Virus record (IMG/VR): IMGVR_UViG_3300037510_000266 | Location: 1 to 60,249 of that record | DNA: 60,249 nucleotides | DNA from: a virus | Direction: 5' to 3' (one strand) | Part shown: one piece after another, positions 1 to 60,249 of the stretch | How the letters are laid out: the number at the start of each line of letters is the position of its first letter | How positions within the stretch are numbered: the first letter of the stretch is position 1 | The notes under the pieces: generated by a model | What the model saw: the letters and a program-made list of their open reading frames with translations, nothing else | Databases searched by the model: none | What the model was told of the DNA's origin: nothing | Position numbers and translations under genes: made by a program

Positions 1-127
1 CGAGATCAGATCTGGTATCGGGCCAAGGTGGGTGAGCCGATCGGCGATCGGCTCTTACCGCTCGTTGACAAATTGCTCTCCATCGAGAGCGATTTTCATG
101 CGAAGAATCTAGCTCGACAGCGGATCT
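1..127. repeat. Terminal direct repeat, copy 1 (circular-contig overlap)
   Basis: nt 1-127 (cgagatcagatctggtatcgg...ctcgacagcggatct) recur exactly at 60123-60249. Confidence 0.95.
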
Positions 128-1941
128 ACCGCGGTACCTGGCTGACGCCAGGTAAGTATGGGCGCAACGGGCAGCGCCAGCCGTTCACCGGTGCGCTCGC
201 TGCGCTGACGAAGATGGGTGTGAACGTCGCCCGTTTGAACGTCACCAAGGCCGTCTGTGACACGTTCTCGTCGCGTCTCTCGAAGGATCGGCCGATGCCT
301 TCCTTTGTCACCGACGACTCAGACTGGGACCTCAAGAGCAAGGCGAAGAAGTATCGCTCGTTCATCGTCGGCCAGATGCTCGAGACCGAATTTGACGACC
401 TCAGCGCGCGGGCGCTCGAGGACGGCACGCGGCTCGGCTTCGGGTACACGTATATCGACGAGTCGGACGACGCGATTCTGGCCGAGCGCGTCCATCATAA
501 CGACATCCTCTTCGATCGACGTGAGTGCAAGTACGGCAAACCGCAGCAGGCGTTTCGCATCCAACGTGTGGCACGCGACTACCTCGCGGAGCTGTACGAA
601 GACGAATCCGACTACATCATCAACGAAGCGCCACCGTCGCGAATGCGGCAATCGGATCAGTACATCGACGATGGTCCGACGATCAGCGATCTAGATGACT
701 ACGTGGACGTGTGGACGGCCTGGCATCTGCCATCGACGAGCGATTCTGAGAATGGTCGCAAGGCGATCATTTGCGGTAATCGCACGCTGGCGAATGAGCG
801 ATGGTGGGAGCCGCGGTTCCCTTGGACGATGTTTCAGCTCAGTGATCCAGATGAGGGAATGTATCCATCTGGATTCGTCGATGACCTCATCGAGATGCAG
901 TATCGAGTCAATTGCATCATTCGCGACATCCAGCTGAATCTGATGGTGACTGGTCGTGGTCATTATCTGACGCATGAGAGCAATCGGCTTCCGGTTGAGA
1001 TGCTTAACGCGATGCAACCATTCGAAATGGTGTATAGCGGTACACAGGCGACGGCCCCGGTGTGGACGGCTCCGCAGCCGTACAATCCAGCGCAGATGAG
1101 CGCGTTGGATAAGTTCGTCGATCTGATGTTCAACATTAGCGGCGTATCGAAGGCGAACGCAGAGAGTCGTTCGGCGTTGGGCGCCGGTGCGAGTGGTATC
1201 GCGCTGGATACGCAATACGACATCGACAGCGATCGTTTCCGTGGACCGCAGCGCAAGTATGCGCGCTATCGGCTGCATGGCGCACAGGGATATCTCGATG
1301 CGAGCAAGCGCGTAGCGCGTCGTCGTGATGATGGTAAAGGCAAGAAACGCTCCTGGGTAGCGACGACATGGAAGGGGCGCGACGCGATCCAGAAGTTGGA
1401 TTACGCAGCCGTCGAACTCAAAGAGGGCACGTATCGGCTCGCCATCGAGGCGGTTGGGTTCATCCCGGATACGCGTGCCGGTAAGCTCAGCGTCGTCGAG
1501 CAGCTCGCGAAGGCTGGCGTCATCCCACAATGGATGGTGCCGATGCTGTTCGACGAGCCGGATTTGCAAGAGGCGAACCGCATCATCTTGGCGCCGATCA
1601 AGAATGCATTGCGCAAGATGGATATCTTGGTGGACGTCGATAAGCCGGCGCCGATGCCAGAGCAGTACAACGATCTCGACATCGAGCTGAAGATCAGCAA
1701 GGCGTTCTACAACTGGATTCAATGCGAGAATGCGCCGCAAGAGGTGCAGGATCGCTTCCTGGACTACATCGCCAACGTCGTCGAGGCGATCAAGCAATAC
1801 CAACCTCCGGCACCGCCAGCTCCGCCGATGGCGCCAGCTGAGCAACCCATGCCAGGTGGCATTCCGATGATGCCGCAAGGCCCCGTCCCGCAGCCGATGA
1901 CGATCGGCGCACCGCCGATGCCGCCAGGCATGGCCAGCTAA
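28..1941 (+). CDS. Portal protein (putative)
   Basis: 637-aa ORF. First large gene after the terminase across the circular junction, followed by scaffold-like and capsid-like genes. Pro-rich C-terminal tail. Call rests on position and size only. In-frame TTG codons at 60078 and 60114 could extend the N-terminus across the junction. Confidence 0.65.
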   Translation: MGEPIGDRLLPLVDKLLSIESDFHAKNLARQRIYRGTWLTPGKYGRNGQRQPFTGALAALTKMGVNVARLNVTKAVCDTFSSRLSKDRPMPSFVTDDSDWDLKSKAKKYRSFIVGQMLETEFDDLSARALEDGTRLGFGYTYIDESDDAILAERVHHNDILFDRRECKYGKPQQAFRIQRVARDYLAELYEDESDYIINEAPPSRMRQSDQYIDDGPTISDLDDYVDVWTAWHLPSTSDSENGRKAIICGNRTLANERWWEPRFPWTMFQLSDPDEGMYPSGFVDDLIEMQYRVNCIIRDIQLNLMVTGRGHYLTHESNRLPVEMLNAMQPFEMVYSGTQATAPVWTAPQPYNPAQMSALDKFVDLMFNISGVSKANAESRSALGAGASGIALDTQYDIDSDRFRGPQRKYARYRLHGAQGYLDASKRVARRRDDGKGKKRSWVATTWKGRDAIQKLDYAAVELKEGTYRLAIEAVGFIPDTRAGKLSVVEQLAKAGVIPQWMVPMLFDEPDLQEANRIILAPIKNALRKMDILVDVDKPAPMPEQYNDLDIELKISKAFYNWIQCENAPQEVQDRFLDYIANVVEAIKQYQPPAPPAPPMAPAEQPMPGGIPMMPQGPVPQPMTIGAPPMPPGMAS

Positions 1942-1950
1942 GGAGACACC

Positions 1951-2178
1951 ATGACCGCACGTTGCAAGTTCAGGATCACAAATATCCTTAACACCGAACC
2001 GGAGAGCACTGCGAAGCGGATCGTTTTCGAGACGCACTACGACGATACCATCCCGGAGGATCAGGCGTTCACCAAGTACACGCCGACTGGACGCATGGAC
2101 GTCGTTATCGATAATGCGGCGGTGACAGAGAAGTACGTGGTCGGAGGTTTCGTCTACGTCGATATCACTCCTATCTGA
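1951..2178 (+). CDS. Hypothetical small protein (head module)
   Basis: 75-aa ORF with ATG start, 9 nt after the portal stop, same strand as the late operon. Confidence 0.55.
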   Translation: MTARCKFRITNILNTEPESTAKRIVFETHYDDTIPEDQAFTKYTPTGRMDVVIDNAAVTEKYVVGGFVYVDITPI

Positions 2179-2370
2179 ATGAGTCGCGAAACGATCATAT
2201 TCATGACACGTGACGAGGCAATCGCAGAAGCGATGCGAGGTGCCTCGTCTGGTGAGATTATTGAAATTCACAGCGAGTCGTGCGCAGGGTACGAGGATTC
2301 CATGCCTCCGTATTGTGTTATCGGATGCACTTGCAATCCGATGACTCTCACGGCAGGAGCTGTCGCATGA
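2179..2370 (+). CDS. Hypothetical small protein (head module)
   Basis: 63-aa ORF starting directly after the stop of the previous gene (tgaATG). Confidence 0.5.
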   Translation: MSRETIIFMTRDEAIAEAMRGASSGEIIEIHSESCAGYEDSMPPYCVIGCTCNPMTLTAGAVA

Positions 2371-2394
2371 TCGGTAACATCTGAGGATACGCAC

Positions 2395-3558
2395 ATGTCA
2401 TTCGTGATCGAGAACGAAGTCGCTGAACCAACCGAGCACACGCCGGCTTTGCCGCACGAGGAGATCGTGGGCCAAGAGCGCGTGTCGTCGAATGACGAGA
2501 ACGTCACGGCGGGATTCCGCGCTGCGCGTCAGCTCAAGGAGAGCACGCTCAAGCTGTTGCGGACGGATCTCGGAGCGGCGTCTGACGCGGACAAGCCGAA
2601 GGAGGCGACCGAGCCGGCGGATGCCGCCGCGACGCCAGCGGCGCCCGAGGATGCGGCCAAGCCGAAGCCGCCAGAGGCCTCGGCGAAGCCCGAGGAGCCG
2701 CATCCTGACACCGTGCGCGCGACCCGGCTCGCCGAGCACAACGCCAAGCTGGTCGCCGAGAACGAGTCACTTCGCAAACAACCCCACCGGAGCGGACCGA
2801 GCGAGCGCGAGAAGACGCTGGATGAGATCGAAGGACTCATCGTCACGAATCCGATCGCCGCTCATCGCAAGCTGATGGCGATGGCTATGGGCGTGCCCGA
2901 AGACTCGAAGGACATCGACGCTCACGAGCAATTCCTAGAACAGGAGTTGACTTCTAAGCGGATTGGTGTACCACTGACAGAAGAATCAGAAGCCGCAAGG
3001 AAAGCCGCCCGAACCCTCGTTGCGATCCAGCGAGAAATGCGTGCGCGGAAGGCCGAAGAGACGACGAAAGCAGCTGCACCGCCGGTTGATCCCGATGAGG
3101 CAGTTGCGACCGAGAAATCTTCGATCATTGGCAATCGGTTGGCTGCGAATAAGCACGCGGAGAAGTATCCGCTGCTGATGGCATGGAGTGAAGGCATTCA
3201 TGGCGCAAAGCCAGAACGCTTGCTCTGGACTATCATCGATCACGGTTTCAAGACCGGAGAATTCGATCGCAGCACACCCGATGATCAGCTGATCGATGCT
3301 GCATCGAAACGCATCGAAACCTACTACCAAGACCTTCTCGCGAAGGCACCAAAGACAGGTACCGCGCTACCGGAACTAAGCGCATCGACGGACGGAAAGA
3401 ACGCCGACTCACCAGGCAAGCAAGTCGGGACCATCTCCAATGCGGTTGCGAGCGTTGCGCCAGCGACGCTTCCGGCGAACAAAGCACCAGACAAGCAGAC
3501 GTATCGTACGGAGCGCGAGAAGCGCTTGGCGGTGATTCGTAAGCACTCGGTTGCATAG
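2395..3558 (+). CDS. Scaffolding protein (putative)
   Basis: 387 aa. Lies between portal and capsid. Acidic and Ala/Pro/Lys/Glu-rich low-complexity N-half, helical-looking remainder. Positional call. Confidence 0.5.
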   Translation: MSFVIENEVAEPTEHTPALPHEEIVGQERVSSNDENVTAGFRAARQLKESTLKLLRTDLGAASDADKPKEATEPADAAATPAAPEDAAKPKPPEASAKPEEPHPDTVRATRLAEHNAKLVAENESLRKQPHRSGPSEREKTLDEIEGLIVTNPIAAHRKLMAMAMGVPEDSKDIDAHEQFLEQELTSKRIGVPLTEESEAARKAARTLVAIQREMRARKAEETTKAAAPPVDPDEAVATEKSSIIGNRLAANKHAEKYPLLMAWSEGIHGAKPERLLWTIIDHGFKTGEFDRSTPDDQLIDAASKRIETYYQDLLAKAPKTGTALPELSASTDGKNADSPGKQVGTISNAVASVAPATLPANKAPDKQTYRTEREKRLAVIRKHSVA

Positions 3559-3578
3559 CGCGCGTATGGAGCACAACC

Positions 3579-4853
3579 ATGGCTGATTCACATACGTTTA
3601 CCAATCAAGACGCTGTCCTGAAAGATGTGTACGACGAGCGCACCATGCTCGAACAGTCGTACCAAGAGGCGCCGTTCTTCGGGATGGTCGAGAAGGAGAT
3701 CGGCGAGGACGCCGGTGGCCGGCGCTATGTCCAAGCGATCGAGTTTGAGAACCCAGGCGGCGCATCGGCGGATTATGCGAAATCGCGACTGAATGCTACG
3801 ACGTCTCAGTACGACGCGTTCATCATCGCGACAACGCAGCAGCACCAGTACATCCAGGTGGAACATCGCCTGATGCTGGCGTCGATGAAAAAGCCGGAGT
3901 CTTTCGTCAAGGCGCTTGATCAGTTCGATCGCGGATTCAAGTCGCTCGGCCAGAAGATCTCGCGTAGGATGTTCAGAACGCTCGGCGGTTCGATCGGCAA
4001 GCTGGCGATCAGTTCGACGACCACGACCACGCTGTCTTTTGCGGATGATGCGTCGATCTTCTACTGCCAGATCGGCATGAAGCTCGCGTTTGCCGCGGCG
4101 GATGGTACCGGATCTCTGCGTGACGGCGGCGATACGGTGACGATCACGAAGATCAATCACTCGAGCCGAACTGTCACCATCAATGCGGATCTGGCGACGA
4201 CGGTCGCAGGTGTTCAGACGACGGATTTCGTGTTCCCGGATGGTGACTTCGGGGCATGTCTGTCTGGTCTCGAGGACTGGCTTCCTGTCGATGATCGCGA
4301 TACTCGTCTTGCGACGTCATTTGCCAGCGTCGATCGTTCCGTGTCCGAGACGCTTCTCGGTGGTGTGTTCTTCGATGGATCCACGACGGGATCGCTCGAT
4401 GAAACGATCATCCTGCTGAATGCCGAGGTGAGTAACTTTAGTGGCATGATCGATACCGCGCTGACCAACCCGCGGCAGATCGCAAACCTCGTTCTCACGA
4501 AGAACAGCAAGGTGCGCATCGAAGCCAGCGTGACAGCAAAGCCCGTCGACAGCGAAGGTAAGGTGCTTACCGTCGGGTTCAAGGGGTTCCGGATCCTCGT
4601 CGGTGATAAGAGCGTCATCCTCATGGGTGATCGCGCATGTCCCGAGACGCGGCTGTACGAGCTCCAGATGAACACGTGGCGCCTGTGGCACACGGGTAAC
4701 CTGATCAACTGGCAGGGTGAGGTGTACGGCGAGCCGCGCATCAAGTCGTCACGTACGAGTGATGATGCCGAGGCGCAGCTCGATGTGTACTGCAACCTCG
4801 GATGCCGAGCGCCGGGCAAGAACGGCGTCGCCAAGCTGCGGGCGGCATCGTAA
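3579..4853 (+). CDS. Major capsid protein (putative)
   Basis: 424 aa, directly after the scaffold-like gene. Size and position are typical of HK97-fold coat proteins. No motif-level proof. Confidence 0.7.
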   Translation: MADSHTFTNQDAVLKDVYDERTMLEQSYQEAPFFGMVEKEIGEDAGGRRYVQAIEFENPGGASADYAKSRLNATTSQYDAFIIATTQQHQYIQVEHRLMLASMKKPESFVKALDQFDRGFKSLGQKISRRMFRTLGGSIGKLAISSTTTTTLSFADDASIFYCQIGMKLAFAAADGTGSLRDGGDTVTITKINHSSRTVTINADLATTVAGVQTTDFVFPDGDFGACLSGLEDWLPVDDRDTRLATSFASVDRSVSETLLGGVFFDGSTTGSLDETIILLNAEVSNFSGMIDTALTNPRQIANLVLTKNSKVRIEASVTAKPVDSEGKVLTVGFKGFRILVGDKSVILMGDRACPETRLYELQMNTWRLWHTGNLINWQGEVYGEPRIKSSRTSDDAEAQLDVYCNLGCRAPGKNGVAKLRAAS

Positions 4854-5230
4854 TGACACGCGAACAAACCACCTACGGCGTGGAGGGATTGCGCACAGAA
4901 ATGCGCATTCTCACCGCGTCTTTCACGGGTGGAGGTGCCGGCGAGCTCGTGAACAACGAGACATTGAGTGAGATCGCATCGACGACGCGCACGGGTGTGG
5001 GAACGCACACGGTTGTCTTCAACCGGTTCTATCCCGAGCTCAAGGTGCGTCCGATCTTCTCGTTCACCGGCACACTGCCTTTCACGGGTCGATGCAGTGC
5101 CATCGACTACACCGCGGATCCACCCACGGCAACCTTCGTGTTTTCCGTCGGCGCATTCGAAACTGACATCCCTACCACCGATACCGTGGACATCACCTGG
5201 ATCGTCCGCAACTCAGCAAGGAACTCGTAA
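4853..5230 (+). CDS. Hypothetical virion protein
   Basis: ATG at 4853 overlaps the capsid stop (TAATG), giving 125 aa. The 4802 start in the ORF track would overlap the capsid gene. Confidence 0.6.
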   Translation: MTREQTTYGVEGLRTEMRILTASFTGGGAGELVNNETLSEIASTTRTGVGTHTVVFNRFYPELKVRPIFSFTGTLPFTGRCSAIDYTADPPTATFVFSVGAFETDIPTTDTVDITWIVRNSARNS

Positions 5231-5231
5231 C

Positions 5232-5963
5232 ATGGCTGGACTCAGCGAAACGCAACTCACCCGGCTTGCCGGATTCAATCAAGACGCGCTTGACGGCCTT
5301 CGGGCTCAGCTCGGCGAAGGTGTTGATGCGGTCAGCGCGGCTGGCGCGCTCGATCTGACGAAGTACGTGACCGAGCTGACCGTCAGCGGTACCAAAGCGT
5401 ACACGCTCGCGGCGCCGACGGTCGCCACGCAGCGCAAGCGCATCGTGTGCGTGTCGGCCGCGAGCACTCCGCTCGGGACGGTTACGATCTCGAGCCCGGA
5501 CGACACCACCGGGTTCGTGTGCTCGACCACCTTCACGTTCACCGACGTAGGCCAGTCGATCGATCTGATTGCCACGTCGGGGCTTAAGTGGCGGTGCATA
5601 CGTGTTGATCGCGCGGGCGGCGCCGCGGATGCCGTGGTCATCGGTACCACGGTACTCACGGGGTTGAACCTGTGGAAGCGTTACTGCTGCTCGGTGACCG
5701 GTACAGTCTCATCGACGAGTACCAAGGCACTTCCGAACGGTAGCGCCGTCGGTGAGCGATGCATCGTCACGTGCTCGACGGCTGCATCAACGCCGGTTGG
5801 AAGCATCGATGGCGTGTTCAAGGGCATGATCAACGAGGACTACACGCACCTCGGCGCGATCGGCGTGGTGGCATCTGCGACCGTCGTCGGTGACTGCGCC
5901 GTGCTCGAATGGACCGGTCAGGCGTGGGCGGTCATGTACCAGAATGGTTGCACGCTCTCGTAA
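5232..5963 (+). CDS. Hypothetical virion protein with internal duplication
   Basis: ATG at 5232, 243 aa. Two similar segments (..RIVCVSAASTPLGTV.. and ..RCIVTCSTAASTPVGSI..). The upstream part of track ORF 4968 overlaps the previous gene. Confidence 0.6.
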   Translation: MAGLSETQLTRLAGFNQDALDGLRAQLGEGVDAVSAAGALDLTKYVTELTVSGTKAYTLAAPTVATQRKRIVCVSAASTPLGTVTISSPDDTTGFVCSTTFTFTDVGQSIDLIATSGLKWRCIRVDRAGGAADAVVIGTTVLTGLNLWKRYCCSVTGTVSSTSTKALPNGSAVGERCIVTCSTAASTPVGSIDGVFKGMINEDYTHLGAIGVVASATVVGDCAVLEWTGQAWAVMYQNGCTLS

Positions 5964-7186
5964 TGTCGACGCGATACCTCAGTGATCTCGTGCAGACGGT
6001 CCGCGACCGTGGCGATTACCGCAACCCGGTGAAGTTCACGGACGAGATCATCACGCGCGAGGTACAAGCCGCGTTCGCTGAGCTGTATCAGATCATCACC
6101 GGTGTCAATGAGGGGTATTTCGACACGACGGCGACGCTGACCACGACGGCCAACGTGGCCTACGTGGCATTACCATCAGACAGCTGGCGCGTACGAGCGA
6201 TTGATCGGATCGACAGTTCGGGATGTCCTGTTTTGCTCGATCAGGTTGGTATCGACCAACGCAATCGCTATGGAATCACCGCGTCATGTCCGGTGGCGTA
6301 TCGTCTTACCGCACGTGGCGTGGACCTGTATCCGACACCGGATCAGGCATACACGCTGCGCTTGTTGTACACGCCAAGCGCGCCGGATTTGCGCGCGCCG
6401 GTGTACGTCGGATCGTCCACGGCCACCTTCGTCGGCGTACCGACCACGGGAACCGTGACTACGCCGAGCGGAGTTGCCGCGGGCGATACGATGCTGATTA
6501 TCGTGGCCGGCGCCAGCGTGATTACGGTGCCCGATGGCTGGTACAGCGTGTTGACACTCACGAGCGCCAACGCGGTGCCGTGTACGATCTTGCGGCGCAC
6601 TGCAGATGGCGCCGAGGCCAACACGTACGACGTGATTGTCGGCGGCACATGCGGCATGGCGATGCTCGTGTATCGCAACCTGGACACGATCGCCGATATC
6701 GTCGACTCGTCCATCTCGGACGTGACCACTAGCCGGTCGTTTGCGTGTCCGGCGCTCACGCTCGCCGCGACCACAGATCTGTACGTCGGGATCGTCGCCA
6801 GCACGGACAGCGCCACGACGTTTTCTCCGCCGTTCGCGACGATGGAGCGGATCGACGTCACGCAAGGCACGAAGCGGATTGCGACATTCGATGTGCAGCC
6901 GGGGTCCATTGGTGACACCGGCGCCAAGACAGCACTGGCAGTGACTACGCGCACCGGAATTGCCGCGTCGATCGCCCTGGCGGTGAACCCGTCGCGCGAA
7001 TTTTATAACGGATGGGAGGAGTATATCATATATGGCGCGTGTATCCGTCTGTCCGGCGAAGAGGAATCGACGCGATCGGATTGGGTCACGCTACAGGATC
7101 GCGCGCGCCAGATGGCGGTGAGCGGTGCGACGGGACGGCGATCCGCGGAGCCTCAGCTCATTCCGCTGATGGACGATGGCTGGTAG
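5963..7186 (+). CDS. Head-tail adaptor or tail structural protein (putative)
   Basis: TAATG overlap start at 5963, 407 aa. Position is between the head genes and the tail fibre. Confidence 0.45.
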   Translation: MSTRYLSDLVQTVRDRGDYRNPVKFTDEIITREVQAAFAELYQIITGVNEGYFDTTATLTTTANVAYVALPSDSWRVRAIDRIDSSGCPVLLDQVGIDQRNRYGITASCPVAYRLTARGVDLYPTPDQAYTLRLLYTPSAPDLRAPVYVGSSTATFVGVPTTGTVTTPSGVAAGDTMLIIVAGASVITVPDGWYSVLTLTSANAVPCTILRRTADGAEANTYDVIVGGTCGMAMLVYRNLDTIADIVDSSISDVTTSRSFACPALTLAATTDLYVGIVASTDSATTFSPPFATMERIDVTQGTKRIATFDVQPGSIGDTGAKTALAVTTRTGIAASIALAVNPSREFYNGWEEYIIYGACIRLSGEEESTRSDWVTLQDRARQMAVSGATGRRSAEPQLIPLMDDGW

Positions 7187-7499
7187 GGTTCCGCAACGCC
7201 CAGGCAGGGTCCCGACGCTCTCTGTGGGCGATGCGGCATCACCGCGGATGGTCGCCGGTGCCGTATCGGATCTCGCGCGTGCGGCCCGTAGGGTGCGCCT
7301 ACGCGTCGATCTCGTGGTAGGCCAGAACCGGATAGCCCACGGTCTCGGGCGAGCAGTAGAGGGCTATAGCATCACGCCGACGGTCGCCGCGGCTGGGTTC
7401 GCGCACGCGATCGACGAGACCAACCCGTCACCGGAGCTCGAAGTCTGGATCACGGTGATCGGTTCGGCGCAGCCTCAGGCGCGGATTGAGGTATGGTGA
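7176..7499 (+). CDS. Hypothetical virion protein
   Basis: 107-aa ORF overlapping the previous stop by 11 nt, in the late operon. Confidence 0.45.
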   Translation: MAGRVPQRPGRVPTLSVGDAASPRMVAGAVSDLARAARRVRLRVDLVVGQNRIAHGLGRAVEGYSITPTVAAAGFAHAIDETNPSPELEVWITVIGSAQPQARIEVW

Positions 7500-7522
7500 A
7501 CAGACCATGGTCGTCTAACCAT

Positions 7523-7537
7523 GGTCCACAGACCACA
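7523..7537 (+). promoter_or_regulatory. GGTC-N4-GACCACA site A (GGTCCACAGACCACA)
   Basis: 15-mer located 20 nt upstream of the tail-fibre ATG. Near-identical copies at 9791-9805 (- strand) and 10023-10037 (+ strand). A GACCATGGTC palindrome lies at 7503-7512. Confidence 0.45.
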
Positions 7538-7556
7538 GCCGTGATATTCGTAGGCT

Positions 7557-8738
7557 ATGGCAACTCTCCCCTCGATGGGACTTGAGACTCCGACCGTGGG
7601 CGCGTCCCGCGGCACGTGGGGCGGAACCGTCAACAGCAATTTCACGAAGCTTGATGGACACAACCACACGAGCGGTAGCGGCGTTCAGGTTCCGACGGCT
7701 GGAATCAACATCAATGCCGATTTGTCGTTCAATTCGCTGTACGGACCGAAGGATCTGCACGCGCTCACATTCGCGTCCATTGTCGCATCGACGGTGACGA
7801 ATCGGAAGTCGCTCTTCGTGAGCGATGGCACCGGCGGGTTGACGTCCGGCGAGTTGTATTGGCTCAACGGAGCCGGTAACAACGTCAAGCTGACCGATGG
7901 CAACTCGCTTAACGTATCGGCGTTCGTTGGCGGCATCGGTGGGGACTACACCGCAGTCAGCGCTGCGGAGGCGTTCGATAACGCATCGAAGAACTACACG
8001 TTCAATGATGGCTCCGCGCATTGGGCCGGATTGCACGCTGGCTCGTTGGTGTTGTCGGAGAAAGGCACGAGTAGCGCGTTCGCCATCACGATCGATGCAC
8101 CTGCTGGCCTCGCTGCGACGTATGCATTGAAGCTTCCGGCGGCGTTGCCGGGATCGACGTTGCTCGCACAAGTGAGCAACGCCGGTGTGGTGTCATTCAG
8201 CAATACGGTGGTCAGTGCTGCGACGTTCTCTGGTTTGATTACGGCGAGCGCAGGGCTCACTGCGGCGGCGAATCAGCACGTGACGGTTAGCGGCACTGGT
8301 CGCTTCAAGCATGGAACATTGACCAGGCAGGTGTCTGGATACGGTTTTATTGCGTTGTTTGGCGGCGCCACCGCGGACTACGGTCGTTCGGGTGGGCAGG
8401 AGGTATCCAACACCGGATCCGCTGGAGCCTGGGGTCTCTCGCTTGCTTTCGATCAAGGCGTTAGAATTCAGACCATTCGTATCTATGTGTACGACAACGC
8501 TACCGGCCCCACGAAGGTACAGGCAGGAGTCAATCAGCAGGTAGCGAGCACACTGGCAACTACGAGCCTCGGAACATCCTCGGTGTCGGCCGGGACTGGT
8601 GCGTTTCAGACGCTAACGATCTCAGGCATTAACACCACGGTGACATCTGGAACGCTCTACTACATTAACATACTAACTACCACAGGCACCGCGAAGTGTC
8701 AAATACTTGGAGCGGAGATCGATTATGATCGTCCGTGA
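7557..8738 (+). CDS. Tail fibre / receptor-binding protein
   Basis: The N-terminus LETPTVGASRGTWGGTVNSNFTKLDGHNHTSGSG matches the conserved N-terminal pattern of many phage tail-fibre proteins. Gly/Ser/Thr/Ala-rich remainder. Confidence 0.6.
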   Translation: MATLPSMGLETPTVGASRGTWGGTVNSNFTKLDGHNHTSGSGVQVPTAGININADLSFNSLYGPKDLHALTFASIVASTVTNRKSLFVSDGTGGLTSGELYWLNGAGNNVKLTDGNSLNVSAFVGGIGGDYTAVSAAEAFDNASKNYTFNDGSAHWAGLHAGSLVLSEKGTSSAFAITIDAPAGLAATYALKLPAALPGSTLLAQVSNAGVVSFSNTVVSAATFSGLITASAGLTAAANQHVTVSGTGRFKHGTLTRQVSGYGFIALFGGATADYGRSGGQEVSNTGSAGAWGLSLAFDQGVRIQTIRIYVYDNATGPTKVQAGVNQQVASTLATTSLGTSSVSAGTGAFQTLTISGINTTVTSGTLYYINILTTTGTAKCQILGAEIDYDRP

Positions 8739-8741
8739 CAT

Positions 8742-9626
8742 TCATTGAATTGTTAGTAGCGTAGCAGCCAATACGGACGTCGATGTAGTTCCTGACGCAT
8801 CCACTGATAGAACATATCCGCATCCATATGGAAGTTCCACAAGCGGTGATATGCTGATGATTTGAATGTTACTGCTTTTCGCGGATGGCTGAGATGTCGC
8901 AATAGTGGACAACGATCCATCGATGCATCTCATTATCAGTGATATGAAGTCGCTTGACGTCGTTGTATCTATTACTGATGCTTTAGCGCTTATCAAGATC
9001 TGACCTGGATACATCCTCGTGTCAGCAGCAACATGAAGTGATGGTCCTTCGATCCTAGCATTTGCGTAATCAACGGCGTTGACGGCTGGAAATTCGTTCA
9101 CAAACGATGCGTATGAAATCGGAACTTCAGTAAATACGGTTGTCGCGTTTATCCGGATGCCGAACACATACGACGGATTCGACGTCGGCGAGCTTAGCGC
9201 GATTTCGAACATGCCTTGCGACGTGTCGTAAATGACCGGCGGTGAGATGGTACCCTCGGCTCCACATCCGCAGGTTGTGATACTCGAGATCGTCGTCCAC
9301 GTGGTGCCGCCATCGCTGGATGAGCGTATCGATATCACCACCGGAGCCGATGGTTTGGCGTTTCCTGGACCGTTGTCCATGAGATCCACCGAGATTCCGG
9401 TGATCACGGCTCCCTCTGGACCAGTATACGGGATGTGCCACGTACCGGACGCGAACCACCATCCGGTTTCGTCGATTCCAGTGGTCGCATCGCCATTGCC
9501 GGTTACCGGATTGATGCATTCCGGATCCGAGCATGATAACGCCGTCGATTCGTTTATGCGTTCATGCGTGACACAGCCGCTCGCCATTGCGAGCACACAC
9601 AGCATCCATGTTCTCATGTGACTCAT
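8742..9626 (-). CDS. Lipoprotein (moron, opposite strand inside the tail module)
   Basis: N-terminus MSHMRTWMLCVLAMASGC is a signal peptide plus lipobox-like ASGC. Its stop codon lies 3 nt from the tail-fibre stop on the opposite strand. The 3' half is visibly AT-richer than its neighbours. Confidence 0.6.
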   Translation of the reverse strand: MSHMRTWMLCVLAMASGCVTHERINESTALSCSDPECINPVTGNGDATTGIDETGWWFASGTWHIPYTGPEGAVITGISVDLMDNGPGNAKPSAPVVISIRSSSDGGTTWTTISSITTCGCGAEGTISPPVIYDTSQGMFEIALSSPTSNPSYVFGIRINATTVFTEVPISYASFVNEFPAVNAVDYANARIEGPSLHVAADTRMYPGQILISAKASVIDTTTSSDFISLIMRCIDGSLSTIATSQPSAKSSNIQIISISPLVELPYGCGYVLSVDASGTTSTSVLAATLLTIQ

Positions 9627-9790
9627 CCCTGCTAACCGGCGTGATGCCGGATGCAGAGATAATGCGCATACGAAGCCTTCGGATCTAGCTTCTCATCGAT
9701 CATCTCACTGAGCGATTATGACACACTGTGACAATGTGATGCGTCACTGCATCTGTGATACGTTATCATACTGCGACTTGTTGTCACAAT

Positions 9791-9805
9791 TGTGGTCTGT
9801 AGACC
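9791..9805 (-). promoter_or_regulatory. GGTC-N4-GACCACA site B (GGTCTACAGACCACA on the - strand)
   Basis: The reverse complement of tgtggtctgtagacc differs from site A at 1 position. Lies in the 434-bp non-coding gap. Confidence 0.4.
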
Positions 9806-10022
9806 CCGGATCATTCGTGTCCGTCGGCGGGATCGTCTCGGGTGCTGGCACATCGATTGTCTTTTTTCTATTGGGCTTGAAGCGTTGTTTTCTGGGCATG
9901 CCCAACGCTGTTGCGAACGTTGCGCCATCGCAAGCATCCGAATCATCGTCACCTGATGTGCGCAATCGCCACTACGCGACGTTTTGCAGTGTGGCGATCG
10001 TGACTTGTGGTCAGTTGCCCAT

Positions 10023-10037
10023 GGTCTATGGACCACA
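10023..10037 (+). promoter_or_regulatory. GGTC-N4-GACCACA site C (GGTCTATGGACCACA)
   Basis: 24 nt upstream of the GTG start at 10061. Confidence 0.45.
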
Positions 10038-10060
10038 ATCGGTGATATCCTTGCGGCAAC

Positions 10061-13000
10061 GTGCAAGAGGTTAGCTTTCGCGTCCCGTTCGGCGGCGGGA
10101 TCAATACAAAAATCGACGAGAAGACGGTGCCATACACGGAGCTCCTTCGTGCCGAGAACGTCGTCTTCGACAAGCTGACCTCACTTAAGAAGCGCAACGG
10201 CTACACCGCGCTCGCGCCCGACATCGACGGCGGAGGGACGCTCACCGGTGCCGTCGCGATGGCATCCCGCGACAGCGAGCGGCTTGTGTTCACGCGGAGC
10301 CGTTGTTACTCGCGTATGACGGGCCAGGAAAAGTGGTCGGACGTAGGTGCAGTCTACAGCGTACTCGGCACCGATCGGCCGCTCTCACGCAACGGCAGTC
10401 AACAGACGGTGCCGGATTGCGCGACGAACCGCGGGGTCATCGTTGCGGCATGGGAAGACACGCAGGGTGGCGTGTGGTGGAGCGTGAGTGATGAGTCCGG
10501 CCATCAGATCAAGGCGTCCACGCAGGCGGATGCGAGTGGTGCAAGCCCGCGATGCGTCGCCGTTGGCGATAACCTGCATGTATATTATATCGTTGCAACG
10601 TTTCTGTATGTCGTCGTAATTGACACGGCATCTCCGAGCGCAGACGCGACGCCTGTGCTTGTCGTGGATGACGTGAATTCGGTGTATGACGCATGTCCGA
10701 CGGAGCGAACGGCAACGCCATCACTGTTTGCGTATGTAAGCATATCAAACAATGTTGTCGTCGGATACATTGATCAGTCTGGTGTGTTGAGTGGTCCACT
10801 GTTCAATCAGCCATCGCCATCGACGTTTGTGGCATTTGCTGATTTTTTATCTACCATCGAAGCCCCGATCGCTGTTGCGTACGCATACGTCGATGGCGGG
10901 AATGGCGACTATATCGCTATCGGCTGCGGATCGCAGCAGTGCATCACGTTCTGCACAGGAGGATCGTTTTCCAATGCCATCGCAACGCGCGTTGATGGTG
11001 TTACCGGTGTCGGCGGACCAGTCGGAACCATCGATCGCGTAGCGCTTGCCATCGCGCTGGATAGCAGCAACGTTGCTACCGTGTGGTCCGCGTGGGAATA
11101 CGATGATGCCGAGGCCACGAATCATTTTGTAGACATGGCATCGACGACAATTGCAGGCGTTTCTACGCAATCCACGATCTTATCTGTGGGCATCGTTTCG
11201 CGCGCTTTCGTCATCGACGATCGCGCCTTCGTGACGCTCGTGCATGACACTGATTTCTTCAATACGTACATCACGTATCGCATCGACCCATCGTCCACGC
11301 CGGTGCCTGTGGCGCGGCTCGCGACGGGTCGTGCATCTGGATTGCCGGCACGTCAACACGTGACAAGCGTCAACGTCATCGATGGCGTGGCGCGCTTTTG
11401 CTTGCCCGAGCGTGAACGCGTGATCAGCGAGAGCGGATCAGAATTCCGTGAGACCGGGATTCGACTGTTCGATCTCGACTTCGAATCCACGTCGACATAC
11501 CAGTATTCGCAGCTCGGTCGTGGGTTGTACCTCGGCGGTGCGTGCCCGATGCATTACGACGGCAGGACATGGACCGAGATGGGCTTTCACGTCGGACCGG
11601 AACTGATCGTGGCCACACCCTCGGCCGGCGGTTCGATGACATCGGGGACGACGTACGAATACCGCGCATGGTACGAGTGGACCGACGCACAAGGCGAAGT
11701 GCATCGCGGTCCAACGTCTGCCGGAACGCTTGTCACGATGGGCGGTGCCGATACACAGGTGACGCTGACGTTGCCGATGCTGCGCGTGACGCTCAAGGAT
11801 CGTGCGCGTATCTGCGTCGCGCGCTCGCTCGCGGCGAAGACAGGCAAAACGGCGCAGTTGTTTCGCGTGACATCGCTGGACATGTCTACCGCCGGTTCTG
11901 CGAACGGCATCGTCATCAACGATCCGACGACGGACACAGCGACGTTTATCGATCGAATGAGCGATACGACGCTTGCCGATCAGGAGGAGATCTACACAGA
12001 CGGTGGAATTCTTAGCAACGATCCGGCGCCACTCGGTCATGTCGTGGCGCGACTTCGTAATCGCTTGCTATTTAACGATCCGGGGAATCCGTATCTACTG
12101 CGTTATTCGCAAGATCTCGAGGATGGATTTGGTGTTGAGATTCCGCCGGATTTGTCGTTTCCCGTCGATCCATACGGCGGAAGAATTACGGCAGCGGCAA
12201 GCCAGGACGATCGCGGCATCATTTGGCAAGAGCGCGCGATTCGGTTTTTTAATGGCGATGGTCCGACGGCTAACGGCGATACGTCATCGTCTGGGTTCTC
12301 GTCGCCACAGCTTGTGACGAGTGACGTCGGTTGTACGAATCCGGCGAGCATCGTGCTGACGCCGAAGGGCTACATGTTTCAGTCGACGAAAGGCATCTAC
12401 AACATCGGTCCCGATGGCGAGGTGTCTTACGTAGGTGCCGCTGTGGAGGCGTACAACGATCAGACGATCAAACGCGCGGTGTTGCTTCCGAACCGAACGT
12501 CCGTATTGTTTCTGACGAATTCTGGGCTGTCGCTCGTCTACGATTACCAACGTGCAGCATGGTACACGTGGACGAATCATGAAGGACTTGACGCGATCGT
12601 TGTGGACGATGAACTCTACTACCTGCGCACCGACGGATCGCTCGTCTACAAGGAGACGGTAGGTGAATACAGTGATGCCGGGTTGTCGATTACGATTCTG
12701 ATCGCGACTGCATGGATCCACATGCAAGAGCATTTGCAAGGATTCCAGAAGTTCCTGAACGCGTACATCATCGGCACATGGCTCACGCCGCATCAGCTCG
12801 GCGTGCAGTATCAAACCGACTACTCGCCGATGCTCGGCGCGCCGGTGTGGTTGGACGCCACTGGTGATACGTCATCGACGGGATGGATCACCGGCACACG
12901 CGCGCAGCGCATTGGTGTCCAGCCGATTCTAGGTAGCTCGTACGGCGATGGAGCGTTTGGTGATGGCGTCTTTGGTGGCACACCTGATGACGTATATCAA

Positions 13001-13165
13001 TGGCGAATGCAGCTATTGGAAAAAGGCGAGTCTATCCAGTTTGTATTCACAGACTTCCAGAAGCCTGGTACATTCGGTCCAAGCTTCGAGTTGACCGAGA
13101 TCCTCATCACCGGCGGCATCAAGGGCGCCGCGCCCAAGCCGGTCACGAAGGGTAGATCGATATGA
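10061..13165 (+). CDS. Large tail (nozzle / tubular-tail-B-like) structural protein
   Basis: 1034-aa ORF with GTG start. Size and position are analogous to podovirus nozzle proteins. Repetitive beta-rich sequence. Positional call only. Confidence 0.45.
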   Translation: MQEVSFRVPFGGGINTKIDEKTVPYTELLRAENVVFDKLTSLKKRNGYTALAPDIDGGGTLTGAVAMASRDSERLVFTRSRCYSRMTGQEKWSDVGAVYSVLGTDRPLSRNGSQQTVPDCATNRGVIVAAWEDTQGGVWWSVSDESGHQIKASTQADASGASPRCVAVGDNLHVYYIVATFLYVVVIDTASPSADATPVLVVDDVNSVYDACPTERTATPSLFAYVSISNNVVVGYIDQSGVLSGPLFNQPSPSTFVAFADFLSTIEAPIAVAYAYVDGGNGDYIAIGCGSQQCITFCTGGSFSNAIATRVDGVTGVGGPVGTIDRVALAIALDSSNVATVWSAWEYDDAEATNHFVDMASTTIAGVSTQSTILSVGIVSRAFVIDDRAFVTLVHDTDFFNTYITYRIDPSSTPVPVARLATGRASGLPARQHVTSVNVIDGVARFCLPERERVISESGSEFRETGIRLFDLDFESTSTYQYSQLGRGLYLGGACPMHYDGRTWTEMGFHVGPELIVATPSAGGSMTSGTTYEYRAWYEWTDAQGEVHRGPTSAGTLVTMGGADTQVTLTLPMLRVTLKDRARICVARSLAAKTGKTAQLFRVTSLDMSTAGSANGIVINDPTTDTATFIDRMSDTTLADQEEIYTDGGILSNDPAPLGHVVARLRNRLLFNDPGNPYLLRYSQDLEDGFGVEIPPDLSFPVDPYGGRITAAASQDDRGIIWQERAIRFFNGDGPTANGDTSSSGFSSPQLVTSDVGCTNPASIVLTPKGYMFQSTKGIYNIGPDGEVSYVGAAVEAYNDQTIKRAVLLPNRTSVLFLTNSGLSLVYDYQRAAWYTWTNHEGLDAIVVDDELYYLRTDGSLVYKETVGEYSDAGLSITILIATAWIHMQEHLQGFQKFLNAYIIGTWLTPHQLGVQYQTDYSPMLGAPVWLDATGDTSSTGWITGTRAQRIGVQPILGSSYGDGAFGDGVFGGTPDDVYQWRMQLLEKGESIQFVFTDFQKPGTFGPSFELTEILITGGIKGAAPKPVTKGRSI

Positions 13166-14742
13166 GTTTTTGGGATACAGCCAAGCGTGTGGGTCTCGGA
13201 GTCGCGACGGGCGGACTCTCCGAGGCCGGCGGAGCGCGTCCGCTGCTTGACGCGGCGAGCGGCCAAGGCGACTACTTCAAGGATCTGCTGTTCGGTGGCA
13301 ACGCGACGAATGGCATCGACGCGCAGCCCAAGCAATACGACGCCGCAACGGCGATGCTTGGCCAGATATCCGGCACTGCGCAGCAACGTCAGGCGCCGAC
13401 GATCGGTGCGATGCAGCTCGCCGGTGGGCCGCAGGATCAGAGCCGGCAAGGCATGATGGACGTCGCGAATCGCCTCGGCGGCATCGCCAACGGTACACAG
13501 GCCGGCGCAGGCGAGCTCGCCGTCAACCGTCAGTTGTCGTCGATCAATGCGGCGCAGAACTCCGCGGCGCGGATGGCGCGCGGCGCGAACTCGGCGCTCG
13601 CGTATCGCAATGCCATGCGCAACCAAGCCGACGCTGGGCTCGCCGGTGCTGGTCAGGCGGCGCAAGCGCAGATGTCCGATCAGCAAGCGGCGAATCAGCA
13701 ACTTGGGTCGATCTACGGCATGATGCGCGGCCAGGATATTGGATACGCATCGGAAAATGCGCAACTCGGACAGCAAGCGAACCTTGCGAACCAGAATGCG
13801 CAACTCACGCAGCAGCAAATGAACGATGCGCGACAGATCCAGGCGATCGGTCAACAGCTCGGGTGGGATCAGGCGCGTATTCAGGCTGAGCTACAGAAGG
13901 CCGGCATTGCGATGCAGGATAAGGGCATCCTTCCGGGGCTGCTCCAAGGCGCCGGGCAAGCCGCGGCGGCATACGCCACCGGTGGACTATCGACTGCGGC
14001 AGGCGCGGCTGGCGGCGGTGCCAGCAACTACAACCAAGCTGGCCAGCTGATGAACACGGGCGGCCTAATGACGCTCTCCGACGAACGCGCCAAGACGAAC
14101 ATCAATGATGGCTCATCGACGGCAAGTGCGGCGCTTGGCGCATTGCGCCCGATTACGTTCGCGTATGTCGATCCGCGGAATGGCGCTGGTCGGCAACTCG
14201 GATTGAGCGCACAAGATCTAGAGCGCAATCCTGGCCTTGCGCATGCCGTGGTGAACACACCGCAGGGCAAGAAAGTGGACGGCGGGAAGCTTGCGACGGG
14301 AATCGCGGCGATTTTGCCGACAATCGATGAACGTATCCGACGCATCGAGTCGGCTACGCCGATGACGGAGATGGCCCGTCGCGATGAGCTGCTGCGCTTC
14401 GCTGGCGACGATCGCCCGCTACCTCCGCCGCTTTCGACGACGATCGTCGATGCCGATCGTGCGCGATACGAGGCGCTGGCACGCGCGGAGATGGCCCGTC
14501 GTGATGAACTGCTGCGCTTCGCAGGCTATGGGCGACCGCCGGAGCCGCCACCTCCGCCGCTTCCGACGACGATCGTCGATGCCGATCGTGCGCGATACGA
14601 GGCGTTATTGCGTCGTCGTCCAATTCCGCTGCTTCCGCCGGGATGGGTTCCGACACATGCGGCTCCGATCCCGATGCGCGCGATGTACTCCACGCCGAGT
14701 GGGCCGGGTGCGTCGGAACTCGCCGATATGGGTGGACAATAG
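13162..14742 (+). CDS. Virion protein with Gln/Asn/Ala-rich N-half and S74-type intramolecular chaperone domain
   Basis: ATGA overlap start. Motif LSDERAKTNI...FAYVD...GLSAQDLERNPGLAHAVV...IDERIRRIES matches the auto-processing chaperone of tail fibres and spikes. Confidence 0.65.
   Translation: MSFWDTAKRVGLGVATGGLSEAGGARPLLDAASGQGDYFKDLLFGGNATNGIDAQPKQYDAATAMLGQISGTAQQRQAPTIGAMQLAGGPQDQSRQGMMDVANRLGGIANGTQAGAGELAVNRQLSSINAAQNSAARMARGANSALAYRNAMRNQADAGLAGAGQAAQAQMSDQQAANQQLGSIYGMMRGQDIGYASENAQLGQQANLANQNAQLTQQQMNDARQIQAIGQQLGWDQARIQAELQKAGIAMQDKGILPGLLQGAGQAAAAYATGGLSTAAGAAGGGASNYNQAGQLMNTGGLMTLSDERAKTNINDGSSTASAALGALRPITFAYVDPRNGAGRQLGLSAQDLERNPGLAHAVVNTPQGKKVDGGKLATGIAAILPTIDERIRRIESATPMTEMARRDELLRFAGDDRPLPPPLSTTIVDADRARYEALARAEMARRDELLRFAGYGRPPEPPPPPLPTTIVDADRARYEALLRRRPIPLLPPGWVPTHAAPIPMRAMYSTPSGPGASELADMGGQ
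14077..14355 (+). other. Peptidase S74-like intramolecular chaperone domain (within the 13162-14742 CDS)
   Basis: Ser306 in SDERAKTNI is the expected autocleavage serine. Downstream G..AQ(D/E)L and V...V blocks are present. Confidence 0.6.
14368..14604 (+). repeat. Tandem coding repeat, period 120 bp (2 units)
   Basis: gagatggcccgtcg(c/t)gatga(g/a)ctgctgcgcttcgc... occurs at 14368 and 14488. Both units end in gtcgatgccgatcgtgcgcgatacgaggcg. They encode EMARRDELLRFAG..P-rich..TTIVDADRARYEAL twice. Confidence 0.9.
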
Positions 14743-17151
14743 ATGCCGGACATGATGACGCCAGATGGGCGCGTCGTGTCCGTGCCCGATGGTTTCGAGG
14801 GTCACTTCGCCGGGTTGTCGTTGCCTCCGGCACCCGAGGCGCAGCCTCCGTCGGTTACGCAGCCAGGCCTCGGCGTGCCCGCAGCAGCCCTGGACGTTGT
14901 ACCGAGTCAACGCCCACCGGAGCTGTCGGTCGTGCCACAGCTGTCGCCAGACGCGCCCGTGATGTCGCCAGATGGTGGCGGACAGACGTTGGCGCAGGCG
15001 TTTCCGCACGGCGACGCGGCGCTGCCGCAGCCTGCGCCGCAGGTCACACAACGCGACATCGCGACGATGGGCGAAGCCGGGCCGCTCAACGCCGAGATCG
15101 GCGCGCTTGATAAGGCGAAAGAGGCTGCGCAACGCCTTGGTACGGCGCAAGCGAATCAGGCGATCGCGGTGGGTGCTGTCGAAGCAGCGGCGAATGACGA
15201 AGCTGATCGCCAACTCGCACAGATCAAAGCTAATGCCGAGGCCAACGCCAAGGCGGTGCAAGACGCCACGGATGCGTATGTGCGTAATGCACAATCACTG
15301 GCGAATGTGCGTGTGGATCGTAGCATCGATCATCCGATTCTTGCTGCAGTCGGAACCGCGCTAAACATTCTGGGAACGGCCATGAAGAAGGCCGACATGT
15401 CCCAGGTGATGAAGCCGGTGTACGACGCGATCGATCGCAAGGTTTCGGCGCAGATGCAGGATATTGAGCTTGGCCGCGCCAATCTCGGATTGCAGCGCGA
15501 ATCGCTGGCGTTGTTGCGTCAGTCTGGCAACGATAAGATGACGTTGCAACAGACGTTGATGCTGTCCAGTCTCGAGCAAGCGAAACGACGCGTGCAGGAG
15601 ATCAAAGACAAGTCGACGTCGCCGATCGTGAAGGCGCAAGCCGATCAGGCGATGGCGGATATCGATGCGCGCCAAGCTGGCGCTATCGGGACGTATCAGG
15701 CTCGGTATCAGCAACGTCAGGATGCCGCCGCGGCGCGCGCACAGGCGGAGCGACTCGCCAAGATGCAGATTTCCGTGACGATGCGCGGACAAGATATACA
15801 GGCCGCGGAAAACGACGCCAATCGTCGTGAACGCGCGCAGGAGCATATCGATAACATCGCTGAGAAGCTCATGCTTGCCGGTAACGCCAAGGCAGCGGAA
15901 CGTGCGAAGATGCTAAAGGATAATGGCATCCTCGATCCGGTGACGCACGAATACATGTTGACGTCAGCCGGACAGGCGAAGATGGCGCAAGCTGACAGCA
16001 TGGAGGCGCAAGTCCGCAAGGATCCGACGCCGGTTGCGAAGGCGTACATCGCAAAGATTACAGACAAGACGCAAGCCGATCAGCTCACCGAGGCCATCAA
16101 GAATCCGAAGATCGCGGCGCAGGTGGCGCAGCAATACGCAAACGATATTCGCAACGATGCTCAGATCAATGATACTGCTATTGTGCGCGGTGCTGTGAAA
16201 CCGGATAAGATTCAGGAGGAGCTCGCCACAGCGCATGAAGTTCAGCTTTCGCTTGATACGGCGCAGAAGATGCTTGAACAGGATCCTTCGTCATTTGATC
16301 GAAAAGCATGGGCAGCGCTTCAGGCGCAACTAATGGTAACCAATGCCAACTACGTCAAGACGCTTGGCGAGCGCGTCAGCGTGAAAGCGCTCGAGGCGTT
16401 CAATGGCGTTATGTCGATTGATCCGGAGAGTTTAACTTCGCGCACCATTGATAAGGGCAAAGGGCTTGAAGCCATAAAGGCGCTGAAGACGGCAAATGCG
16501 CAGCAAGCTGATGTTACTCTCGGCAAGGCTGGCATCAAGACGTCATGGAAGCCAGGATCGCAGGGAACTGACACAACCGACATTTTCGCCGGCAAGACGG
16601 CGCAAGAACTTGCACGTGATGCGGAGCCTGGCGCATGGAAAGGAGATATCAGAGCATTGGCAGCAAAGGCTGCTGGCTTGTCATCGACGTCAAGGCAAGA
16701 TGAAGCGTTGAATGCTGCGATGAACCGTCGCGGTGCTCCAAGCGATGCCGAGATCAAGCAAGCTCGCAAGGAAGACCGCGATCCGATCGGCGACGTATCG
16801 AATTATGGACTAGATCCAAAGGTTGATGATAATGTGCGCTCGCTGATCAAGCAGTCATCAACTGTCGGACACGACAAATACTCTGAGATCGTGAGCACTC
16901 TGGCGCGTCCACTTACGACGACAAATCGTCCGGGTCTTGATACAGGCGTTGCGAAACTTATTCGCGATACGGATCCAAGGCTCTACGAAGACGTCATCGC
17001 CAAGGTTGCGACGGATGCCGGACAGTCGCGCGCCGAAGATCTCGTGATGGCCATCAGCATTCCCGCTGTCAAGTCGATCGACTTATCGCCGACGCCATCA
17101 CACAAGCGCGTCGTCGTCCCAGGCGCCGTGCAGCCGGAACCGGTGCGGTAG
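14743..17151 (+). CDS. Internal virion / ejection protein (putative)
   Basis: 802 aa, Ala/Gln/Lys-rich with long helical-looking stretches. Middle gene of three consecutive large genes after the nozzle-like gene. Confidence 0.5.
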   Translation: MPDMMTPDGRVVSVPDGFEGHFAGLSLPPAPEAQPPSVTQPGLGVPAAALDVVPSQRPPELSVVPQLSPDAPVMSPDGGGQTLAQAFPHGDAALPQPAPQVTQRDIATMGEAGPLNAEIGALDKAKEAAQRLGTAQANQAIAVGAVEAAANDEADRQLAQIKANAEANAKAVQDATDAYVRNAQSLANVRVDRSIDHPILAAVGTALNILGTAMKKADMSQVMKPVYDAIDRKVSAQMQDIELGRANLGLQRESLALLRQSGNDKMTLQQTLMLSSLEQAKRRVQEIKDKSTSPIVKAQADQAMADIDARQAGAIGTYQARYQQRQDAAAARAQAERLAKMQISVTMRGQDIQAAENDANRRERAQEHIDNIAEKLMLAGNAKAAERAKMLKDNGILDPVTHEYMLTSAGQAKMAQADSMEAQVRKDPTPVAKAYIAKITDKTQADQLTEAIKNPKIAAQVAQQYANDIRNDAQINDTAIVRGAVKPDKIQEELATAHEVQLSLDTAQKMLEQDPSSFDRKAWAALQAQLMVTNANYVKTLGERVSVKALEAFNGVMSIDPESLTSRTIDKGKGLEAIKALKTANAQQADVTLGKAGIKTSWKPGSQGTDTTDIFAGKTAQELARDAEPGAWKGDIRALAAKAAGLSSTSRQDEALNAAMNRRGAPSDAEIKQARKEDRDPIGDVSNYGLDPKVDDNVRSLIKQSSTVGHDKYSEIVSTLARPLTTTNRPGLDTGVAKLIRDTDPRLYEDVIAKVATDAGQSRAEDLVMAISIPAVKSIDLSPTPSHKRVVVPGAVQPEPVR

Positions 17152-20100
17152 GTGGGACTCTATCGTTCACCCACCGGCGCGATCGAGTCGATCGACGACG
17201 ACAAGGCGAGCTCGGCGCTCGCCAGTGGCTATGTGCCAGTCACGTCGGCGCAGTCTGGCGCGCCGGTTGAATCTGACGCCACCGGCGGCATTCTCGGGAC
17301 GCTGAATGCCGGTGCGACCTCGGTGCTGTCTGGCGCGACCCTCGGGCTGTCGGACGTCGCTTTACGTGGCATCCTCAATCGAGGCGACATGCGGCGCCTG
17401 GCCGCAGATCGCGAGGCCAATCCGATTGTATCCGGTGCCGGCCAGGTCGCCGGGGCCATTCTGCCTTCGCTGGTGGCGCCGGGATCGATCCTCGGACAAG
17501 CACCGGCCGGGGTGCTTTCGCGCGCTACGGCGCCGCTGGTAGAGCGTGGCGGGCTGTCGGCGCTTGCCGCAGGCGGCATCGAGGGCGCGGCGCAGAACGC
17601 CGGTGCGTATCTGTCCGATGTTGCGCTCGGAAACCGCGACCTATCCGCCGAGGGGATCGCTGGTGCCGTTGGTGGTGGATTCGCGTTTGGCGTCGGAGGC
17701 GGCGTCGTGGCGATGGGTATCGAGAAGGGCACGATGGCCGCGCGGCGCATGTTCGCACGCGTCGCGGATGGTGGCGAACGCGCGGCGAACGAAGCCGAGC
17801 AGGCGTGGATGACGCAGTATCAGGCGACGATCGAGGCACACGACGCGGCGGTTAACGCCGCAAAAGCGCAACTTGCCGCGGCACGCGCCGCACGCGAAGA
17901 TGCCGCGTTGGCGCGCAATCGGGCCGCGGCAACGACGGCCGAGACACGTATCAATGCACCACAGATCGACGCCGAGCGCGCATCGGCGCAGGCGTTCGAT
18001 GAGCTTGCTGCGAAGGAAGCGGCCATCAAGGCGGCCGAGCTGCCGCCGGTGAAGGTCGGTAACATCGACGATCTCGAGCGGCTCATATTCGGACAGCAAG
18101 AGGCAAAGTCAGAGCTTGATGATCTAATGCGTCAGGTTGAGTCACCAGCGGTTGAGACTGCTCCGGTTGGAGAGGTTCATGAGCCTGAAACAGTTAAATC
18201 AAATATTCCAGATTACTCAACCATCAAAGATTACGAGAAGAAGTTTGATGACTATCTAGAACAAACCATTCCTGCTCGATCAATCGCAGAACGAGGATAT
18301 TACGAACCTCCGGGACGTGAAGGTATCGATAGCGTTCGCATGAGGAATGCCAGGAAAGCAATATCCGAAGGACAGCGCGATGCAATTAAGCTTGGTGTTT
18401 CTGAAGATGGCAAAGTCGTGCTGTCCGATGGTCGCCATAGGTTGCAGGCTGCAATAGAATCTGATTCTCCTGTAAAGGTAAAATGGTTCAGCTCGAGTTC
18501 TCCTGCATCGCATGACGTATTGCGAACTGGTGAAATCGTAAAGCCAGCGATGGGCTCCGCATCCTACGATGCATATAAGTCATCGTTCGTTAAAGGTTTA
18601 TCTAAAGAAGAGATTGATGCAGCAAAGGCGTATAGCGGTGGATCTCATGCATCTATTAATCGAGCAATTGAAAATCAAGCTGAGATGTCAGCGAAAAATG
18701 CTGAAAACACTCGCTTGCTAGATTCTTTGATATCTCGTTCGTCTCTTCCAGAAGACATGACTGTTTTTCGTGGCATCCAAAGCGATGAGATATTTGACAA
18801 ATATTCAAAATTGAATCCTGGTGATGTTTTCTCTCACGGACGCTTTACGTCAACCACTGCATCAGATGAATTGCCTAGGGAATTTTACGGAAATGTGGAA
18901 ATGCGAATCAAGCTCCATAAGGGAGATCATGCCGCTCCTATTCCAGCATTAAAGTCACAGGAACGAGAATTACTTCTTCCGCGTGATCAAAAATTTAAAT
19001 TGACGTCATTACAGAACTTTGGAGGTAAGCGTCTAATCGTTAACGTTGAAGCTGTTAATGAATCAAGCAATCTTGAGTATTTATTGCGTGGAACCAGCGA
19101 GCGCGTTGCATCAGGCGAGTCACTAAAATCGATCGGCGCTCCTTCGGCTGCTGAATATGCAGCCAACAAGTCGACAAAATCAGAAGCCGCGTCGCGAGCA
19201 TTCCGCGAGCGTGCTGCGTTCAAAGAACGCGCTGGCATCGGATCGGCGCGACGTAGCTACAAGGTCAAGCAACTCGAGATCGCGCATGATGCGGCGATCG
19301 ACCGCGCTGCCACGGCGATTGATCCGGCAGAGCGTGCAACGGCGACATATGAAGCCAACGCGATCGAGCAACAGCTCGCCATCGCTGGACGTGCGTCATC
19401 GGCGCCGGACGACATCGCGCGGCTTGCGCCAGCGATCGAGAAGTACGAGCGCAAGTCAGCAGAGTTGACAGAAGGACTCGGCGAAGCGGCACCACAGACG
19501 GCGCGCGAGCACGCCGCGGCGTTTCGTGCTGCCGAGGACGAGGCCGATCGCAAGGTGACCGATCGCGCCACGCGTGCCGTGGATGACAGCGTGCATCCGC
19601 CGACCGGCAAGGGCACGATTATAAATCCGCAGGACTTCGAGCGCGTCTTCGGCAAGCCGATGCCGCTGCCGCCGACGTCCGCGGAAGCGCTCGCCTCCGC
19701 GAAGCAAGATCAGCTCGCGTCATCGGCTGCATACAAGCGCGCCAAGGCGACAGAGACCGAGGCGAAAATCAACGCGCGTAGGGCCACAGATGCGCGTAAG
19801 GCCATCCCTGAGCGACCCAAGGCAATCCCGCCGGTGCCACGCGAAGCATCGACGCTCGGATCGATCGCGACGGCGATTGGCGTGGCCGGCGAGCTCGGAA
19901 TCCCGGGTATCCCGAAGCCGGAAGACATCCCCGTGATCGGACCGCTCCTCGGTGCGTACATCAAGTACCGCGCAATCAAAGCGACGGCGGGACGGTTCGT
20001 CGGTCGCGTCGCGGCCACGGGCGATACGCGTGCGGCGGCGCTGGCGGCGCGTACGAAGGACAAGATCGTCACCGCTGTTGATCGGACGCTAGGCCTCGCC

Positions 20101-20784
20101 GAGAAGGCGGCACCCAAGGCACGCGCTGGCATCGTCGCTTCCAGTGCCGTCATCGGCAAGCGTATCTTTGATGACGGCGAACCCGATGCCCCGAAGGGCG
20201 CTACTCGACAAGAGCAAGCTGCGGTGCGTATCCGCGAGATCCTGGCTGCGAATCAACGCCCGGAGCTGATCACGGCGATGGTGCGCCACGAGATGCGCAA
20301 TGTTGTCGATCCGGATCTCGTGGCCGCGGCCGAGAAACATCTGATCGCACGATTCGCACATCTCGCATCCGTGGTGCCTAAGCCTCCGCCGGACAACGCG
20401 TATGCGCAGCGTCCATGGGTTCCGTCGATGGCAGCAACGCATGAACTCGAGCAGCGCTTGGCGGTGATTCACGATCCGTCGCATGCGCTGTCGGGTCCTG
20501 TGAGTCCAGCTGCGGCGGATACGTTTCGTGAGGCACATCCGCAGCTGTATCAGCTGGCGAAGGATCGCCTCATCGATCGCGTGAGCGACCTCAAGGAACC
20601 GATGCCACGTGAGGATCGACTTCGCGCCTCGGCGTTGTTCCAGATTCCTATCGACATTTCGCTCGATCCGTCGCATATCGCGATTGTGCGTGCGCCGATC
20701 AAGCCGGACGTGGCGCCGAGCATGGCCAACGTTCCAGATCTGAGTTCAATGTACAACCCGCAGAATACCAGGATCAAGTTATGA
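17152..20784 (+). CDS. Giant internal virion / ejection protein carrying ParB-like and ADP-ribosyltransferase domains
   Basis: 1210 aa, GTG start directly after the upstream TAG. Gly/Ala-rich hydrophobic N-terminus and Ala-rich helical regions. An embedded low-GC cassette is listed separately as domain features. Confidence 0.6.
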   Translation: MGLYRSPTGAIESIDDDKASSALASGYVPVTSAQSGAPVESDATGGILGTLNAGATSVLSGATLGLSDVALRGILNRGDMRRLAADREANPIVSGAGQVAGAILPSLVAPGSILGQAPAGVLSRATAPLVERGGLSALAAGGIEGAAQNAGAYLSDVALGNRDLSAEGIAGAVGGGFAFGVGGGVVAMGIEKGTMAARRMFARVADGGERAANEAEQAWMTQYQATIEAHDAAVNAAKAQLAAARAAREDAALARNRAAATTAETRINAPQIDAERASAQAFDELAAKEAAIKAAELPPVKVGNIDDLERLIFGQQEAKSELDDLMRQVESPAVETAPVGEVHEPETVKSNIPDYSTIKDYEKKFDDYLEQTIPARSIAERGYYEPPGREGIDSVRMRNARKAISEGQRDAIKLGVSEDGKVVLSDGRHRLQAAIESDSPVKVKWFSSSSPASHDVLRTGEIVKPAMGSASYDAYKSSFVKGLSKEEIDAAKAYSGGSHASINRAIENQAEMSAKNAENTRLLDSLISRSSLPEDMTVFRGIQSDEIFDKYSKLNPGDVFSHGRFTSTTASDELPREFYGNVEMRIKLHKGDHAAPIPALKSQERELLLPRDQKFKLTSLQNFGGKRLIVNVEAVNESSNLEYLLRGTSERVASGESLKSIGAPSAAEYAANKSTKSEAASRAFRERAAFKERAGIGSARRSYKVKQLEIAHDAAIDRAATAIDPAERATATYEANAIEQQLAIAGRASSAPDDIARLAPAIEKYERKSAELTEGLGEAAPQTAREHAAAFRAAEDEADRKVTDRATRAVDDSVHPPTGKGTIINPQDFERVFGKPMPLPPTSAEALASAKQDQLASSAAYKRAKATETEAKINARRATDARKAIPERPKAIPPVPREASTLGSIATAIGVAGELGIPGIPKPEDIPVIGPLLGAYIKYRAIKATAGRFVGRVAATGDTRAAALAARTKDKIVTAVDRTLGLAEKAAPKARAGIVASSAVIGKRIFDDGEPDAPKGATRQEQAAVRIREILAANQRPELITAMVRHEMRNVVDPDLVAAAEKHLIARFAHLASVVPKPPPDNAYAQRPWVPSMAATHELEQRLAVIHDPSHALSGPVSPAAADTFREAHPQLYQLAKDRLIDRVSDLKEPMPREDRLRASALFQIPIDISLDPSHIAIVRAPIKPDVAPSMANVPDLSSMYNPQNTRIKL
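18271..18489 (+). other. ParB/Srx-like domain inside the ejection protein
   Basis: ..IDSVRMRNARKAISEGQRDAIKLGVSEDGKVVLSDGRHRLQAAIESDSPVKVKWF. The DGRHR motif is at 18427-18441 (aa 426-430). Confidence 0.55.
18556..19062 (+). other. R-S-ExE ADP-ribosyltransferase domain (Alt/C3/VIP2-like) inside the ejection protein
   Basis: YSGGSHASINRAI (aa 494-). TVFRG with Arg540 at 18769-18771. FTSTT with the S-T-T at 18850-18858. QERELLLP with Glu604-x-Glu606 at 18961-18969. Confidence 0.7.
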
Positions 20785-21245
20785 GCATCTCAGGATACGG
20801 ACATCTGCTTACTCCGCTTACCTCGGCCGGCGTCGAAGTCACTGCGGAGAAGCGCAATGGCATATTCACGCTAACGGCAGGCTCGACGTATTATTACGTC
20901 TGGGGCGGCGCATCGGCTCCTACGCAGCATGTTCAGTTGACGGGGTACACAGCCGGACTCGTCATTACTTCGGCGACGATTCAGACGTGCAGTCAGCCGA
21001 AGTCGGCCGTAAGTGACGCAAGCGCTACCGTCGGAGAATGGATCAACGAAGATCCGACCGATGGCGATGCACGCGTCGATGGCACCGGATGGACGTCTTC
21101 TGCGGCGGTGGCAGCGGCTAACGGATCCGGTCTTGGCGGCGCATCGTGGCACTTGCAGCAATGGGGCGTATCTCGTACTCGCCTCGCGGTGGTTGTAGGT
21201 GGCACTGGTGGTGATGTCGCCGTGGCGTGGAGTAGCAAAGAATGA
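20781..21245 (+). CDS. Hypothetical virion protein
   Basis: 154 aa, ATGA overlap with the upstream gene. Confidence 0.55.
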   Translation: MSISGYGHLLTPLTSAGVEVTAEKRNGIFTLTAGSTYYYVWGGASAPTQHVQLTGYTAGLVITSATIQTCSQPKSAVSDASATVGEWINEDPTDGDARVDGTGWTSSAAVAAANGSGLGGASWHLQQWGVSRTRLAVVVGGTGGDVAVAWSSKE

Positions 21246-22807
21246 TTAAGCCATCCATAGGATCATCAATAGGGGCGCGTATCGGTCATCAGGAGTCGCC
21301 CGATCCGTTGGTTGTGATGATCGGCGACTCTCTGGTCTACGGAACCGCCGACGCTAACAACATTGGGGCCGCGCAGTGGTTCGACGTCGATTCGGCATTC
21401 GCTCCGGTGACATTCGCATCGGACCAGGCCGCGAACACCAACGACCCGCCGCCATTCGGAGCCGAAATCGGACCTGAATCTCTCGTTGCCTACAACCCTG
21501 GGCTATCGCCTGGGTTCGGTTTCGAGATAACGCTGATGAAGACACTCTATGCGCTGTCGCCGAAGTACGCCTATCTCGTCAAATGCGGCATCATCAGCGC
21601 GCTCCTCGACGCGCACTGGTTGCCGACGGCGAACTACCCGACGACGTCACCGAACCTGTATGCGTCACAGATCGCGCGCATCAAGGCGTACGAGACTTCT
21701 ACGGGGCGGCGCACGGCCATCGTCATCGTCGTGCTAGGTACGAATGACGGAAGCTCAAGCGGAGCCGCGGGCCGCATGGCGGCGAACATGGCAGCGATGG
21801 TCACGCAGTTACACAGCGACTTCCCGGACGCGGTCATTGTGTGGCCGCTCGTGAACATCAACACGGTGCAGACCCCGGACAACATCCCGACGGTTCGCAC
21901 GCAGATGCTGACCTACGCGGCGACGGCACCTGCGTACTTCATGATGCCTAACATCGATCATTTCCAGCTCGCGGCTGGCGACCCGTTTCATTGGGACACG
22001 CCATACGTGCTCGCAGCAGGCCACACGTTCGCATATGCGGCATATGACCTTGCCGGAAGGACACGACCATCGGTAACCACGACGCCTGCCGTCGTCGGAA
22101 TCGGCGTGCCGCTCAAGGCGGACGGTGCGTCGGCGACGCTTACCCCGTTGCCCGAAGCAGGAACGCTAGATGGTGACACGACGCTGGCGTTCTGCATGAC
22201 GCAATCCGTGACGCCCGGCGGCGGAGCGGGAACTCAGACCATCAGCTGCTCTGCAGGATGGACGATCGTGGCAGGAGCAAGTGGTCAATCATCGGCGACT
22301 GGGTTCACTACCACTTGGGCCGTCTACAAGCGCAAGGTTCCGACTGGCGAGGTCGAAACCGACAGCTTGTCGCCGAGCAAAGATCGTCGCGCAGCCGCGC
22401 CTACGTTCACGATCGCAAATGGTGGCGACAGTGTCGCGCAGGTGATCACGGTGCGCGGACCGACCTCAGGAGCGCAGGACGTTGATGCTTCGCAGCTCGC
22501 CTCGCTCAACGCCTTCAGCACTGGTCCACACACCGTGCCCGCGTTCTCGACGACATCGGACCATGACCTCGTGCTCTACTTCGTCGGCGGCGGCGGATCG
22601 CCGGGCAATGCCTCAACGCTTACCGCGTTAGGTGTTACCGGGTTAACGAAGATCGGAGAGGCAAACTTCGCGTTCACAAGCGGCGACAACGTTGTCCTCG
22701 GCCTCTATGCCAGCTCGAAGGCATTGGCTGGCTCGGTCGGCACGGCCTCGCTATCGTTCACCAATGCAACTCTGGTATTCGCCAGCGCAATTGCACTCAA
22801 ACCGTAA
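21242..22807 (+). CDS. Tail protein with N-terminal SGNH/GDSL esterase domain
   Basis: Block I VMIGDSLVYG, block III VLGTNDG, block V DPFHW (DxxH). About 270-aa Ser/Thr/Gly/Ala-rich C-terminal part. Confidence 0.65.
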   Translation: MIKPSIGSSIGARIGHQESPDPLVVMIGDSLVYGTADANNIGAAQWFDVDSAFAPVTFASDQAANTNDPPPFGAEIGPESLVAYNPGLSPGFGFEITLMKTLYALSPKYAYLVKCGIISALLDAHWLPTANYPTTSPNLYASQIARIKAYETSTGRRTAIVIVVLGTNDGSSSGAAGRMAANMAAMVTQLHSDFPDAVIVWPLVNINTVQTPDNIPTVRTQMLTYAATAPAYFMMPNIDHFQLAAGDPFHWDTPYVLAAGHTFAYAAYDLAGRTRPSVTTTPAVVGIGVPLKADGASATLTPLPEAGTLDGDTTLAFCMTQSVTPGGGAGTQTISCSAGWTIVAGASGQSSATGFTTTWAVYKRKVPTGEVETDSLSPSKDRRAAAPTFTIANGGDSVAQVITVRGPTSGAQDVDASQLASLNAFSTGPHTVPAFSTTSDHDLVLYFVGGGGSPGNASTLTALGVTGLTKIGEANFAFTSGDNVVLGLYASSKALAGSVGTASLSFTNATLVFASAIALKP

Positions 22808-22818
22808 AGAAAGACCTC

Positions 22819-23568
22819 ATGCGTATCATCAAGTCAGGATCGTTTGTCATTATCGCATCTCTCGTCATGCTGACCGGTGTCAGGGCCGCGTTTGCAGACG
22901 CTACCTCTCCGCTGCTTGCAGCAAGCGATCCGGATATCGCCAAATGGATCACGGCGATCGGCGTCGCACTTGCTGGCATCGGACTCATGTTTCATGGCCT
23001 ATCCAAACTGCTCTCATCGATCGCTCCATTTACCAAGACGACGCTCGATGATCGGTGGGCAGTGAAGTTCGAAAACCTTGCGAGCTCCATCGATGCGATA
23101 GTGAGCGGGGTAGCCAAGGTCTTCGAGATCGTGTCAGGTCCGTATGCAGCCCAGACCCCACCCAAGACCTCGCCGGAGCCACCGCGCAACCCGCAGTCTG
23201 GCCGCGTGAATCTGACCATGCTTGCGTTGATCGCGCTCGTTGCGGTGTCGATCACGACGATCGAGACGAGCGGCTGTGCCACCGTACAGCGCGGAAGCGA
23301 AGCAATCATCAGTTGCGTACAGTCGGCGGATGCCACCAAAATCTCCGCAGTCGAGACCGAGATCAAGAAGCTTACCAACTGGTCCGATCGATATGCGCAT
23401 GCTGCTGCGTACGGTGCCGTTATCGGAGGATGTGCGCTGCTCGACGTCGCGTTCACCTCGCCATCGGCTGCGTCGTTTCTGCCCGACGAGGGCCGCGCGA
23501 CCTTCGAGCGGTTCCGACGCGAGGTTGCCGGAGGCGCGCAGTATCAGACGAGCGCTGGCGTCCAGTGA
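22819..23568 (+). CDS. Membrane protein of the lysis cassette (holin-like candidate)
   Basis: 249 aa. N-terminal signal or TM segment, second TM WITAIGVALAGIGLMFHGL, third hydrophobic segment LTMLALIALVAVSITTIETSGC. Directly precedes the endolysin with a GTGA overlap. Confidence 0.45.
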   Translation: MRIIKSGSFVIIASLVMLTGVRAAFADATSPLLAASDPDIAKWITAIGVALAGIGLMFHGLSKLLSSIAPFTKTTLDDRWAVKFENLASSIDAIVSGVAKVFEIVSGPYAAQTPPKTSPEPPRNPQSGRVNLTMLALIALVAVSITTIETSGCATVQRGSEAIISCVQSADATKISAVETEIKKLTNWSDRYAHAAAYGAVIGGCALLDVAFTSPSAASFLPDEGRATFERFRREVAGGAQYQTSAGVQ

Positions 23569-24134
23569 CGTCCGACGAAGCCGTGGCCCGTGCTCTGGCG
23601 CTTGTCGGCCATGGCGTGTATCAGCTCGGAACTGGCGACATTGACACTCCAAACGATGGCGAGTTCGATTGCTTCGGCTTCGCTGTGTGCAAGCTGTTCG
23701 GAATTCGTCGTCATAGACTTGGCTTCAACCGCGGCCCATGGGCGACAGTGAGCGACGATCTCAACTGCAACAGCGCGATCGAGGACTCGACGCACCATCA
23801 GGACCTGTTCGAGCCGATCTTCACACCGTTCCCCGGCGCGCTGATCATGTACCCAACGATCTATGACGGGCATGGCAAGATTCGCGTGTTCGACGGTCAT
23901 CTCGCGATCGGTCACGTCAAGATCGTGGTGAGCGTCGATCGGTGCCTCGAGTGGGACCATGACAACCCAGACTGGTCACTGCTCGATACCGTCGAGTGCC
24001 GCGGACCAAACGGCGCCAAGCCTGGCATCATTGCCGGCACCGGTGCCGGCATGGTCGCGCACGACCGGCGGATGAATGCGATGCCGTGGGCCAAACCAGA
24101 GCATCGTACCGCGATGCTACGTGTGTTGTCGTAG
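23565..24134 (+). CDS. Endolysin, NlpC/P60- or CHAP-type cysteine peptidase
   Basis: GTG at 23565 overlaps the upstream stop. DCFGFAVCK resembles the catalytic DCSGF box, with a downstream HLAIGHV His. Last gene of the late strand. Confidence 0.55.
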   Translation: MTSDEAVARALALVGHGVYQLGTGDIDTPNDGEFDCFGFAVCKLFGIRRHRLGFNRGPWATVSDDLNCNSAIEDSTHHQDLFEPIFTPFPGALIMYPTIYDGHGKIRVFDGHLAIGHVKIVVSVDRCLEWDHDNPDWSLLDTVECRGPNGAKPGIIAGTGAGMVAHDRRMNAMPWAKPEHRTAMLRVLS

Positions 24135-24138
24135 CGCG

Positions 24139-24372
24139 CTACTCGTTCCTCGCGATGGCCGCGTTCGCCCACATGACGGTCTCTTCGAAATGTGCCAATG
24201 CAAGCAACTGCTCGCGTGACGACGGAGTCTCAGTGGCGATCATCGTAGCAAGTTCCTTCGCCTTGTCGCGAATGGCGACATAGCGATCGCGCTGATCCTC
24301 CTTCGGCGCGTGATACGTGAATGCGAAGTTGATCTGATCGGTGACTCGTTGTTGTAGTTCGTACTTGGACAT
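24139..24372 (-). CDS. Hypothetical small helical protein
   Basis: 77 aa. GGAAG lies 6 nt upstream of the ATG. C-terminal ..LLALAHFEETVMWANAAIARNE. Conserved-looking, but I cannot name the family. Confidence 0.6.
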   Translation of the reverse strand: MSKYELQQRVTDQINFAFTYHAPKEDQRDRYVAIRDKAKELATMIATETPSSREQLLALAHFEETVMWANAAIARNE

Positions 24373-24382
24373 AGTTACTTCC

Positions 24383-24449
24383 GTGGATCTGACAGGATTC
24401 GAACCTGTGTGCGTTGATGGAAACGCGCTCTGCCAGAGCCCAGATCCAT
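24383..24449 (-). tRNA. Degenerate tRNA-like element (CAT in a 6-nt loop)
   Basis: Read on the - strand: acceptor GGATCTG/CAGATCC, T-arm ACAGG-TTCGAAT-CCTGT, anticodon stem GCGTT/AACGC with a 6-nt loop TCCATC, reduced D-arm, 2-nt variable region. About 64-67 nt in total. Confidence 0.3.
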
Positions 24450-24540
24450 GTGCCGATCGTTTGGTAGACGCTATCTTTGATCGATCGATGGCAGTGTTTT
24501 GGTCGCCGGTGATCGTCGCATCTCAATCGGCATGCTCGGC

Positions 24541-24753
24541 CTACGTATCCGTAGGCTCGTGCGCGCTCCGCGCTGCGCTATCTGAAGTCCACGTCATCGA
24601 CATACGCGCTGGTATGCGCTTCATTTGCGATGCCGAGTCACTCCTCGCGATCATTGACACCCACACGGTCAGCGGAGCTTCGCATTGGCTGCACTGACCA
24701 TAGATTAACTGACCATAGAGCGCCATGATCAGCAATGTGATAAAATAAATCAT
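24541..24753 (-). CDS. Possible small membrane protein (doubtful)
   Basis: 70-aa ORF starting 4 nt after the upstream stop. Hydrophobic N-terminus MIYFITLLIMALYGQLIYGQ. The remainder has the Ser/Ala/Arg-rich look of a chance high-GC frame. Confidence 0.25.
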   Translation of the reverse strand: MIYFITLLIMALYGQLIYGQCSQCEAPLTVWVSMIARSDSASQMKRIPARMSMTWTSDSAARSAHEPTDT

Positions 24754-24756
24754 TGG

Positions 24757-25029
24757 TTATGTACCTTGATGATGTATTCGTTTACATGAAATTCCGGAAT
24801 CTGCGAATCCTAACTCATGTACAGATCCAGGCATAATCGGATCGCATTCCTCTTCTTGCTCGTCAAATCCAGAAAATTTAACCACGCGAATTTTTACTCT
24901 GCGCTCTGAACGTCCATCATCTGACCATTGAACCATACCATCATCAATCAACTCTCCTTCGACAAATCTTCCGAATTCTGGCCATTCCCAACGCACTAAA
25001 TCTCCGATTGAAATCTTATCTTCGTTCAT
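24757..25029 (-). CDS. Hypothetical protein (AT-rich island)
   Basis: 90-aa ORF. A sampled 60-nt line at 24841 has 23 G+C by hand count. Confidence 0.55.
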   Translation of the reverse strand: MNEDKISIGDLVRWEWPEFGRFVEGELIDDGMVQWSDDGRSERRVKIRVVKFSGFDEQEEECDPIMPGSVHELGFADSGISCKRIHHQGT

Positions 25030-25032
25030 TGC

Positions 25033-26157
25033 TTAGAATGGCAGATCATCCTTACCAGAGTCAAGCTGATCGTACTCCTCGAATGACTCCTTTGTCTTGC
25101 GCGTCATGCCGCCATCGGCTTCGACGGCGTCAAACACAGCTTTCTGTATCTTGGCGAACTGGCCGCGCTTGACCAGTGGCTTCACGACTTCATCGAATCG
25201 CGTTTGCGACACACTCATCACGACGGCCATGTCGGCGACTTCGCGGCCAAGCTCCGGGTGAGCTGAGATTGCCGCGTGGACCTTGGCACCGTCGTATACG
25301 CGGTTACCCTCGCTGATGACCTTGCCGAACACCTTACCCGACCGTAGCTTGATGGGCTCGCGTGCCGCTTGCGCATAGATCTGCTGTCCGAGTCGCTTGT
25401 GCAGAATGCCAACGCGCTTCCATAAGTCGAAGACGTCGGCTGCATCCTGGTAGCGCAACAGATCGATCTCTGGATGATCGTCGTCGAGCTTCGCCAGCGA
25501 CTTCAACTCGTCTTGCTTCGGGCAGTTGCTAAACGCGTTGCACCATCGACACCATCGCCCGATGTTGAAAGCGATCGGCTTCCCGTCACGTGCATCGGTG
25601 CGTACGCGCGTAATCTCAAGGAGCCGCTGACGCGTCTCGTGGGCGATGACGTCGAGATCGAACACCGGATCCACTTCGGCGACGTCGAGACCTCCGATCT
25701 TGGGAGCGATGGCCACCTCGATCCGGTCCGCCGTCGCGACGCGTGCCGCGGCGAGCGCCAAGAATCGCACCTGTGGGTTGCGCGCGGCCGGTGTCACGGC
25801 CTCGTAGCCCTTCTTGTCGATGACCACGAGAACGCCGGGGCCTCTGCCCTCGACGTCGATGGTCCCGGGCGTCTCAAACGGCGCCAGGTTGCCGTAGGCG
25901 CGCTTGAGTCCTGTACCGAGGAAGCGCGACGTGTCGCTGGATACGTCGTATGCATACGATACCTCGGCACGCCACGTCTCTACTTCGGGCCAGCGCTCAA
26001 GATACGCATCCGGTACGTCCCCGGCGTTGATGGCGTCCTCGTCGGCGGCATGGTCCGCCGTGCCACGAAGGCTGTGCTCGTTGTCCTCTTGTACGTGCGG
26101 AACCGTGAGCGATCCTGGGCATCGCTGCGCGAGCTCGAATCCAGATGCAGAGATCAT
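25033..26157 (-). CDS. PD-(D/E)XK exonuclease, Cas4/RecB-like
   Basis: 374 aa. VVIDKKGYE resembles the D/ExK core. Cys cluster RWCRWCNAFSNC is typical of Cas4-like nucleases. Adjacent to the Sak4-like ATPase and SSB. Confidence 0.6.
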   Translation of the reverse strand: MISASGFELAQRCPGSLTVPHVQEDNEHSLRGTADHAADEDAINAGDVPDAYLERWPEVETWRAEVSYAYDVSSDTSRFLGTGLKRAYGNLAPFETPGTIDVEGRGPGVLVVIDKKGYEAVTPAARNPQVRFLALAAARVATADRIEVAIAPKIGGLDVAEVDPVFDLDVIAHETRQRLLEITRVRTDARDGKPIAFNIGRWCRWCNAFSNCPKQDELKSLAKLDDDHPEIDLLRYQDAADVFDLWKRVGILHKRLGQQIYAQAAREPIKLRSGKVFGKVISEGNRVYDGAKVHAAISAHPELGREVADMAVVMSVSQTRFDEVVKPLVKRGQFAKIQKAVFDAVEADGGMTRKTKESFEEYDQLDSGKDDLPF

Positions 26158-26321
26158 GGCTTGGCCTCACGATCACGCAGCCACTGATTGTGACACTGCC
26201 AGCACGGCTCCTCTGTAAAGTCGCGCGTCGTGTTGTGCTTGCTGCACGTGACGATATTTTTGTAGCCAACAACCGAGCGATCGTGCTCGGTAGTCAATCC
26301 GGCCTGTGGCTCATCAATCAT
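26154..26321 (-). CDS. Hypothetical small Cys-containing protein
   Basis: The ATG at 26321 is preceded by GGAGG with a 7-nt spacer. 55 aa, contains CWQC. Confidence 0.55.
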   Translation of the reverse strand: MIDEPQAGLTTEHDRSVVGYKNIVTCSKHNTTRDFTEEPCWQCHNQWLRDREAKP

Positions 26322-26380
26322 CGTAAGCCCTCCACGGAACATGCGACAGAGTCGCGCACTCCAGGGATGCTCACGACATA

Positions 26381-27592
26381 CTACGCGGCGGATCCGTCGC
26401 TTGCGCCATCGACGATTGGCGGCGCACTACCATGGCCGAACTTGCACACGTCGCCGCTTGGCGAACGGAATTGAGGCTCATGGCACACCGAGCACAGCGT
26501 GCCAGTCGGCTCGTTTTTGACGAGTCTGGCCACAGCCGACACGATGCGCTGATCCTCGGCAAGCGACATCGATGCCGCAAACTTCTCTGCTTCGCGTTTG
26601 ATCCACTTGCCGCGCTCATCGTATCGCTTGCGGATCTCCGTCTTGAGCGACGGCACATCAGCCGCAAGCTTGCCAAGGTCGCCAACCAAAGCTTTCAGAT
26701 CTTGCTCAGATGCGGCAAGCTCGATGCGATGGAAGAGATCCGCCGAGCGTGCCTCGGTTAGATCCGGCATGTTCTCGACAGGTCTAGCAACCGGAGGAGC
26801 TGGCTCATCGCCATCGTTGACCCATCCGTAGATCTTGCGACCGAAGACATCACCTGGACGCTCGAATTTATCTCCGTCATGAATGACGCCATCAAGACGC
26901 GTCTTAACAACGGTAAGTGCGTGATCATGATCCATCACGCCGACAAGTGTAAATTCGTAACGAACTCCATCTCGCTGGATTTCTTCCATGCCTAGTTCGA
27001 CGATCTTGGTTTTACCCTTATCGTCGGTCTCCATCGCATGTGCCACCTTCATACGCATTGTGACGATGAGATGGCTCGGCGTGGACAGCATCGCATCCAC
27101 AAAGCGGTTGTGCTCCGGTGTGATCTTGCGCCACGCAGCCCAGCTGTTGGCGCCGCGTTCCTCCTCCTTCCCCTTGCGATCAAGGGATCCTCCAGTTCCC
27201 GCCCACGCATGAGAGATTGAGTCGGCGATCGTGATGTCGTACCCCTCCTTGGCGGCATCCTTGATCACGTTGATATAGGATTCCGGAGTGAACGGTGGGT
27301 TCAACTCGTCCACATCGATGGGGAATTTGCGCAGTTGTTTGATATACGCGTATCCGTCCTCCGGATTCATCGCGTCGTATCGAGCGCGTTCGGCACGGGA
27401 CATCGCATAGAGCTTCGCCGATTGCTGTTCGGAGTCGGCGACGGCAATGCGACCGACACCGCCGCGCTTGCGAATCTCATATGAGAGCGATGCCGCCGTG
27501 GCCATCGCCGAAAACGTTTTCCCGGTGCCTGGACCACCCATCAGTGCTAGCCGTAGGCGTACTTGCTCTCGGTATGCTGGTTTGAATGCCAT
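26381..27592 (-). CDS. Sak4-like (AAA_24/RecA-fold) recombination ATPase with C-terminal zinc ribbon
   Basis: Walker A LMGGPGTGKTF near the N-terminus. C-terminal CSVCHEPQFRSPSGDVCKFGH. Start taken at the ATG at 27592. Confidence 0.6.
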   Translation of the reverse strand: MAFKPAYREQVRLRLALMGGPGTGKTFSAMATAASLSYEIRKRGGVGRIAVADSEQQSAKLYAMSRAERARYDAMNPEDGYAYIKQLRKFPIDVDELNPPFTPESYINVIKDAAKEGYDITIADSISHAWAGTGGSLDRKGKEEERGANSWAAWRKITPEHNRFVDAMLSTPSHLIVTMRMKVAHAMETDDKGKTKIVELGMEEIQRDGVRYEFTLVGVMDHDHALTVVKTRLDGVIHDGDKFERPGDVFGRKIYGWVNDGDEPAPPVARPVENMPDLTEARSADLFHRIELAASEQDLKALVGDLGKLAADVPSLKTEIRKRYDERGKWIKREAEKFAASMSLAEDQRIVSAVARLVKNEPTGTLCSVCHEPQFRSPSGDVCKFGHGSAPPIVDGASDGSAA

Positions 27593-27603
27593 GGCGGTTG
27601 GCC

Positions 27604-28233
27604 TCAGAACGGAATAACGTCGTGACCGTTGGAGCAAGTCAGGTAGTCATCCTTGCTCCTGAACATCGGCGATCCGCAGTCCGCGCATGGATCGCCTGCT
27701 TTCTGTTCGGTATCTCCATTGCCAGGAGCTTCCCCAACGGAGCTACCAGGAGCCTCCCCACCGGAGCCACGCTGTCCACGACTGGCGCGATACTCCTCGT
27801 CGGATCGCTGAGCTTCTTCCATCATCTCGACCATGAGCGCATCGGTGTCGTCGGATGCCGGCCTGACGGCGCGCGCCGCGGCCTCGTTCGGGGCGATCTT
27901 GTCGACGGCCCAGAACCCATCGCCGAACTCGACCCAGCGAGCCTGGATGCGCACGGTCTTGCCGGCCTTCGCTGCATTCATGATGTCTTCACGGATCGTC
28001 TTAGGAGATTTGAACGCCCACCCGAGCACACGAAGTTTGTTGAACGTGAAGATGTTGTTCTTCGCGTCCCACTTAGTGACCTCGAACTTTATCGTCTTAT
28101 CCTTACAAGGACCTTCGGTGATCTTGAACGCCACCGAGGCGCATGGCGTCTCGACGCCTCCCTTGGTGATCATTCCATAAGATGCGTCTGTGACTTGAGC
28201 CGTGTACCATGATTCATTCGTGAAATCAGCCAT
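27604..28233 (-). CDS. Single-stranded DNA-binding protein (DUF669-like) with zinc ribbon and IPF tip
   Basis: 209 aa. Acidic and Gly-rich linker, CADCGSPMFRSKDDYLTCSNGH, and a terminal DVIPF like the SSB protein-interaction tip. Synteny with Sak4-like ATPase and exonuclease. Confidence 0.5.
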   Translation of the reverse strand: MADFTNESWYTAQVTDASYGMITKGGVETPCASVAFKITEGPCKDKTIKFEVTKWDAKNNIFTFNKLRVLGWAFKSPKTIREDIMNAAKAGKTVRIQARWVEFGDGFWAVDKIAPNEAAARAVRPASDDTDALMVEMMEEAQRSDEEYRASRGQRGSGGEAPGSSVGEAPGNGDTEQKAGDPCADCGSPMFRSKDDYLTCSNGHDVIPF

Positions 28234-28266
28234 ATATCCTCATTGTTGTCGGTTAATTCGGTGCGT

Positions 28267-28369
28267 GCCACGACCCGGGATCGAACCAGGATTACCGCGC
28301 TACATCCGGAAAGGAGACAGATGTAATGACCACAGTGCGCGACGTGTTACCGTTTGACACTATCGTGGC
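28267..28369 (-). tRNA. tRNA-like gene with a ~31-nt insertion in the anticodon loop (103 nt)
   Basis: Read on the - strand: acceptor GCCACGA/TCGTGGC (7 bp), D-arm GTGT-CAAACGGTA-ACAC, T-arm CCTGG-TTCGATC-CCGGG. The anticodon stem TCGCG/CGCGG encloses 38 nt, including a 7-bp hairpin ACATCTG/CGGATGT. Confidence 0.45.
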
Positions 28370-28384
28370 GAGATATCGGTGTGC

Positions 28385-28433
28385 GCCGCGGATCCTGACT
28401 ACATTCAGTCTCAAGTTCATCAGGATCCGCGGC
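28385..28433. other. Strong hairpin (14-bp perfect stem, 21-nt loop)
   Basis: gccgcggatcctga at 28385-28398 pairs with tcaggatccgcggc at 28420-28433. Lies between the 28477 gene end and the tRNA-like gene. Confidence 0.7.
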
Positions 28434-28476
28434 CAGCGGTGACATCACCGCTGAATAAGACAATACAGCAACCTAG

Positions 28477-28794
28477 TTACTTCGTCCAGTCGCTCGGCGG
28501 TTGATGATCATCGACGAGACGATCGTGCTTGGCCAGTGCATCCATCAGCTCGTTATCTGATTGCACTGTTCGCGGTTTGGCGTCGATCGAAAACGACTGA
28601 TTCCACTTGCGCGCAGCTTCCAACACGACGCGCGCTGCGTCGAGTTCTGCCATCAATGAGAACAGCGCGTTGGATCCATCGAGATCCTGCACCCATGACT
28701 CGCCGTACCGAAGGATATGTATTTTGTAGTCGTCCTTCGGCTGGACGAATGTGTACTTTCCGCTTGATACGGAAACCTTGAACTCTTGGCTCAT
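28477..28794 (-). CDS. Hypothetical protein
   Basis: 105-aa ORF coupled to the upstream small ORF by a TAATG overlap. Confidence 0.6.
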   Translation of the reverse strand: MSQEFKVSVSSGKYTFVQPKDDYKIHILRYGESWVQDLDGSNALFSLMAELDAARVVLEAARKWNQSFSIDAKPRTVQSDNELMDALAKHDRLVDDHQPPSDWTK

Positions 28795-28937
28795 TATCTC
28801 CTCAATTTTTTCTGCGACTTGCGCAGATCGAGACGATTGGCGCGATACTGACGCTCAAGTGCGCGCCGAGATCCGGGCGCCGGAAACATCACGCGATAGA
28901 GCGCGATGACGAATACGGTAAAGATGACGGCGATCAT
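28794..28937 (-). CDS. Small single-pass membrane protein (47 aa, below ORF-track cutoff)
   Basis: Hand translation gives MIAVIFTVFVIALYRVMFPAPGSRRALERQYRANRLDLRKSQKKLRR. ATGA overlap upstream and TAATG overlap downstream. Confidence 0.5.
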   Translation of the reverse strand: MIAVIFTVFVIALYRVMFPAPGSRRALERQYRANRLDLRKSQKKLRR

Positions 28938-29188
28938 GCTTGCTCCTCTTCGTCGAGCTGCACAAGCAACTCAGACAGCGTATCACGAAGCCATCGCACA
29001 GTGTTGTGATCTAACGACACATTCGCGATCGTCTTCACATTACGCGCATTGACGTTGTAGACATGCTCGGGCAACGTCGTCTCGTCTGCAAGCACGAACG
29101 CGTAAGTATCATCTGGATCGTAATCTACCCGGAGCCGTGCTCCTGGATCGACGTGGGATTGGTTGTATATGCGGACGAATCTAGGCAT
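28934..29188 (-). CDS. Hypothetical protein
   Basis: 84-aa ORF in the leftward operon. Confidence 0.55.
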   Translation of the reverse strand: MPRFVRIYNQSHVDPGARLRVDYDPDDTYAFVLADETTLPEHVYNVNARNVKTIANVSLDHNTVRWLRDTLSELLVQLDEEEQA

Positions 29189-29432
29189 GGCTCACCAGTG
29201 GAATGCTATCCCAATATGCATGGACATCGGAATCAGAAGGAACTTCATTGCTCGGAACACGACCATCCGGCTCCACGAGTCCGCCGGCATCCTCGTCGTA
29301 TCCGCAATCCGGGTTGTCGCACCATGCCGGACTGCTGATGAATCCGACGCCTACATCAACCTCGTCGTACGTCAGCTCGTTATCGCAGTTGGGACACTTC
29401 GGCGGACGTCGATGACGCGCGTCCCAGCTCAT
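29181..29432 (-). CDS. Hypothetical zinc-ribbon protein
   Basis: The ATG at 29432 overlaps the upstream stop (ATGA). CPNC...CDNPDC motifs. Confidence 0.55.
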   Translation of the reverse strand: MSWDARHRRPPKCPNCDNELTYDEVDVGVGFISSPAWCDNPDCGYDEDAGGLVEPDGRVPSNEVPSDSDVHAYWDSIPLVSHA

Positions 29433-29794
29433 GCTGCGACCCTCCGTGCTATCTCGCGCAACGAAGCGACGTCGATCGCGCGCCACATATGCATATTGCC
29501 GTAGCCGAGTCGGATTGTGTGCTCGGCGCCGAGACGCGACACGTACGACTGCGCCTTGGCGCGCGTGCTACACGTGATGCCGAGGCGCGGCGCCAGCGGG
29601 CCATCCACGAGCCACTGGTGATGCAACCCGTGATCGAAGGCGTGGTCACGCTCGGCGACGTACGCGGCTACCACGGCAAGTGCCATGGGATCGCGGTGCG
29701 CCGCGGCGACGTAGTGAACGAGGTCATCGAGGCCGAGCTCGCGGACCTCGGCGAGGACGTCGGCGAGCCAGTCGTGTGCGATGGATGTGATCAT
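29429..29794 (-). CDS. Hypothetical protein (first gene of a leaderless unit)
   Basis: 121-aa ORF whose ATG lies 6 nt downstream of a -10-like hexamer. Confidence 0.6.
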   Translation of the reverse strand: MITSIAHDWLADVLAEVRELGLDDLVHYVAAAHRDPMALAVVAAYVAERDHAFDHGLHHQWLVDGPLAPRLGITCSTRAKAQSYVSRLGAEHTIRLGYGNMHMWRAIDVASLREIARRVAA

Positions 29795-29800
29795 GACGTC

Positions 29801-29829
29801 AACTTAGCCGATCGTGGCTTGGTTGTCAA
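29801..29829 (-). promoter_or_regulatory. Sigma70-type promoter, leaderless (TTGACA-N17-TAAGTT-N6-ATG)
   Basis: - strand: -35 TTGACA at 29829-29824, 17-nt spacer, -10 TAAGTT at 29806-29801, then gacgtc, then the ATG at 29794. Confidence 0.55.
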
Positions 29830-29850
29830 GTCTCGATCGGCTATGAGCGA

Positions 29851-30162
29851 TCACGGAGACACCTCTACACGATCGAACACATGTCCACGCGACACGGCTG
29901 CGTACCTGGCACGCTCAAGTGCCTTGCGTGTACGTGACCATCGCGTTGGCACCATCACCGGTGCGATGCCCAACAACTTAGCAGCACGCAGCCGATGTGT
30001 TCCTTCCGTCGCAAACCATGCGCCAGATTTATCATCGAAGTACGCGCGGATCCTTGGCGAACCGAGCTGCTTCATCGCTTCAATGACGTCTCGTAGATGT
30101 TCAATGGAATAGTGTTCGTGTAGCGGCGTAACGACAACTCCGACTGTAAGCTTAGTAGTCAT
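29851..30162 (-). CDS. ParB/Srx-like nuclease-domain protein
   Basis: 103 aa with ..WFATEGTHRLRAAKLLGIAPVMV (DGxHR-type motif). Confidence 0.5.
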   Translation of the reverse strand: MTTKLTVGVVVTPLHEHYSIEHLRDVIEAMKQLGSPRIRAYFDDKSGAWFATEGTHRLRAAKLLGIAPVMVPTRWSRTRKALERARYAAVSRGHVFDRVEVSP

Positions 30163-30170
30163 AGTAGATA

Positions 30171-30199
30171 ACCCTAGCCGATCTTGACTCCCCGGTCAA
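30171..30199 (-). promoter_or_regulatory. Leftward promoter (TTGACC-N17-TAGGGT-N8-ATG)
   Basis: - strand: -35 at 30199-30194, -10 at 30176-30171, ATG at 30162. Confidence 0.5.
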
Positions 30200-30212
30200 G
30201 TCGTGGGAGGCT
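30184..30212 (+). promoter_or_regulatory. Rightward promoter (TTGACT-N17-GAGGCT-N6-ATG), overlapping back-to-back with the leftward -35
   Basis: -35 TTGACT at 30184-30189, weak -10 GAGGCT at 30207-30212, ATG at 30219. The two -35 boxes form the inverted repeat CTTGAC-N6-GTCAAG at 30183-30200. Confidence 0.4.
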
Positions 30213-30218
30213 AAGGAG

Positions 30219-30425
30219 ATGAAAAAGCGGACCAAGTGCAAGGGCGCGAAGCTCCTCACGGAATGGCGCGGCGACCGATCACAACCCGAGGTGGCCGAAA
30301 TCCTCGGATGCACATCGCAACAGGTCTCCCACTGGGAAACCGGCTTCGCTAAACCTAACGCCGATCGACGGTTCCTGATCGCCATCGCGACCAACGGCGC
30401 CGTGCCAGCGGACAGTTGGTCATGA
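30219..30425 (+). CDS. XRE/Cro-like HTH transcriptional regulator
   Basis: 68 aa. SQPEVAEILGCTSQQVSHWETG is a typical HTH_3 motif. First gene of the rightward block at a divergent promoter region. Confidence 0.7.
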   Translation: MKKRTKCKGAKLLTEWRGDRSQPEVAEILGCTSQQVSHWETGFAKPNADRRFLIAIATNGAVPADSWS

Positions 30426-30595
30426 TCGACGATGGCACCGAGATCGGCGTTGGCATTCCGTCACGCCGTCCCGTCAGTACTGAGATTCGTCGGCGTCTGA
30501 AACGTGGTCCGTTTCTGGCTGCGTTCGATGCCGGAATGAACGATATAGTCGTTATCGTAGGACATGCACATGATCGCCATGGAACTCACCGATAG
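30422..30595 (+). CDS. Hypothetical small protein (57 aa, below ORF-track cutoff)
   Basis: ATGA overlap with the Cro-like stop. Hand translation begins MIDDGTEIGVGIPSRRPVSTEIRRRLKRGPFLAAFDAGM.. Confidence 0.35.
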   Translation: MIDDGTEIGVGIPSRRPVSTEIRRRLKRGPFLAAFDAGMNDIVVIVGHAHDRHGTHR

Positions 30596-30755
30596 CCAAA
30601 TCGCACGCGTCAAGCGCTACGCCATCGAGCGTCGAATAGTGGCGCTAGAGACGCAGTGCCTTATTGCCGCCAGTGCAGCAGCGATCGCGGCTGACCGCGC
30701 GATCCTAATGCGTATCATAGACGAGGATCCTGATCTGCGGGCGTTGTTCGTATGA
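30564..30755 (+). CDS. Hypothetical small protein
   Basis: 63-aa ORF. The true start may be an internal ATG at 30570 or 30579. Confidence 0.4.
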   Translation: MHMIAMELTDSQIARVKRYAIERRIVALETQCLIAASAAAIAADRAILMRIIDEDPDLRALFV

Positions 30756-31102
30756 AGATCTCGATTCATCGTTGGCCACCATACAGCGATCAGGACCATC
30801 ACGGCGTGCTCGCCATCGATGATGAGAGCGGATACGCTGTCACGGCCATCAGCGAACCTACACGCCAAGCGAATCGCAACCTCGCCGAGAAGCGACTCCG
30901 CAAAGCATCCGTGATGCGCGAACGAATCGCGGAACTCGAGCAACGCCAACGGTCGCATCTAGCTCTCATTGTCAAGTTGACTAACGAGACGCCGTTCGCA
31001 GACGAAATCGCTGGATGGAAAGAGCAGCGTGCCAAGATGATCGCTGAGATCGGTACGCTCAAGGCAAAAATCTCTGAACTTGAACACAAGGAGAAGACAT
31101 GA
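30752..31102 (+). CDS. Hypothetical coiled-coil protein
   Basis: 116 aa, ATGA overlap start, heptad-like C-half. Confidence 0.55.
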   Translation: MKISIHRWPPYSDQDHHGVLAIDDESGYAVTAISEPTRQANRNLAEKRLRKASVMRERIAELEQRQRSHLALIVKLTNETPFADEIAGWKEQRAKMIAEIGTLKAKISELEHKEKT

Positions 31103-31302
31103 TCTGCATCATACCGATGGAAGAAATCGAGAAGTTCGCCGTATGGAACACCGTTGAGAGCAAATTCCTGGAAATACAAGACATTCAGGCATGGTCATCA
31201 GCGGACGAATTAGCCAAAGACATCAAAGAAGTTATAGGTAACCGCTATCATAAAGAATTCGTTGATTCGATCGTCGAGCGTGCACGGGTAGCCGGCTACT
31301 GA
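31099..31302 (+). CDS. Hypothetical protein
   Basis: 67 aa, ATGA overlap start. Confidence 0.55.
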   Translation: MICIIPMEEIEKFAVWNTVESKFLEIQDIQAWSSADELAKDIKEVIGNRYHKEFVDSIVERARVAGY

Positions 31303-31303
31303 C

Positions 31304-32629
31304 GTGATCGCGCTTCGTCCATACCAGGCGAAAGCCATCGACGATCTACGTGCCGCATACGCACGTGGCAAGCGTTCGCCATGTCTCGTAATCCCCACAG
31401 GTGGCGGTAAGACGATCATCGCCGTTGCGATCATCTTGTCCGCGCTCGATCGCGGCAAGCGCGTCTTGTTCCTCGCGCATCGCAAAGAGCTGATCGATCA
31501 GACCGTCGAGAAGCTCATCCAATCAGGACTCGCGATCGACATGATACGCGTCATCCGAGGCGCGTACGGATCCGGCCGGCACGATGCTCCGGTGGTAGTG
31601 GCATCCGTCCCGACACTCACCGGAGCCCGCTGGGAAGACGCGATGCCGCCGGCAGATCTCGTGGTCCACGACGAGCTGCATCACGTCGTAGCGGCCAGCT
31701 TCCGCCGCGTGGTGAACGCCTACCCGCACGCTCACTTCCTCGGCCTCACCGCGACGCCATGCCGCAGCGACGGTCGCTCGCTGTCAGACGTGTGTGATTC
31801 TCTCGTCGTGGGGCCTTCGGTGCGCGAGCTCACCGCGCAGGGCCACCTCGTGCCGTGTCGCGTGTGGTCACCGGCGCGACAGCTCAACCCGGGACAAATT
31901 GCCCAGGACCCGCTGGACGCGTACCGCGAACATGGCGCCGGTGGGCGTGCGGTCGTGTTCTGCCGCGACATCGTCCACGCCGAGCGCGAGGCCGAGCGAT
32001 TCGGCTGCCCCGCTGTCCACGGCAAGGTGCGCGACCGAGGCGCGATCCTCGCTGCGTTCGCGCGCGGCGAGCACCAGGTCATCACGAGCGTGGGCGTGCT
32101 CACCGAGGGATGGGATGATCCAGGATGCAGCGTCGCCATCCTCGCTCGCAGCATCGGTCACGTGGGCATGTACCTGCAAATCTGCGGTCGCGTCTTGCGT
32201 CCGGCGCCCGGCAAGACGATGGCGACGGTGATCGACCTGCACGGCTCGGTCAAGGATCCGTCGATCGGTCCGCCGGATCTCGATCGCATCTACTCGCTCG
32301 ATGGCGATGGCATCCAACCAGCGTATCGCGATCCGATCCGCCAATGCGCGCATTGCGGCTCTGTGTTTCCAACGGCGCATCGATGTCCGTATTGCGGCAT
32401 CGAAATCCCGATCAAGCCGCTTGCGGCGCCGAAGATCACCGGCGATGGCCTGGAGCTCGTCAGCGACAAACCAAGCGCCACACGCGTATGGTATGAGCGC
32501 ATCGAGGCGCGATGGCCCGGCATCTGTGCGTCGTGTCGCATGGCATTTTCCAAAGGCACGCCGATCGTGTGGGCGAAAGGTTACGCACGGCATCAGTCAT
32601 GTCCAACACGAGGAGAAGCGATGACGTGA
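31304..32629 (+). CDS. SF2 DEAH-box helicase with C-terminal zinc ribbons
   Basis: Motif I PTGGGKT, motif II VVHDELHH, motif III GLTATP, motif VI QICGRVLR. C-terminal CAHCG..CPYCG and CASC..C. Confidence 0.85.
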   Translation: MIALRPYQAKAIDDLRAAYARGKRSPCLVIPTGGGKTIIAVAIILSALDRGKRVLFLAHRKELIDQTVEKLIQSGLAIDMIRVIRGAYGSGRHDAPVVVASVPTLTGARWEDAMPPADLVVHDELHHVVAASFRRVVNAYPHAHFLGLTATPCRSDGRSLSDVCDSLVVGPSVRELTAQGHLVPCRVWSPARQLNPGQIAQDPLDAYREHGAGGRAVVFCRDIVHAEREAERFGCPAVHGKVRDRGAILAAFARGEHQVITSVGVLTEGWDDPGCSVAILARSIGHVGMYLQICGRVLRPAPGKTMATVIDLHGSVKDPSIGPPDLDRIYSLDGDGIQPAYRDPIRQCAHCGSVFPTAHRCPYCGIEIPIKPLAAPKITGDGLELVSDKPSATRVWYERIEARWPGICASCRMAFSKGTPIVWAKGYARHQSCPTRGEAMT

Positions 32630-32814
32630 CAGACAAAATACTATCCGGCATGCGGCAATGCTCTGCGTGCGGATTCGAGTTCGGTCACGCATCAGCAGCC
32701 TTGATTACGCGTGGCCATGATGATACGGTGTATGCGTTCTGTCGTCGATGCGCGTTTCCGACGCGCGATCTTTCGGTTGAGAAGCCGAAGAAGAAAGTCA
32801 GGGTGAAGAAATGA
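32626..32814 (+). CDS. Hypothetical zinc-ribbon protein
   Basis: GTGA overlap start (alternative ATG at 32599). CSACG...CRRC. Confidence 0.5.
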   Translation: MTDKILSGMRQCSACGFEFGHASAALITRGHDDTVYAFCRRCAFPTRDLSVEKPKKKVRVKK

Positions 32815-32951
32815 GCCGATACATGGCAGGGCGATCGCTCGTAGCGGCGCTGTATGCAGCAGTCGATCGCGCTGATCTGGCGTCGCTTGAGTGGTATCGC
32901 ATCGCGTCGCTCATCTGTGAGCACGGCGGCGTTGGAGGCGATAAGCAGTGA
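32811..32951 (+). CDS. Hypothetical small protein (46 aa)
   Basis: ATGA overlap upstream and GTGA overlap downstream. Hand translation begins MSRYMAGRSLVAALYAAVDRADLASLEWYRIASLICEHGG.. Confidence 0.4.
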   Translation: MSRYMAGRSLVAALYAAVDRADLASLEWYRIASLICEHGGVGGDKQ

Positions 32952-33121
32952 GCGAGCAACCGCGATGGGACGATAATGGACGTCCTATAAAGAAGCACGA
33001 TCCTTGTCCAAGATGCGGAAATGACGAAATCGCATCTCTTTATGATGACGCATGGTGCCATTATTGTAAATGGAGAGGATTTCTTATTGACCTTCCGCAA
33101 TACGGTGGAACCTATCCATGA
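32948..33121 (+). CDS. Hypothetical zinc-ribbon protein (57 aa)
   Basis: GTG start. CPRCG...CHYC. The stop overlaps the next ATG (ATGA). Confidence 0.45.
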   Translation: MSEQPRWDDNGRPIKKHDPCPRCGNDEIASLYDDAWCHYCKWRGFLIDLPQYGGTYP

Positions 33122-34497
33122 GCGACACATATCTCGATCTCATCGCGCGCAAATCCGCATCGGCAAGCGCCGCGGGATTCATCGTATCCGATGGCGATAT
33201 GGCTTCGCACCTCATCCTGCATCAGCCCGATCTCGTGCGATGGGCGTTACGTCGCGGTCGCGCAGCGTTGTTTGCCGATACCGGCCTGGGCAAGACGATC
33301 ATGCTCCTCGAATGGGCACGTCACGTATCGCAGCGTGGTCGCGTGCTCATCCTGGCGCCGCTTGCCGTCGGACCTCAGATCGAGCGCGAGGCGGCGCGGT
33401 TCGGCGTCGATGCCGTCTATCGTCGTATCGATGACGGAAGCCGCATTATCATCAGCAACTACGAGATGCGTCACCGATTCGATCCGTCGCAGTTCATTGG
33501 AATCGTCATCGACGAAAGCAGCATCCTTAAGAGCTTTGATGGTCGCATTCGTACCGAGCTGATCGAGGCGTTCTCGCGCACGCCGTTCCGGCTTGCGTGT
33601 ACAGCCACCCCGGCGCCCAATGACTTCACCGAGCTCGGCAACCATGCCGAGTTTCTGGGCATTCGCACGCGCGCGGAGATGCTCGCCGAGTATTTCGTTC
33701 ACGACGGCGGCAGCACGCAAGACTGGCGTCTCAAAGGCCACGCTGTGACGCCGTTCTGGCGCTGGGTCGCGACGTGGGGCGCCGTAGTCAAGCGTCCGTC
33801 GGACCTTGGATACGATGACGGCGCGTTCATCTTGCCGCCGCTCGAGATGCGCGAGCACGTCATCGCCGACGACGAGCACGACATCGCCGCGACCGGCATG
33901 CTGTTCCCGATGCCGGCCGTCGGCCTCACGGAGCAACGCAAAGCCAAGCGCGAGACGATGCCCAAGCGCGTCGACTACATCCGCGGACTCGTCGATACGT
34001 ACGGCAACGATCAGGCGATCGTGTGGTGCGAGTTGAATGACGAGCAAGACGCCGTCACCAAGGCGCTTGGCGATCAATGCGTGTCCATTGATGGACGCAC
34101 GAAAGACGATCTCAAGATCGAGCGCGTAGAGCGATGGCTCTCCGGTGGCGTCAAGACGCTCGTGAGTAAAATCCGAATCTTCGGATTCGGGATGAACTTC
34201 CAGAACTGCCATCACGTCGCCTTCGGAGCGAATAACAGCTACGAGAGCGTCTACCAGGCTATCCGCCGGTGCTGGCGATTCGGCCAGCATCATCCGGTGA
34301 CGGCGGATCTGGTGTGCTCCGAGCGTGAGGGCAACGTGCTAGCCAACTACCGCAAGAAAGAAGCGGACGCGGCGAAGATGGCCGAGGAGATGACGCGTCA
34401 TGTTGGCGATGCGGTCCGCGCCGAGGTTCGCGGACTGACGCGACAGTTTAACGATTACCAACCACAGGCAGCGATGACGTTGCCGTCGTGGCTGTAA
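33118..34497 (+). CDS. SNF2-type SF2 helicase/ATPase
   Basis: Motif I ADTGLGKT, motif II VIDESSILK, motif III CTATPAPN, motif VI QAIRRCWRFGQ. Confidence 0.8.
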   Translation: MSDTYLDLIARKSASASAAGFIVSDGDMASHLILHQPDLVRWALRRGRAALFADTGLGKTIMLLEWARHVSQRGRVLILAPLAVGPQIEREAARFGVDAVYRRIDDGSRIIISNYEMRHRFDPSQFIGIVIDESSILKSFDGRIRTELIEAFSRTPFRLACTATPAPNDFTELGNHAEFLGIRTRAEMLAEYFVHDGGSTQDWRLKGHAVTPFWRWVATWGAVVKRPSDLGYDDGAFILPPLEMREHVIADDEHDIAATGMLFPMPAVGLTEQRKAKRETMPKRVDYIRGLVDTYGNDQAIVWCELNDEQDAVTKALGDQCVSIDGRTKDDLKIERVERWLSGGVKTLVSKIRIFGFGMNFQNCHHVAFGANNSYESVYQAIRRCWRFGQHHPVTADLVCSEREGNVLANYRKKEADAAKMAEEMTRHVGDAVRAEVRGLTRQFNDYQPQAAMTLPSWL

Positions 34498-34513
34498 GCC
34501 ACAGATAGGACAC

Positions 34514-34810
34514 ATGGGATACAACGCAGCAGATACGTCGTACGTGCTCGATTACGTCAACGCCGAGCGCAAGCGCCAAGAGCAGCTCAAGATCGAAGGT
34601 CGATTCACGCATACGTGCGCGGATATCGAGCTTACTCCATCCGAGAAAGTCGCCGTGCTCGCCGAGGAATTTGGCGAAGTCGCGCACGAAGTGACTGAGT
34701 CGATCGGCAATCATGCCGAACTCGATCGCGCTGCGTTACGTAAGGAACTCATCCAGGTTGCAGCCGTCGCGGTGGCATGGGTGGAGTGTCTCGACAGGGA
34801 GGAGCCGTGA
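34514..34810 (+). CDS. MazG-like nucleotide pyrophosphohydrolase
   Basis: 98 aa. The LAEEFGEVAHEV helix matches the MazG EExGE metal-binding signature. Confidence 0.5.
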   Translation: MGYNAADTSYVLDYVNAERKRQEQLKIEGRFTHTCADIELTPSEKVAVLAEEFGEVAHEVTESIGNHAELDRAALRKELIQVAAVAVAWVECLDREEP

Positions 34811-35751
34811 ACGTCCTAGATCAAACCGTCGGCGATAAGTTTGCTCTGTATCACGGCGACTGCGTCGATGTATTGCGCGGACTACAAGACAACAGCATCG
34901 ACTTTAGCGTGTTCTCGCCTCCGTTCGCCTCATTGTATACTTATAGCGCGTCACCACGCGATTTTGGAAATGCGTCATCGCATGCCGAATTCTGGGAGCA
35001 ATACGCATTCCTCGCCGCAGAGCAGTTTCGCACGCTCAAGCCTGGCCGCTTACTGGCCGCACACTGCATGCAGCTCACCACGACGAAGGGACGCGATGGC
35101 TTCATCAGCGTCGTAGACTTCCGCGGCGATCTGATCCGAGCCTACCAGCGCGCCGGATTCCTGTATCACTCAGAGGTGTGCATCTGGAAGGATCCGGTCA
35201 CGGCGATGCAGCGGACGAAGGCAAATCGCCTGCTGTATATGCAACTCAAGAAGGACTCGGTGAAGTCTGGCCAGAGCTTCGCCGATTACCTCGTGGTCAT
35301 GGGCAAGCCCGGCGACAACGCCGAGCCGATCACGAAGGATCCGGCGACGTTTCCGGTGGAGCTGTGGCAGCGCTACGCATCTCCGGTGTGGGTCACTCGG
35401 CATAGCGAGGATAGCGAGGGCTTCGCTATCTGCTCGGACGAGCCTACGTCGGATCCGTCGAGCGGCATAGATCCGAGCGACACGCTGCAATACCGCAGCG
35501 CCAGGGAACACGAGGACGAGCGACACATCGCGCCGCTTCAGCTCGAAGTCATCCGCCGAGCAATCAGGCTGTGGAGCAACCCAGGCGACACCGTGCTCTC
35601 GCCGTTCGGTGGCATCGGATCCGAGGGCTACGTCGCGATCCAAGAGGGCCGGCGCTACATCGGCGCCGAGCTGAAGCAATCATATTATAAGCAAGCGGCG
35701 ATCAACCTGCAGAACGCCGCAAACCCGGCGCAGATGAGGATGGATATATGA
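34807..35751 (+). CDS. DNA methyltransferase (N6-adenine/N4-cytosine, beta class)
   Basis: GTGA overlap start. Motif IV SPPF (FSVFSPPFASLY) precedes motif I VLSPFGGIGSEG. Confidence 0.8.
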   Translation: MNVLDQTVGDKFALYHGDCVDVLRGLQDNSIDFSVFSPPFASLYTYSASPRDFGNASSHAEFWEQYAFLAAEQFRTLKPGRLLAAHCMQLTTTKGRDGFISVVDFRGDLIRAYQRAGFLYHSEVCIWKDPVTAMQRTKANRLLYMQLKKDSVKSGQSFADYLVVMGKPGDNAEPITKDPATFPVELWQRYASPVWVTRHSEDSEGFAICSDEPTSDPSSGIDPSDTLQYRSAREHEDERHIAPLQLEVIRRAIRLWSNPGDTVLSPFGGIGSEGYVAIQEGRRYIGAELKQSYYKQAAINLQNAANPAQMRMDI

Positions 35752-35948
35752 CATTCGTGGAGGCAATCAAAACGGGAAGGCCGATGCGAAGGAAATCAGC
35801 ATCTATTGTTCCTGAGTGGATCGTGCTCGGATACGATGGATCTAACGATGTGGTTGGCATTCCGAGATGGCGCGAGACCAGAAGCGGAAAGCTGATTGGT
35901 CTACGATTTAGCGACTACACAGCCGAAGACTGGGAGGTGCTTGCGTGA
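35748..35948 (+). CDS. DUF2829 (Tad2-like) small protein
   Basis: 66 aa. N-terminus MTFVEAIKTGRPMRRK and C-terminus DYTAEDWEVLA resemble the F.EA.K.G..(V/M)RR..W ... EDWE(I/V) ends of DUF2829 as I remember them. Confidence 0.45.
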   Translation: MTFVEAIKTGRPMRRKSASIVPEWIVLGYDGSNDVVGIPRWRETRSGKLIGLRFSDYTAEDWEVLA

Positions 35949-37027
35949 TCACCGTCAACCGACCGGAGCTTCTCCGCGCGCTCAAGATCGCTACCGGCGT
36001 AGTCGGCAATGGCAAGACGATCCCGATGCTGGCGAACGTCCTGCTGCGATCGGAAGGCGCCGGACGTCTGTCGATATCTGCAACGGATCTTCGCGTGTCG
36101 CTCAGCGCAGATCTGCCGTGTAGTTTCGGTGACTCGTTCGGTGCAGCGTTCGACGCTCGCAAGATCCACGAGCTCATTGCCAACGCCAGCGCCGACGATA
36201 TCAGCATCACGATCGAGTCTAACCACTGGGCGACGATCAAGAGCGGCAAGGTGACATTCAAGATCGCTGGGTTGCCGGACAAGCACTTCCCGGAGATCCC
36301 CGACCGGCGCGGACACGAGTTCGTAACCGTCGAAAATGCCATGCTGCGCGAGATGATCGATCGCACAGCGTTCGCCGCGTCCGACGACGAATCGCGGCCT
36401 AACCTGTCCGGTGTGCACGTCAGCAGCGACGGATCACGCATCACGATGACGGCTACTGACGGATACCGCGTGTGTCGTCTGTCGCGGTCCACGTCGATAC
36501 CGACGGTGTCCGCGATCGTGCCGTGCATGGACCGCGTGCGCAGCATCATCAGCTCGGCTCCAACGAGTCGCGTTGCGCTGACCAAAGAGCATCTATTCGT
36601 GGTCCAGGACGACACGGCCATCGCGATCCGACTCATCGAGGCGGTGTATCCGCCAATGGAGCCAATCTACGGCATGGAGCGCAAGCACCTGGTAACAATC
36701 GGACGAGAGGCGATCTTAATCGCCATGAAGCGCGCCGGGGTGATGACCACTGAGCAGACAGGCGCCAAGATGGCGCTCTCGCGCGGCATGATGCGGCTCA
36801 GCGTCGTGAATCCAGACCTCGGCGAGGTACACGAGGATCTCGATGCAGATTACCAAGGCGAGCCGATCGCCATCGGATTCAACCCTGACTATGTCGTCGA
36901 GGTTTTATCGGCGATGTCCAGCGATCAGATTGTCATTGAAATCGCAGATCCACTCAACCCGGCGCTCGTGCGCCAAGTCGGAAACGACGACTACGCAGGA
37001 ATCATCCTGCCAATGAGGGTATTATGA
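35945..37027 (+). CDS. dnaN: DNA polymerase III beta sliding clamp
   Basis: 360 aa. N-terminus ..LLRALKIATGVVGNGKTIPMLANVLLRSEGAGRLSISATDLRVS is typical of DnaN. Length fits three clamp domains. Confidence 0.75.
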   Translation: MITVNRPELLRALKIATGVVGNGKTIPMLANVLLRSEGAGRLSISATDLRVSLSADLPCSFGDSFGAAFDARKIHELIANASADDISITIESNHWATIKSGKVTFKIAGLPDKHFPEIPDRRGHEFVTVENAMLREMIDRTAFAASDDESRPNLSGVHVSSDGSRITMTATDGYRVCRLSRSTSIPTVSAIVPCMDRVRSIISSAPTSRVALTKEHLFVVQDDTAIAIRLIEAVYPPMEPIYGMERKHLVTIGREAILIAMKRAGVMTTEQTGAKMALSRGMMRLSVVNPDLGEVHEDLDADYQGEPIAIGFNPDYVVEVLSAMSSDQIVIEIADPLNPALVRQVGNDDYAGIILPMRVL

Positions 37028-37302
37028 CCACAAGCATCAGTAAACTCGAAGGCGTGGACACGTCGCGTACGTGGAGCGTCGATGGCGTCAAGATCAAGAT
37101 CGGAAAAGACGATCACGCCCTATTTCAGCATGAGGCCGACGCCCACGACGCCATCATCGCGCACAACTCCGTTGATGACACGCTTGCGCTCGTCGAGGCG
37201 GCAAAGATCCTCATTGCCATCGGCAGTAAGGATCCGACAAAGATCGTCGATAGCGCAGCATGGGTAACGTTCAGATCTGCGACTGAAAAATTCATTCCCT
37301 GA
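37024..37302 (+). CDS. Hypothetical protein
   Basis: 92 aa, ATGA overlap start. Confidence 0.55.
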   Translation: MTTSISKLEGVDTSRTWSVDGVKIKIGKDDHALFQHEADAHDAIIAHNSVDDTLALVEAAKILIAIGSKDPTKIVDSAAWVTFRSATEKFIP

Positions 37303-37352
37303 GTGACAGTCGCGATTGACACTGCCGCCCACTGTGGCAGTATTGCTCGCTC

Positions 37353-37595
37353 ATGGCGGTCACTGTACCTTGTAAGCAGTGCGACGGTCGCGGGCACCGG
37401 GATCTGACGCAGATCGAGCGCGAGACACTCGACGCGCTCGGCGACGACTGGCGGTCCACGGCCGATACGCAATCGAGACTCGCCGGCATATCTATCCAGG
37501 CGCTGTGCAACCGGCTCAACGGACTGCGTGCCCTGGGTCTCATCGAGCGGCGCAGCCTGACAGCGACGCACTATGAGTGGCGGGTGAGGCCATGA
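37353..37595 (+). CDS. Winged-helix DNA-binding protein with N-terminal CxxC
   Basis: 80 aa. CKQCDGRG, then ..IQALCNRLNGLRALGLIERR (wHTH-like). Confidence 0.45.
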   Translation: MAVTVPCKQCDGRGHRDLTQIERETLDALGDDWRSTADTQSRLAGISIQALCNRLNGLRALGLIERRSLTATHYEWRVRP

Positions 37596-37777
37596 CATAC
37601 GAGCGTAGAAAGCCGTACGAGCCAGATCGCATACGCGTCGAAGACAAAAACGACTGGCAGCGCGCCGGCGGCGACTGCATCTGCGACGTGTGCGGATGCA
37701 ACTACTATTCTCACTCACCGGTTATCGGTTTCGATTGGCTGAATCGTCTATGCGACGGAAGGCTGGTCAAGCTGTGA
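37592..37777 (+). CDS. Hypothetical Cys-rich protein
   Basis: ATGA overlap start. CICDVCGC motif. Confidence 0.5.
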   Translation: MTYERRKPYEPDRIRVEDKNDWQRAGGDCICDVCGCNYYSHSPVIGFDWLNRLCDGRLVKL

Positions 37778-38058
37778 ACCGCTCCGAATATGCGTATCAG
37801 CTCCGCGTGTCGCTCGTCGATGCGCTCACCGGTGGCGACGCTTACTGCCGTCGATGCTTCGTGGTGTGCGATGCCGAGGATCTCGAGATCGATCACGTCG
37901 ATGGTCGTACGTGGTACGGACGCACGCTGAACTTCCTCGATCGCATCCGTCGGCAATGGCGCGAATACGACTCCGGCTTGAAGCTGCGCGCGATCTGCAA
38001 GTCATGTAACTCCAGCGATGGATCACGTCGGTTCCGCGGACGATCGAGGTATGCATGA
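37774..38058 (+). CDS. HNH endonuclease
   Basis: CRRC..LEIDHVDG...CKSCN is a typical HNH/zinc arrangement. GTGA overlap start (alternative ATG at 37750). Confidence 0.55.
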   Translation: MNRSEYAYQLRVSLVDALTGGDAYCRRCFVVCDAEDLEIDHVDGRTWYGRTLNFLDRIRRQWREYDSGLKLRAICKSCNSSDGSRRFRGRSRYA

Positions 38059-38582
38059 CGTGGATCTTGTCATCATCGTCAGATGTAAATGCGCTCGCTG
38101 TTGTAGATGGTCTCGGCAAATTCCGACGATTTGGACCTCACTATTCACGGCGAACGCCAGGGTCCAAGACGTTCACCGGAGTAGGGCAGGAAATCGTACT
38201 GATACACTCAACAGGCAGAGCGGTATTTGCATGCGTTCGACAGCGTACGCCATCTGCGAGAGGAACAGGCGCAAGCCGAGGACGTGTCGGTACAACAGAT
38301 ACAAGTCCGCGCTATATCTGGCGCAATATGCTATTCCGTAACCTATATGCTGGCGTCTCATCTGAGCTAATTCGAGATGCTACAGAACGCACGTATGAAG
38401 AGTGGTCCAAGCGATACGGATCTCTCCCAAATGAGAGGCTTCGAACAGAAATAAGCATCCGTTCAGTAAGATCAGAACATCCAGGTAAATGCTATAGAAT
38501 TGCAGGATGGGTAGACGATCGAATCGTACGAGATAAGCTCTACATGTTTGCACCTTGTATAGTCGGCGGTGTTGCGTCATGA
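38055..38582 (+). CDS. Hypothetical protein (lower-GC segment)
   Basis: 175 aa, ATGA overlap start. Motifs WRNMLFRN and HPGKCYRIAGW look family-like, but I cannot name the family. Confidence 0.55.
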   Translation: MTWILSSSSDVNALAVVDGLGKFRRFGPHYSRRTPGSKTFTGVGQEIVLIHSTGRAVFACVRQRTPSARGTGASRGRVGTTDTSPRYIWRNMLFRNLYAGVSSELIRDATERTYEEWSKRYGSLPNERLRTEISIRSVRSEHPGKCYRIAGWVDDRIVRDKLYMFAPCIVGGVAS

Positions 38583-38989
38583 ACGGCTGCATCTGCACCA
38601 AACGCACGAAGCGATGGACCGAAGACGGCCATTGCGACGCGTGCGGACGCGATCTTAGCGAGTCACAGATTCAAACCGCCGTGCGTCTCGTGCTGTGCGC
38701 AAATACGGACTTCGTCCTGTGGCGAAATAACATCGGCGTAGCGACGTACCGCGATGACGATGGCAGCATCGTGAGCCGCGTCGAGTACGGCATCGGCAAT
38801 CCCGGCGGCGCGGACCTCATCGGTTCGTGGCGTGGACGCTTCGCTGCGATCGAGACGAAGGCACGACAAGGACGACAGAGCGAAGCACAGCGCGTCTTTG
38901 AAGCTCTCGTGAAGGCCAAGGGCGGCATCTACGAAATTGTGCGCTCTGAGAAGCAAGCGCGCGATCTGCTAGCACGGCTGATGGCATGA
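38579..38989 (+). CDS. VRR-NUC domain nuclease
   Basis: GGADLIGSWRGRFAAIETKARQGRQSEAQ...GGIYEIV matches the D...ExK VRR-NUC core. N-terminal Cys cluster. Confidence 0.55.
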   Translation: MNGCICTKRTKRWTEDGHCDACGRDLSESQIQTAVRLVLCANTDFVLWRNNIGVATYRDDDGSIVSRVEYGIGNPGGADLIGSWRGRFAAIETKARQGRQSEAQRVFEALVKAKGGIYEIVRSEKQARDLLARLMA

Positions 38990-39585
38990 GGCAGATAGCC
39001 GCATTATACGTCCAGACCGATGGATGTTACTTCGATCTCGATGGTGTCGATCCATGGGACGAAAAGCGCGACGCTCGTCTTTACGATGGACCGCATCCTG
39101 TTGTGGCACATCCCCCATGCGCTCGCTGGTGTCGTCTTGCCGGACTCGTCGAGAAGCGATGGGGACACAAACGAGGAAACGACGGAGGATGCTTTGCGGC
39201 TGCACTGGCCTCGGTGCGTAAATGGGGAGGGGTGCTAGAACATCCTGCATATAGCAACGCATGGGCTACGTTTGGGCTACCTGAGCCACATCGCAATGGT
39301 GGATGGCGTCGATCGCTATTTGATGATGGACACTCGGCACACGTCGAGCAGCATCGATACGGTCATCGCGCCAAGAAAGCTACTTGGCTATACGCAGTGC
39401 GGTGCGATCTTCCGGAGCTTCGATGGGGAAGTATTCCAGATCAAAACACGAATGTCTTGGTATCATGGTGCGGAAACCACAACGGACGATCTGAACATCA
39501 AGATCGAATCAGCAAGTCAGAAGCATCTGCTACTCCTCATGAGTTCCGCGATCTGCTGATCTCAATGGCCAGGAGCGTACGTTGA
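38986..39585 (+). CDS. Hypothetical protein with C5-methyltransferase-like PPC motif
   Basis: 199 aa. VAHPPCARW and VLEHP resemble C5-MTase motifs IV and VI. I saw no clear SAM-binding motif I. Confidence 0.3.
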   Translation: MRQIAALYVQTDGCYFDLDGVDPWDEKRDARLYDGPHPVVAHPPCARWCRLAGLVEKRWGHKRGNDGGCFAAALASVRKWGGVLEHPAYSNAWATFGLPEPHRNGGWRRSLFDDGHSAHVEQHRYGHRAKKATWLYAVRCDLPELRWGSIPDQNTNVLVSWCGNHNGRSEHQDRISKSEASATPHEFRDLLISMARSVR

Positions 39586-41702
39586 GCGTAGCCAACGATC
39601 GCCGCTACGTACGCGGACGACGATGTCCGATCTGCGACGGCGCCGATGGCGATGCGCGCGGATCGGGACGTCGATGCTTCGGCTTCATCTCAGGCGATGG
39701 AGAATACGCGCACTGCTCGCGCGAGGAGCTCGCCGGACCATTGGATCGATCGCCGAGTGACACCTACGGACATCGACTCACCGGATCATGTTCGTGTGGA
39801 CATGCGCATGCAATGCCGATCGCATCCGCGCCGCGGTCCGTGGACATCGGCACCATCGTTGCGACGTACGACTACCACGACGAGAGCGGCGCGCTCGTCT
39901 ACCAAGTGGTTCGCTACGCGCCCAAGGCGTTCCGCCAGCGGCGACCAGATGGCACCGGTGGGTGGATCTGGTCCCTGGATTCGAAGGGCTCCGACGGTAA
40001 GCCCGTCCGCATGCGGCGCGTGCTGTATCGGCTCGGTCAACTGACCAAAGCAGATCCCGATCAACTCGTGTGGATCGTCGAAGGGGAAAAGGACGTCCAC
40101 GCGATGGAGTCGCTCGGCTTCGTCGCGACATGCAACCCCGGGGGTGCCGGCAAGTGGTCGATGGTCGCCGACTGCGCCAAGAAAGCGCTCAAGGGTCGCC
40201 ATGTCGTCGTCATGTCAGACGGCGACGACAAGGGCAAGGATCACGCCGCCGACGTCGCCAAGCGCCTACAAGGCATCGCGGCCAGCGTGCGTGTGATCGA
40301 TCCGGTGCGCGGCCACGATGCGGCCTCGTGGATCGAGCTCGGCGGCACCGGCGAGGAGTTTCTCGGCGCACTCCCAGCGGTCCCCGTCGAGCAGCCGAAG
40401 CCGGCCACCGCCGGCACCGCGGCCATCGCCGCCAAGTACATCGCCGAGCACGCCACGCATCCAGACGGCTACACGCTGCGACGCTGGCAAGGCCAATGGT
40501 ATCGATGGCGTGATGGCTGCTATCACGTCACCACGGATGAGGAGATCGACGAGTCGCTGTATTGCGACTTCGGCCTTACAGAACCGAAGGAGGTGCGCGA
40601 ATGTCGATCGGCGCTCATCAGCGCGCGCGGCGTGCTGATCAACAGCGTCAAGCTCGGCGCATGGATCGGACCGTCATCCGCCGTGGACGTCGTGACGTGC
40701 CCGAACGGCATCCTTGATCTTGAGACGCGTACGCTCGTTCCGTCGTCACCGCGATTATTCGTCACTGGGACGCTCGGCGCCGCATACGATCCAACCCCAC
40801 CGGAGCCGACCGAGTGGTACAAGTTCTTGTCTCAGCTGTGGCCGGATGATCAAGAGTCCATCGACGTACTACAGGAGTGGTTCGGGTATCAGCTAACGCC
40901 GGACACAAGTCAGCAAAAGATCATGTTCATTTGCGGATTGCCGCGATCCGGAAAGGGTACCATCATCCGAGTGATGCTTGCCATGATGGGGGATGGCAAC
41001 ATCGTATCGTCTTCGCCGGACAGTATTGGGAACGAATTCGGACTCCAACCGCTCATCGGTAAGATCTGCGCCGTAATGCCGGATGCGCGCATCGGTCCGA
41101 AGACGAATATGGAGAAGCTAACATCCAGGCTTCTCAGTATCTCCGGTCAAGACATGTTGACGATCAACCGGAAGAATATACCGATGTGGACTGGACACCT
41201 ATCCACTCGCTTTACGATCGCTTCGAATCCGCTACTAAAATTCGATGATCCATCCGGTGCAATCATCAAGCGACTCGTCGTGCTTAACTGCAATAGATCA
41301 TTCGCAGGTAAGGAAGATCACGGACTGACCGATAAGCTGAAGCTTGAGTTACCGAGCATACTGCATTGGGCAATCAACGGCTGGCATCGACTCCGCGAAC
41401 GCGGGCATTTCGTTCAGCCGCAAAGCAGCTCTGAGCTGATCGACGATATGATCGATCTGGCAAGCCCCGTCGCCGCATGGATGCGCGAGCGATGCGACGT
41501 TGCGCCTGGACAACAAGTAGACTGCGGCGAAGCATACAAAGACTTCTCCGAATGGCGCGTCAAAAACGGCGAGAGCGGCGACTTCAGCCGCAAGCGCTTC
41601 GGTTCAGATCTTCGTGACACCGGAAGTGTCAGACGCGTCAGCGCTCGTGGTGTTCCGAGTGGCAGTGTCTACAGGGGGATCGGCCTGATCTCGTATCGCT
41701 GA
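39582..41702 (+). CDS. Bifunctional primase-helicase (zinc finger + TOPRIM + D5/P4-type SF3 NTPase)
   Basis: 706 aa, TTG start overlapping the upstream stop. CPICDG zinc motif. TOPRIM VWIVEGEKDVHAMESLGF...SDGDDKG. Walker A GLPRSGKGT. Confidence 0.8.
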   Translation: MSVANDRRYVRGRRCPICDGADGDARGSGRRCFGFISGDGEYAHCSREELAGPLDRSPSDTYGHRLTGSCSCGHAHAMPIASAPRSVDIGTIVATYDYHDESGALVYQVVRYAPKAFRQRRPDGTGGWIWSLDSKGSDGKPVRMRRVLYRLGQLTKADPDQLVWIVEGEKDVHAMESLGFVATCNPGGAGKWSMVADCAKKALKGRHVVVMSDGDDKGKDHAADVAKRLQGIAASVRVIDPVRGHDAASWIELGGTGEEFLGALPAVPVEQPKPATAGTAAIAAKYIAEHATHPDGYTLRRWQGQWYRWRDGCYHVTTDEEIDESLYCDFGLTEPKEVRECRSALISARGVLINSVKLGAWIGPSSAVDVVTCPNGILDLETRTLVPSSPRLFVTGTLGAAYDPTPPEPTEWYKFLSQLWPDDQESIDVLQEWFGYQLTPDTSQQKIMFICGLPRSGKGTIIRVMLAMMGDGNIVSSSPDSIGNEFGLQPLIGKICAVMPDARIGPKTNMEKLTSRLLSISGQDMLTINRKNIPMWTGHLSTRFTIASNPLLKFDDPSGAIIKRLVVLNCNRSFAGKEDHGLTDKLKLELPSILHWAINGWHRLRERGHFVQPQSSSELIDDMIDLASPVAAWMRERCDVAPGQQVDCGEAYKDFSEWRVKNGESGDFSRKRFGSDLRDTGSVRRVSARGVPSGSVYRGIGLISYR

Positions 41703-41797
41703 CTTGCGGCGCATCGCAGCAGCGGCGATGGCGGCACGACGGACGAACGCCGCACGACGCGCGGCGCTTGGCTTGCCGCGACCGAAGGAGCCGTAGC

Positions 41798-42001
41798 TCA
41801 CGTCTCCTCGAACGCAGATGACACTGTACGAATACAATTGCATTTCGCACAATGAGTTTTGCAACCAAGAATGAAACGACCAGGAATCTCAGAATCAATT
41901 ACCACATGCCCACAGCTAAGGCGCCATGGCATGTCATACTGCTCTTGTTCGCGTTCATCAGAATTAGCTGCCAGTAAAATTTCTTCTACTGTAGGAATCA
42001 T
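41798..42001 (-). CDS. Hypothetical Cys-rich protein (AT-rich island)
   Basis: The ATG at 42001 overlaps the ParB stop (ATGA). 67 aa. C..H...C..C pattern. Confidence 0.5.
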   Translation of the reverse strand: MIPTVEEILLAANSDEREQEQYDMPWRLSCGHVVIDSEIPGRFILGCKTHCAKCNCIRTVSSAFEET

Positions 42002-42894
42002 AACGCCATCGACTCCTGCTGTGGTTGCTCGTCCGTCGTCGATGCCACCGGCGCCGTCAACTCCTGCCAAGTCTTGCCGGTCACGGCATGCGCCAGCATG
42101 CTGAGCGATGCCATCATCGGATGGTCATCGCCGATCAGCTTCGCAATGTCACCTGCGATTGCCTGCAGCACGTCAGCGGCCTTGCCGAGGCGTACCTTCG
42201 GCGTTTGCACCTCGGACTTTCCGGTCGCAGCGCGCACGCGATGGATCGTGGGCTTGGCGCCATCCTTGAGCAGCTCGGTCAGCTTCTGCTTCTGCTCGGC
42301 CACTGAGAGTTTCGCAAGCGGAGCCGCGGAGCTCGCCGCGAGTGCGCCGCTCGCCACGGCCTCCTTCACCGGAGCTGCCAGGTTCAGGAGCTTCAACATC
42401 TCCTTGAGCCGAGGCAGCTTGATTCCGAGGTGATCACACACTTCATCCTCGGTCATCTCACCGCGCGAGATCACGAGATTCGCCTCTTGCGCCTTGTCGA
42501 TAATGCTCAGATCGCGACGCAGCCAGTTCTCGAGGATGCGCGCGCCGAGCACGCCCTTGGCGTCGTGTGCGCCGCGCTTGATGATCAGCGGCAAGAGGAT
42601 CGGCGCGCGGCCCTCGGCTTCGAGCCGCTTGCATGCCTCGCGCGCTACACGCGTACGGCGTCTGCCGCGCCAAATCAGAAGGTCATCTCCGTCGCGCAAC
42701 GCGATGCACGGCTCGTCGATGCCGTGCTCCATTGTATGGCGGATGCCGGCCTCGGTGATCGGCGTGGCGTTGCTGATGGTGTCGCACAGATTGTGCTCCG
42801 GTCCATCAGTTGTGTCGATGCCGATGATCTTTACGTCGAATGGCGAATACCATTTGACGTCGCTCGTCTTCTGTTGCTTGCTGTCGCGTGACAT
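41998..42894 (-). CDS. ParB-like protein
   Basis: 298 aa. ..LLIWRGRRRTRVAREA.. resembles the ParB GERR box, followed by an HTH-like middle region. Confidence 0.55.
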   Translation of the reverse strand: MSRDSKQQKTSDVKWYSPFDVKIIGIDTTDGPEHNLCDTISNATPITEAGIRHTMEHGIDEPCIALRDGDDLLIWRGRRRTRVAREACKRLEAEGRAPILLPLIIKRGAHDAKGVLGARILENWLRRDLSIIDKAQEANLVISRGEMTEDEVCDHLGIKLPRLKEMLKLLNLAAPVKEAVASGALAASSAAPLAKLSVAEQKQKLTELLKDGAKPTIHRVRAATGKSEVQTPKVRLGKAADVLQAIAGDIAKLIGDDHPMMASLSMLAHAVTGKTWQELTAPVASTTDEQPQQESMAL

Positions 42895-42933
42895 GCTTCA
42901 CCCTTACTGCGCACTCCCATGCGCGGTTGCACG

Positions 42934-43010
42934 TGGTGCCTCTGGCTGGAGTCGAACCAGCAACCTATCGCTTATAAAGCGATTGCTCTAACCAAATGAG
43001 CTACAGAGGC
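42934..43010 (-). tRNA. tRNA-Ile (anticodon UAU), CCA encoded
   Basis: The reverse complement folds canonically: GCCTCTG-TA-GCTC/ATTTGGTTA/GAGC-A-ATCGC/TTTATAA/GCGAT-AGGTT-GCTGG/TTCGACT/CCAGC-CAGAGGC-A-CCA. Confidence 0.9.
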
Positions 43011-43014
43011 ATTA

Positions 43015-43185
43015 TTATCGTCGATGCTCATCGACGGTCATATCCGCAATCATCTCCTGATACTCTGGCGATTGCAAGTACGACGCGTGTGCATCGTCTA
43101 CGGCATGGCGGTTACGCGTATCAATGGTGTCGCCGCGACGACGTGCGAATCGCGCGACAGCGACAGATATTTGACGTTGTGTCAT
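43015..43185 (-). CDS. Hypothetical small protein
   Basis: The internal ATG at 43185 gives 56 aa (MTQRQISVAVARFARRRGDTI..). The longer 100-aa version would overlap the peptide gene. Confidence 0.4.
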   Translation of the reverse strand: MTQRQISVAVARFARRRGDTIDTRNRHAVDDAHASYLQSPEYQEMIADMTVDEHRR

Positions 43186-43198
43186 GGCTTCAATGGGG

Positions 43199-43212
43199 CC
43201 GCCCGAAGGCGG
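43199..43212 (-). terminator. Small GC hairpin after the peptide gene (possible attenuator)
   Basis: - strand CCGCC-UUCG-GGCGG lies 9 nt after the peptide stop. No U-tract follows. Confidence 0.25.
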
Positions 43213-43220
43213 AATCGTGG

Positions 43221-43406
43221 TCAGTCGACGGTACAGCCGACGTAGCTGCCACATGCCGTCGGACTGGTAGCGCACATGGCCGTAAGGCAGTCCCACGTAG
43301 CGCACGTACACGTGCACTCGGCCGGCATTCCGCCATTGACCCGGCTCAGTTCATCTCCCAGGACGCGAACGGTTTCCGCCTTGATCTTTAATTTCTTCTT
43401 CTTCAT
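43221..43406 (-). CDS. Double-glycine-leader Cys/Thr-rich peptide (bacteriocin/RiPP-precursor-like)
   Basis: MKKKKLKIKAETVRVLGDELSRVNGG | MPAECTCTCATWDCLTAMCATSPTACGSYVGCTVD. The leader has V(-12), E(-8), L(-7), V(-4), G(-2), G(-1). The 35-aa core has 7 Cys, 7 Thr, 2 Ser. Confidence 0.55.
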   Translation of the reverse strand: MKKKKLKIKAETVRVLGDELSRVNGGMPAECTCTCATWDCLTAMCATSPTACGSYVGCTVD

Positions 43407-43506
43407 TTTTTTGATCCGATCGTGGTGCCAAGCAGCCCGCATCGCGCATCGATGCGGTACCGACGGGCATCACGCCCTCAGTCCTACACAGGTCTGACCG
43501 GTGGTG

Positions 43507-44556
43507 TTATTGGCAGAGACCACCGTCGCTGGTCCCCCCGGCCCCGTCATCATAGGCCGGATCGCAGCTGGCGCGCTGCCAGACGTCGGGGTCGTAAATC
43601 GACCAGTATGGGGCCGGGCGAAACGAGTCCGGGACGGGGAAGCTCGGTGGCGAGCAATAGTCCGAACACCTGACGGGGTCTGAACACGCTGTCGTCACGT
43701 TCACCGCCTGCTGCACACTTCCAGTGGCCGCAGCCACCGCCTCCTGGGCAGACGTGCGGATCGCATATCGCGCCACGAATCTGGATAGACGACCTAGCCC
43801 GTCGGTAGCTATTGGGTCGCCGAGCACATACACCCTGCTACAGATGTCGCTGCTGTTGAAATTACGGTAGTATCCCCAGCCCCAGCATTTATACTGCAGC
43901 GTGTGCGGGTGGATCCCGACTGTCTTCGTCGAACGTAGCCAGACGTCTACCGCGGTTTTCGCGACTGGCGAGTCGGCGACCACGCGCGTCGAGTATCGAT
44001 ACTGGTTGCCCTGGGAATCTACTTCCTTTGAGGACTCGTACTTCAACGAGATCGAACGAACTCCGACAGAGTCCAAAGTCATGAGCTCGTCGGGCTGGCT
44101 CACGCCGTCATGATTTCGATCCTCCCATAGCCGCAGAAATGGCCAGACCGAGTCGGCTGAATCGACCATGCCGTCGTGGTTCTCGTCGTACACGGCCAAA
44201 GCTAGGAAGCCATTCGGCGCGGTCGATTCCGGTTGCTGCGTGTAATCGCCGAACATCTCAGAGCCGTCGTCGATGGTGCCATTCTGGTCGCGATCGAACA
44301 CCAGCCAGGCGTCGTCTGTACCAGGTAACGTCCAGGACCACTGGCGTACGTGTCCTGGATTCAGAGCGAAGGCGACTCCATCCCCCGGTGCCGTGAGATG
44401 TATTCCGTCCCCATGCAGATCAAGGATGATCGGACTGCCAATGCAGTCGCACGTACCGGTCTCGGCATTAAATTGACAGTTTCCGTTCTGGAGCCCGTTC
44501 GTCGGGCTCGCGCAAGCAATCAAGCTGATCACAAATAGTATCTTCACATGTTCCAT
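43507..44556 (-). CDS. Secreted lipoprotein with three EF-hand-like DxDxDG loops, Cys-rich
   Basis: MEHVKILFVISLIAC has a lipobox (LIAC). AGGAG lies 7 nt upstream of the ATG. Loops DRDQNGTIDDGSE, DENHDGMVDSAD and DRNHDGVSQPDE. Confidence 0.7.
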   Translation of the reverse strand: MEHVKILFVISLIACASPTNGLQNGNCQFNAETGTCDCIGSPIILDLHGDGIHLTAPGDGVAFALNPGHVRQWSWTLPGTDDAWLVFDRDQNGTIDDGSEMFGDYTQQPESTAPNGFLALAVYDENHDGMVDSADSVWPFLRLWEDRNHDGVSQPDELMTLDSVGVRSISLKYESSKEVDSQGNQYRYSTRVVADSPVAKTAVDVWLRSTKTVGIHPHTLQYKCWGWGYYRNFNSSDICSRVYVLGDPIATDGLGRLSRFVARYAIRTSAQEAVAAATGSVQQAVNVTTACSDPVRCSDYCSPPSFPVPDSFRPAPYWSIYDPDVWQRASCDPAYDDGAGGTSDGGLCQ

Positions 44557-44592
44557 ATCGAAGCTCCTTTGGACATATTGAACTGTCCCGTT

Positions 44593-44618
44593 GATCGCTC
44601 GCTATTAGGCGAGCGATC
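44593..44618. terminator. 10-bp perfect hairpin between transcription units
   Basis: GATCGCTCGC-tattag-GCGAGCGATC. Lies upstream of the lipoprotein RBS and downstream of the 44636 ORF. Confidence 0.4.
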
Positions 44619-44635
44619 CGGGGATGCTCAATCCT

Positions 44636-44806
44636 TTACTTCTCGTATCTCGGAAGAGAGTCCGCCCTGACAACTCTACCGGTGTCGGGGCTGATCACCG
44701 ACCATCCGCGACAGTCGTCACACCAGTTGCACGGCGCGACTTGCCAGCGATGGCAGGTCGCACAATAGGCGTCGGTGCTGCGCGGTAGCACGACATGCAC
44801 GCTCAT
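44636..44806 (-). CDS. Cys-rich small protein (56 aa, below ORF-track cutoff)
   Basis: Hand translation gives MSVHVVLPRSTDAYCATCHRWQVAPCNWCDDCRGW... ATGA overlap with the upstream gene. Confidence 0.45.
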   Translation of the reverse strand: MSVHVVLPRSTDAYCATCHRWQVAPCNWCDDCRGWSVISPDTGRVVRADSLPRYEK

Positions 44807-45090
44807 GGCGCACCAAGCCGGTTACTGGTCAGCGAGGATAGTTCCTGACCGTATCGCGGCCCGGTCTGCCGAGCAGGAGATGGCTCACATCCTCCGAGAC
44901 ATCTCCACCGTGATCCATCCCAGTAGCGTCCGCCAGCACGAAGCGCCTCGCCAATCGATGAGCAGGTGACATGACGGCACACGCACGGCGAACCATCGGC
45001 ATGGGGCTGATTGCACGGCTCACGGAGTAACCGATCGTCGGATACCCGGTCGCCCAAGTGCCCGCACCACGGACACTGCAGCTGGCTCAC
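44803..45090 (-). CDS. Cys-rich hypothetical protein
   Basis: 95 aa. CPWCGH...C..C pattern. Confidence 0.45.
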   Translation of the reverse strand: MSQLQCPWCGHLGDRVSDDRLLREPCNQPHADGSPCVCRHVTCSSIGEALRAGGRYWDGSRWRCLGGCEPSPARQTGPRYGQELSSLTSNRLGAP

Positions 45091-45299
45091 GACGCACCTC
45101 CCAGCACATCATCGAGCCGCCGCACAGCGTCAGGCATGCCATGCTCACATGCCTTCTCTAGACATTCGATGCATGTTGCCGCCTCGGGAAGAAAGGCGCG
45201 GACTGTGCCTGGCATGTCTCCGCAAAGCGTGCGGCTGCGACCGATCTCGAGATGTATCGGTGCGCCAAAGTCGATCAGAAGAAAGAAGCTGACGCTCAT
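45087..45299 (-). CDS. Hypothetical protein
   Basis: The ATG at 45299 overlaps the upstream stop (ATGA). 70 aa. Confidence 0.45.
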   Translation of the reverse strand: MSVSFFLLIDFGAPIHLEIGRSRTLCGDMPGTVRAFLPEAATCIECLEKACEHGMPDAVRRLDDVLGGAS

Positions 45300-45502
45300 G
45301 ACATCACCTCTGCAGCCACCATTTGCTGAGATCGCCATGACTCAAATACGCGGTCAGCTACCGCGTCAGCAAACGTCTGCTCGCTATGAACTACCGGCAA
45401 TCCGACCCATGAAGTGACACCGAGTGCGTATAATACCTCATCGTATATAGCGCGCCTTACGATGCCTTTTATGTCGAGCAGCGGCCACGCTGGGCCGCTC
45501 AC
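45296..45502 (-). CDS. Hypothetical protein
   Basis: The GTG at 45502 overlaps the upstream stop (GTGA). 68 aa. Confidence 0.45.
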   Translation of the reverse strand: MSGPAWPLLDIKGIVRRAIYDEVLYALGVTSWVGLPVVHSEQTFADAVADRVFESWRSQQMVAAEVMS

Positions 45503-46260
45503 GGCGCCACCCTGTCCAGGCTGCGGCACCCGATGACTCGGCCGGAGCTATCGCGCACCTGCTGCCCCGGCGTAAGCAGGTCTCCGGTCCAGCGACCGAG
45601 GACACGCGCTACCGGCGGAATGACCATAGACACGATCAGGTAGACGCCAGGCTGCGGGTCGGGCAGGTCGACAAGCCCGGTGTAGCGCGTCGTCGTGGTC
45701 GGCAATGAGACCATCTCGAAGATGGCAGGATGCGCGTCGGATCCGGTCTCCTGTCGCAGCAGGCGCAGTGGCTCTGCCGGCGTGCTCTCCTCGGTGGCGC
45801 GCGCGATCGTGCCCGACGGCTGGATCACGACCTCACCGATCGTCACGGCGTGCGGAGTGAGGTTGCGCAGCTCGATAGGGTAGCCCGTGAGCTGCGGCAT
45901 CGGCCACCGCGACCGCATCTCGATGTAGGCCGCGCGGATGCCGTAGTGGTATCGCGGCACCTCGTCGGTGAGCTCCCCGGCGATTACGGGGGCGAGGCGA
46001 TCGCGCTCTGCCTGGGCTGCCTGGGGCAGGTCCTCGCGTAAGAACTGGCGCGCGTAGAACTCGGTCGCATCAGGCTCCCACACCTGGTCGGCCGATGATC
46101 CGAGATCGATCCAGGCGCGCACCTCGTCGAGATTGACGACTGGGATCAGTCCGGAGCAGAACGGGTAACGCCGCTCGTAGCGCCGACCGGCGGCGTCGAT
46201 CCAGTGGGTGCGGTACTCGGTCGTGGTCTGGTAGATCGTGGTCTCGGTGGTCGTGGTCAT
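45499..46260 (-). CDS. Hypothetical protein
   Basis: AGGAG followed by two ATGs (46266 and 46260). The longer track ORF would run into the tRNA gene. 253 aa. Confidence 0.6.
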   Translation of the reverse strand: MTTTTETTIYQTTTEYRTHWIDAAGRRYERRYPFCSGLIPVVNLDEVRAWIDLGSSADQVWEPDATEFYARQFLREDLPQAAQAERDRLAPVIAGELTDEVPRYHYGIRAAYIEMRSRWPMPQLTGYPIELRNLTPHAVTIGEVVIQPSGTIARATEESTPAEPLRLLRQETGSDAHPAIFEMVSLPTTTTRYTGLVDLPDPQPGVYLIVSMVIPPVARVLGRWTGDLLTPGQQVRDSSGRVIGCRSLDRVAP

Positions 46261-46290
46261 GGTCATCTCCTGTTTTATATTTTTCGTCGG

Positions 46291-46363
46291 TGCCACCGGC
46301 AGGAATCGAACCTGCGCCCCGCGGCTTAGAAGGCCGGTGCCCTATCCACTGGGCGACGGTGGC
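46291..46363 (-). tRNA. tRNA-Arg (anticodon UCU)
   Basis: The reverse complement folds as GCCACCG-TC-GCCC/AGTGGATA/GGGC-A-CCGGC/CTTCTAA/GCCGC-GGGGC-GCAGG/TTCGATT/CCTGC-CGGTGGC-A. There is one 27:43 mismatch and no encoded CCA. Confidence 0.85.
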
Positions 46364-46369
46364 TATGAC

Positions 46370-46627
46370 TTATCCGTGATCTTCGACAAGGCGATCGTAA
46401 ACCGCCTCGTAAAGCGCCTCCAAATCGACTGGTATCGGAGGTCGATCTTGCATGTAGTCCCGTAGATCCTGACGGAACTCCTCTGTGCACGCGTCGACCT
46501 CGACCTCGACGCGTGAATCTCCGTCAAATATCCAGAAGTCGACCCAGTGATCACCCTCCACCAACCTGGACCAGATCGTCGCGAAGAGCCGCGACGAAAC
46601 AGAAACGCTATGGCCGGATGCGCTCAC
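46370..46627 (-). CDS. Hypothetical acidic protein
   Basis: 85-aa ORF, ATGA overlap with the upstream gene. Confidence 0.55.
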   Translation of the reverse strand: MSASGHSVSVSSRLFATIWSRLVEGDHWVDFWIFDGDSRVEVEVDACTEEFRQDLRDYMQDRPPIPVDLEALYEAVYDRLVEDHG

Positions 46628-47442
46628 GATGACATCGCCTCGATGATCGCGTCGAGCTCACCGCATCGAATGGGACTGTCGCAGATGGCGCGCTCTGCCT
46701 GCGCGATCGATAGCACCGTCTGGCCGGACTGACTGGCGATCGAACGAAACTCGCACTCCAGCATCAGAGTGCCGGCCGTCCATGTCGCACGTGCGCTCAA
46801 CTCCTGAGGTGTGAGAGTCCTCAGATAGGATGTGACCGGATCGGGCGCTGGTGATAGCGGTACACCAGCAGCTACGAGTGCAGCGCGGACAATGTCCATG
46901 GAGACGTCTACGACTGCTGCTAGCGCCTGGAGGAGAGCATCTCCGTGCCTCGGCTCTGCGCGCGGGCCACCATCTGGGGACCACGTGGCCGAATGGACGT
47001 CGGGGATCCGGTGATCCTTGGTCTCCGGCGAGCGGATCTCTACGAGACTGCCGTGCTCGATCCGAGCCGACAGAACCACGACACCAGGACGATGACCAGT
47101 GCGATCGAACCCAGCGGAAGCTGGCCGAGACACCACGATCCCGACGACACCGTTAGCAGACACCTGCCATGACAGTCGTCCGGTGCCAGTGGTGTGGCTG
47201 ACATTGCCGGCATAATCCGGTACATCCGGAGATGTAATGCCGTACTGCCATGCCTCCCATCCGTCTCGGAGACCGATGGCCATATAGCACGATCGAATGA
47301 AGTCATGCGTCATCAGCACGCCTGGTACTGGATGTGTTACCGGCATGTCTGGCTCGACCGCCCAGCCATGGCGGAATTCGCGGGCGAGGCGTCGGAGAGC
47401 GTTAATCTGAACTTCGGTGTAAGCTGCTTCTGTCGTGGTCAT
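46624..47442 (-). CDS. Hypothetical protein
   Basis: The ATG at 47442 is preceded by GGAGGAG with a 6-nt spacer. 272 aa. Confidence 0.6.
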   Translation of the reverse strand: MTTTEAAYTEVQINALRRLAREFRHGWAVEPDMPVTHPVPGVLMTHDFIRSCYMAIGLRDGWEAWQYGITSPDVPDYAGNVSHTTGTGRLSWQVSANGVVGIVVSRPASAGFDRTGHRPGVVVLSARIEHGSLVEIRSPETKDHRIPDVHSATWSPDGGPRAEPRHGDALLQALAAVVDVSMDIVRAALVAAGVPLSPAPDPVTSYLRTLTPQELSARATWTAGTLMLECEFRSIASQSGQTVLSIAQAERAICDSPIRCGELDAIIEAMSS

Positions 47443-47543
47443 CGTGATCTCCTCCAGTGTGTCGGGCGCTATGGCGTCCGGCCAAGCTACGAGATGGATC
47501 GCAGCCTCGCCGGCCTCCACAGCCAACGATGAATCGGATGGCT

Positions 47544-47666
47544 TCAGGCCGTCCGATCCAGATCATCATGCATCCCAGCGACGATGTGCTCGATCCGGCT
47601 GACCTCGCCGACTGCGGCACCGATGTTGTCGGTGTCGATGGTGATGAGCTTGTTGTTCATGGTCAT
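47544..47666 (-). CDS. Small protein (40 aa, below ORF-track cutoff), first gene of a leftward unit
   Basis: Hand translation gives MTMNNKLITIDTDNIGAAVGEVSRIEHIVAGMHDDLDRTA. The ATG lies 7-9 nt downstream of a -10-like box. Confidence 0.4.
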   Translation of the reverse strand: MTMNNKLITIDTDNIGAAVGEVSRIEHIVAGMHDDLDRTA

Positions 47667-47673
47667 GAGCTAC

Positions 47674-47704
47674 CCATTATGCCTATATCGTGCCAAGTCG
47701 CAAG
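47674..47704 (-). promoter_or_regulatory. Leftward promoter (TTGCGA-N16/17-(C)ATAAT(G))
   Basis: - strand reads cgacTTGCGActtggcacgatataggCATAATgggtagctcATG. Confidence 0.4.
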
Positions 47705-47821
47705 TGACTAGAATGTCTCATACGCGCACGATCGACGCGTGGCGAAACGCAACGATCCGGCCGGTTGAATGCGCCAATGTGGCGCGGTGCTCGTCGTGAC
47801 CGCATGGCGCCGCGATGCCGC

Positions 47822-47850
47822 TTGACAACCTAGTCGAGTATGGCTAGGAT
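47822..47850 (+). promoter_or_regulatory. Rightward promoter, leaderless (TTGACA-N17-TAGGAT-N7-ATG)
   Basis: -35 at 47822-47827, -10 at 47845-47850, ATG at 47858. Confidence 0.55.
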
Positions 47851-47857
47851 GTACCAT

Positions 47858-48031
47858 ATGACCAAGCCTCTCACGAACGGATGCCGCGTGCAGGTGTGCG
47901 GCGCATCTCCGTATAGTGGCATGTACGGAACGGTTGCCAGCCTCGACGGCTACGGATCGGCGATCGTCGAGACCGAGGACGGCATCACGCTGTTCATCTC
48001 CACGTCGATGCTCCATGAGGTCGCGTCGTGA
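47858..48031 (+). CDS. Hypothetical small protein
   Basis: 57 aa from the ATG at 47858 (MTKPLTNGCRVQVCG..). The ORF-track start at 47840 lies inside the promoter. Confidence 0.5.
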   Translation: MTKPLTNGCRVQVCGASPYSGMYGTVASLDGYGSAIVETEDGITLFISTSMLHEVAS

Positions 48032-48276
48032 TCACCGATGACCAACTCGAGAAGATGTGGCACCGCGCGCATGCCGCAAAGGATATCAGCATGATCGAGC
48101 TCGTCGAGCGCGCCATGGATGGCGATGAGGTGTGCCGTCGCATCGCGACAACTAGCGCGCGCGACGTCGAGATCTATCGCGTCGCGGTTAGCGGTCCGGT
48201 GTGCCCGGGATGCGGCATGCCGGCCCGTGACAGCGAACTCGACGAGCACGGATTCCACCCGGCGTGTCTGGCGTGA
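48028..48276 (+). CDS. Hypothetical protein with CPGCG motif
   Basis: 82 aa, GTGA overlap start. Confidence 0.5.
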   Translation: MITDDQLEKMWHRAHAAKDISMIELVERAMDGDEVCRRIATTSARDVEIYRVAVSGPVCPGCGMPARDSELDEHGFHPACLA

Positions 48277-48303
48277 CCGTCGCGGCGTACCGCGCTGCGA
48301 TGC

Positions 48304-48486
48304 TTGCGCGCAAAGGCCGCCGCTGCGGGATGTAGCGTCGAAGAGCTGATCGCGCGCAGCGAGGCCGAGCTTGCGCGTACGAAGCGCGTAGGCGAGCTGC
48401 GCCGCGATCCGCGATCGGGATGGTTGACGATCGCGCGGCATGCCGCGGCGCATGATCGGATGTGGAGCCATCGGATCGCGGAGTGA
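48304..48486 (+). CDS. Hypothetical protein (uncertain start)
   Basis: 60-aa ORF with a TTG start. No better start codon in this frame after the upstream stop. Confidence 0.3.
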   Translation: MRAKAAAAGCSVEELIARSEAELARTKRVGELRRDPRSGWLTIARHAAAHDRMWSHRIAE

Positions 48487-48580
48487 TGCCGCTTATCGGC
48501 ACTTTCGCCGCCCCGCAAAGTACTTCAATGGGGCCGCGATCCGATGGCTGATGCAGCCTACCAGATCGCCGCGATGCAGG

Positions 48581-49090
48581 CTAGCGCCATGATGCAGGTG
48601 GCATCGTCAGGTGCGCGCCGGTCGGCAGTATGACGCGCCACGTGCCGTCCTTCTGCCGCGCTACGTCCATCCACTCGATAATGACCTTCCTGTCGGCGCC
48701 GACGCCGACAACGAGTCCGACTTTTCCGTCGTGCGCGGCCTCGCCCTGTGACCGCCCGCCACGCAACGAGCGATCGTAGTCAGCCACTAGGTCGCCGACG
48801 TAGACATCGCCGCGCACGACGGCCCTGCGATCCGCCGCGAGAAAGGTGCCACGTGGCAGCCGGTCGGACGCCACGAAACGCCATCCGCGACCTGGAGTCA
48901 GCGCGCGCCGGTAGGTCTCAGTTCCGTTTCCCTTGGCGTTGAGATCGCGCCAGCTGCCCTTGGTAGGGATCGCGGTCGCGGTTGGATCGGCGGCGGCACC
49001 GGTGGCGATGTCACAGGCGAGGCGTACGGCCTCGCTGATCGCGGTGGATGACTCGTCCGTTGCGGTGGTCTGCTCTGCCATTGTCGTCAT
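48581..49090 (-). CDS. Hypothetical protein
   Basis: The ATG at 49090 is preceded by GAGGAG. 169 aa. Confidence 0.55.
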   Translation of the reverse strand: MTTMAEQTTATDESSTAISEAVRLACDIATGAAADPTATAIPTKGSWRDLNAKGNGTETYRRALTPGRGWRFVASDRLPRGTFLAADRRAVVRGDVYVGDLVADYDRSLRGGRSQGEAAHDGKVGLVVGVGADRKVIIEWMDVARQKDGTWRVILPTGAHLTMPPASWR

Positions 49091-49172
49091 GATCGTCTCC
49101 TCGTCTCCTGAGAGATGTATCTCTTGAGAGGCCCACCGGCATGGTGAGCCGCCCAATGGGCACATCGCCCGA

Positions 49173-49670
49173 TTAGTCGTCGCTGCCCTGATGCCACACG
49201 CCATTTACGTAGCCGCTCTGACCTCCGAGTCTGCGATCATTGACGCAGTCTGAGCTGCAAAATTTGAACCCGCGCGACACCTGGAATTGATCCAGAGAAC
49301 AGCCGCAACCAACGCAGTGGGTGATGCGCTTGCGCGGCGGAGCCTCGGCTGGCGCCGTACGCGCGCGCTCCGCGAGCGCCAGCGCCTCCTCGTGCGATCC
49401 GATCCACCATGCCGTCTGATCGGCATCCCAGTGGCATCCGCCATCGCGCAGGAGGCCGCGCACCGCGATCGTGTCGCCACGTAGGTAGCTGCGACGCCCG
49501 ATGCGCTCGACGGTGATGGTGCGGCTCGTCGTCTGCGTGGGCGCCTCACCGCCGCCGTGCGCGGCGCAGCGAACCTCCCACTTGCCGCTGGCGGATTTGA
49601 CGGCCTGGCCTGCGCCCGCGCCGACGAAGGAGCCACAGCTTGAGCACTTGCCGGGGTATTTGTTGGTCAT
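49173..49670 (-). CDS. Zinc-finger protein (early, leaderless)
   Basis: 165 aa. N-terminal CSSCG...C..H and C-terminal CVGCGC...CSSDC clusters. Confidence 0.6.
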   Translation of the reverse strand: MTNKYPGKCSSCGSFVGAGAGQAVKSASGKWEVRCAAHGGGEAPTQTTSRTITVERIGRRSYLRGDTIAVRGLLRDGGCHWDADQTAWWIGSHEEALALAERARTAPAEAPPRKRITHCVGCGCSLDQFQVSRGFKFCSSDCVNDRRLGGQSGYVNGVWHQGSDD

Positions 49671-49676
49671 GTGCTT

Positions 49677-49705
49677 ACCTTAGGTCACGTCTGGTGACCT
49701 GTCAA
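49677..49705 (-). promoter_or_regulatory. Leaderless promoter with a palindromic operator in the spacer (TTGACA-N17-TAAGGT-N6-ATG)
   Basis: - strand: -35 at 49705-49700, -10 at 49682-49677, ATG at 49670. The 17-nt spacer is the palindrome GGTCAC-N5-GTGACC at 49683-49699. Confidence 0.55.
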
Positions 49706-49740
49706 GTCGAAATCGACTAATCATCCTCTCCCTGGCTCGT

Positions 49741-50172
49741 CTACGCCGAGCGTGCCGTCTGAATCGCGTTGATTGTCGCGAGGATAGCCAGCGCGGCCAC
49801 GCTCAACGGCCACAGCGGAGAGAACGTCATCAGGATCTCGGTGAGCACCACGAAGCCCACGGCCTTGGCTCGATGGCCGCGGAAGTAGCGGATCCCGGCC
49901 TCGTAGACCGTGGGCGCCGAGTAGACCAGCGCGCCGAGGCATGCGGCCACGAGGATCGCCGCACGACGCGTCCAGCCGTCGCCAGCCACGAGCGCATCGA
50001 CGTCTAGCGAGGCGTGCATCGTGATCCACGTGGCCAGCGGGACCCACAATCCCATGATGGCGCCACCGGTGCGCGACCAGCGCGATGTCGGCTGCGGCTG
50101 CGGCTGCGGCGCTGACGACGCACGGCGCTTCCTGGGCTGCACCGGTGGGACGATGGAGAGCCGGGCGCTCAT
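49741..50172 (-). CDS. Integral membrane protein
   Basis: 143 aa. Basic and Pro-rich N-terminus, then about 4 hydrophobic segments. Confidence 0.55.
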   Translation of the reverse strand: MSARLSIVPPVQPRKRRASSAPQPQPQPTSRWSRTGGAIMGLWVPLATWITMHASLDVDALVAGDGWTRRAAILVAACLGALVYSAPTVYEAGIRYFRGHRAKAVGFVVLTEILMTFSPLWPLSVAALAILATINAIQTARSA

Positions 50173-50564
50173 CTCCGCACCTCCCCACAGACGACGCCGT
50201 GTGTGTCGTCACGCCATGCGCGCCAATCCGGCATCCGAGCCATCCGCGTCCAAGTGTCGTACTCGCACCGCTCGACGCGGTCATTGCGATCCGTCGGCGG
50301 GGTGATGTCTATGAGGAGCGGGATATTGATATGGCGCTGCACTGCGCGATGCAGCGCAATGCCGTATCCCTGTCCACGCAGCGACCGATCGACCGTTACC
50401 CATGCGATGAGACCGGCGAAATCGTCGTCGATCACGGTCACCATCTGTCCGACGTAGATCGAACCGTGCCATGCGTAGTAACGCATCACAGGGCGATACG
50501 ACTGACGCCGCATCCATCTGTAGGCCTGCACGGGACGAGATGTGATGTCCAGCGTCGCGATCAC
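50169..50564 (-). CDS. GNAT-family N-acetyltransferase
   Basis: 131 aa. VTVDRSLRGQGYGIALHRAV matches the acetyl-CoA-binding motif A (R/Q-x-x-G-x-G/A). Confidence 0.5.
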   Translation of the reverse strand: MIATLDITSRPVQAYRWMRRQSYRPVMRYYAWHGSIYVGQMVTVIDDDFAGLIAWVTVDRSLRGQGYGIALHRAVQRHINIPLLIDITPPTDRNDRVERCEYDTWTRMARMPDWRAWRDDTHGVVCGEVRR

Positions 50565-50971
50565 AGCGACACCGCCGTGTAACGCGTGCCACGGGTGTTG
50601 CCGGTGCGGCGGACGACGCCAGCCGACACCAGCTGATGGACCACATCGCGCGTCTCGGATGCCGTGGTGCCCATGATGCGGCAGATCTGCTCCATCCGCA
50701 TGCCACCGGACATCGCTGCAGGCGTGCGCAGCATGCTGTGTACGTGCATGGTGAGGTCGACGACCTCGATGGCGGGTGCTGCGGTCACGATGCTGTAGCG
50801 TGTGCCACGCGTGCGACCCGACGTCACCAGCTCGCCCGCGGCGACCAGCGCGCGGAGCGCCGGGCGGAGGTCAGCGACGGTGCAGCCGATGGCAGAGGCG
50901 AGCTCCGAGGCCGTCGAGCCGTCGAGGTCTGGGTTGCTGTTGATGAGCGAGAGGAGTTCGGTGCTGGTCAT
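50561..50971 (-). CDS. Tandem winged-helix DNA-binding protein (candidate repressor)
   Basis: 136 aa with two repeats ending ..LVTSGRTRGTRYSIV and ..VVRRTGNTRGTRYTAV. First gene after a leaderless promoter. Confidence 0.5.
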   Translation of the reverse strand: MTSTELLSLINSNPDLDGSTASELASAIGCTVADLRPALRALVAAGELVTSGRTRGTRYSIVTAAPAIEVVDLTMHVHSMLRTPAAMSGGMRMEQICRIMGTTASETRDVVHQLVSAGVVRRTGNTRGTRYTAVSL

Positions 50972-50977
50972 GAGCTA

Positions 50978-51006
50978 ACCATAGTCGCTCTCGGCTATGT
51001 CGTCAA
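50978..51006 (-). promoter_or_regulatory. Leaderless promoter (TTGACG-N17-TATGGT-N6-ATG)
   Basis: - strand: -35 at 51006-51001, -10 at 50983-50978, ATG at 50971. Confidence 0.55.
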
Positions 51007-51059
51007 GTCGAGAGTGGCTATTTTCTTGTAAATTGGTGTTATTGTTGAGTTATTCGTGG

Positions 51060-51089
51060 TTGACTTGCAGGCAAACCATCATGTAGATC
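51060..51089 (+). promoter_or_regulatory. Leaderless promoter (TTGACT-N18-TAGATC-N7-ATG)
   Basis: -35 at 51060-51065, -10 at 51084-51089, ATG at 51097. Confidence 0.45.
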
Positions 51090-51096
51090 AGTTGTC

Positions 51097-51471
51097 ATGC
51101 AAGAAGATCTTCTCGAATTGTTCAAGCGTTACGTTGAGATAGTAGGTACACGCAAGGCTCGCGCGACTATGATGCGTGCCATTGGCGACAAATTGTCCAA
51201 GTATCACTTGGAGATAGTTCGTACGCGCAAAGTTAGTGCAGACGAACATAATCCGCTGCATCCATGGATCGTCGAACGCTGCCTGGTATCCGCTGGTCAC
51301 CAGGAAGACTGCGGTCGATGTTATGAGGACTTCGTCGCGTGGTACGGGAAGCCGATGTCCAGGGTGAGATTCGGCGCGTATCTTCGCGACACCGGTCATG
51401 TCCGTCGCGTCAGCGCTCGTGGCGTCCCGAGCGGATCCGTCTACCGCGGGATCGGCCTGCGTACCGATTGA
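51097..51471 (+). CDS. Stand-alone paralogue of the primase-helicase C-terminal domain
   Basis: The C-terminus ..YLRDTGHVRRVSARGVPSGSVYRGIGL aligns with the primase C-terminus ..DLRDTGSVRRVSARGVPSGSVYRGIGL. DNA 51386-51465 resembles 41610-41690. Confidence 0.6.
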   Translation: MQEDLLELFKRYVEIVGTRKARATMMRAIGDKLSKYHLEIVRTRKVSADEHNPLHPWIVERCLVSAGHQEDCGRCYEDFVAWYGKPMSRVRFGAYLRDTGHVRRVSARGVPSGSVYRGIGLRTD

Positions 51472-51943
51472 TCACAACGGTATGCACGTAGGAAGATGAT
51501 TGTCTTCAAATAGTCTAGTTGTTACTAATAAGTATACTAACGAAGTACGTTGTTTATAGGTTAAGCCAAGTTGCTATGGGGATTTTCGCTCAGATCGACC
51601 ATATGCGTAGTGTGCATTACAAATGTCAGAAATGTCAGCGTGTAAGTAGCTGATACATGGTAACACGTCAGATCTGGTTCTGGCTAGGGTTGGATCGATC
51701 GGTATGCGCGTACATCTGTGATATTGTTGAATATGAGCATATCAACGATCGTCCTACAGTGCTCGAGGTCACATGATTTTGGTAGCGCGGCCTACACATG
51801 CCGCGTGGCCTTGCGTGAAGCGGTGAGGTGTCGTGGCATCATTGTGTACGAATCCTTCACATTGCATTATGCACGATTAGTCACAGGCGACGTGCTCCAT
51901 TTTGAAGCAAGTCATCTTAGACTAGCTCCATTTTGAAGCAGTC
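51472..51943. other. 472-bp AT-rich non-coding region with short repeats (candidate ori, pac or regulatory region)
   Basis: No credible ORF. Direct repeats aaatgtcag x2 (about 51621-51638) and gctccattttgaagca x2 (about 51894-51940). Imperfect palindrome gttgaatatgagcatatcaac (about 51726-51746). Confidence 0.5.
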
Positions 51944-52657
51944 GTGCAAATTGCACGTGGTAAATTTGCCATGGTGAGACCCTACAAGAAGCCGTCGCAC
52001 TGGTACCGACATAAGCCGATCACGTGGGACGAGCCGGCGTATCAGCTGGACATGGACGACGCTCGCGCGCGCGCTAAGGCCTACCAGCTGCGCCAGGCGA
52101 GCGGCATCGAGCCGCGGGACCTCGACGAGATCCTCGCGGAAAACGCCGGCACATCGCCGCGTGCGGCTCGTGCTGTGCGCATTCGCCGTGACCTGATCGC
52201 GGCGCGGTTGCTTGATCGCGTCCCCATCGACGAGCTCCCTCATACGCATCGCGAGATTGCCGTGCTGCTCGCCAGCGGAATGACGGCATATGCCATCGCA
52301 GACCGTCTGCGCATGGCCGATGGAACGGTCATCGCGTGTCGTCGAGAGATCCTCAGGGCCACCGGCGCTCACGCGGTGGAGCAATTAACGCGCATGGCAG
52401 TCGATCAGGGCATTGACATGAGCGCACGGTTAGGGCATACGGCAAATATGGCAAAGACCAAAGACTTCAAGATCAACGTCAACAAGCATACCTCGCGCGT
52501 CCTCGGCAACATCAAGGCGATGGCAGCACTCGGTCCGCAGTGCGATGATCCGGGCGCCATCAACAAGGTTCGTGAGGCCGTCAACAAAGAGCTCGAAGCG
52601 CTCGCTGCGCATTGGAAGGCTAAGACGGCGCCAGCCGTGGCGACGTTCACGCTGTAG
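51944..52657 (+). CDS. LuxR/GerE-type HTH regulator (candidate late activator)
   Basis: ..HTHREIAVLLASGMTAYAIADRLRMADGTVIACRREILRATGA is a LuxR-type HTH. GTG at 51944 or ATG at 51971. First gene of the + late block. Confidence 0.55.
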   Translation: MQIARGKFAMVRPYKKPSHWYRHKPITWDEPAYQLDMDDARARAKAYQLRQASGIEPRDLDEILAENAGTSPRAARAVRIRRDLIAARLLDRVPIDELPHTHREIAVLLASGMTAYAIADRLRMADGTVIACRREILRATGAHAVEQLTRMAVDQGIDMSARLGHTANMAKTKDFKINVNKHTSRVLGNIKAMAALGPQCDDPGAINKVREAVNKELEALAAHWKAKTAPAVATFTL

Positions 52658-52678
52658 GCCTGATCCGACGATCAGGGT

Positions 52679-52749
52679 TGCCGATTAGCTTAATTGGTAG
52701 AGCAACGCCAGTGTAGCGGTGTATGGCGGTTCGAGTCCGCCATCGGCAG
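52679..52749 (+). tRNA. tRNA-like gene with an 8-nt anticodon loop
   Basis: Acceptor TGCCGAT/ATCGGCA, D-arm GCTT-AATTGGTA-GAGC, T-arm GGCGG-TTCGAGT-CCGCC. The anticodon stem ACGCC/GGTGT encloses AGTGTAGC (8 nt). The variable region is only 2 nt. Confidence 0.5.
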
Positions 52750-52751
52750 CG

Positions 52752-52922
52752 ATGTTGTATGCATTGTTCGCATTGCTCGTCGTGATCGACGGAATCGCAT
52801 GGTACGAGATATATACCATCGGCGGATGGTGTCTCGTCGTGTTCGTCATCGGATGCGGATTGGCGGCGATGGCGCCGATTATGTGGTGGATACATCGATA
52901 TCCAGAGGTGAGGCGACGATGA
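52752..52922 (+). CDS. Small two-TM membrane protein
   Basis: ATG at 52752, just after the tRNA-like gene. MLYALFALLVVIDGIAWYEIYTIGGWCLVVFVIGCGLAAMAPIMWW.. Confidence 0.5.
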   Translation: MLYALFALLVVIDGIAWYEIYTIGGWCLVVFVIGCGLAAMAPIMWWIHRYPEVRRR

Positions 52923-53173
52923 ACGATATCATTGAGCGCAGATGCACAGGAAAGCGACGCTACGGCGATGAGTCACAGGCGAATCGCGCCGCTGCGCAGC
53001 TCGGATGGAAACATCGCGAAATGATGACGTCATACGCATGTGCAGATTGCGGAGGATGGCATCTCACGACGGATAAGCGCGGCTCTAACCCACGCCGCGA
53101 GTTTCGTGATGCGCCGAAGTTGCCGCAACGCGTGCGTGATGCGCGAGAACGTGATCGACGGAGACGACGATGA
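52919..53173 (+). CDS. Zinc-ribbon protein (C..K..Y...Y.C..CGGWHLT type)
   Basis: ATGA overlap start, 84 aa. RRCTGKRRYGDESQANRAAAQL..TSYACADCGGWHLTT, with a basic C-terminus. Confidence 0.55.
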   Translation: MNDIIERRCTGKRRYGDESQANRAAAQLGWKHREMMTSYACADCGGWHLTTDKRGSNPRREFRDAPKLPQRVRDARERDRRRRR

Positions 53174-53331
53174 TTAGCGATAGACGTGCGCGCGAACGGC
53201 GAAAGCGATTTGCGGTTGCCGAGATATCGATCTCTCTGTGCATCGCGCTGTCTATCGTCTTTGGTCAGGTAGCGTCGTGGATTATCACGGCGATCATGGT
53301 CGCGGTGTCTGTTATTATGGTGCCTGACTGA
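53170..53331 (+). CDS. Small membrane protein (53 aa, below ORF-track cutoff)
   Basis: ATGA overlaps at both ends. Hand translation gives MISDRRARERRKRFAVAEISISLCIALSIVFGQVASWIITAIMVAVSVIMVPD. Confidence 0.45.
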   Translation: MISDRRARERRKRFAVAEISISLCIALSIVFGQVASWIITAIMVAVSVIMVPD

Positions 53332-53735
53332 TGACCAAGCACTACACACAGCTCTCGCGATGGGTGCAGTCCGAGATGATGGAGCACGCCTCGCTCCTGA
53401 CGCGTATGCGCGAGCGGCTCGTCGCTGGGCTCGAGGAGCAGCCGGCGGCGGATCGCGATGGCAACGCCTACGTCAAGCCAGCGGACGTCACCGCCGCCGG
53501 CGTGCCCAATAACGATTGGTGTCGTGCGTACACCGGCTATCGCGACGGATTTAAAATCCTGATGGAGGAACAGCGCAAGCGCGACGAGATGGTGCTCATG
53601 GCGCGCAACAAGTCACAGACGCCGATGACCGATGAGGAGTATACGGAGTCGATGGCGGTGCTGATGAACGAGGCCCTCGCGATGGCGAGCGATGACCAGC
53701 TGCGCGAGATGTTAGCGAAGAGGAGCAAGTCGTGA
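53331..53735 (+). CDS. Hypothetical protein
   Basis: 134-aa ORF in the pre-terminase gene string. Confidence 0.55.
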   Translation: MTKHYTQLSRWVQSEMMEHASLLTRMRERLVAGLEEQPAADRDGNAYVKPADVTAAGVPNNDWCRAYTGYRDGFKILMEEQRKRDEMVLMARNKSQTPMTDEEYTESMAVLMNEALAMASDDQLREMLAKRSKS

Positions 53736-53929
53736 GCGTAACCGATGCACGAATGGAGTACGATCGCAATCCGCATGATCGTCTCGAGCAAATCGAGTCT
53801 GCGGCACGCGCGCTCGTTGAAGATCTCAAGCGTCGTGGTTCGTATGGACACGAAGCAATGCTGATGATGAAGCTCGAAGCGTTGCTCGACGCAAAGCCAG
53901 GCGCTGTCTCGTGGAGGAGCAAACCATGA
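53732..53929 (+). CDS. Hypothetical protein
   Basis: 65 aa, GTGA overlap start. Confidence 0.5.
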   Translation: MSVTDARMEYDRNPHDRLEQIESAARALVEDLKRRGSYGHEAMLMMKLEALLDAKPGAVSWRSKP

Positions 53930-54051
53930 GTCGCAAGCTCTCCGCCGGAGAACGTGCTGTGTGGGCCGCTGAGTTCGTACGCGTCATGGCGGATCACAGC
54001 CCGGACGCAGGACGATGGGTCGATGAGGCTGCAGCCACGCAGCCCAGATGA
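53926..54051 (+). CDS. Hypothetical small protein (41 aa)
   Basis: ATGA overlap start. Hand translation gives MSRKLSAGERAVWAAEFVRVMADHSPDAGRWVDEAAATQPR. Confidence 0.35.
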   Translation: MSRKLSAGERAVWAAEFVRVMADHSPDAGRWVDEAAATQPR

Positions 54052-54103
54052 AGTCTGGTGATGAGACGATGCGCTCGATGCTGCACGACATGGCAGGTGA
54101 CAA

Positions 54104-54625
54104 GTGACGCGCATGGTGCTCTACGTCGCAGCGCCGCTTCGGCCGACGGAAGAGGAGATTGCGGCGCAGTCAGAGTACAGCGTCGAGCGCAGTCGCGGCG
54201 AATACGAGCGCGATATGCTCACGACGCGCTCTCGTGCTGAGCGCGCCCAGCTGGCGACACACGCCAATCTCGAGCGCGCGATGCGTTGGCTCTCGTGGCT
54301 ACGTCGTTCGTTCCCCGAGGTAACGTTCATTGCGCCGTGGATCGCGGCGGTGTTGGCCGGCGCCGCTGACGCGGACGAGGCGCAGCGCGAATCTGGACTC
54401 GTCGATGATTGCGCCGTCGTCGAGCGCTGCGATGGGATCGTGCTCGTCGGCGCGCGCGTGAGTGGTGGGATGCGGCGCGAGATGGAGCACGGCATGCGTC
54501 GCGACGGATTCAAGATGTACGATCTGACGTGTTCTTGGAATCCGGATACACCGTTAACCAGCACGTTGTCGATGATGGAGTCGCTGGAGTGGCTCGCTGA
54601 TGTCGCTGCGAGGTTTTGGAGATGA
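54104..54625 (+). CDS. Nucleoside 2-deoxyribosyltransferase-like (DUF1937/DUF4406-type) protein
   Basis: N-terminal VLYVAAP and later FIAPW...CDGIVLVGARVSGGMRREMEHG follow the pattern of this Rossmann-like family. Confidence 0.4.
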   Translation: MTRMVLYVAAPLRPTEEEIAAQSEYSVERSRGEYERDMLTTRSRAERAQLATHANLERAMRWLSWLRRSFPEVTFIAPWIAAVLAGAADADEAQRESGLVDDCAVVERCDGIVLVGARVSGGMRREMEHGMRRDGFKMYDLTCSWNPDTPLTSTLSMMESLEWLADVAARFWR

Positions 54626-54939
54626 GCGGATTCATGATCACAGAAGAGACGCCATATGTCGATCCGCATAGCCGCGGAACCGGCAGCATCGTCACCGAGC
54701 GCAAGGGATACGTCTTGCGCACGCGTGGAGAGCACAACCGACTTGTGCGCCACGACTATCGTTGCCCGGTGCACGGAGTTTTCGAGGAGATGGTGCCGAG
54801 CGGCGATGTGCCGGATGCAATGCCGTGCTTCGTGACCGTCGTGACAGATGAGCATGGCGCCGGTCAATGCCATCAGCGAAGTCCGTGGCAGTATCCGACG
54901 GTGGCGCAGGGAATCAGTGCTGGGAGCGTGAAGACATGA
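54622..54939 (+). CDS. Hypothetical protein
   Basis: The ATG at 54622 overlaps the upstream stop (ATGA). 105 aa. Confidence 0.5.
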   Translation: MSGFMITEETPYVDPHSRGTGSIVTERKGYVLRTRGEHNRLVRHDYRCPVHGVFEEMVPSGDVPDAMPCFVTVVTDEHGAGQCHQRSPWQYPTVAQGISAGSVKT

Positions 54940-55163
54940 CACGGTTCGCAGACGAGGCATACGACGCTGTGTCCAGCGAGCAGCAACGTGTTCGCGATGA
55001 GTTGATTGCCGGCCTGCGCGAGGATCCGCTTCGTGCATATGTGAGTTTCGATGACCGCGAGGTGATCGATTTGGTGCAGTTGATTATCGGCGATGTTCGT
55101 AAGTATCGGGCTCGTGCCGATAGGCTACAGAGGGCGCTAAATGATGCGCGAGCGAAGTCATGA
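54936..55163 (+). CDS. Hypothetical protein
   Basis: ATGA overlap start, 75 aa. Confidence 0.5.
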   Translation: MTRFADEAYDAVSSEQQRVRDELIAGLREDPLRAYVSFDDREVIDLVQLIIGDVRKYRARADRLQRALNDARAKS

Positions 55164-55345
55164 GCATGCCGTGGCCATCGGCAACGCAGCTGGACGCGCT
55201 CAAGCGCATCGCTGCGACGAAACGCAAGCCGTTCGAGCATGTGCTCGAGTCGTGGAACGAGCGCGCGGCGATACGCGAATACGACGGTGGACAGTCACGC
55301 TCGGATGCCGAGCGTGATGCGATCAAAGATGTGGAGCGCATGTGA
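55160..55345 (+). CDS. Hypothetical protein
   Basis: 61 aa, ATGA overlap start. Confidence 0.5.
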   Translation: MSMPWPSATQLDALKRIAATKRKPFEHVLESWNERAAIREYDGGQSRSDAERDAIKDVERM

Positions 55346-55923
55346 CGTACAAACTCACGACAATCATCAGTGGCGGCGCTGTCGGCGCTGAACGTGGCGC
55401 CATCCGCGCGGCGATCGATCTCGATCTAAACTATGGCGGATGGTCGTGGCACGAGGACAACGTTCCAGACATCTACGTCGCTAGGTCGCGTCCGGCGGTG
55501 TCGCGCGCGCTGCAGCGCCGATTGAATGTGCAGGACAGTGACGGCACGCTGTTTGTGCTGCGTGTCGGCTCGAAGCCGATGAAGTTCATCGTCGATGCGT
55601 GCAAGCAGATGCGCAAGCCGGCGAAACAACTCCTCTTGCAGGATGGTCACGGTACGCGTATTCCGAGTGAAGTGCATGCGTCGTTGCTGCGCTGGATTGA
55701 CGAGCGTCGCATCAGTATCCTGAACGTCGTGGGTGACGCCGACGAGGAAGACGCGTATGATGCGATACGGTGGATTTTCGAGGAGCGTGCGAGTGATCCG
55801 GTGCAGGCCATCGCGGATGCGTCCGGCGAGTCGATGAATGGATTTGATGCGCTGATTCAGCTGTACAATCAGAGCATTGATGGTAACACTGACGATGAGG
55901 AGGAACGCAAACATGATGTTTGA
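55342..55923 (+). CDS. YpsA/SLOG-family (so-called molybdenum-carrier-like) nucleotide-binding protein
   Basis: N-terminus IISGGAVGAERGAIRAAIDLDLNYGGW resembles the SGGQTG.DRAAL..A...G...GGW signature. Acidic C-terminal tail. Confidence 0.45.
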   Translation: MTYKLTTIISGGAVGAERGAIRAAIDLDLNYGGWSWHEDNVPDIYVARSRPAVSRALQRRLNVQDSDGTLFVLRVGSKPMKFIVDACKQMRKPAKQLLLQDGHGTRIPSEVHASLLRWIDERRISILNVVGDADEEDAYDAIRWIFEERASDPVQAIADASGESMNGFDALIQLYNQSIDGNTDDEEERKHDV

Positions 55924-56092
55924 ACTAACCCCGATCCTGCATAACGAAGCCGAACCAGAGGCACGCTTTCGCTGTCGCCATCACATCGTGCTTGGTGGCG
56001 TCCGTTACGTCTGTGCGCGTACGACGTTGCACGGCGGCGCCCACGATGCACATCGCAAGCATCAGGCCGATGGCGGATTGGTGCGCTGGTGA
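55913..56092 (+). CDS. Hypothetical His/Cys-containing protein
   Basis: 59 aa from ATG 55913. Confidence 0.4.
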   Translation: MMFELTPILHNEAEPEARFRCRHHIVLGGVRYVCARTTLHGGAHDAHRKHQADGGLVRW

Positions 56093-56358
56093 CATCGCGG
56101 TCATGTTGCCCAAGATACGAGTTTGGTGACCGCACGCATGACATCGGTTGCAATCGAGAATCAGTAAGGACGAAAATTCTTAGATTGTTGTCTCTTCTCA
56201 CAGAAGAAGAATCGTTATCTCCGTCGATGATTGCTTCGGATATTGGATGTAAGATAGATACAGCAAGGAAGACGTTGCAGCGGGCGGTATCGGCTGGTCT
56301 TGTGAGTCGTATTGGTCATGGTATGTATAGACTTGTTAATGGTGATGTATGCCATTGA
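56089..56358 (+). CDS. Winged-helix-like DNA-binding protein (AT-richer segment)
   Basis: 89 aa. ..SPSMIASDIGCKIDTARKTLQRAVSAGLVSRIGHGMYRL. Confidence 0.4.
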   Translation: MTSRSCCPRYEFGDRTHDIGCNRESVRTKILRLLSLLTEEESLSPSMIASDIGCKIDTARKTLQRAVSAGLVSRIGHGMYRLVNGDVCH

Positions 56359-56846
56359 TCCGCCCACCATTCGCCGACGAGCGCGAGTACATCCTGCGAT
56401 CGTGGATCGAGTCGTATCGTTATGCGCCTGGTCAGCGCAAGCGACGCTGGCGAGACTACGAAGCCGAGCGCGAGCGCGAGTTCAACGATATTCTCGATCG
56501 TCGCGATACGATCGTGCTCGTGAAGGCCATCGGCGATGGCGAGGATGACGTGATCCTCGGGTGGATGTGCTACGCGCGCGGCATACACGCGGACGCCGTG
56601 CATTGGATCTTCACCCGGTACCGAGAATCACCCACCGGAGCGATCTTGCGCCATCGGGGGACGATGCGTGAGCTCATAGAAGCGGCGCGGATCAAACCGC
56701 ATTTCGCGTATACGTTCCGCGGCGCGTTGCCGCGTGGCCGTGACGAGGGACCGCGCATGTCGAGTGATGAGTGGATCGTGTCGTGGCTGATGCGACGTGG
56801 CATTGGCGCGGCGTACCTGCCATATAAGGAATGGAGTGGACGATGA
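56349..56846 (+). CDS. Hypothetical protein (possibly acetyltransferase-like)
   Basis: 165-aa ORF with only a weak resemblance to the GNAT layout. Confidence 0.5.
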   Translation: MPLIRPPFADEREYILRSWIESYRYAPGQRKRRWRDYEAEREREFNDILDRRDTIVLVKAIGDGEDDVILGWMCYARGIHADAVHWIFTRYRESPTGAILRHRGTMRELIEAARIKPHFAYTFRGALPRGRDEGPRMSSDEWIVSWLMRRGIGAAYLPYKEWSGR

Positions 56847-57214
56847 TCGACGATCCATGCGAGACGATGCAACGTCTCGATGACCGCATCGTCGAGCTCG
56901 AATCGGCGTTGCGTGGACTCGTCGAGCGCGTCGAGCGCGTCGGCGGATACGCGACGACGGAAGATCAGCTCGCGCTGTGGCGAGCGAAGCAGGCATTGCT
57001 GGCTCAATCGAAGGATGACCTCGCAATGTTTGAGTCTAAGCATGGCTCGATCGAGGCGCGCAGAACGTCTAGTGGAAACATCACGATTGATACGACGCAT
57101 ACGATTGGAGGATTGATACGTAATCTTGGATCGCATCCGTGGATCGAAATCGAGCGTGCGGATTTGGAGGATGCCATCGACGCTCTTACTGATATGTTAC
57201 CGCGATCGGTGTGA
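56843..57214 (+). CDS. Hypothetical coiled-coil protein (small-terminase candidate by position only)
   Basis: 123 aa, ATGA overlap start, directly upstream of the large terminase. Confidence 0.5.
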   Translation: MIDDPCETMQRLDDRIVELESALRGLVERVERVGGYATTEDQLALWRAKQALLAQSKDDLAMFESKHGSIEARRTSSGNITIDTTHTIGGLIRNLGSHPWIEIERADLEDAIDALTDMLPRSV

Positions 57215-59004
57215 CACTCGAGCTGCACATACTTCGCCTGGCAGAGGAGCGCCAACGCAAGGCCGAGGCTGCGGCCACGGCGGCGCAACGTGTCGCTTCG
57301 CTGGCGGCGATTGTCGAGGCTGCGGTGCGCATCCGTGCGCCCATGTACGCCAAGCAGATTCGTCTGTTCGGCGCCGACATGTCCCGGCCGCTCCGGGCGA
57401 CGAAGAAAACCCGTCGCGCCGGTGCCACCACAGGCGGCGTCCGTGAGCTCCTGGCGCGTGCCATTGAGTACCCTGGGTTTCGTGCGTCGTACGTGACCGA
57501 CACGCGTATCAACGCCCGGAAGCGCGCATGGGAGAGTGATACGAAATCTGGCTTCGTGGACGTGCTGCGCAAGGTGGCCGTGCCAGTCAAGCACCGGACG
57601 CTGGATGCGTATGACCTTGGTGGCGTCGTCGTAGAGGTCCGTGATGGCGATCTCGTGCTCAATTTCAGCAACGGATCGCAGATCGAGTTATTCGGCGCTG
57701 ACTCGCTCGGCGATCACACCGACATGCGCGGTGTTCAAAAGCACGTCATTTGGATTGATGAGGCGCAAGACTTCCCATACCTCGAAGAGTTCTATAGCGC
57801 CGTTGTCGTTGGATCGACGAATGACTGGCATGGCGAATGTTGGTTGACCGGAACGCCCGGTCGCGATCTCGTCGGCATGTTCTACGAAGTGACGAAGGAA
57901 GAGGAGCACGAGCGTCTACAGGGATGGGACGTGCACATCATCGAGAGCACGGATAATCCGTACTTTGGTGAAGTCATCGATGGGTATTACGTCGAAGACA
58001 ACTTCGCGCACGACCCGCGTGTATCGCCAGAGGAGCAAGCGAAGCATCGATGGGGTCCGTACGAGACGCGCGACGAAGCCGAGAAGCAAGCGGTGCACGT
58101 TCGGTGGCTCAATACCGTCGAGCACGCGCGCATCAAGAATCACTGGAAAGGCGACGAGCCTGATTTCATTCGCGAGCAGCTCGGCAAGTGGGTCAAAGAG
58201 GATGCACGCTACGTGTATCCGGTGCATGGCGTGCCGGATCATATTCTCGTCTACGCGCCGCAACGACTACGCGAGAACCCGATCGATGCATCGCATCCGC
58301 CGTGGTACGATCACGATGCCGCGATGGCTGATTTGCCGATGCCGCCGGTACGGACCGCGGCGTACCAGTGGTTGTTCGGTATCGGTGCGGATTTCGGCTA
58401 TTGGCCGGATCCGTTCGCGCTCGTCGTGTTTGCTTTCTGCTACCAGCTTCCCGACGTCTATGAGATGTTCTCGTGGAAGCATACGAAGGTGAACACCGAC
58501 GATCAGGGACGGTATATGAAGGAGTTGTGGAAGATCCCGCGTATTGTTAGCTTCGTCGGCGACGCGGCGGGGAAGCAGTCTGATTTCGCCGTATGGCAGA
58601 CGCGTATGAACATCCCGATCGAGGAAGCGAACAAGCGCGGCAAGAACGAACTCGAGGAGTTCCTGGCGAACGATATCCGGTGCCATCGTGTGCACTTCCG
58701 TGGCGATCCGGTGACGTCAAAGCCGCGCGTGTTGTCGCCGCTGCTGACCGAGTGCATGCATCTGGTGTATTTGCCGACAAAGCCGGGGAAGCCGCGCGAG
58801 GTGCACAAGCATCGCCGCGTGGCCGGCGTGATCCACGGGGACCACTGCGCGGATGGCGCGCGCTATTCGTACAATGACCTACGTCATTATCTGGCGAAGC
58901 CGCCGCCACAGGAGCCGGAACCCGGATCGCGCGAATGGCTCTTGGCGCAGCAAGAGCGTGAGCTGAGAGCGCTCGAGGATCGACAGCGAAGGGGCATGCA
59001 GTGA
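57211..59004 (+). CDS. terL: Terminase large subunit
   Basis: 597 aa. Walker-A-like KKTRRAGATTG, Walker B HVIWIDEAQDF, and a C-terminal nuclease-sized half. Upstream of the portal across the junction. Confidence 0.8.
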   Translation: MTLELHILRLAEERQRKAEAAATAAQRVASLAAIVEAAVRIRAPMYAKQIRLFGADMSRPLRATKKTRRAGATTGGVRELLARAIEYPGFRASYVTDTRINARKRAWESDTKSGFVDVLRKVAVPVKHRTLDAYDLGGVVVEVRDGDLVLNFSNGSQIELFGADSLGDHTDMRGVQKHVIWIDEAQDFPYLEEFYSAVVVGSTNDWHGECWLTGTPGRDLVGMFYEVTKEEEHERLQGWDVHIIESTDNPYFGEVIDGYYVEDNFAHDPRVSPEEQAKHRWGPYETRDEAEKQAVHVRWLNTVEHARIKNHWKGDEPDFIREQLGKWVKEDARYVYPVHGVPDHILVYAPQRLRENPIDASHPPWYDHDAAMADLPMPPVRTAAYQWLFGIGADFGYWPDPFALVVFAFCYQLPDVYEMFSWKHTKVNTDDQGRYMKELWKIPRIVSFVGDAAGKQSDFAVWQTRMNIPIEEANKRGKNELEEFLANDIRCHRVHFRGDPVTSKPRVLSPLLTECMHLVYLPTKPGKPREVHKHRRVAGVIHGDHCADGARYSYNDLRHYLAKPPPQEPEPGSREWLLAQQERELRALEDRQRRGMQ

Positions 59005-59282
59005 GCGATACGGACGATACACATCGAATGGAGAAAATGATGAAGCCCATCACCGACATCGACGGCCGAGAGATACCCGCACCGGAGCCAACGTCTGACC
59101 TCGCTAACCTGGAGCGATGGGTGATGTTCTGCCGGCGCAATCACATTCGCATCATGTCGAATGTACCGATGCGCTTTGGTAGCATTGTCGTTGCCATCGA
59201 AGATATGGATCTGCCGCGTCCTGCAGGATTGCCTGATTCTGATCTGGAGGCGTTGTCGCTGATCCGTGGATATGGCACATGA
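59001..59282 (+). CDS. Hypothetical protein
   Basis: 93 aa, GTGA overlap start. Confidence 0.5.
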   Translation: MSDTDDTHRMEKMMKPITDIDGREIPAPEPTSDLANLERWVMFCRRNHIRIMSNVPMRFGSIVVAIEDMDLPRPAGLPDSDLEALSLIRGYGT

Positions 59283-59836
59283 GTTACATCTACGGTTCGG
59301 TCCCGTTCTTCGAGTGTCTCGTGCGTGCGGAGTATACGCGTGACCGCAAGGATCGCCATGGCGAATATTATCCCGCCGTGGCGCATGCCGTGCGATGCGT
59401 ACGCGGCCATTCGTTGTGGTTCCAATGTATTTTCACAGAGCAACATGCTGGTGCGGCGTTCATGTTGCCGATCGAAGCGTTGGTGACTAAGCCATGTCCA
59501 GACGGCGAGCAACTGACGAGCTTCGTACAGCCGTGGGACGTATTCTCATCGGAGTTTGGCGTATCGCAGGATTCGTTCACGCATCGTGGTGCAGTGAGCG
59601 TTATTGTCGGTTCCGAGCGTCTTGCAGGTCGCTATCGCTTTACGATTGACTTCGCCGGTTCGGATTTGTCAGAGCATCCCGATCAGCATAAGCATCTACA
59701 CGTCGTGTTCCTCGATTCCGGTCACATCGGAGCATATCCGAACAATCGATTGCTGTGGCATGAGCCGGCATTCTGGAAGACGATGACGGAGAGGCCGGAT
59801 TTCTTGTCACTCAGCGGTGAATTTCGGGCAGAGTAA
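59279..59836 (+). CDS. Hypothetical protein
   Basis: 185 aa, ATGA overlap start. Confidence 0.55.
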   Translation: MSYIYGSVPFFECLVRAEYTRDRKDRHGEYYPAVAHAVRCVRGHSLWFQCIFTEQHAGAAFMLPIEALVTKPCPDGEQLTSFVQPWDVFSSEFGVSQDSFTHRGAVSVIVGSERLAGRYRFTIDFAGSDLSEHPDQHKHLHVVFLDSGHIGAYPNNRLLWHEPAFWKTMTERPDFLSLSGEFRAE

Positions 59837-59856
59837 CTCAAACATAAGAGGTAGGT

Positions 59857-60042
59857 ATGAGCGCAACAAGGATCGTTCGTAATCAGTTTACCAACAAGAG
59901 ACATGTTACGTATCATGAGCGCTGCATCGAGAACGGAGAGCGCCATATATCGTTTCAGAGACGTATCAGGGCAGCACGTTATGCGATAGGTTATCGCGCA
60001 ACGTCAAGCGATATGCATCATTTTGAGGGTCATAGCTATTAA
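59857..60042 (+). CDS. Hypothetical basic protein
   Basis: 61-aa ORF. GAGGTAGG lies upstream of the ATG. Confidence 0.45.
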   Translation: MSATRIVRNQFTNKRHVTYHERCIENGERHISFQRRIRAARYAIGYRATSSDMHHFEGHSY

Positions 60043-60047
60043 CTGAG

Positions 60048-60089
60048 GTCTGCAGGCCATAGTCTGCAAACCAGGGCTTGCAGCCCACA
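60048..60089. repeat. Three tandem 14-bp imperfect repeats upstream of the portal gene
   Basis: GTCTGCAGGCCATA / GTCTGCAAACCAGG / GCTTGCAGCCCACA. Confidence 0.7.
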
Positions 60090-60122
60090 ACAGACTCGGA
60101 TAATCTCGGTGCGTTGTCGCGT

Positions 60123-60249
60123 CGAGATCAGATCTGGTATCGGGCCAAGGTGGGTGAGCCGATCGGCGATCGGCTCTTACCGCTCGTTGACAAATTGCTC
60201 TCCATCGAGAGCGATTTTCATGCGAAGAATCTAGCTCGACAGCGGATCT
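60123..60249. repeat. Terminal direct repeat, copy 2 (circular-contig overlap)
   Basis: Identical to nt 1-127. Confidence 0.95.

Follow-up and report, generated by a model that had tools for sequence, protein, structure and literature searches.

Analysis of a 60,249-nt viral sequence from IMG/VR (hereafter the window, that is, the whole stretch of DNA analyzed) identified a large protein encoded in the phage structural module, p1210, that combines a domain of predicted ParB/sulfiredoxin (Srx) fold with an ADP-ribosyltransferase (ART) domain whose catalytic residues are conserved. Both domains lie in a central block that is anomalous in nucleotide composition and polymorphic among the relatives, which are encoded in syntenic loci. 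On balance, we favor the view that p1210 is probably a virion-packaged, ejected carrier with interchangeable ParB/Srx and ART cargo, the center of which was replaced by recombination. The proteins related to p1210 form a large, previously undescribed family of structural-module proteins from uncultivated phages with genomes of ~46-61 kb and an SU10-type adaptor.

The p1210 gene is an uninterrupted open reading frame (17152..20784, plus strand) with a GTG start that, according to the ORF listing and translation, encodes 1210 amino acids (aa); the ends of this large protein are conserved whereas the center is polymorphic. The N-terminal module (aa 1-300; 17152..18051, plus strand), with a G+C content at third codon positions (GC3) of 0.73, is matched in at least 46 family representatives and is ~74% identical to the corresponding module of the relative L004. 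It includes Gly/Ala-rich, moderately hydrophobic stretches at aa 53-75, 91-121 and 164-190, detected as hydropathy peaks, and then an Ala-rich stretch; the hydrophobicity of these N-terminal segments is only moderate, and this was counted against the ejection reading. The middle and C-terminal module (aa ~690-1210; 19219..20781, plus strand) is also conserved, with 35-72% identity to relatives in alignments and two characteristic motifs, IPVIGPLL..Y.KYRA and FDDGxPDAPK. This module is predicted to be all-alpha, its AlphaFold model (pLDDT 69) being entirely helical. On its 3' side, the variable region is bounded by a conserved linker motif (aa 641-687; 19072..19212, plus strand; family consensus DLEALLRGTKARLDAGESLKDIGAPARAEYAAAKA...), which an iterated HMM search found in 52 family proteins, mostly as a single copy, with two or three copies in a few. 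We considered whether copies of this motif flank each cargo module and serve as sites for recombination or a protease, and rejected this idea given that most of the proteins contain a single copy. Because the motif is mostly single-copy and no instance was found by HMM in the N-side stretch of p1210, we retain it solely as a boundary marker.

The block of low GC3 (aa ~310-665; 18079..19146, plus strand) includes both the ParB/Srx-like domain and the ART, together with a linker and the initial third of the conserved linker motif. A preceding sequence-only reading of this DNA had reported about 1 kb of differing composition inside the gene, and sliding windows bear this out: when the entire 60 kb is scanned in 1-kb windows, 18101-19100 has the lowest GC content, 0.433 against a mean of 0.591 (sd 0.037), that is, ~4.3 sd under the mean. 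In 300-nt windows, GC drops from 0.65-0.71 to 0.40-0.48 between ~18050 and ~19250, and in 30-codon windows, GC3 falls from ~0.75 in the flanks to 0.13-0.47 over aa ~310-665, and is 0.30-0.35 in the block compared to ~0.7 in the flanking regions. Because the drop is also seen at the third positions of codons, it reflects more than an altered protein composition; the block is compositionally foreign within this genome. Within the block, the identity to the closest relative, L004, decreases from ~70% to ~30%, or the sequences become unalignable, and the similarity recovers exactly at the linker motif.

The ParB/Srx-like domain that the earlier reading had placed around the D426-G-R-H-R430 motif (nt 18427-18441) is recovered by an AlphaFold2 model combined with Foldseek searches, which delineate a ParB/Srx-fold domain at aa 365-462 (18244..18537, plus strand). 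The model, based on a 42-sequence alignment, has a pLDDT of 88.9, and ~46 of the 48 top Foldseek matches in the PDB are Srx, ParB, Noc, KorB, SbnI, PadC or related proteins of the ParB/Srx type, most of them at a probability of 0.9-1.0 and TM scores of 0.55-0.61, yet with E-values of only ~0.02; matches in BFVD annotated as ParB/Sulfiredoxin reach E-values down to 1e-4. In the same alignment, G427, R430 and A433 are at least 90% conserved and A434 is invariant. The motif is located at a strand-helix junction, with G427-R-H-R430 lying between the end of the model strand E58-62 and the start of the helix H64-72. We take D-G-R-H-R to be equivalent to the G-C-H-R motif of Srx (GGCHR in Srx, with GERRxRA as the ParB counterpart). 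In the modeled fold, the G-x-H-R motif probably occupies the position of ParB box II, and the domain is probably nucleotide-binding.

Profile searches of the ParB-like region against Pfam, NCBIfam and PHROGs returned nothing usable: the p1210 copy matches no Pfam or NCBIfam model, including PF02195, a family that is reached by one of the 31 relatives (E = 6e-4), and an alignment to phrog_595 spans aa 354-633. Because the profile of the domain, when compared to PDB sequences, retrieved no ParB but only spurious NHL-repeat matches, the domain was identified by fold search, and its predicted membership in the ParB/Srx superfamily stands on the fold rather than on a sequence profile. As regards the DdrB-like ParB domains of polyvalent proteins (Iyer 2017), the model runs from helix 64-72 straight to strand 76-83, with no additional helix. 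When 50,697 phage records (P1 presumably included) were searched by tblastn with the domain as query, the sole match was a marginal one, in Lactobacillus phage A2. A canonical partition ParB of a ParABS system was considered as well and rejected: the p1210 domain is a bare ParB/Srx core lacking the HTH, and Pfam detected neither an HTH_ParB nor any other DNA-binding domain in p1210. A separate 297-aa protein with an HTH_ParB domain (PF17762) is encoded at 41998-42894 on the minus strand.

The ART domain, of the R-S-ExE type (aa 479-630; 18586..19041, plus strand), is recognized by the Pfam profile PF03496 with E = 6.4e-17 (62 bits compared to a cut-off of 23.4), well outside what chance would produce, and is also matched by PHROG ART families. 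It contains FRG at aa 539-541 (R540, nt 18769-18771), STT at aa 567-569 (S567-T-T, nt 18850-18858) and QERE at aa 603-606 (E604-x-E606, nt 18961-18969), with YSGGSHASINRAI located at aa 494-506; all these motifs, along with DGRHR at aa 426-430, had been quoted in the sequence-only reading, and each proved to be correctly placed. In searches against PDB sequences, the domain matches Lmo0066 (8za7), ExoT, C3stau and Vis. The R, STT and ExE motifs correspond in these alignments, and the best solved-structure matches are 8za7_B (E = 1.5e-7) and ExoT (E = 7e-3). Thus, the earlier claim of a complete R-S-ExE ART is upheld by both the profile and the alignment to solved ARTs. Across the 14 family ARTs compared (that of p1210 included), which share ~28% identity with the p1210 ART, R540, G541, E604 and E606 do not vary, and conservation of S567 reaches at least 90%. 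The Y-S..IN..L helix motif that precedes the catalytic Arg is retained as well; one family member, P0030, lacks the R, S and ExE residues. By profile threshold and motif order, the domain is assigned to the R-S-E clade and appears to be catalytically intact in its residues. It shares the ExE form with ExoT and Vis, and this suggests arginine specificity without proving it. The ARTs closest to that of p1210 are only ~25-33% identical to it, and word-indexed homology searches with the ART alignment and with the cassette produced 1 and 2 matches, with no donor or close ART homologue among them.

Comparison with relatives demonstrates that the center of the protein is polymorphic, in line with the variability for which the earlier reading had suggested a check. 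The p1210-type ParB-like domain is carried by 96 clusters (50% identity), 65 of which share the p1210 backbone and range in length from 781 to 1916 aa; 14 also possess an ART, either before or after the ParB domain. Nine IMG/VR loci of the backbone family were identified, and in an unbiased, backbone-based IMG/VR sample, proteins with the ART only, the ParB-like domain only, both or neither are all present. The two modules assort independently, in either order, with variable spacing and usually at normal GC; the ParB-like domain is common in the family at normal GC, and both modules together occur at backbone GC in L013/P0017 and L017/P0009. The "ParB-ART pair" of the earlier reading, therefore, is not supported as a unit, as the domains come in either order and some relatives have one or neither. 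The central regions of many relatives contain no recognizable enzymatic domain, and a Pfam search for other cargo domains in six long ART-less relatives detected only one further ART. Among 10 short proteins bearing a p1210-type ParB-like domain, 9 were identified as MuF head proteins, and the polyvalent-protein InPase domain is present as well in one; the occurrence of this domain on MuF head proteins is consistent with "polyvalent" injected effectors (Iyer 2017, PMC5512222). Searches of 50,697 phage records produced no matches for p1210 (tblastn and megablast) or for the capsid protein (tblastn), and a backbone scan of one genome per species (185,579 species genomes) gave 332 pattern matches, none of which was confirmed, so these genomes offer neither a prophage context nor a clue to the host. 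As a practical limit, neither this phage nor the host is in culture.

The gene neighborhood is that of a predicted structural module. Portal and major-capsid PHROG matches are located upstream of an SU10-type head-to-tail adaptor (5909..7186, plus strand; Pfam PF24175, E = 2.4e-11), which is followed by p393, p1034, a fiber or spike protein that possesses an intramolecular chaperone domain of the S74 type and is encoded two genes upstream of p1210 (13162..14742, plus strand; PF13884, E = 7e-8), p802 and p1210 itself; a SASA/GDSL esterase is among the flanking genes. The order p393-p1034-p526-p802-p1210-p154 is kept in all related loci, and the adaptor assigns the locus to a putative podovirus-like structural module. 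The position of p1210 after the adaptor and fiber genes agrees with the placement of podovirus ejection proteins; in SU10, the ejection proteins gp20-24 are numbered next after the nozzle gp17 and the needle gp18 (PMC9509320). Comparison of the p1210 backbone with PHROGs, Pfam, and PDB sequences and folds yielded no similarity to any ejection, internal-virion or pilot protein known; PDB sequence searches with the N-terminal part, the C-terminal profile, p393, p1034 and p802 retrieved nothing, and Foldseek found no meaningful PDB match for the C-terminal model. The label "gp16-like ejection protein" was thus not substantiated by sequence, profile or fold similarity, and the identity of p1210 as a candidate ejection protein rests on gene position and analogy. 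The 154-aa gene downstream, p154 (20781..21245, plus strand), is conserved with or without the ART, at 35-61% identity in 12 of 12 loci (L001-L012; tblastn), ART-plus and ART-minus alike. Because it is kept irrespective of the ART content, p154 was rejected as an ART-specific immunity gene; the ORFs scanned include no neighboring gene for immunity or for an ADP-ribosylhydrolase.

Sequence comparison points to a family member of lower GC as the most likely source of the block at aa ~310-665, which would have replaced earlier content through recombination. The relatives carry the domains of the block at backbone GC3, unlike p1210. The p1210 ParB-like domain is 61-63% identical to those of P0010-P0013, the backbones of which are only ~41-46% identical, and in the proteins with the closest backbones, P0016, P0003 and L004 (51-74%), this domain is 48-51% identical or absent. 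The earlier suggestion that horizontally acquired cargo had been fused into the protein is therefore sustained with respect to the foreign composition and abandoned with respect to a de novo fusion: replacement is preferred because the ParB-like domain is resident in the family at normal GC and relatives contain both ParB and ART at backbone GC. The ART island of L004 is also low in GC3, yet its ART is ~30% identical to that of p1210; therefore, low GC may be recurrent or maintained in this sub-lineage rather than resulting from a single recent transfer. An alternative that we consider rather improbable is that the low GC reflects selection or local mutational bias acting on the effector domains, the center with ParB and ART being vertically inherited; translation kinetics and avoidance of host restriction or defense motifs are the examples given for such maintenance. 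The L004 island occupies the same position as that in p1210, which speaks for this possibility, but the two ARTs share ~30% identity compared to 70-74% for the backbones, and L004 lacks the ParB-like domain entirely. Likewise, the milder GC3 dips over the ARTs of L010 and L014 have to be set against P0017 and P0009, where both domains are found at backbone GC3. At the boundaries of the block, DNA repeats are limited to short, chance-level matches, and the lack of flanking repeats or mobile-element genes marking an insertion would fit vertical inheritance, whereas the nearest relatives of the ParB-like domain differ from the nearest relatives of the backbone. Recombination within the family remains the explanation that we prefer.

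Under the scenario that we propose, p1210 would be produced late and packed into the virion, and would leave through the tail together with the DNA or ahead of it. The ART would then reach host NAD+ and host proteins before phage gene expression, as T4 Alt or as predicted for polyvalent proteins, and the ParB/Srx module would work separately, on nucleotide or DNA. The analysis shows the identities of the domains, the conserved catalytic residues, the polymorphism, the compositional anomaly and the synteny. Packaging and delivery with the DNA are what we infer, solely from the gene position and the occurrence of the ParB-like domain on MuF proteins; ejection, any activity of the enzyme, its target and the donor of the block likewise belong to the proposal. 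It seems unlikely to us that p1210 is instead an external tail/baseplate-like or tape-measure-like component, with the ART and the ParB-like domain not injected but acting extracellularly or after lysis. A released toxin or fitness factor has been proposed in the case of the MuF-fused ART Bxa, which is a phage structural-module ART acting on non-host cells (PMC11699363), and p1210 has no homology to known ejection proteins and is encoded near typical external tail proteins, the S74-chaperone fiber and the SASA/GDSL esterase. However, an R-S-E ART requires NAD+, which is cytoplasmic, MuF, on which the p1210-type ParB-like domain is found, is an internal head protein, and the cargo is positioned between two conserved modules rather than at an exposed terminus; furthermore, no relative was found in the 185,579 species genomes, so that no logic of a lysogeny-linked fitness factor is evident. 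Far less plausible still is that the ART has lost its enzymatic function and been exapted as a structural spacer in a long rod-like protein, a fate that the ParB-like domain might share. The loss of the catalytic residues in P0030 and the many relatives with no recognizable enzymatic domain in the center could be accommodated by such exaptation, but it is disfavored by the invariance of R540, G541, E604 and E606 and the at least 90% conservation of S567 in 14 highly diverged ARTs, as well as by the retained Y-S..IN..L helix motif. An ejected carrier with active cargo remains the reading that we favor.

The idea that large phage proteins can carry fused ART and ParB-type effectors packaged in the virion has been published already (PMC5512222, PMC9503650), so the novelty claimed in the sequence-only reading does not extend to the delivery strategy; of the p1210 carrier family, unlike the strategy itself, we found no description in the literature. 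Polyvalent proteins (Iyer, Burroughs, Anand, de Souza, Aravind 2017) are likewise large, multidomain and encoded among late or virion genes, and the ART and ParB/Srx superfamilies are hub domains of the polyvalent network, for which delivery with the DNA has been predicted (PMC5512222). With at least two effector-type domains in one ORF of a portal-capsid-adaptor-fiber module, p1210 matches such proteins in domain content and gene context, but its ART differs in being of the R-S-ExE type, and its backbone modules match no Pfam or PHROG family. The MuF polymorphic toxins also combine a conserved virion scaffold with variable effectors, including PF03496-type ARTs (Jamet 2017, PMC5576092; Bxa, PMC11699363; Iyer 2022, PMC9503650), and the C-terminal domains of MuF proteins share 39-45% identity with the p1210 ParB-like domain. 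Nevertheless, Pfam detected no MuF domain (PF04233) in p1210, and the cargo of p1210 is internal, with conserved modules on both sides, whereas that of MuF toxins is C-terminal.

The Arg, STS/STT and (Q/E)xE motifs of the mono-ARTs of the C3-like, ExoS-ExoT, Vis and Lmo0066 groups (PF03496) align with those of the p1210 ART, but these are secreted toxins or stand-alone bacterial proteins rather than phage structural modules, and the identity is low. T4 Alt resembles the p1210 ART in that it belongs to the R-S-E clade, is encoded with structural genes and is presumed to act early in the host; the p1210 ART weakly matches the Alt-like phrog_802 (E = 4e-4 to 7e-3), and the sequence similarity to Alt is marginal. 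Alt is a dedicated myovirus protein of ~76 kDa with a capsid-targeting sequence and processing by the prohead protease, whereas in p1210, which is encoded in a podovirus-like genome, the ART lies inside a 1210-aa scaffold as one of its modules. The N4-like virion RNA polymerase (vRNAP) appears to have a similar layout, that of a large podoviral protein with a central enzyme between terminal regions. The termini of N4 vRNAP serve encapsidation and injection. p1210 contains no RNAP domain and has no sequence relationship to vRNAP, so the likeness is an analogy only; PMC5512222 cites an ART-fused N4-like vRNAP of Roseovarius Plymouth podovirus 1.

A broader and more tentative reading, which we regard as possible rather than probable, is that the family is an unrecognized effector-delivery scaffold of a widespread lineage of podoviruses not yet cultivated, in which the terminal modules would package and eject the protein and a hot-swappable central slot would exchange cargo across hosts of different GC. 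The slot cargo under this reading includes R-S-ExE ARTs, ParB/Srx domains and several domains of no known family. Should this be the case, the family would be a phage counterpart of the Rhs, CDI and MuF polymorphic toxins, with internal rather than C-terminal cassettes, and would run counter to the statement that R-S-E ARTs are absent among polyvalent proteins, the domain repertoire of which would be widened to include these ARTs. If p1210 is ejected, short-tailed phages beyond the T4, N4 and MuF paradigms would pre-load the particle with an ART and a ParB/Srx module, with such modules being shuffled within a conserved carrier. The family provides a sequence-defined set for the study of cargo tolerance in an ejection scaffold, of host targets in the first seconds of infection and of unannotated central domains.

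The 1210-aa ORF (17152-20784, plus strand) encodes an ADP-ribosyltransferase (ART) domain of the R-S-ExE type, as proposed in the sequence-only reading, all of whose motifs are present at the residues quoted there. Amino acids 479-630 match Pfam PF03496 (E = 6.4e-17, well over the gathering score) as well as PHROG ART families; the best sequence matches among solved structures are Listeria Lmo0066 (8za7), ExoT, C3stau and Vis, and in the alignments with these proteins F-R540-G falls on the catalytic Arg, S567-T-T on the STS motif and E604-x-E606 on the (Q/E)xE motif. The protein's own family contains 19 ART copies, and in an alignment of 14 family ARTs that are only 20-33% identical to that of the window, R540, G541, E604 and E606 never vary, and conservation at S567 is 90% or more. 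The retention of catalytic residues among such divergent ARTs appears to indicate selection for catalysis.

The adjacent ParB/Srx-like domain, unrecognised by any Pfam, NCBIfam or PDB sequence profile, is corroborated at the level of the predicted fold. With a pLDDT of 88.9, the AlphaFold2 model of amino acids 365-462 (from an alignment of 42 sequences) is confident, and its top 48 Foldseek matches in the PDB are almost only ParB/Srx-type proteins, including sulfiredoxin, ParB, Noc, KorB, SbnI, PadC, Atu1540 and a serine kinase (mostly with probability 0.9-1.0 and TM 0.55-0.61, the E-values being only about 0.02); among viral models, it matches entries labelled ParB/Sulfiredoxin (lowest E 1e-4). 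The D-G427-R-H-R430 motif occupies the strand-helix junction in place of the G-C-H-R of Srx or the GERRxR of ParB, and G427 and R430 are nearly invariant across the family. The domain is a bare core without an HTH, not a partition ParB; the predicted structure also lacks the extra helix that has been reported for the DdrB-like family, and the sequence search with this domain returned no match from phage P1. Elsewhere in the genome, a 297-aa protein (41998-42894, minus strand) contains the ParB HTH domain PF17762 (E = 6e-10); it is an ordinary DNA-binding protein of the ParB/KorB type and has no relation to the bare core.

The 1210-aa protein is a conserved scaffold with a polymorphic centre, and the two modules assort independently, as shown by the centres of its relatives, which hold an ART, a ParB-like domain, both or neither. 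The C-terminal half, used as a query, retrieved relatives that align with the protein in both its N- and its C-terminal part and contain the ParB-like domain but no ART; in such ART-less relatives, the GC3 of the ParB-like domain is as high as that of the rest of the gene. With amino acids 345-467 as the query, an exhaustive HMMER search yielded 96 clusters (at 50% identity) with the ParB-like domain. The backbone is common to 65 of these, and 46 possess both terminal modules (lengths 781-1916 aa, median 1272); 14 of the 96 also contain an ART, located before or after the ParB-like domain, some with two copies of either domain. An unbiased, backbone-based scan of IMG/VR detected nine loci with identical gene order (contigs of about 19-61 kb, most 46-61 kb), in which the centre contains only an ART (L004, L005), only a ParB-like domain (L006/L012, L007, L009), both (L010, where the divergent ART was added through an iterated ART search) or neither (L008, L011). 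Thus, the ParB-like/ART finding is not unique to this genome, and the idea of a fixed ParB-ART pair is not borne out. The centres of six long relatives contain no other cargo recognisable as a Pfam domain, bar one further ART. Where the variable region ends on its 3' side, the family has a landmark motif of about 47 residues (amino acids 641-687 here), a putative recombination junction or protease site. This linker motif occurs two or three times in the related proteins P0029, P0024 and P0019 and in loci L007 and L008, which may reflect duplicated cargo-plus-linker units.

The low-GC segment inside the ORF is real and lies where the sequence-only reading placed it: between about 18050 and 19250, GC is down to 0.40-0.48 from 0.65-0.71, GC3 drops from about 0.75 to 0.13-0.47 across amino acids ~310-665, and no kilobase of the genome is lower in GC than 18101-19100 (0.433; genome mean 0.591, sd 0.037). 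The proposal that the segment is acquired cargo holds in part: the block is foreign in GC3 and probably recombinant, but its domains are already resident in the family, often at backbone GC3. In L013/P0017, with the same ParB-then-ART order, GC3 of the domains is 0.82/0.83 versus 0.79 for the backbone, and in L017/P0009 it is 0.91/0.92 versus about 0.9; strong low-GC3 islands are found only in the window genome and its closest relative, L004 (56% GC). The N and C modules of L004 are about 74% and about 70% identical to those of the window, whereas its ART is only about 30% identical and the ParB-like domain is missing. Furthermore, P0010-P0013 have the ParB-like domains closest to that of the window (61-63%) even though their backbone identity is only 41-46%, whereas in the closest backbones this domain is 48-51% identical or absent. 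Together, the GC3 break, the divergence of the L004 ART and the discordant nearest relatives favour replacement of the whole central block through recombination with a family member of lower GC. Alternatively, and less probably, low GC may be maintained in the cassettes of this sub-lineage, as L004 independently has a low-GC ART in the same slot. As to replacement of the block, homology searches with the cassette and the ART alignment found no donor, and no repeats mark the junctions.

The first 127 nt of the window are repeated exactly at 60123-60249, so the sequence represents a complete genome (about 60,122 bp) that is either circularly closed or has terminal redundancy. The structural module is podovirus-like, with a portal (28-1938) and a major capsid protein (3579-4853), both matched by PHROG, and an SU10-type adaptor (5909-7186; Pfam PF24175), followed by p393, p1034, a fibre with an S74 chaperone domain (13162-14742), the 802-aa p802 (14743-17151, plus strand), the 1210-aa ORF, p154 and a 521-aa protein with SASA/GDSL esterase domains (21242-22807, plus strand). 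The latter is probably a receptor-modifying tail enzyme, and several relatives encode other proteins in its place. A putative 294-aa ORF (8742-9626, minus strand; no Pfam or PHROG match) lies within this otherwise plus-strand module. p802 has no Pfam, PHROG or PDB match; because it diverges faster than the neighbouring genes (27-37% identity among relatives) and its C-terminal third, especially ~16100-17000, shows a milder GC3 dip (0.40-0.55 versus about 0.75), it may be a second variable protein. The replication genes come after the structural module and encode two helicases, a methylase, a DNA polymerase III beta sliding clamp (35945-37027, plus strand) with all three Pfam clamp domains, and a D5-type primase. 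The related 28-kb contig L001 encodes a PF04447 dATP/dGTP pyrophosphohydrolase (22508-22763, minus strand), a domain linked with phages that modify their own DNA bases. Three phage tRNAs are present, Ile-TAT (42934-43010, minus strand), Arg-TCT (46289-46363, minus strand) and His-GTG (52679-52750, plus strand), the first two decoding A/T-ending codons that are rare in this 59% GC genome; the third adjoins the second-lowest-GC kilobase (51001-52000; 0.489). The INPHARED phage collection contains nothing resembling the 1210-aa ORF or the capsid, protein level included, and no relative of the ORF was confirmed among 185,579 species genomes; the lineage is therefore uncultivated, with no sign of lysogeny.

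Packaging and ejection of the 1210-aa protein appear fairly probable. Within a conserved late module, the gene comes after those for the adaptor and the fibre, and the N module contains glycine-rich, moderately hydrophobic segments. Proteins of the MuF/SPP1 gp7 type are packaged into the head and exit with the DNA, and nine of the 10 short proteins with the same ParB-like domain are MuF head proteins. One of them, the metagenomic P0056 (570 aa), combines MuF (PF04233) and this ParB-like domain with InPase (PF18823), a domain typical of polyvalent proteins, which ties the subfamily directly to the published domain network of polyvalent proteins. In SU10, the numbering of the ejection proteins gp20-24 follows on from that of the nozzle and the needle (PMC9509320). 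The suggested identity as a gp16-like ejection protein agrees with gene position, whereas no known ejection protein matches the backbone in sequence, profile or fold; this identity is the weakest link of the interpretation.

T4 Alt is an established virion-packaged ART, and virion packaging has been widely predicted for polyvalent proteins and for MuF-, portal- and vRNAP-fused ARTs (PMC5512222; PMC9503650). MuF-fused ARTs of the PF03496 type, Bxa for example, are toxic arginine ADP-ribosyltransferases (PMC11699363). ART and DdrB-like ParB domains are network hubs of polyvalent proteins (PMC5512222), and the 1210-aa protein belongs with these by architecture and context. It differs in having an unannotated family as its carrier, internal cargo flanked by two conserved modules, and an R-S-ExE ART, a type reported in the 2017 survey to be missing from genuine polyvalent proteins (PMC5512222). 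Searches of the open-access literature turned up no account of an ART within an ejection or internal virion protein of a podovirus. The original observation is confirmed and its interpretation partly supported; the finding varies a known strategy and is not categorically new, and what is most valuable here is the definition of a sizeable, polymorphic and uncharacterised carrier family.

What the first reader, a model, noticed from the sequence alone, without database searches (positions are those of the whole stretch)
28267..28369. tRNA-like gene with canonical acceptor, D and T arms but a ~31-nt insertion in the anticodon loop
The - strand sequence folds with a perfect 7-bp acceptor stem, a normal D-arm (GG in the loop) and a normal T-arm (TTCGATC). 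The anticodon stem TCGCG/CGCGG encloses 38 nt instead of 7. Those 38 nt include their own 7-bp hairpin (ACATCTG/CGGATGT) with a 9-nt loop. That is far too short for a bacterial group I tRNA intron, and I cannot place a U33-anticodon-R37 loop at either junction. Several explanations remain open: a short spliced insert, a tRNA-derived decoy for anticodon nucleases or tRNA-modifying defences, a tRNA-like processing signal within the operon, or a decayed gene. A 14-bp perfect hairpin sits 15 nt upstream in the same transcript.
Basis: seen in the sequence. Interest (0 to 1): 0.65.

Follow-up and report, generated by a model that had tools for sequence, protein, structure and literature searches.

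The report
Conserved tRNA-shaped RNA punctuating phage operon
A 104-base RNA shaped like a tRNA, but with a long conserved arm where the anticodon loop should be, sits just upstream of the single-strand-DNA-binding gene in a group of uncultured soil phages; it is probably a cutting signal that splits the operon transcript and releases a stable small RNA, not a decoding tRNA.

Summary
Window 28266-28369 (- strand) has a 7-bp acceptor stem, U8, a D arm with GG, a T arm (TTCGATC) and A73. In place of an anticodon loop it has a 6-bp stem, an 11-nt 5' bulge and an 8-bp hairpin.

ARAGORN and Rfam miss it. It is nevertheless conserved at the same position, upstream of an SSB-like gene, in 10 other metagenomic phage contigs. 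Pairing is 97% and 20 of 31 pairs show compensatory changes. A model built on 10 members finds an unseen 11th at 60 bits.

It is neither a spliced tRNA nor a decayed one. Forced intron calls give eight different anticodons and splice positions, and no splicing enzyme was found.

Two relatives carry only an acceptor/T-arm minihelix. Further degenerate tRNA-like elements sit at other junctions of the same operon, including window 24384-24447, upstream of an Acb2/Tad1 gene.

Best reading: tRNA-like "punctuation" cut by RNase P and 3' tRNA-processing enzymes, like the t-elements of plant mitochondria. No RNA ends were mapped, so this is inferred.

The conserved bulge (UGGUCAU) complements AUGACCA, the predicted 5' end of the phages' leaderless mRNAs. 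The match has genome-specific extensions in 5 of 6 genomes. This suggests, but does not prove, an antisense role.

The parts
28266..28369 (-). Whole tRNA-shaped element, 104 nt including discriminator A73 at 28266. No CCA is encoded; CG follows A73 in all members.
   Evidence: Read. Family model R1 gives 74.9 bits, E 6e-14. Conserved in 10 other contigs.
28363..28369 (-). Acceptor stem, 5' strand GCCACGA. It pairs with 28267-28273 (TCGTGGC).
   Evidence: Seven pairs. Positions 4 and 7 show compensatory changes across the family.
28344..28360 (-). D arm: stem GTGT/ACAC, loop CAAACGGTA with the conserved GG.
   Evidence: 3 of 4 pairs covary. Also predicted by RNAalifold.
28337..28342 (-). Outer ('anticodon') stem, 5' strand TCGCGC. 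It pairs with 28295-28300 (GCGCGG).
   Evidence: Four of 7 columns show double changes: TCGCGC, ACGCTC, CAGCGC, CAACTC, CTACTC.
28326..28336 (-). 11-nt bulge on the 5' strand, ACUGUGGUCAU. GGUC is invariant in 11 genomes, and UGGUCAU or GGGUCAU occurs in 9.
   Evidence: Alignments. It is complementary to the predicted 5' ends of leaderless mRNAs.
28301..28325 (-). Inner hairpin UACAUCUG / CGGAUGUA with a 9-nt pyrimidine-rich loop UCUCCUUUC (28309-28317). The 3' end of the loop carries the conserved YCCG. The hairpin stacks directly on the outer stem, because no base is unpaired on the 3' strand.
   Evidence: All 8 pairs covary.
28274..28290 (-). T arm: CCTGG / TTCGATC / CCGGG.
   Evidence: GGTTCRANYCC occurs 6 times in the window against 0.25 expected. 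Three of 5 pairs covary.
28385..28433 (-). 14-bp perfect hairpin, 15 nt upstream of the element. Its 21-nt loop contains GACUGAAUGUA.
   Evidence: L054/L235 carry an 18-bp hairpin with a different stem but the same loop motif at the same place. It may stabilise the 3' end of the upstream mRNA after cleavage; that is inference.
27604..28233 (-). Downstream gene, 209 aa. SSB-like: acidic C-terminal tail ending IPF/LPF, plus a zinc-ribbon-like CxxC...CxNGH. Its ATG lies 32 nt after A73.
   Evidence: Alignment A1. No Pfam or PHROG hit. The SSB assignment rests on the tail motif and on synteny with AAA_24 and DUF2800 genes; it is inference.
28477..28794 (-). Upstream gene, 105 aa (phrog_3052, unknown function).
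   Evidence: Syntenic in L054 and L239.
29792..29829 (-). Promoter P2 of the operon: -35 TTGACA (29829-29824), -10 TAAGTT (29806-29801), ATG at 29794. The predicted leaderless mRNA starts AUGAUCACA, complementary to UGUGGUCAU of the bulge (9 bp, one G-U).
   Evidence: The transcription start is inferred from promoter geometry, not mapped.
30160..30199 (-). Promoter P1 of the operon: -35 TTGACC (30199-30194), -10 TAGGGT (30176-30171), ATG at 30162. The predicted leaderless mRNA starts AUGACUAC (8 bp with the bulge, one G-U).
24384..24447 (-). Second, degenerate tRNA-like element of the same operon, 64 nt. It has a 7-bp acceptor, the hairpin GCTCT-GGC-AGAGC in place of a D arm, a 5-bp stem with a 6-nt loop, and a T arm. 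It lies 11 nt upstream of the Acb2/Tad1 gene (24139-24372).
   Evidence: R1 gives 16.5 bits. Rfam tRNA gives 27.9 bits, below the 29-bit cut-off. The gene matches Acb2_Tad1_hairpin at 1.4e-18. Counterparts occur in L002, L239 and L240.

Best explanation
The element is a conserved, non-decoding, tRNA-shaped RNA module transcribed as part of the phage's leftward replication/recombination operon: small genes, then the element, then ssb-like, AAA_24, DUF2800 nuclease and acb2.

Shown:
- It folds as an L-shape-competent cloverleaf. The acceptor stem, D arm with GG, T arm, U8 and A73 are kept by selection.
- The anticodon loop is replaced by a helix roughly twice as long, carrying a 9-12-nt bulge and an 8-12-nt apical loop.

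Inferred:
- Host RNase P cuts at its 5' end. A 3' tRNA-processing activity (RNase Z, or endo- plus exonucleases) cuts after A73.
- These cuts would separate the upstream mRNA, which would then end at a long hairpin, from the ssb mRNA, which would then begin about 30 nt before its start codon.
- The cuts would also release a stable tRNA-shaped RNA of about 104 nt. This is the tRNA-punctuation or t-element principle.
- The tRNA body would act as a natural 'tRNA scaffold' for the conserved arm. The most likely use of that arm is base pairing, through the bulge UGGUCAU, with the AUGACCA 5' ends of the phages' leaderless mRNAs. This last step is scored separately as a rival or add-on.
For: 1. Conservation and covariation in all five helices across 11 contigs whose SSB-like proteins are only 36-83% identical.

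2. The position is fixed. In every full-length member except L238, and in the L003 minihelix, the element sits in the intergenic gap 26-94 nt upstream of the ssb-like start, on the coding strand. In L238 it lies about 425 nt upstream.

3. The top half is what is always kept. L003 has only an acceptor/T-arm minihelix at this position. L240 adds a second minihelix. L001 adds a second tRNA-like element with an aberrant anticodon arm.

4. The same operon carries other degenerate tRNA-like elements at other gene junctions. Examples are window 24384-24447 and L002 8105-8174, each ending 10-16 nt before an Acb2/Tad1 gene; L239 4615-4685; L240 4153-4210, which has no anticodon arm at all; and L239 3104-3192 and L241 2131-2222, which follow the AAA_24 gene.

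5. GGTTCRANYCC occurs 6 times in the window against 0.25 expected. This is the motif used to find plant mitochondrial t-elements, which RNase P and RNase Z cleave to make mRNA ends (PMC1920247).

6. Bacterial RNase P is known to cut operon mRNAs and phage regulatory RNAs (PMC4919922).

7. RNAs inserted in place of the anticodon loop of a tRNA are processed and stabilised in E. coli (PMC3753655).

8. No sigma-70-type promoter or intrinsic terminator was found in 27400-30400 by the simple scan. That fits read-through transcription from P1/P2.
Against: - No RNA data exist. Cleavage, the released RNA and its stability are all inferred.
- The host is unknown, so neither its RNase P type nor its 3'-processing route can be named.
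- Processing alone does not explain why the long arm, the bulge motif and the YCCG loop motif are conserved, since minihelices seem to suffice elsewhere.
- Single-sequence MFE folds do not always give the cloverleaf, as is common for tRNAs.
- The manual alignment used for the pair counts was fitted to the structure. The unguided RNAalifold run and the slid controls partly offset this.
Confidence: 0.55

Rival explanations
1. Antisense add-on, which does not exclude the processing model. The released tRNA-shaped RNA is a trans-acting regulator. Its bulge, at the place of the anticodon, pairs with the extreme 5' end of the phages' leaderless mRNAs, start codon included. This would block 70S initiation or change 5'-end-dependent decay of the first cistrons. 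It would work like the RNase P-processed antisense RNAs C4 (P1/P7) and CI (P4).
For: - The window has five promoters of the form TTGACA-17-TAnnnT followed 6-8 nt later by ATGAYYA, against 0.00 expected in 100 randomisations. The same arrangement occurs in L001, L002, L054, L236 and L255.
- The only conserved single-stranded 7-mer of the element, UGGUCAU, is the exact complement of AUGACCA.
- The complementarity extends in a genome-specific way: window UGUGGUCAU:AUGAUCACA, L001 CGUGGUCAU:AUGACCACG, L002 UUGGGUCAU:AUGACCCAA. The window and L002 targets are homologous genes, with two compensatory positions. L236 and L054 have UCC-UGGUCA(U):AUGACCA-A-GGA.
- Cognate duplexes are -10.6 to -14.5 kcal/mol, within the top 0.1-3% of 12-mers of the same locus.
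- The summed cognate match length is reached by only 2 of 120 permutations.
Against: - L256 breaks the pattern. Its bulge is ACUGGUCCU and its leaderless starts are AUGGAUA and AUGGACA, giving only -6.5 kcal/mol, a value reached by 13% of 12-mers.
- L054 has CAA instead of CAU, which mismatches A1 of the mRNA.
- ATGACC is a common gene start in these genomes anyway.
- Only 6 genomes have both partners in view, and two of them are close relatives.
- Transcription starts are inferred, not mapped.
- The conserved apical-loop motif YCCG has no partner in the mRNAs I examined.
- The minihelix-only relatives lack the arm.
Confidence: 0.25
2. tRNA mimic or decoy. The RNA presents a tRNA body with A73 and a CAU triplet at about the anticodon position. 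It would titrate or deceive a tRNA-binding protein, for example MetRS or TilS, a tRNA-cleaving defence nuclease, or a tRNA-modifying enzyme.
For: - An L-shape-competent body, with the D/T-loop partners G18 G19 and T54-C56 conserved.
- U-CAU-R at the 3' end of the bulge in 9 of 11 members, next to the helix junction, hence at about the normal distance from the elbow.
- An anti-defence gene (Acb2/Tad1) lies in the same operon.
Against: - CAU is not invariant: CAA in L054 and CCU in L256.
- There is no G3:U70, no initiator features and no encoded CCA.
- The minihelix variants cannot mimic an anticodon arm.
- No partner protein is identifiable.
- Nothing tested here bears directly on this reading.
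Confidence: 0.1
3. cis-regulatory leader of ssb. The element stays attached to the ssb mRNA as a 5' stabiliser, or as an operator where the SSB-like protein nucleates on the single-stranded bulge and loop. That would resemble the autoregulation of T4 gene 32.
For: - A constant position 26-38 nt upstream of the ssb start in most members.
- Two pyrimidine-rich single-stranded segments.
- The T4 gene 32 leader is a precedent; I recall this from memory and did not check it here.
Against: - tRNA-like elements also precede unrelated genes (acb2 and others) in the same operon.
- In L238 the element lies about 425 nt from ssb, and in L240 about 94 nt.
- There is no covariation between the apical loop and the ssb Shine-Dalgarno sequence (reading).
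Confidence: 0.07
4. Intron-containing tRNA gene. A short insert is spliced out to give a functional decoding tRNA.
For: - ARAGORN with its intron option calls all ten sequences tested 'tRNA with intron'.
- The insert size (about 22-33 nt) resembles archaeal and eukaryal tRNA introns.
Against: - The calls give 8 different anticodons (GTA, ATG, GAC, CCT, CAG, ATT, CGG...) and insertion points 31/32, 32/33, 34/35, 37/38 and 38/39. The residual 'loop' comes from the covarying 3' strand of the inner hairpin.
- Removing any contiguous 31 nt from the window copy leaves A, not U, at position 33 (direct reading).
- The insert is far too short for a group I intron.
- There is no bulge-helix-bulge motif.
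- No ligase or endonuclease was found.
Confidence: 0.02
5. The conserved motifs belong to the opposite strand. On that strand there would be a small gene with a Shine-Dalgarno sequence (GGAG, the complement of the loop) and a start ATGACC (the complement of GGTCAT).
For: The + strand reads GGAAAGGAGACAGATGTAATGACC at 28301-28331. The one CAU-to-CAA variant gives TTG, which is also a start codon.
Against: - The antisense ORFs are 38, 36, 28, 81, 36, 27, 75, 3 and 3 codons long, with no similarity beyond the first two residues, Met-Thr.
- SD-to-ATG spacing varies from 5 to 13 nt.
- G-U pairs outnumber C-A pairs 13 to 6 on the sense strand.
- The T-loop and D-loop identities make sense only on the - strand.
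Confidence: 0.01

Closest known systems
t-elements of plant mitochondria, and more broadly tRNA punctuation of polycistronic transcripts
   Same: Both are non-canonical cloverleaves that keep the GGTTCRANYCC T arm and the acceptor stem. Both are embedded between protein-coding genes, on the coding strand, close to mRNA ends. In mitochondria RNase P and RNase Z cut them and so create mRNA 5' and 3' ends (PMC1920247, PMC3790967).
   Different: These elements are in phages of bacteria, and several different types occur within one operon. The ssb-upstream type has a conserved, elongated anticodon arm with sequence motifs, which t-elements lack. Cleavage has not been shown here.
C4 antisense RNA of phages P1/P7 and CI RNA of P4 (Rfam C4 family)
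   Same: These are phage-encoded small RNAs cut out of a longer transcript by RNase P thanks to a tRNA-like stem (PMC4919922, reference 206). From memory, their exposed loops pair with the translation-initiation or leader region of phage mRNAs.
   Different: There is no Rfam C4 hit. C4 and CI have no D or T arms. The proposed seed here is a bulge at the anticodon position, and the proposed targets are the 5' termini of leaderless mRNAs. The antisense function here is only inferred.
mascRNA/MALAT1-type tRNA-like 3'-end processing signals
   Same: A tRNA-like fold inside a longer transcript that recruits RNase P and RNase Z and releases a small tRNA-like RNA (PMC4919922).
   Different: Those are eukaryotic nuclear lncRNAs. 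Their anticodon arm is shortened rather than extended.
Engineered 'tRNA scaffold' for recombinant RNA
   Same: The acceptor, D and T arms are kept, and the anticodon stem-loop is replaced by an inserted hairpin. The chimera is processed and protected in bacteria (PMC3753655).
   Different: That is a laboratory construct. This would be a natural counterpart.
Canonical phage tRNA genes (three in this window)
   Same: Same body plan. The window's own tRNA-Arg starts GCCACCG, against GCCACGA here.
   Different: There is no 7-nt anticodon loop, no U33/R37, no consistent anticodon and no Rfam or ARAGORN call.

Membership tests
tRNA (Rfam RF00005; decoding tRNA) | 7-bp acceptor stem, D arm with G18 G19, T arm with T54-Psi55-C56, discriminator base | tested here: met
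   Direct reading. Conserved and covarying in 11 sequences.
tRNA (Rfam RF00005; decoding tRNA) | 5-bp anticodon stem closing a 7-nt loop with U33 and a purine at 37, and a definable anticodon | tested here: not met
   36-38 nt are enclosed. No deletion of 31 contiguous nt gives U33 (reading). ARAGORN -i gives inconsistent anticodons.
tRNA (Rfam RF00005; decoding tRNA) | Scores above the Rfam gathering threshold, or is called by ARAGORN in default mode | tested here: not met
   No hit at gathering score or at E<=10 on 451 nt. Not called by ARAGORN.
Intron-containing tRNA (group I, or bulge-helix-bulge type) | The intron sits at a fixed position, and its removal restores the same canonical anticodon loop in all homologues | tested here: not met
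   Five insertion positions and eight anticodons among ten homologues.
Intron-containing tRNA (group I, or bulge-helix-bulge type) | A group I core (more than about 200 nt), or two 3-nt bulges separated by a 4-bp helix | tested here: not met
   The insert is 22-36 nt. The 3' strand of the junction has 0-1 unpaired nt (alignment).
Intron-containing tRNA (group I, or bulge-helix-bulge type) | Splicing endonuclease or RNA ligase available | tested here: inconclusive
   No such Pfam domain in the 58 window ORFs or in those scanned. The host's enzymes are unknown.
tmRNA | tRNA-like domain with G3:U70, plus a tag reading frame and pseudoknots | tested here: not met
   Not called by ARAGORN or Rfam. 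Position 3:70 is C-G, or U-G in L238. The element is only 104 nt.
t-element / tRNA-like processing signal | Non-canonical cloverleaf that retains the acceptor stem and a GGTTCRANYCC T arm | tested here: met
t-element / tRNA-like processing signal | Lies within a polycistronic transcript at a gene boundary, on the transcribed strand | tested here: met
   Same strand as the flanking genes. No promoter or terminator in between by the simple scan. Same position in all relatives. Operon promoters lie upstream. Co-transcription itself is inferred.
t-element / tRNA-like processing signal | Its ends coincide with mapped RNA termini; cleaved by RNase P and RNase Z | not testable with these tools
   No transcript data are available for these metagenomic phages.
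C4/CI antisense RNA (Rfam C4 family) | Matches the family covariance model | tested here: not met
   No Rfam match other than chance hits.
C4/CI antisense RNA (Rfam C4 family) | Exposed segments complementary to the translation-initiation or leader region of phage mRNAs | tested here: inconclusive
   The bulge complements predicted leaderless 5' ends in 5 of 6 genomes, at -10.6 to -14.5 kcal/mol. L256 fails.
YrlA / bacterial Y RNA (tRNA-like module) | tRNA-like domain whose acceptor is closed, with the RNA ends in the Ro-binding stem; matches the Rfam model | tested here: not met
   No Rfam hit. Here the ends are at the acceptor stem and the long arm is closed by a loop. The YrlA topology is recalled from memory.

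The most novel reading that the evidence does not exclude
A tRNA has been converted into a scaffolded antisense RNA. The anticodon position now carries a 7-10-nt 'super-anticodon' (UGGUCAU plus genome-specific bases). This pairs with the 5'-terminal AUGACCA... of the phage's own leaderless mRNAs. A transcript-embedded, RNase P-released tRNA mimic would thereby control translation initiation or 5'-end stability of leaderless early genes. The other tRNA-like elements of the operon would serve as pure punctuation.
Probability: 0.25. Interest if true: 0.85.

Novelty: new variant of a known kind. Interest (0 to 1): 0.62.

Why it matters
If the processing model is right, these soil phages use tRNA-shaped signals to cut one long operon transcript into separately stable mRNAs for ssb and for the anti-CBASS/Thoeris sponge acb2. 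That is the logic known from mitochondria, and I found no description of it for phage operons in the literature searches run here.

It would also mean that generic tRNA finders and Rfam miss a class of structured phage RNAs.

If the antisense reading is right, this would be a natural tRNA-scaffolded regulator aimed at leaderless mRNAs. It would also be an evolutionary route from anticodon-codon pairing to an sRNA seed, and it would give a handle on how leaderless translation is controlled.

The family model built here (R1) can be used to look for more members.

Tried and rejected
- **DNA similarity to cultured phages.** There is none, either near or distant. The primase and the AAA_24 protein reach only about 32-39% identity to any phage record, and the 637-aa first ORF has no match. 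The host stays unknown.
- **Single-protein scans of IMG/VR** with the ssb-like and AAA_24 proteins found nothing.
- **Exact T-arm/acceptor pattern in IMG/VR.** No hits.
- **Loose DNA patterns.** One IMG/VR hit (L004) lay inside a coding region and was chance. The metagenome and genome scans gave 120 and 110 hits, almost all chance. Filtering for acceptor and T-stem pairing left only L054 as new. A third pattern gave 13 chance hits.
- **Intron model.** Rejected.
- **Antisense small ORF.** Rejected.
- **cis pairing of the apical loop with the ssb Shine-Dalgarno sequence.** At most 4 bp, with no covariation (reading).
- **Pairing of the apical-loop YCCG** with the first 60 nt of the leaderless mRNAs. 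No consistent CGGR partner (sequences).
- **RNAduplex of the whole arm against the mRNAs.** Uninformative, because it ignores the arm's own structure. I repeated it with the bulge alone.
- **The bulge UGGU as a T-box-like binder of tRNA 3'-ACCA ends.** Disfavoured, because L002 and L237 have GGGU.
- **A hammerhead or C/D-box reading of CUGAUGA in the upstream hairpin.** Only a chance-level Rfam sR40 hit (18 bits against 50).
- **L255**, a contig that carries the 121-aa gene family, shows leaderless promoters but no element in the 9.4 kb available.
- **Literature searches** found no earlier description of such phage elements.
Full report
**1. What is there**

On the - strand, window 28369 to 28266 reads as follows:

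GCCACGA-UA-GUGU-CAAACGGUA-ACAC-G-UCGCGC-ACUGUGGUCAU-UACAUCUG-UCUCCUUUC-CGGAUGUA-GCGCGG-UAAU-CCUGG-UUCGAUC-CCGGG-UCGUGGC-A

- a perfect 7-bp acceptor stem;
- U8;
- a 4-bp D stem with GG in a 9-nt loop;
- G26;
- a T arm with UUCGAUC;
- discriminator A.

Where the 7-nt anticodon loop should be there is a different arrangement. The stem is 6 bp. Its 5' strand is followed by an 11-nt bulge. An 8-bp hairpin with a 9-nt loop then returns straight into the 3' strand of the stem.

A 14-bp perfect hairpin (28433-28385) ends 15 nt upstream of the element, and a 9-bp hairpin lies just before that.

The element sits in a 243-nt gap between two - strand genes. These are a 105-aa gene (28477-28794) and a 209-aa gene (27604-28233).

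ARAGORN and Rfam at gathering score find only three ordinary tRNAs elsewhere in the window. Rfam at E<=10 on a 451-nt slice also gives no tRNA hit for the element.

**2. It is real and conserved**

The window has no DNA similarity to any cultured phage. Its proteins are at most about 32-39% identical to any phage record. The window is the whole 60,249-base contig.

Homologues of the 209-aa protein were found in two steps, and their contigs were fetched. A pattern scan, filtered for stem pairing, added L054. L235 is an IMG/VR copy of the same phage as L054. A search with an upstream gene family added L256.

Every contig that carries the ssb-like gene has a related element upstream of it, on the coding strand:
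- Full-length copies: L001, L002, L054 (same as L235), L236, L237 (nearly the same as L241), L238, L239, L240 and L256.
- L003 has only an acceptor/T-arm minihelix.

The stems differ between genomes while pairing is kept:
- Acceptor: GCCACGA, GCCACGG/CCGTGGC, GCTGCGG/CCGCGGC, GCCCCGA/TCGGGGC.
- Outer stem: TCGCGC, ACGCTC/GAGCGT, CAGCGC/GCGCTG, CAACTC/GAGTTG, CTACTC/GAGTAG.
- Inner hairpin: different in nearly every genome.

RNAalifold on an unguided MAFFT alignment predicts the acceptor, D, outer and T helices. Eleven of its 21 pairs have double changes.

I also made a manual structural alignment, padded with N so that MAFFT kept it intact. On it:
- 97.3% of 291 cells pair.
- 20 of 31 pairs have changes on both sides, including 8 of 8 in the inner hairpin.
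- No shuffle out of 500 reaches the observed values.
- Structures slid by 1-3 columns pair only 25-40%.

This alignment was fitted to the structure, which inflates the percentage paired. It does not inflate the number of compensatory pairs relative to the slid controls.

A covariance model built from it scores members at 66-83 bits. It scores L256, which was not used to build it, at 60.1 bits (E about 1e-10). The window's real tRNAs score 24-42 bits.

G-U pairs outnumber C-A cells 13 to 6. Together with the T-loop and D-loop identities and the gene orientation, this assigns the RNA to the - strand.

**3. What it is not**

*Not a spliced tRNA.* ARAGORN with its intron option calls all ten sequences tested. 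But it assigns Tyr-GTA, His-ATG, Val-GAC, Arg-CCT, Leu-CAG, Asn-ATT and Pro-CGG, with insertion points from 31/32 to 38/39. The residual loop is taken from the covarying 3' strand of the inner hairpin, so no conserved mature anticodon exists. In the window copy every way of deleting 31 contiguous nt leaves A at position 33. The insert is much too short for a group I intron. The junction has no unpaired 3' bases, so there is no bulge-helix-bulge motif. The 58 window ORFs, and those scanned, show no RNA ligase, RtcB, splicing endonuclease, CCA-adding enzyme or reverse transcriptase.

*Not a decaying pseudogene.* All five helices covary.

*Not a tmRNA.* There is no G3:U70, no tag reading frame and no ARAGORN call.

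*Not an antisense protein gene.* The complement of the loop and bulge does look like SD-N9-ATGACC. But the ORFs that follow are 38, 36, 28, 81, 36, 27, 75, 3 and 3 codons long and are unrelated.

**4. Context: a punctuated operon**

The downstream protein has an acidic C-terminal tail ending in IPF or LPF (alignment A1). This is the hallmark of bacterial SSB tails, which I know from background knowledge. It is followed by an AAA_24 ATPase, a DUF2800/PD-(D/E)XK nuclease and, at the end of the operon, an Acb2/Tad1 sponge gene. I therefore call it SSB-like by inference.

The family model also picked up other tRNA-like elements in intergenic gaps of the same operon:
- Window 24384-24447 is a 64-nt cloverleaf with a shortened D arm and a 6-nt loop. 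Rfam tRNA gives it 27.9 bits, just under the 29-bit threshold. It ends 11 nt before the Acb2/Tad1 gene.
- L002 8105-8174 is a homologous element. L239 4615-4685 is another. L240 4153-4210 has no anticodon arm at all. All three lie in front of Acb2/Tad1 genes.
- L239 3104-3192 and L241 2131-2222 are 89-92-nt tRNA-like elements with long anticodon arms, after the AAA_24 gene.
- L001 has an extra tRNA-like element directly upstream of the main one.
- L240 has an extra minihelix directly downstream.

The T-arm motif GGTTCRANYCC occurs 6 times in the window against 0.25 expected. The six are three tRNAs, the two tRNA-like elements, and one chance hit inside a coding region.

So this phage group keeps tRNA-shaped modules at gene junctions. 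Their acceptor and T arms are conserved, while the anticodon region is free to be shortened, deleted or elaborated.

The acceptor/T minihelix is the part of a tRNA recognised by RNase P, RNase Z and the CCA-adding enzyme (background knowledge). In plant mitochondria exactly such 't-elements' direct RNase P and RNase Z to form mRNA ends (PMC1920247). Bacterial RNase P is known to cut operon mRNAs and phage regulatory RNAs (PMC4919922).

My best explanation is therefore that the element is a processing or punctuation signal:
- Cleavage at its 5' end would leave the upstream mRNA ending just after the long hairpins, a plausible 3' stabiliser.
- Cleavage after A73 would give an ssb mRNA with a leader of about 30 nt.
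- A stable tRNA-shaped RNA would be released.

None of this has been observed. It is inference from anatomy, position and precedent.

**5. The conserved arm**

Processing does not explain the arm. Across 11 genomes the arm keeps these features:
- a 6-7-bp outer stem;
- a 9-12-nt bulge on the 5' strand only, whose 3' end is K-GGUCAU (GGUCAA in L054, GGUCCU in L256), with GGUC invariant;
- a 5-8-bp inner helix that stacks on the outer one;
- an 8-12-nt pyrimidine-rich loop ending in YCCG.

The design resembles the laboratory 'tRNA scaffold', in which an RNA replaces the anticodon loop and is processed and protected in bacteria (PMC3753655).

While looking for a partner of GGUCAU I found that these phages have promoters of the form TTGACA-17-TAnnnT followed 6-8 nt later by ATG. 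These would give leaderless mRNAs.
- The window has five such promoters, all starting ATGAYYA, against 0.00 expected.
- Two of the five (ATG at 30162 and at 29794) drive the operon that contains the element.
- Equivalent promoters head the operon in L001, L002, L054, L236 and L256.

The bulge is complementary to these 5' ends, and the complementarity extends in a genome-specific way:

| Genome | Bulge | mRNA 5' end | Note |
|---|---|---|---|
| window | UGUGGUCAU | AUGAUCACA | one G-U |
| L001 | CGUGGUCAU | AUGACCACG | |
| L002 | UUGGGUCAU | AUGACCCAA | |
| L236 | UCC-UGGUCAU | AUGACCA-A-GGA | one bulged A in the mRNA |
| L054 | UCC-UGGUCA | UGACCA-A-GGA | as L236, without the first pair |

The window and L002 targets are homologous genes, so positions 7 and 8 are true compensatory changes.

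Cognate duplex energies are -10.6 to -14.5 kcal/mol, within the top 0.1-3% of all 12-mers of the same locus. The summed cognate match is reached by only 2 of 120 permutations of the genome labels.

Several points weigh against this reading:
- L256 has ACUGGUCCU against AUGGAUA/AUGGACA. This gives only -6.5 kcal/mol, which is unremarkable.
- ATGACC is a frequent gene start in these genomes.
- The sample is six genomes.
- The transcription starts are inferred.
- The YCCG loop motif has no partner that I could find.

I therefore rate the antisense function, a C4/CI-like regulator aimed at the start codon of leaderless mRNAs, at about 0.25. It is an add-on to the processing model, not a replacement for it.

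A tRNA-decoy role would use the CAU triplet at the anticodon position together with A73. An ssb-leader or SSB-operator role is also possible. Both remain open but have less support.

**6. Comparison and novelty**

In working principle the element is closest to mitochondrial t-elements, tRNA punctuation and mascRNA-type signals. In the antisense reading it is closest to the RNase P-processed C4 and CI RNAs.

It is not a member of Rfam tRNA, C4, tmRNA or YrlA. It fails the defining anticodon-loop feature of a decoding tRNA.

I found no description of tRNA-like punctuation in phage operons, or of this RNA, in four literature searches. These cover open-access papers only.

I classify it as a new variant of a known kind.

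**7. Limits**

- All sequences are metagenomic and the host is unknown.
- There are no expression data.
- There are 11 contigs, about 9 of them distinct.
- The E-values from the home-made model are rough.
- The contig look-ups and protein searches were exhausted before more promoter/element pairs could be collected.

Noticed in passing
window 24384-24447 (-), with gene 24139-24372 (-): A second, 64-nt degenerate tRNA-like element ends 11 nt before an Acb2/Tad1-hairpin gene (Pfam 1.4e-18). Rfam tRNA gives it 27.9 bits, just under the 29-bit cut-off. Counterparts lie in front of Acb2/Tad1 genes in L002 (8105-8174), L239 (4615-4685) and L240 (4153-4210, with no anticodon arm).
   Followed up: partly
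window 28385-28433 (-); L054 about 5868-5922 (-), which is L235 2290-2345: Long perfect hairpins (14 bp and 18 bp) lie just upstream of the element in two distant relatives. Their stems are entirely different, but the loop motif GA(G)GACUGAAUGUA is shared. Its function is unknown. It may be a 3'-end stabiliser or a separate RNA motif.
   Followed up: partly
window ATG at 30162(-), 29794(-), 49670(-), 50971(-), 47858(+): Five promoters of the form TTGACA-17-TAnnnT are followed 6-8 nt later by ATGAYYA, against 0.00 expected. They predict leaderless mRNAs with a conserved 5' end, AUGACCA. The same arrangement occurs in L001, L002, L054, L236 and L255; L256 has leaderless promoters too, but with AUGGAY starts.
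   Followed up: partly
window 27604-28233 (-): The 209-aa protein has no Pfam or PHROG family. It has an SSB-type acidic C-terminal tail ending IPF/LPF. In most members it also has a C-terminal CxxC...CxNGH zinc-ribbon-like motif, which is absent in P0002 and P0003. It is probably a new SSB-like family.
   Followed up: partly
L239 3104-3192 (+); L241 2131-2222 (+): A different 89-92-nt tRNA-like element with a long anticodon arm and discriminator C lies between the AAA_24 gene and the next gene.
   Followed up: no
L001 4794-4866; L240 about 744-800; L003 548-588: Extra or reduced tRNA-like modules lie next to, or in place of, the main element. One is an odd 'tRNA-???' with a 6-nt loop. Two are acceptor/T-arm minihelices. 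The L003 linker CAGGACAU resembles the GGUCAU motif.
   Followed up: partly
window 52679-52750 (+): The tRNA-His(GTG) scores low (46 bits) and has a weak anticodon stem. The elements upstream of acb2 in L239 and L054 share its ACGCCAGTGTAGCG / ACGCCATGGTAGCG segment, so some punctuation elements may derive from it.
   Followed up: no
L238 780-1000: The ssb start region (…ATAAATGTCTGAACT…) occurs twice, about 200 nt apart. Here the element lies about 425 nt upstream of ssb. This suggests a local duplication or insertion.
   Followed up: no
window, whole contig: The window is the entire 60,249-base contig of an uncultured phage with 59% G+C. Pfam finds a DNA polymerase III beta clamp, an N6/N4 methylase, an ADP-ribosyltransferase domain, a cpYpsA SLOG protein and an SU10-type adaptor among its ORFs. 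The first ORF (637 aa) has no match in the phage collection or in Pfam.
   Followed up: no

Follow-up and report, generated by a model that had tools for sequence, protein, structure and literature searches.

An uncultured soil phage carries, on the minus strand and overlooked by its annotators, a 61-codon gene that we read as a phage accessory gene for an orphan class I lanthipeptide (LanA)-type precursor, which enzymes of the host would mature and export in trans; we put the probability of this reading at roughly 0.55. The gene lies in the window, by which is meant the whole 60,249-nucleotide stretch of viral DNA that was analysed, and its features and those of its surroundings are collected in Table 1. 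A preliminary description had taken it for an orphan, bacteriocin- or RiPP-like precursor, a reading that the present analysis supports and, from sequence comparison, sharpens to a probable class I LanA leader of the LxLxKx5L-GG type.

Table 1. Features of the peptide gene and of its surroundings in the window
Feature	Coordinates	Strand	Details or basis
Precursor peptide gene	43221..43406	(-)	61 codons + TGA stop at 43221-43223; uncalled in source annotation
Leader peptide, residues 1-26, MKKKKLKIKAETVRVLGDELSRVNGG	43329..43406	(-)	50-60% identity to the leaders of ~27 other family members
L6-K-I8-K-A10-ETVRV-L16, variant of the LxLxKx5L class I LanA motif	43359..43391	(-)	motif fit
Gly25-Gly26, predicted C39-type cleavage site	43329..43334	(-)	direct sequence reading
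Core peptide, 35 aa, MPAECTCTCATWDCLTAMCATSPTACGSYVGCTVD	43224..43328	(-)	C-terminus common with P0122
Weak Shine-Dalgarno remnant (GGA), then A-rich spacer	43415..43417	(-)	sequence 5' of the peptide gene
Stable stem-loop in the 100-nt gap from SPM gene to peptide gene	43421..43474	(-)	-40.8 kcal/mol, z = -2.78
5-bp GC hairpin with UUCG loop, CCGCC-UUCG-GGCGG, 8 nt past the stop	43199..43212	(-)	sequence
Downstream small ORF, 56 aa from ATG 43185	43015..43185	(-)	short form +13.8 bits
SPM-domain lipoprotein-like gene, 349 aa	43507-44556	(-)	PF26745, precomputed for the protein
Accessory ('moron-like') segment: SPM gene, peptide gene, small ORF, tRNA-Ile(UAU)	42934..44556	(-)	absent from L001

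A Peptide Gene Missed by Annotation

The ORF is present as first described, and its translation, the leader followed by the core of Table 1 (61 aa), is exactly that quoted in the preliminary description. A longer version of 73 aa runs from the ATG at 43442, a start that sits within a stable hairpin. Both the JGI and the Logan annotations chose instead a 98-aa ORF (43015..43311), which runs across the 3' half of the peptide gene. As the peptide ORF was never called as a gene, the peptide is missing from the large protein database, and a word-indexed homology search with it in that database gave no match. When 1.84 billion proteins were searched exhaustively with phmmer, two real homologues emerged, P0122 (E 3.6e-6) and P0123 (E 8e-5); a further match, P0121 (2301 aa, E 1e-17), was dismissed as a low-complexity repeat artefact. 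P0122 (71 aa) has the leader ..KLVLRADTVRVL....L.R..GG and the C-terminus APTACGSYVGCTYD in common with the window peptide, and P0123 (55 aa) has a leader identical at 16 of 26 positions, followed by an unrelated Cys-rich core.

Comparison with P0122 bears on the reading frame. The window peptide and P0122 have 32 identical residues, of which 19 are encoded by different codons, including a Ser written AGC versus TCC, and the C-terminal PTACGSYVGCTxD common to both contains six synonymous codon changes. A frame in which 19 of 32 identical residues differ in codon is, by our reading, under purifying selection, and the loss of coding conservation in relatives that the preliminary description had held out as a possible refutation is thus not what was found. 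Another of its reservations, that the longer ORF at 43015-43317 might be the real gene, fared no better: over the C-terminal block, identity to P0122 is 14/17 in the peptide frame, versus 7/16 in the frame of the annotated 98-aa ORF. That called ORF is a GTG-extended form (43015-43311/43317) of the small downstream ORF, reaching over the peptide gene, and its N-terminal extension scores only +1.6 bits in a frame that is not conserved. With the short form at +13.8 bits, the downstream gene most likely starts after the peptide gene.

The least probable of the readings considered is that the peptide ORF is a silent hitch-hiking remnant of a host gene, or that the true gene is, after all, the 98-aa ORF of the annotation. 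Such a reading would draw on the gene callers' choice, on the absence of the gene from the nearest related phage, on a codon score that is modest and borderline (+8.4 bits), and on the ribosome-binding sequence, since homologous genes have strong Shine-Dalgarno sequences (GGAGG, AGGAGG, AAGGAG) at the correct spacing whereas that of the window copy is weak. The peptide ORF is intact, however, its frame is the best of six by the same codon score, and members of its family turn up again on four or more further contigs, viral or phage-like, with no other genes in common, which speaks against a remnant; against the 98-aa ORF stand its poorly scoring extension and the lower identity of its frame. 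On comparative grounds we therefore regard 43221..43406(-) as a genuine gene missed by the annotators.

Leader and Core

The double-glycine pattern claimed for the leader can be read off residue by residue, with G25-G26 at -2/-1, V23 at -4, L20 at -7, E19 at -8 and V15 at -12, and the composition given for the core (7 Cys, 7 Thr and 2 Ser in 35 aa) is right as counted. The core has a net charge of -3, with three Asp/Glu and neither Lys nor Arg. Within the leader the window motif is LxIxAx5L (LKIKAETVRVL), which differs from LxLxKx5L by a conservative I for L, but also by A for K. The leader-HMM check proposed in the preliminary description came out negative, in that no curated Pfam or NCBIfam leader or bacteriocin model matched the peptide at E ≤ 1; this is a weak negative, HMMER filters easily losing short leader models.

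A Family of Leaders with Hypervariable Cores

Relatives were sought with a DNA pattern that covers nothing but the leader ([ED]-T-[VIM]-R-[VIM]-L, 3 or 4 residues, L, 4 residues, GG); the window contains a single match to it, where 100 shuffles give 0.00. In IMG/VR the pattern located another three genes for small Cys-rich peptides (L014, L016 and L019), that of L016 adjoining a portal gene, and a further contig (L011) holds two tandem copies of the family's peptide gene. Bacterial contigs, taken as one genome per species, gave at least about 22 true small-peptide loci among the 120 matches listed, the others being unrelated large proteins with a chance ETVRML, and a metagenome scan with the gap-9 form of the pattern gave at least two clear members among the 120 matches listed. 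The bacterial members belong to Kofleriaceae, Haliangiales, Polyangia, other 'Deltaproteobacteria', Thermoanaerobaculia, Planctomycetota/Phycisphaerae, Paenibacillus, Acidimicrobiia and Eiseniibacteriota; Myxococcota and Acidobacteriota are thus among them, and the family's leaders come from phages and at least four bacterial phyla. Back-translated searches of viral_contigs, genome_contigs (C-terminal motifs) and metagenome_contigs returned no close relatives, and tblastn of the peptide against 50,697 GenBank phages found no homologue, only chance matches to Xanthomonas phages at E ~1.

In a set of 28 family sequences, chosen partly by eye from the pattern matches, the leaders are 45-60% identical, the GG position is kept in all 28, and 24 fit L-x-[LIVM]-x-X-[ED]T[VIM]R[VIM]L, so that the family may be summarised as a K/R-rich N-terminus, LxLxKx5L and then ...L..V.GG. 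The cores (15-48 residues) are rich in Cys, Ser and Thr, often Cys-terminated, and, the window/P0122 pair excepted, not alignable with one another. The leader conservation with core variability that had been put forward as a test is therefore seen among the relatives, and leader-like homologues do exist: P0122 and P0123, and the leader-pattern members on viral and bacterial contigs.

Family members occur on at least four viral or phage-like contigs other than the window, without other genes in common. The flanking proteins of these phage-context members show no mutual similarity and no Pfam or PHROG matches, by which conserved neighbours were ruled out for them; the lack of common neighbours suggests independent acquisitions.

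Link to Class I Lanthipeptide Biosynthesis

Some class I lanthipeptide precursors have, according to Walker et al. (PMC7268733), a LxLxKx5L leader motif in place of FxLD; most of these leaders finish with GG, and their clusters frequently include a C39 protease (PMC7268733). For the viridisins, class I enzymes have been shown experimentally to act on GG-leader precursors (PMC9680876). The literal LxLxKx5L motif is present in relatives of the window leader, as LVLNKETVRVL in L042, LQLSKETVRVL in L096 and also as LMLSKETVRML. The preliminary description had advised looking for homologous precursors beside maturases, and these were found. In the two Paenibacillus loci (L042 and L115) the member lies between lanC and lanB (Lant_dehydr_N E ~1e-163, LANC_like E ~1e-42), a LanB gene adjoins the member in L096 (Planctomycetota) and L043 (Acidimicrobiia), and in L090 (Eiseniibacteriota) LanC and an ABC ATPase adjoin it, the ATPase directly upstream and truncated at the contig end. 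Within 8-kb blocks, LanB and/or LanC accompany 5 of the ~22 bacterial members listed; those with neither LanB nor LanC within 8 kb could be served by another pathway. By its sequence the window leader appears to belong to this LanB/LanC-associated GG-leader family.

The arrangement of residues in the cores was also examined. Across the family, 82 of 98 Cys have a Ser or Thr 2-5 residues to their N-terminal side versus 60.5 in shuffles, with 0 of 5000 shuffles reaching 82, and on the C-terminal side there is no excess (64 vs 60.6). The seven phage-context cores by themselves give 27 of 33 Cys with an upstream Ser/Thr against 19.9 (p = 0.009). This family-wide Ser/Thr-before-Cys directionality matches that of lanthionine rings. 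For the window core alone the figure (5 of 7 Cys, 4.6 expected) is not significant, and the ECTCTC run at its N-terminus, which no Ser/Thr precedes, is more suggestive of azoles.

This run brings in other RiPP chemistry by the host, either YcaO-type azol(in)e formation on CTCTC or radical-SAM thioether formation (a sacti- or ranthipeptide). ECTCTCAT presumably resembles azole-forming substrates (plantazolicin-type cores), and Cys-rich, Cys-terminated cores are common in the family. We nevertheless consider such chemistry very improbable: beside the ~22 bacterial members listed there is neither a YcaO nor a radical-SAM gene, LanB/LanC being the only maturases, and it is for class I LanAs that the leader motif has been published.

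Unlikely, though with more in its favour, is processing without any modification, in which a host PCAT exports and cleaves the GG peptide as translated and its Cys form disulfides outside, to give a class II-like bacteriocin or a signal, for example in phage-phage or phage-host communication. The leader agrees with the double-glycine consensus, no maturase is nearby for most bacterial members, PCATs are known to accept GG peptides encoded elsewhere (PMC7018657), and phage-encoded signals such as arbitrium exist (review PMC12360287). The peptide itself fits less well, as its odd number of Cys would leave one of the seven unpaired and its core is anionic whereas class II bacteriocins are cationic, and no immunity or receptor gene is evident. 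Moreover, the leader has an additional LxLxKx5L element that is linked to LanB clusters and that recognition by a PCAT does not need, and the directional Ser/Thr-before-Cys bias would be left unexplained. We thus prefer a lanthipeptide-type precursor.

Orphan Status and Genome Context

The ends of the window have a 127-bp exact overlap, so that it is a complete circular assembly of ~60.1 kb. Its genes are those of a tailed phage and include an SU10-type adaptor, a tail-fibre chaperone domain, a D5-type primase, helicases, DnaN, a methylase and also an Acb2/Tad1-type anti-defence protein; among cultured phages, megablast of 10 kb and tblastn of a 637-aa protein found no relative. Pfam scans of the 77 ORFs of this complete genome detected no LanB/C/M, radical SAM, YcaO, C39 or ABC domain, which bears out the earlier statement that a maturase, a C39 exporter and an rSAM gene are absent. 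With no maturation or export enzymes on the phage, the peptide would have to rely on host machinery. The same scans found no integrase, which leaves a lysogenic 'weaponising' role without support, and to a lytic phage a secreted peptide would be of no obvious use.

The preliminary description had considered a phage-borne orphan precursor unusual. The phage carrier is indeed unusual; the orphan position is not. Members in Myxococcota and Acidobacteriota adjoin genes for CTP synthase, sigma-54, SRP54, PPK2, TIR, STAND, CHAT and WD40 proteins, and several copies may occur per genome (one contig bears both L072 and L094, and two copies are present in L100). Since most bacterial members are far from any maturase, an orphan position is normal in this leader family, whose precursors, judging from these positions, are probably served in trans as a rule, and this makes host processing of a phage-borne copy plausible.

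On the minus strand the order is SPM gene, 100-nt gap, peptide gene, UUCG hairpin, small ORF, tRNA-Ile(UAU) and ParB. In the nearest relative of the phage (L001, primase 57% identical) unrelated small genes come directly after ParB, and tRNA-Ile, small ORF, peptide gene and SPM gene are all missing, from which it follows that the peptide gene sits in a variable accessory region downstream of ParB. The stem-loop ahead of the gene has no Rfam match and could be a transcript boundary or a regulator. Past the stop codon, the hairpin that the preliminary description had reported is there, but the weight given to it as a mark of precursor genes is not warranted: it has no U-tract and so is not a terminator by consensus, and the region has z = 0.07 against shuffles, for which reasons we give it little weight as evidence. 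No gene for a small membrane protein follows the peptide gene, and no immunity gene is evident.

A functional link between the peptide and the upstream SPM lipoprotein was considered and rejected, SPM homologues in L005 and L009 having no peptide gene after them. Most named homologues of the SPM protein belong to Acidobacteriota, Pyrinomonadaceae among them, and one belongs to Kofleriaceae. Together with the distribution of the leader family, these homologues give only a hint of an Acidobacteriota/Myxococcota host.

A different use of the host pathway is conceivable in such a region. As a decoy, the leader-bearing substrate would flood the cell and tie up the host LanB/LanC or PCAT, and thereby block a host lanthipeptide or GG peptide of anti-phage defence, kin signalling or competition. 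This we hold to be quite improbable, even though the gene belongs to the variable accessory region, the phage also has an Acb2/Tad1-type anti-defence protein, conservation is higher in the leader than in the core, and anti-phage lanthipeptides have been reported (bioRxiv 10.1101/2024.06.26.600839). Those reported lanthipeptides are from Streptomyces, and the strong conservation with P0122, under purifying selection, of the last 13 residues of the core argues for a function of the core itself.

Proposed Route to a Mature Peptide

In the reading that we prefer, that of a LanA-type precursor matured by the host, the peptide would be translated in the infected or lysogenised cell and its leader bound by a host LanB dehydratase. 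LanB would glutamylate Ser and Thr residues, using Glu-tRNA(Glu), and eliminate to Dha and Dhb, after which LanC would add Cys thiols to yield several (methyl)lanthionine rings, for which T11-C14, T16-C19, T24-C26 and S28-C32 are candidates. A host peptidase-containing ABC transporter would then cleave after Gly26 and export the 35-residue anionic product. The phage would thus contribute only the variable substrate and borrow a host pathway that already serves scattered precursors; its benefit could lie in weaponising of the host, in signalling or in exclusion.

A wider proposal, which is tentative and which we think rather doubtful as yet, is that uncultured soil phages have repeatedly acquired 'bare' lanthipeptide-type precursors, with a host-compatible leader and a phage-specific core, to reprogram a trans-acting RiPP pathway of the host. 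The outcome could be a phage-specified secreted peptide (a weapon, an exclusion factor or a signal) or a jammed host pathway. Hijacking of a RiPP pathway by the precursor alone would in that case make up a new class of auxiliary genes in phages.

Significance

Our literature searches turned up no report of phage genomes with a lanthipeptide-type precursor alone. Bacteriocin clusters of phages and prophages are known; what is unusual here is the precursor without its enzymes on a phage. Should the peptide be matured by the host, a substrate gene of 186 nt would suffice for a phage to redirect a bacterial natural-product pathway, and RiPP precursors would join the auxiliary or moron genes of phages. 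Genome miners would overlook this, as the gene went uncalled, antiSMASH-type tools need enzymes, and 0 of 50,697 cultured phage genomes have a homologue. Such precursors would also be natural substrates, matched by their leaders, with which to examine how tolerant LanB/LanC and PCATs are, and, because a leader must fit the enzymes of its host, the leader would serve as a clue in host prediction. The LxLxKx5L-GG leader family is itself widened beyond Bacteroidetes, to Myxococcota, Acidobacteriota, Planctomycetota, Paenibacillus and phages, mostly as scattered orphans.

Comparison with Known Systems

In the prochlorosin system (ProcM/ProcA) many scattered precursors are served by one lanthipeptide synthetase acting in trans. 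The Myxococcota and Acidobacteriota members resemble it in having one leader type, hypervariable cores and genes far from an enzyme. Prochlorosins, however, are made by a class II LanM from precursors with Nif11-type leaders, whereas the leader family of the window is linked to class I LanB/LanC. We know of no prochlorosin precursor that is phage-borne, and a search of the literature for one found none.

Sublancin 168 offers a phage parallel, its precursor SunA having a leader of double-glycine type. The Bacillus prophage SPbeta carries the whole sublancin 168 pathway, comprising sunA, sunS, bdbA/B, sunT and sunI, and bacteriocin clusters of phages and prophages are overwhelmingly complete and found in temperate phages of commensals and pathogens (bioRxiv 10.1101/2020.10.01.322628). 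Like SPbeta, the window phage has a Cys-rich bacteriocin-type precursor, and the idea that phages equip their hosts with secreted peptides applies to both; unlike SPbeta, it has the precursor only, with no modification, export or immunity genes, and it is an uncultured phage from soil with no evidence of temperate life.

With the substrates of PCAT/AMS transporters (class II bacteriocins, ComC/BlpC), the window peptide has in common the GG at -2/-1, the hydrophobic residues at -4, -7 and -12 and the Glu at -8, and such substrates may be encoded apart from their transporter (PMC7018657). It departs from them in a core that is anionic and Cys/Thr-rich, not cationic and amphiphilic, in the added LanB-associated element of its leader, and in having no PCAT or immunity gene nearby.

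Pinensin family I-17 of the Bacteroidetes (PMC7268733) and the viridisins VdsA1-3 (PMC9680876), finally, have like the window peptide a basic N-terminus and a Cys/Ser/Thr-rich core, and ~10-11 residues before the GG stands an LxLxKx5L-type element, which in the window peptide is a variant. The window gene differs from these LanAs in being phage-borne, in a genome without LanB, LanC or a C39 transporter, and in its motif, LxIxAx5L; compared with the pinensin family of Bacteroidetes, the present family is found in Myxococcota, Acidobacteriota, Planctomycetota and Paenibacillus, and its modification is predicted. In the pinensin and viridisin type, as in the family of the window peptide, several divergent precursors have one leader in common, and leader-matched relatives of the window peptide lie in lanC-lanA-lanB operons.

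Results and Discussion

The peptide gene lies directly downstream of the gene for the SPM-domain protein, whose signal peptide with a LIAC lipobox makes it lipoprotein-like and which carries repeated DxDxDG calcium-loop-like motifs. Its homologues number 677, the named ones belonging to Acidobacteriota and Kofleriaceae; some of the 677 are fused to an M10 or M64 metalloprotease. The SPM protein also occurs as a moron in two other phage-like contigs, adjoining an integrase in one (L005) and amid tail genes in the other (L009). Immediately downstream of the peptide cassette is the tRNA-Ile gene, one of three tRNA genes of the phage; tRNA-Ile-UAU and tRNA-Arg-UCU read A-ending codons, which are rare in this 59% GC genome. 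The two ends of the window overlap exactly over 127 bp (1–127 and 60123–60249), which identifies the assembly (k = 127) as a circular one; the phage genome is in truth about 60,122 bp long.

Public annotations place a 98-aa ORF over the peptide gene. The conserved, better-scoring form of this ORF begins at ATG 43185, and the annotated version looks like a gene-caller artefact that arose because the small peptide gene was left uncalled.

Features of the phage genome and of contig L011
Feature	Coordinates	Strand	Remark
1210-aa protein, tail/virion module	17152–20784	+	ADP-ribosyltransferase exoenzyme domain
77-aa ORF	24139–24372	-	candidate Acb2/Tad1 hairpin-domain protein
tRNA-Ile (UAU)	42934–43010		
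98-aa ORF	43015–43311	-	called by JGI 3300045391 and Logan SRR12692787
SPM-domain protein, 349 aa, lipoprotein-like	43507–44556	-	PF26745
tRNA-Arg (UCU)	46289–46363		
ORFs with, likely, cpYpsA (SLOG) and GerE/LuxR-type HTH domains	55342–55923, 51944–52657	+, +	sequence motifs
tRNA-His (GUG)	52679–52750		
Two tandem precursor genes, L011	695–871, 899–1066		2-kb contig

Members of the leader family were also inspected in their own surroundings. The short contig L011 holds two precursors in tandem, which share one leader but differ in their Cys-rich cores. On one side they are flanked by a coiled-coil membrane protein whose C-terminus is Cys-rich, on the other by a membrane protein with several passes; no family match was obtained for any of them. 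Bacterial members often adjoin conflict-system-type proteins (loci L119, L139, L112, L096, L092 and L093), among them TIR-domain proteins in two Thermoanaerobaculia loci as well as nSTAND1-FGE, CHAT-TPR with an ECF sigma factor, and kinase-WD40 proteins. This proximity may reflect a real association, or it may be coincidence, these genomes being rich in such genes. The matches listed (L020–L139) also include hits of the leader DNA pattern to a segment, ...GIPLYAVETVRMLLDRGLLVEEGG..., that is conserved but belongs to proteins unrelated to the peptides: large ones from Dormibacterota, Chloroflexota and Thermoleophilia, and an enzyme family of Actinoplanes.

Elsewhere in the phage, residues 479–630 of the 1210-aa protein form an ADP-ribosyltransferase exoenzyme domain (PF03496, E 6e-17), and a possible role for this protein is that of an ejected toxin or of an enzyme that modifies the host. 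The cpYpsA (SLOG) and GerE/LuxR-type HTH domains were found in a Pfam scan of pooled rather than individual ORFs, and their likely assignment to the two ORFs tabulated follows from motif reading. An Acb2/Tad1 family match (Pfam, E 1.4e-18) appeared once the remaining ORFs of the window were scanned together. The 77-aa ORF is probably this hairpin-domain protein, an anti-CBASS/anti-Thoeris nucleotide sponge, and its best PDB matches, weak ones (E 0.13–0.18), are Thoeris anti-defense 1 chains.
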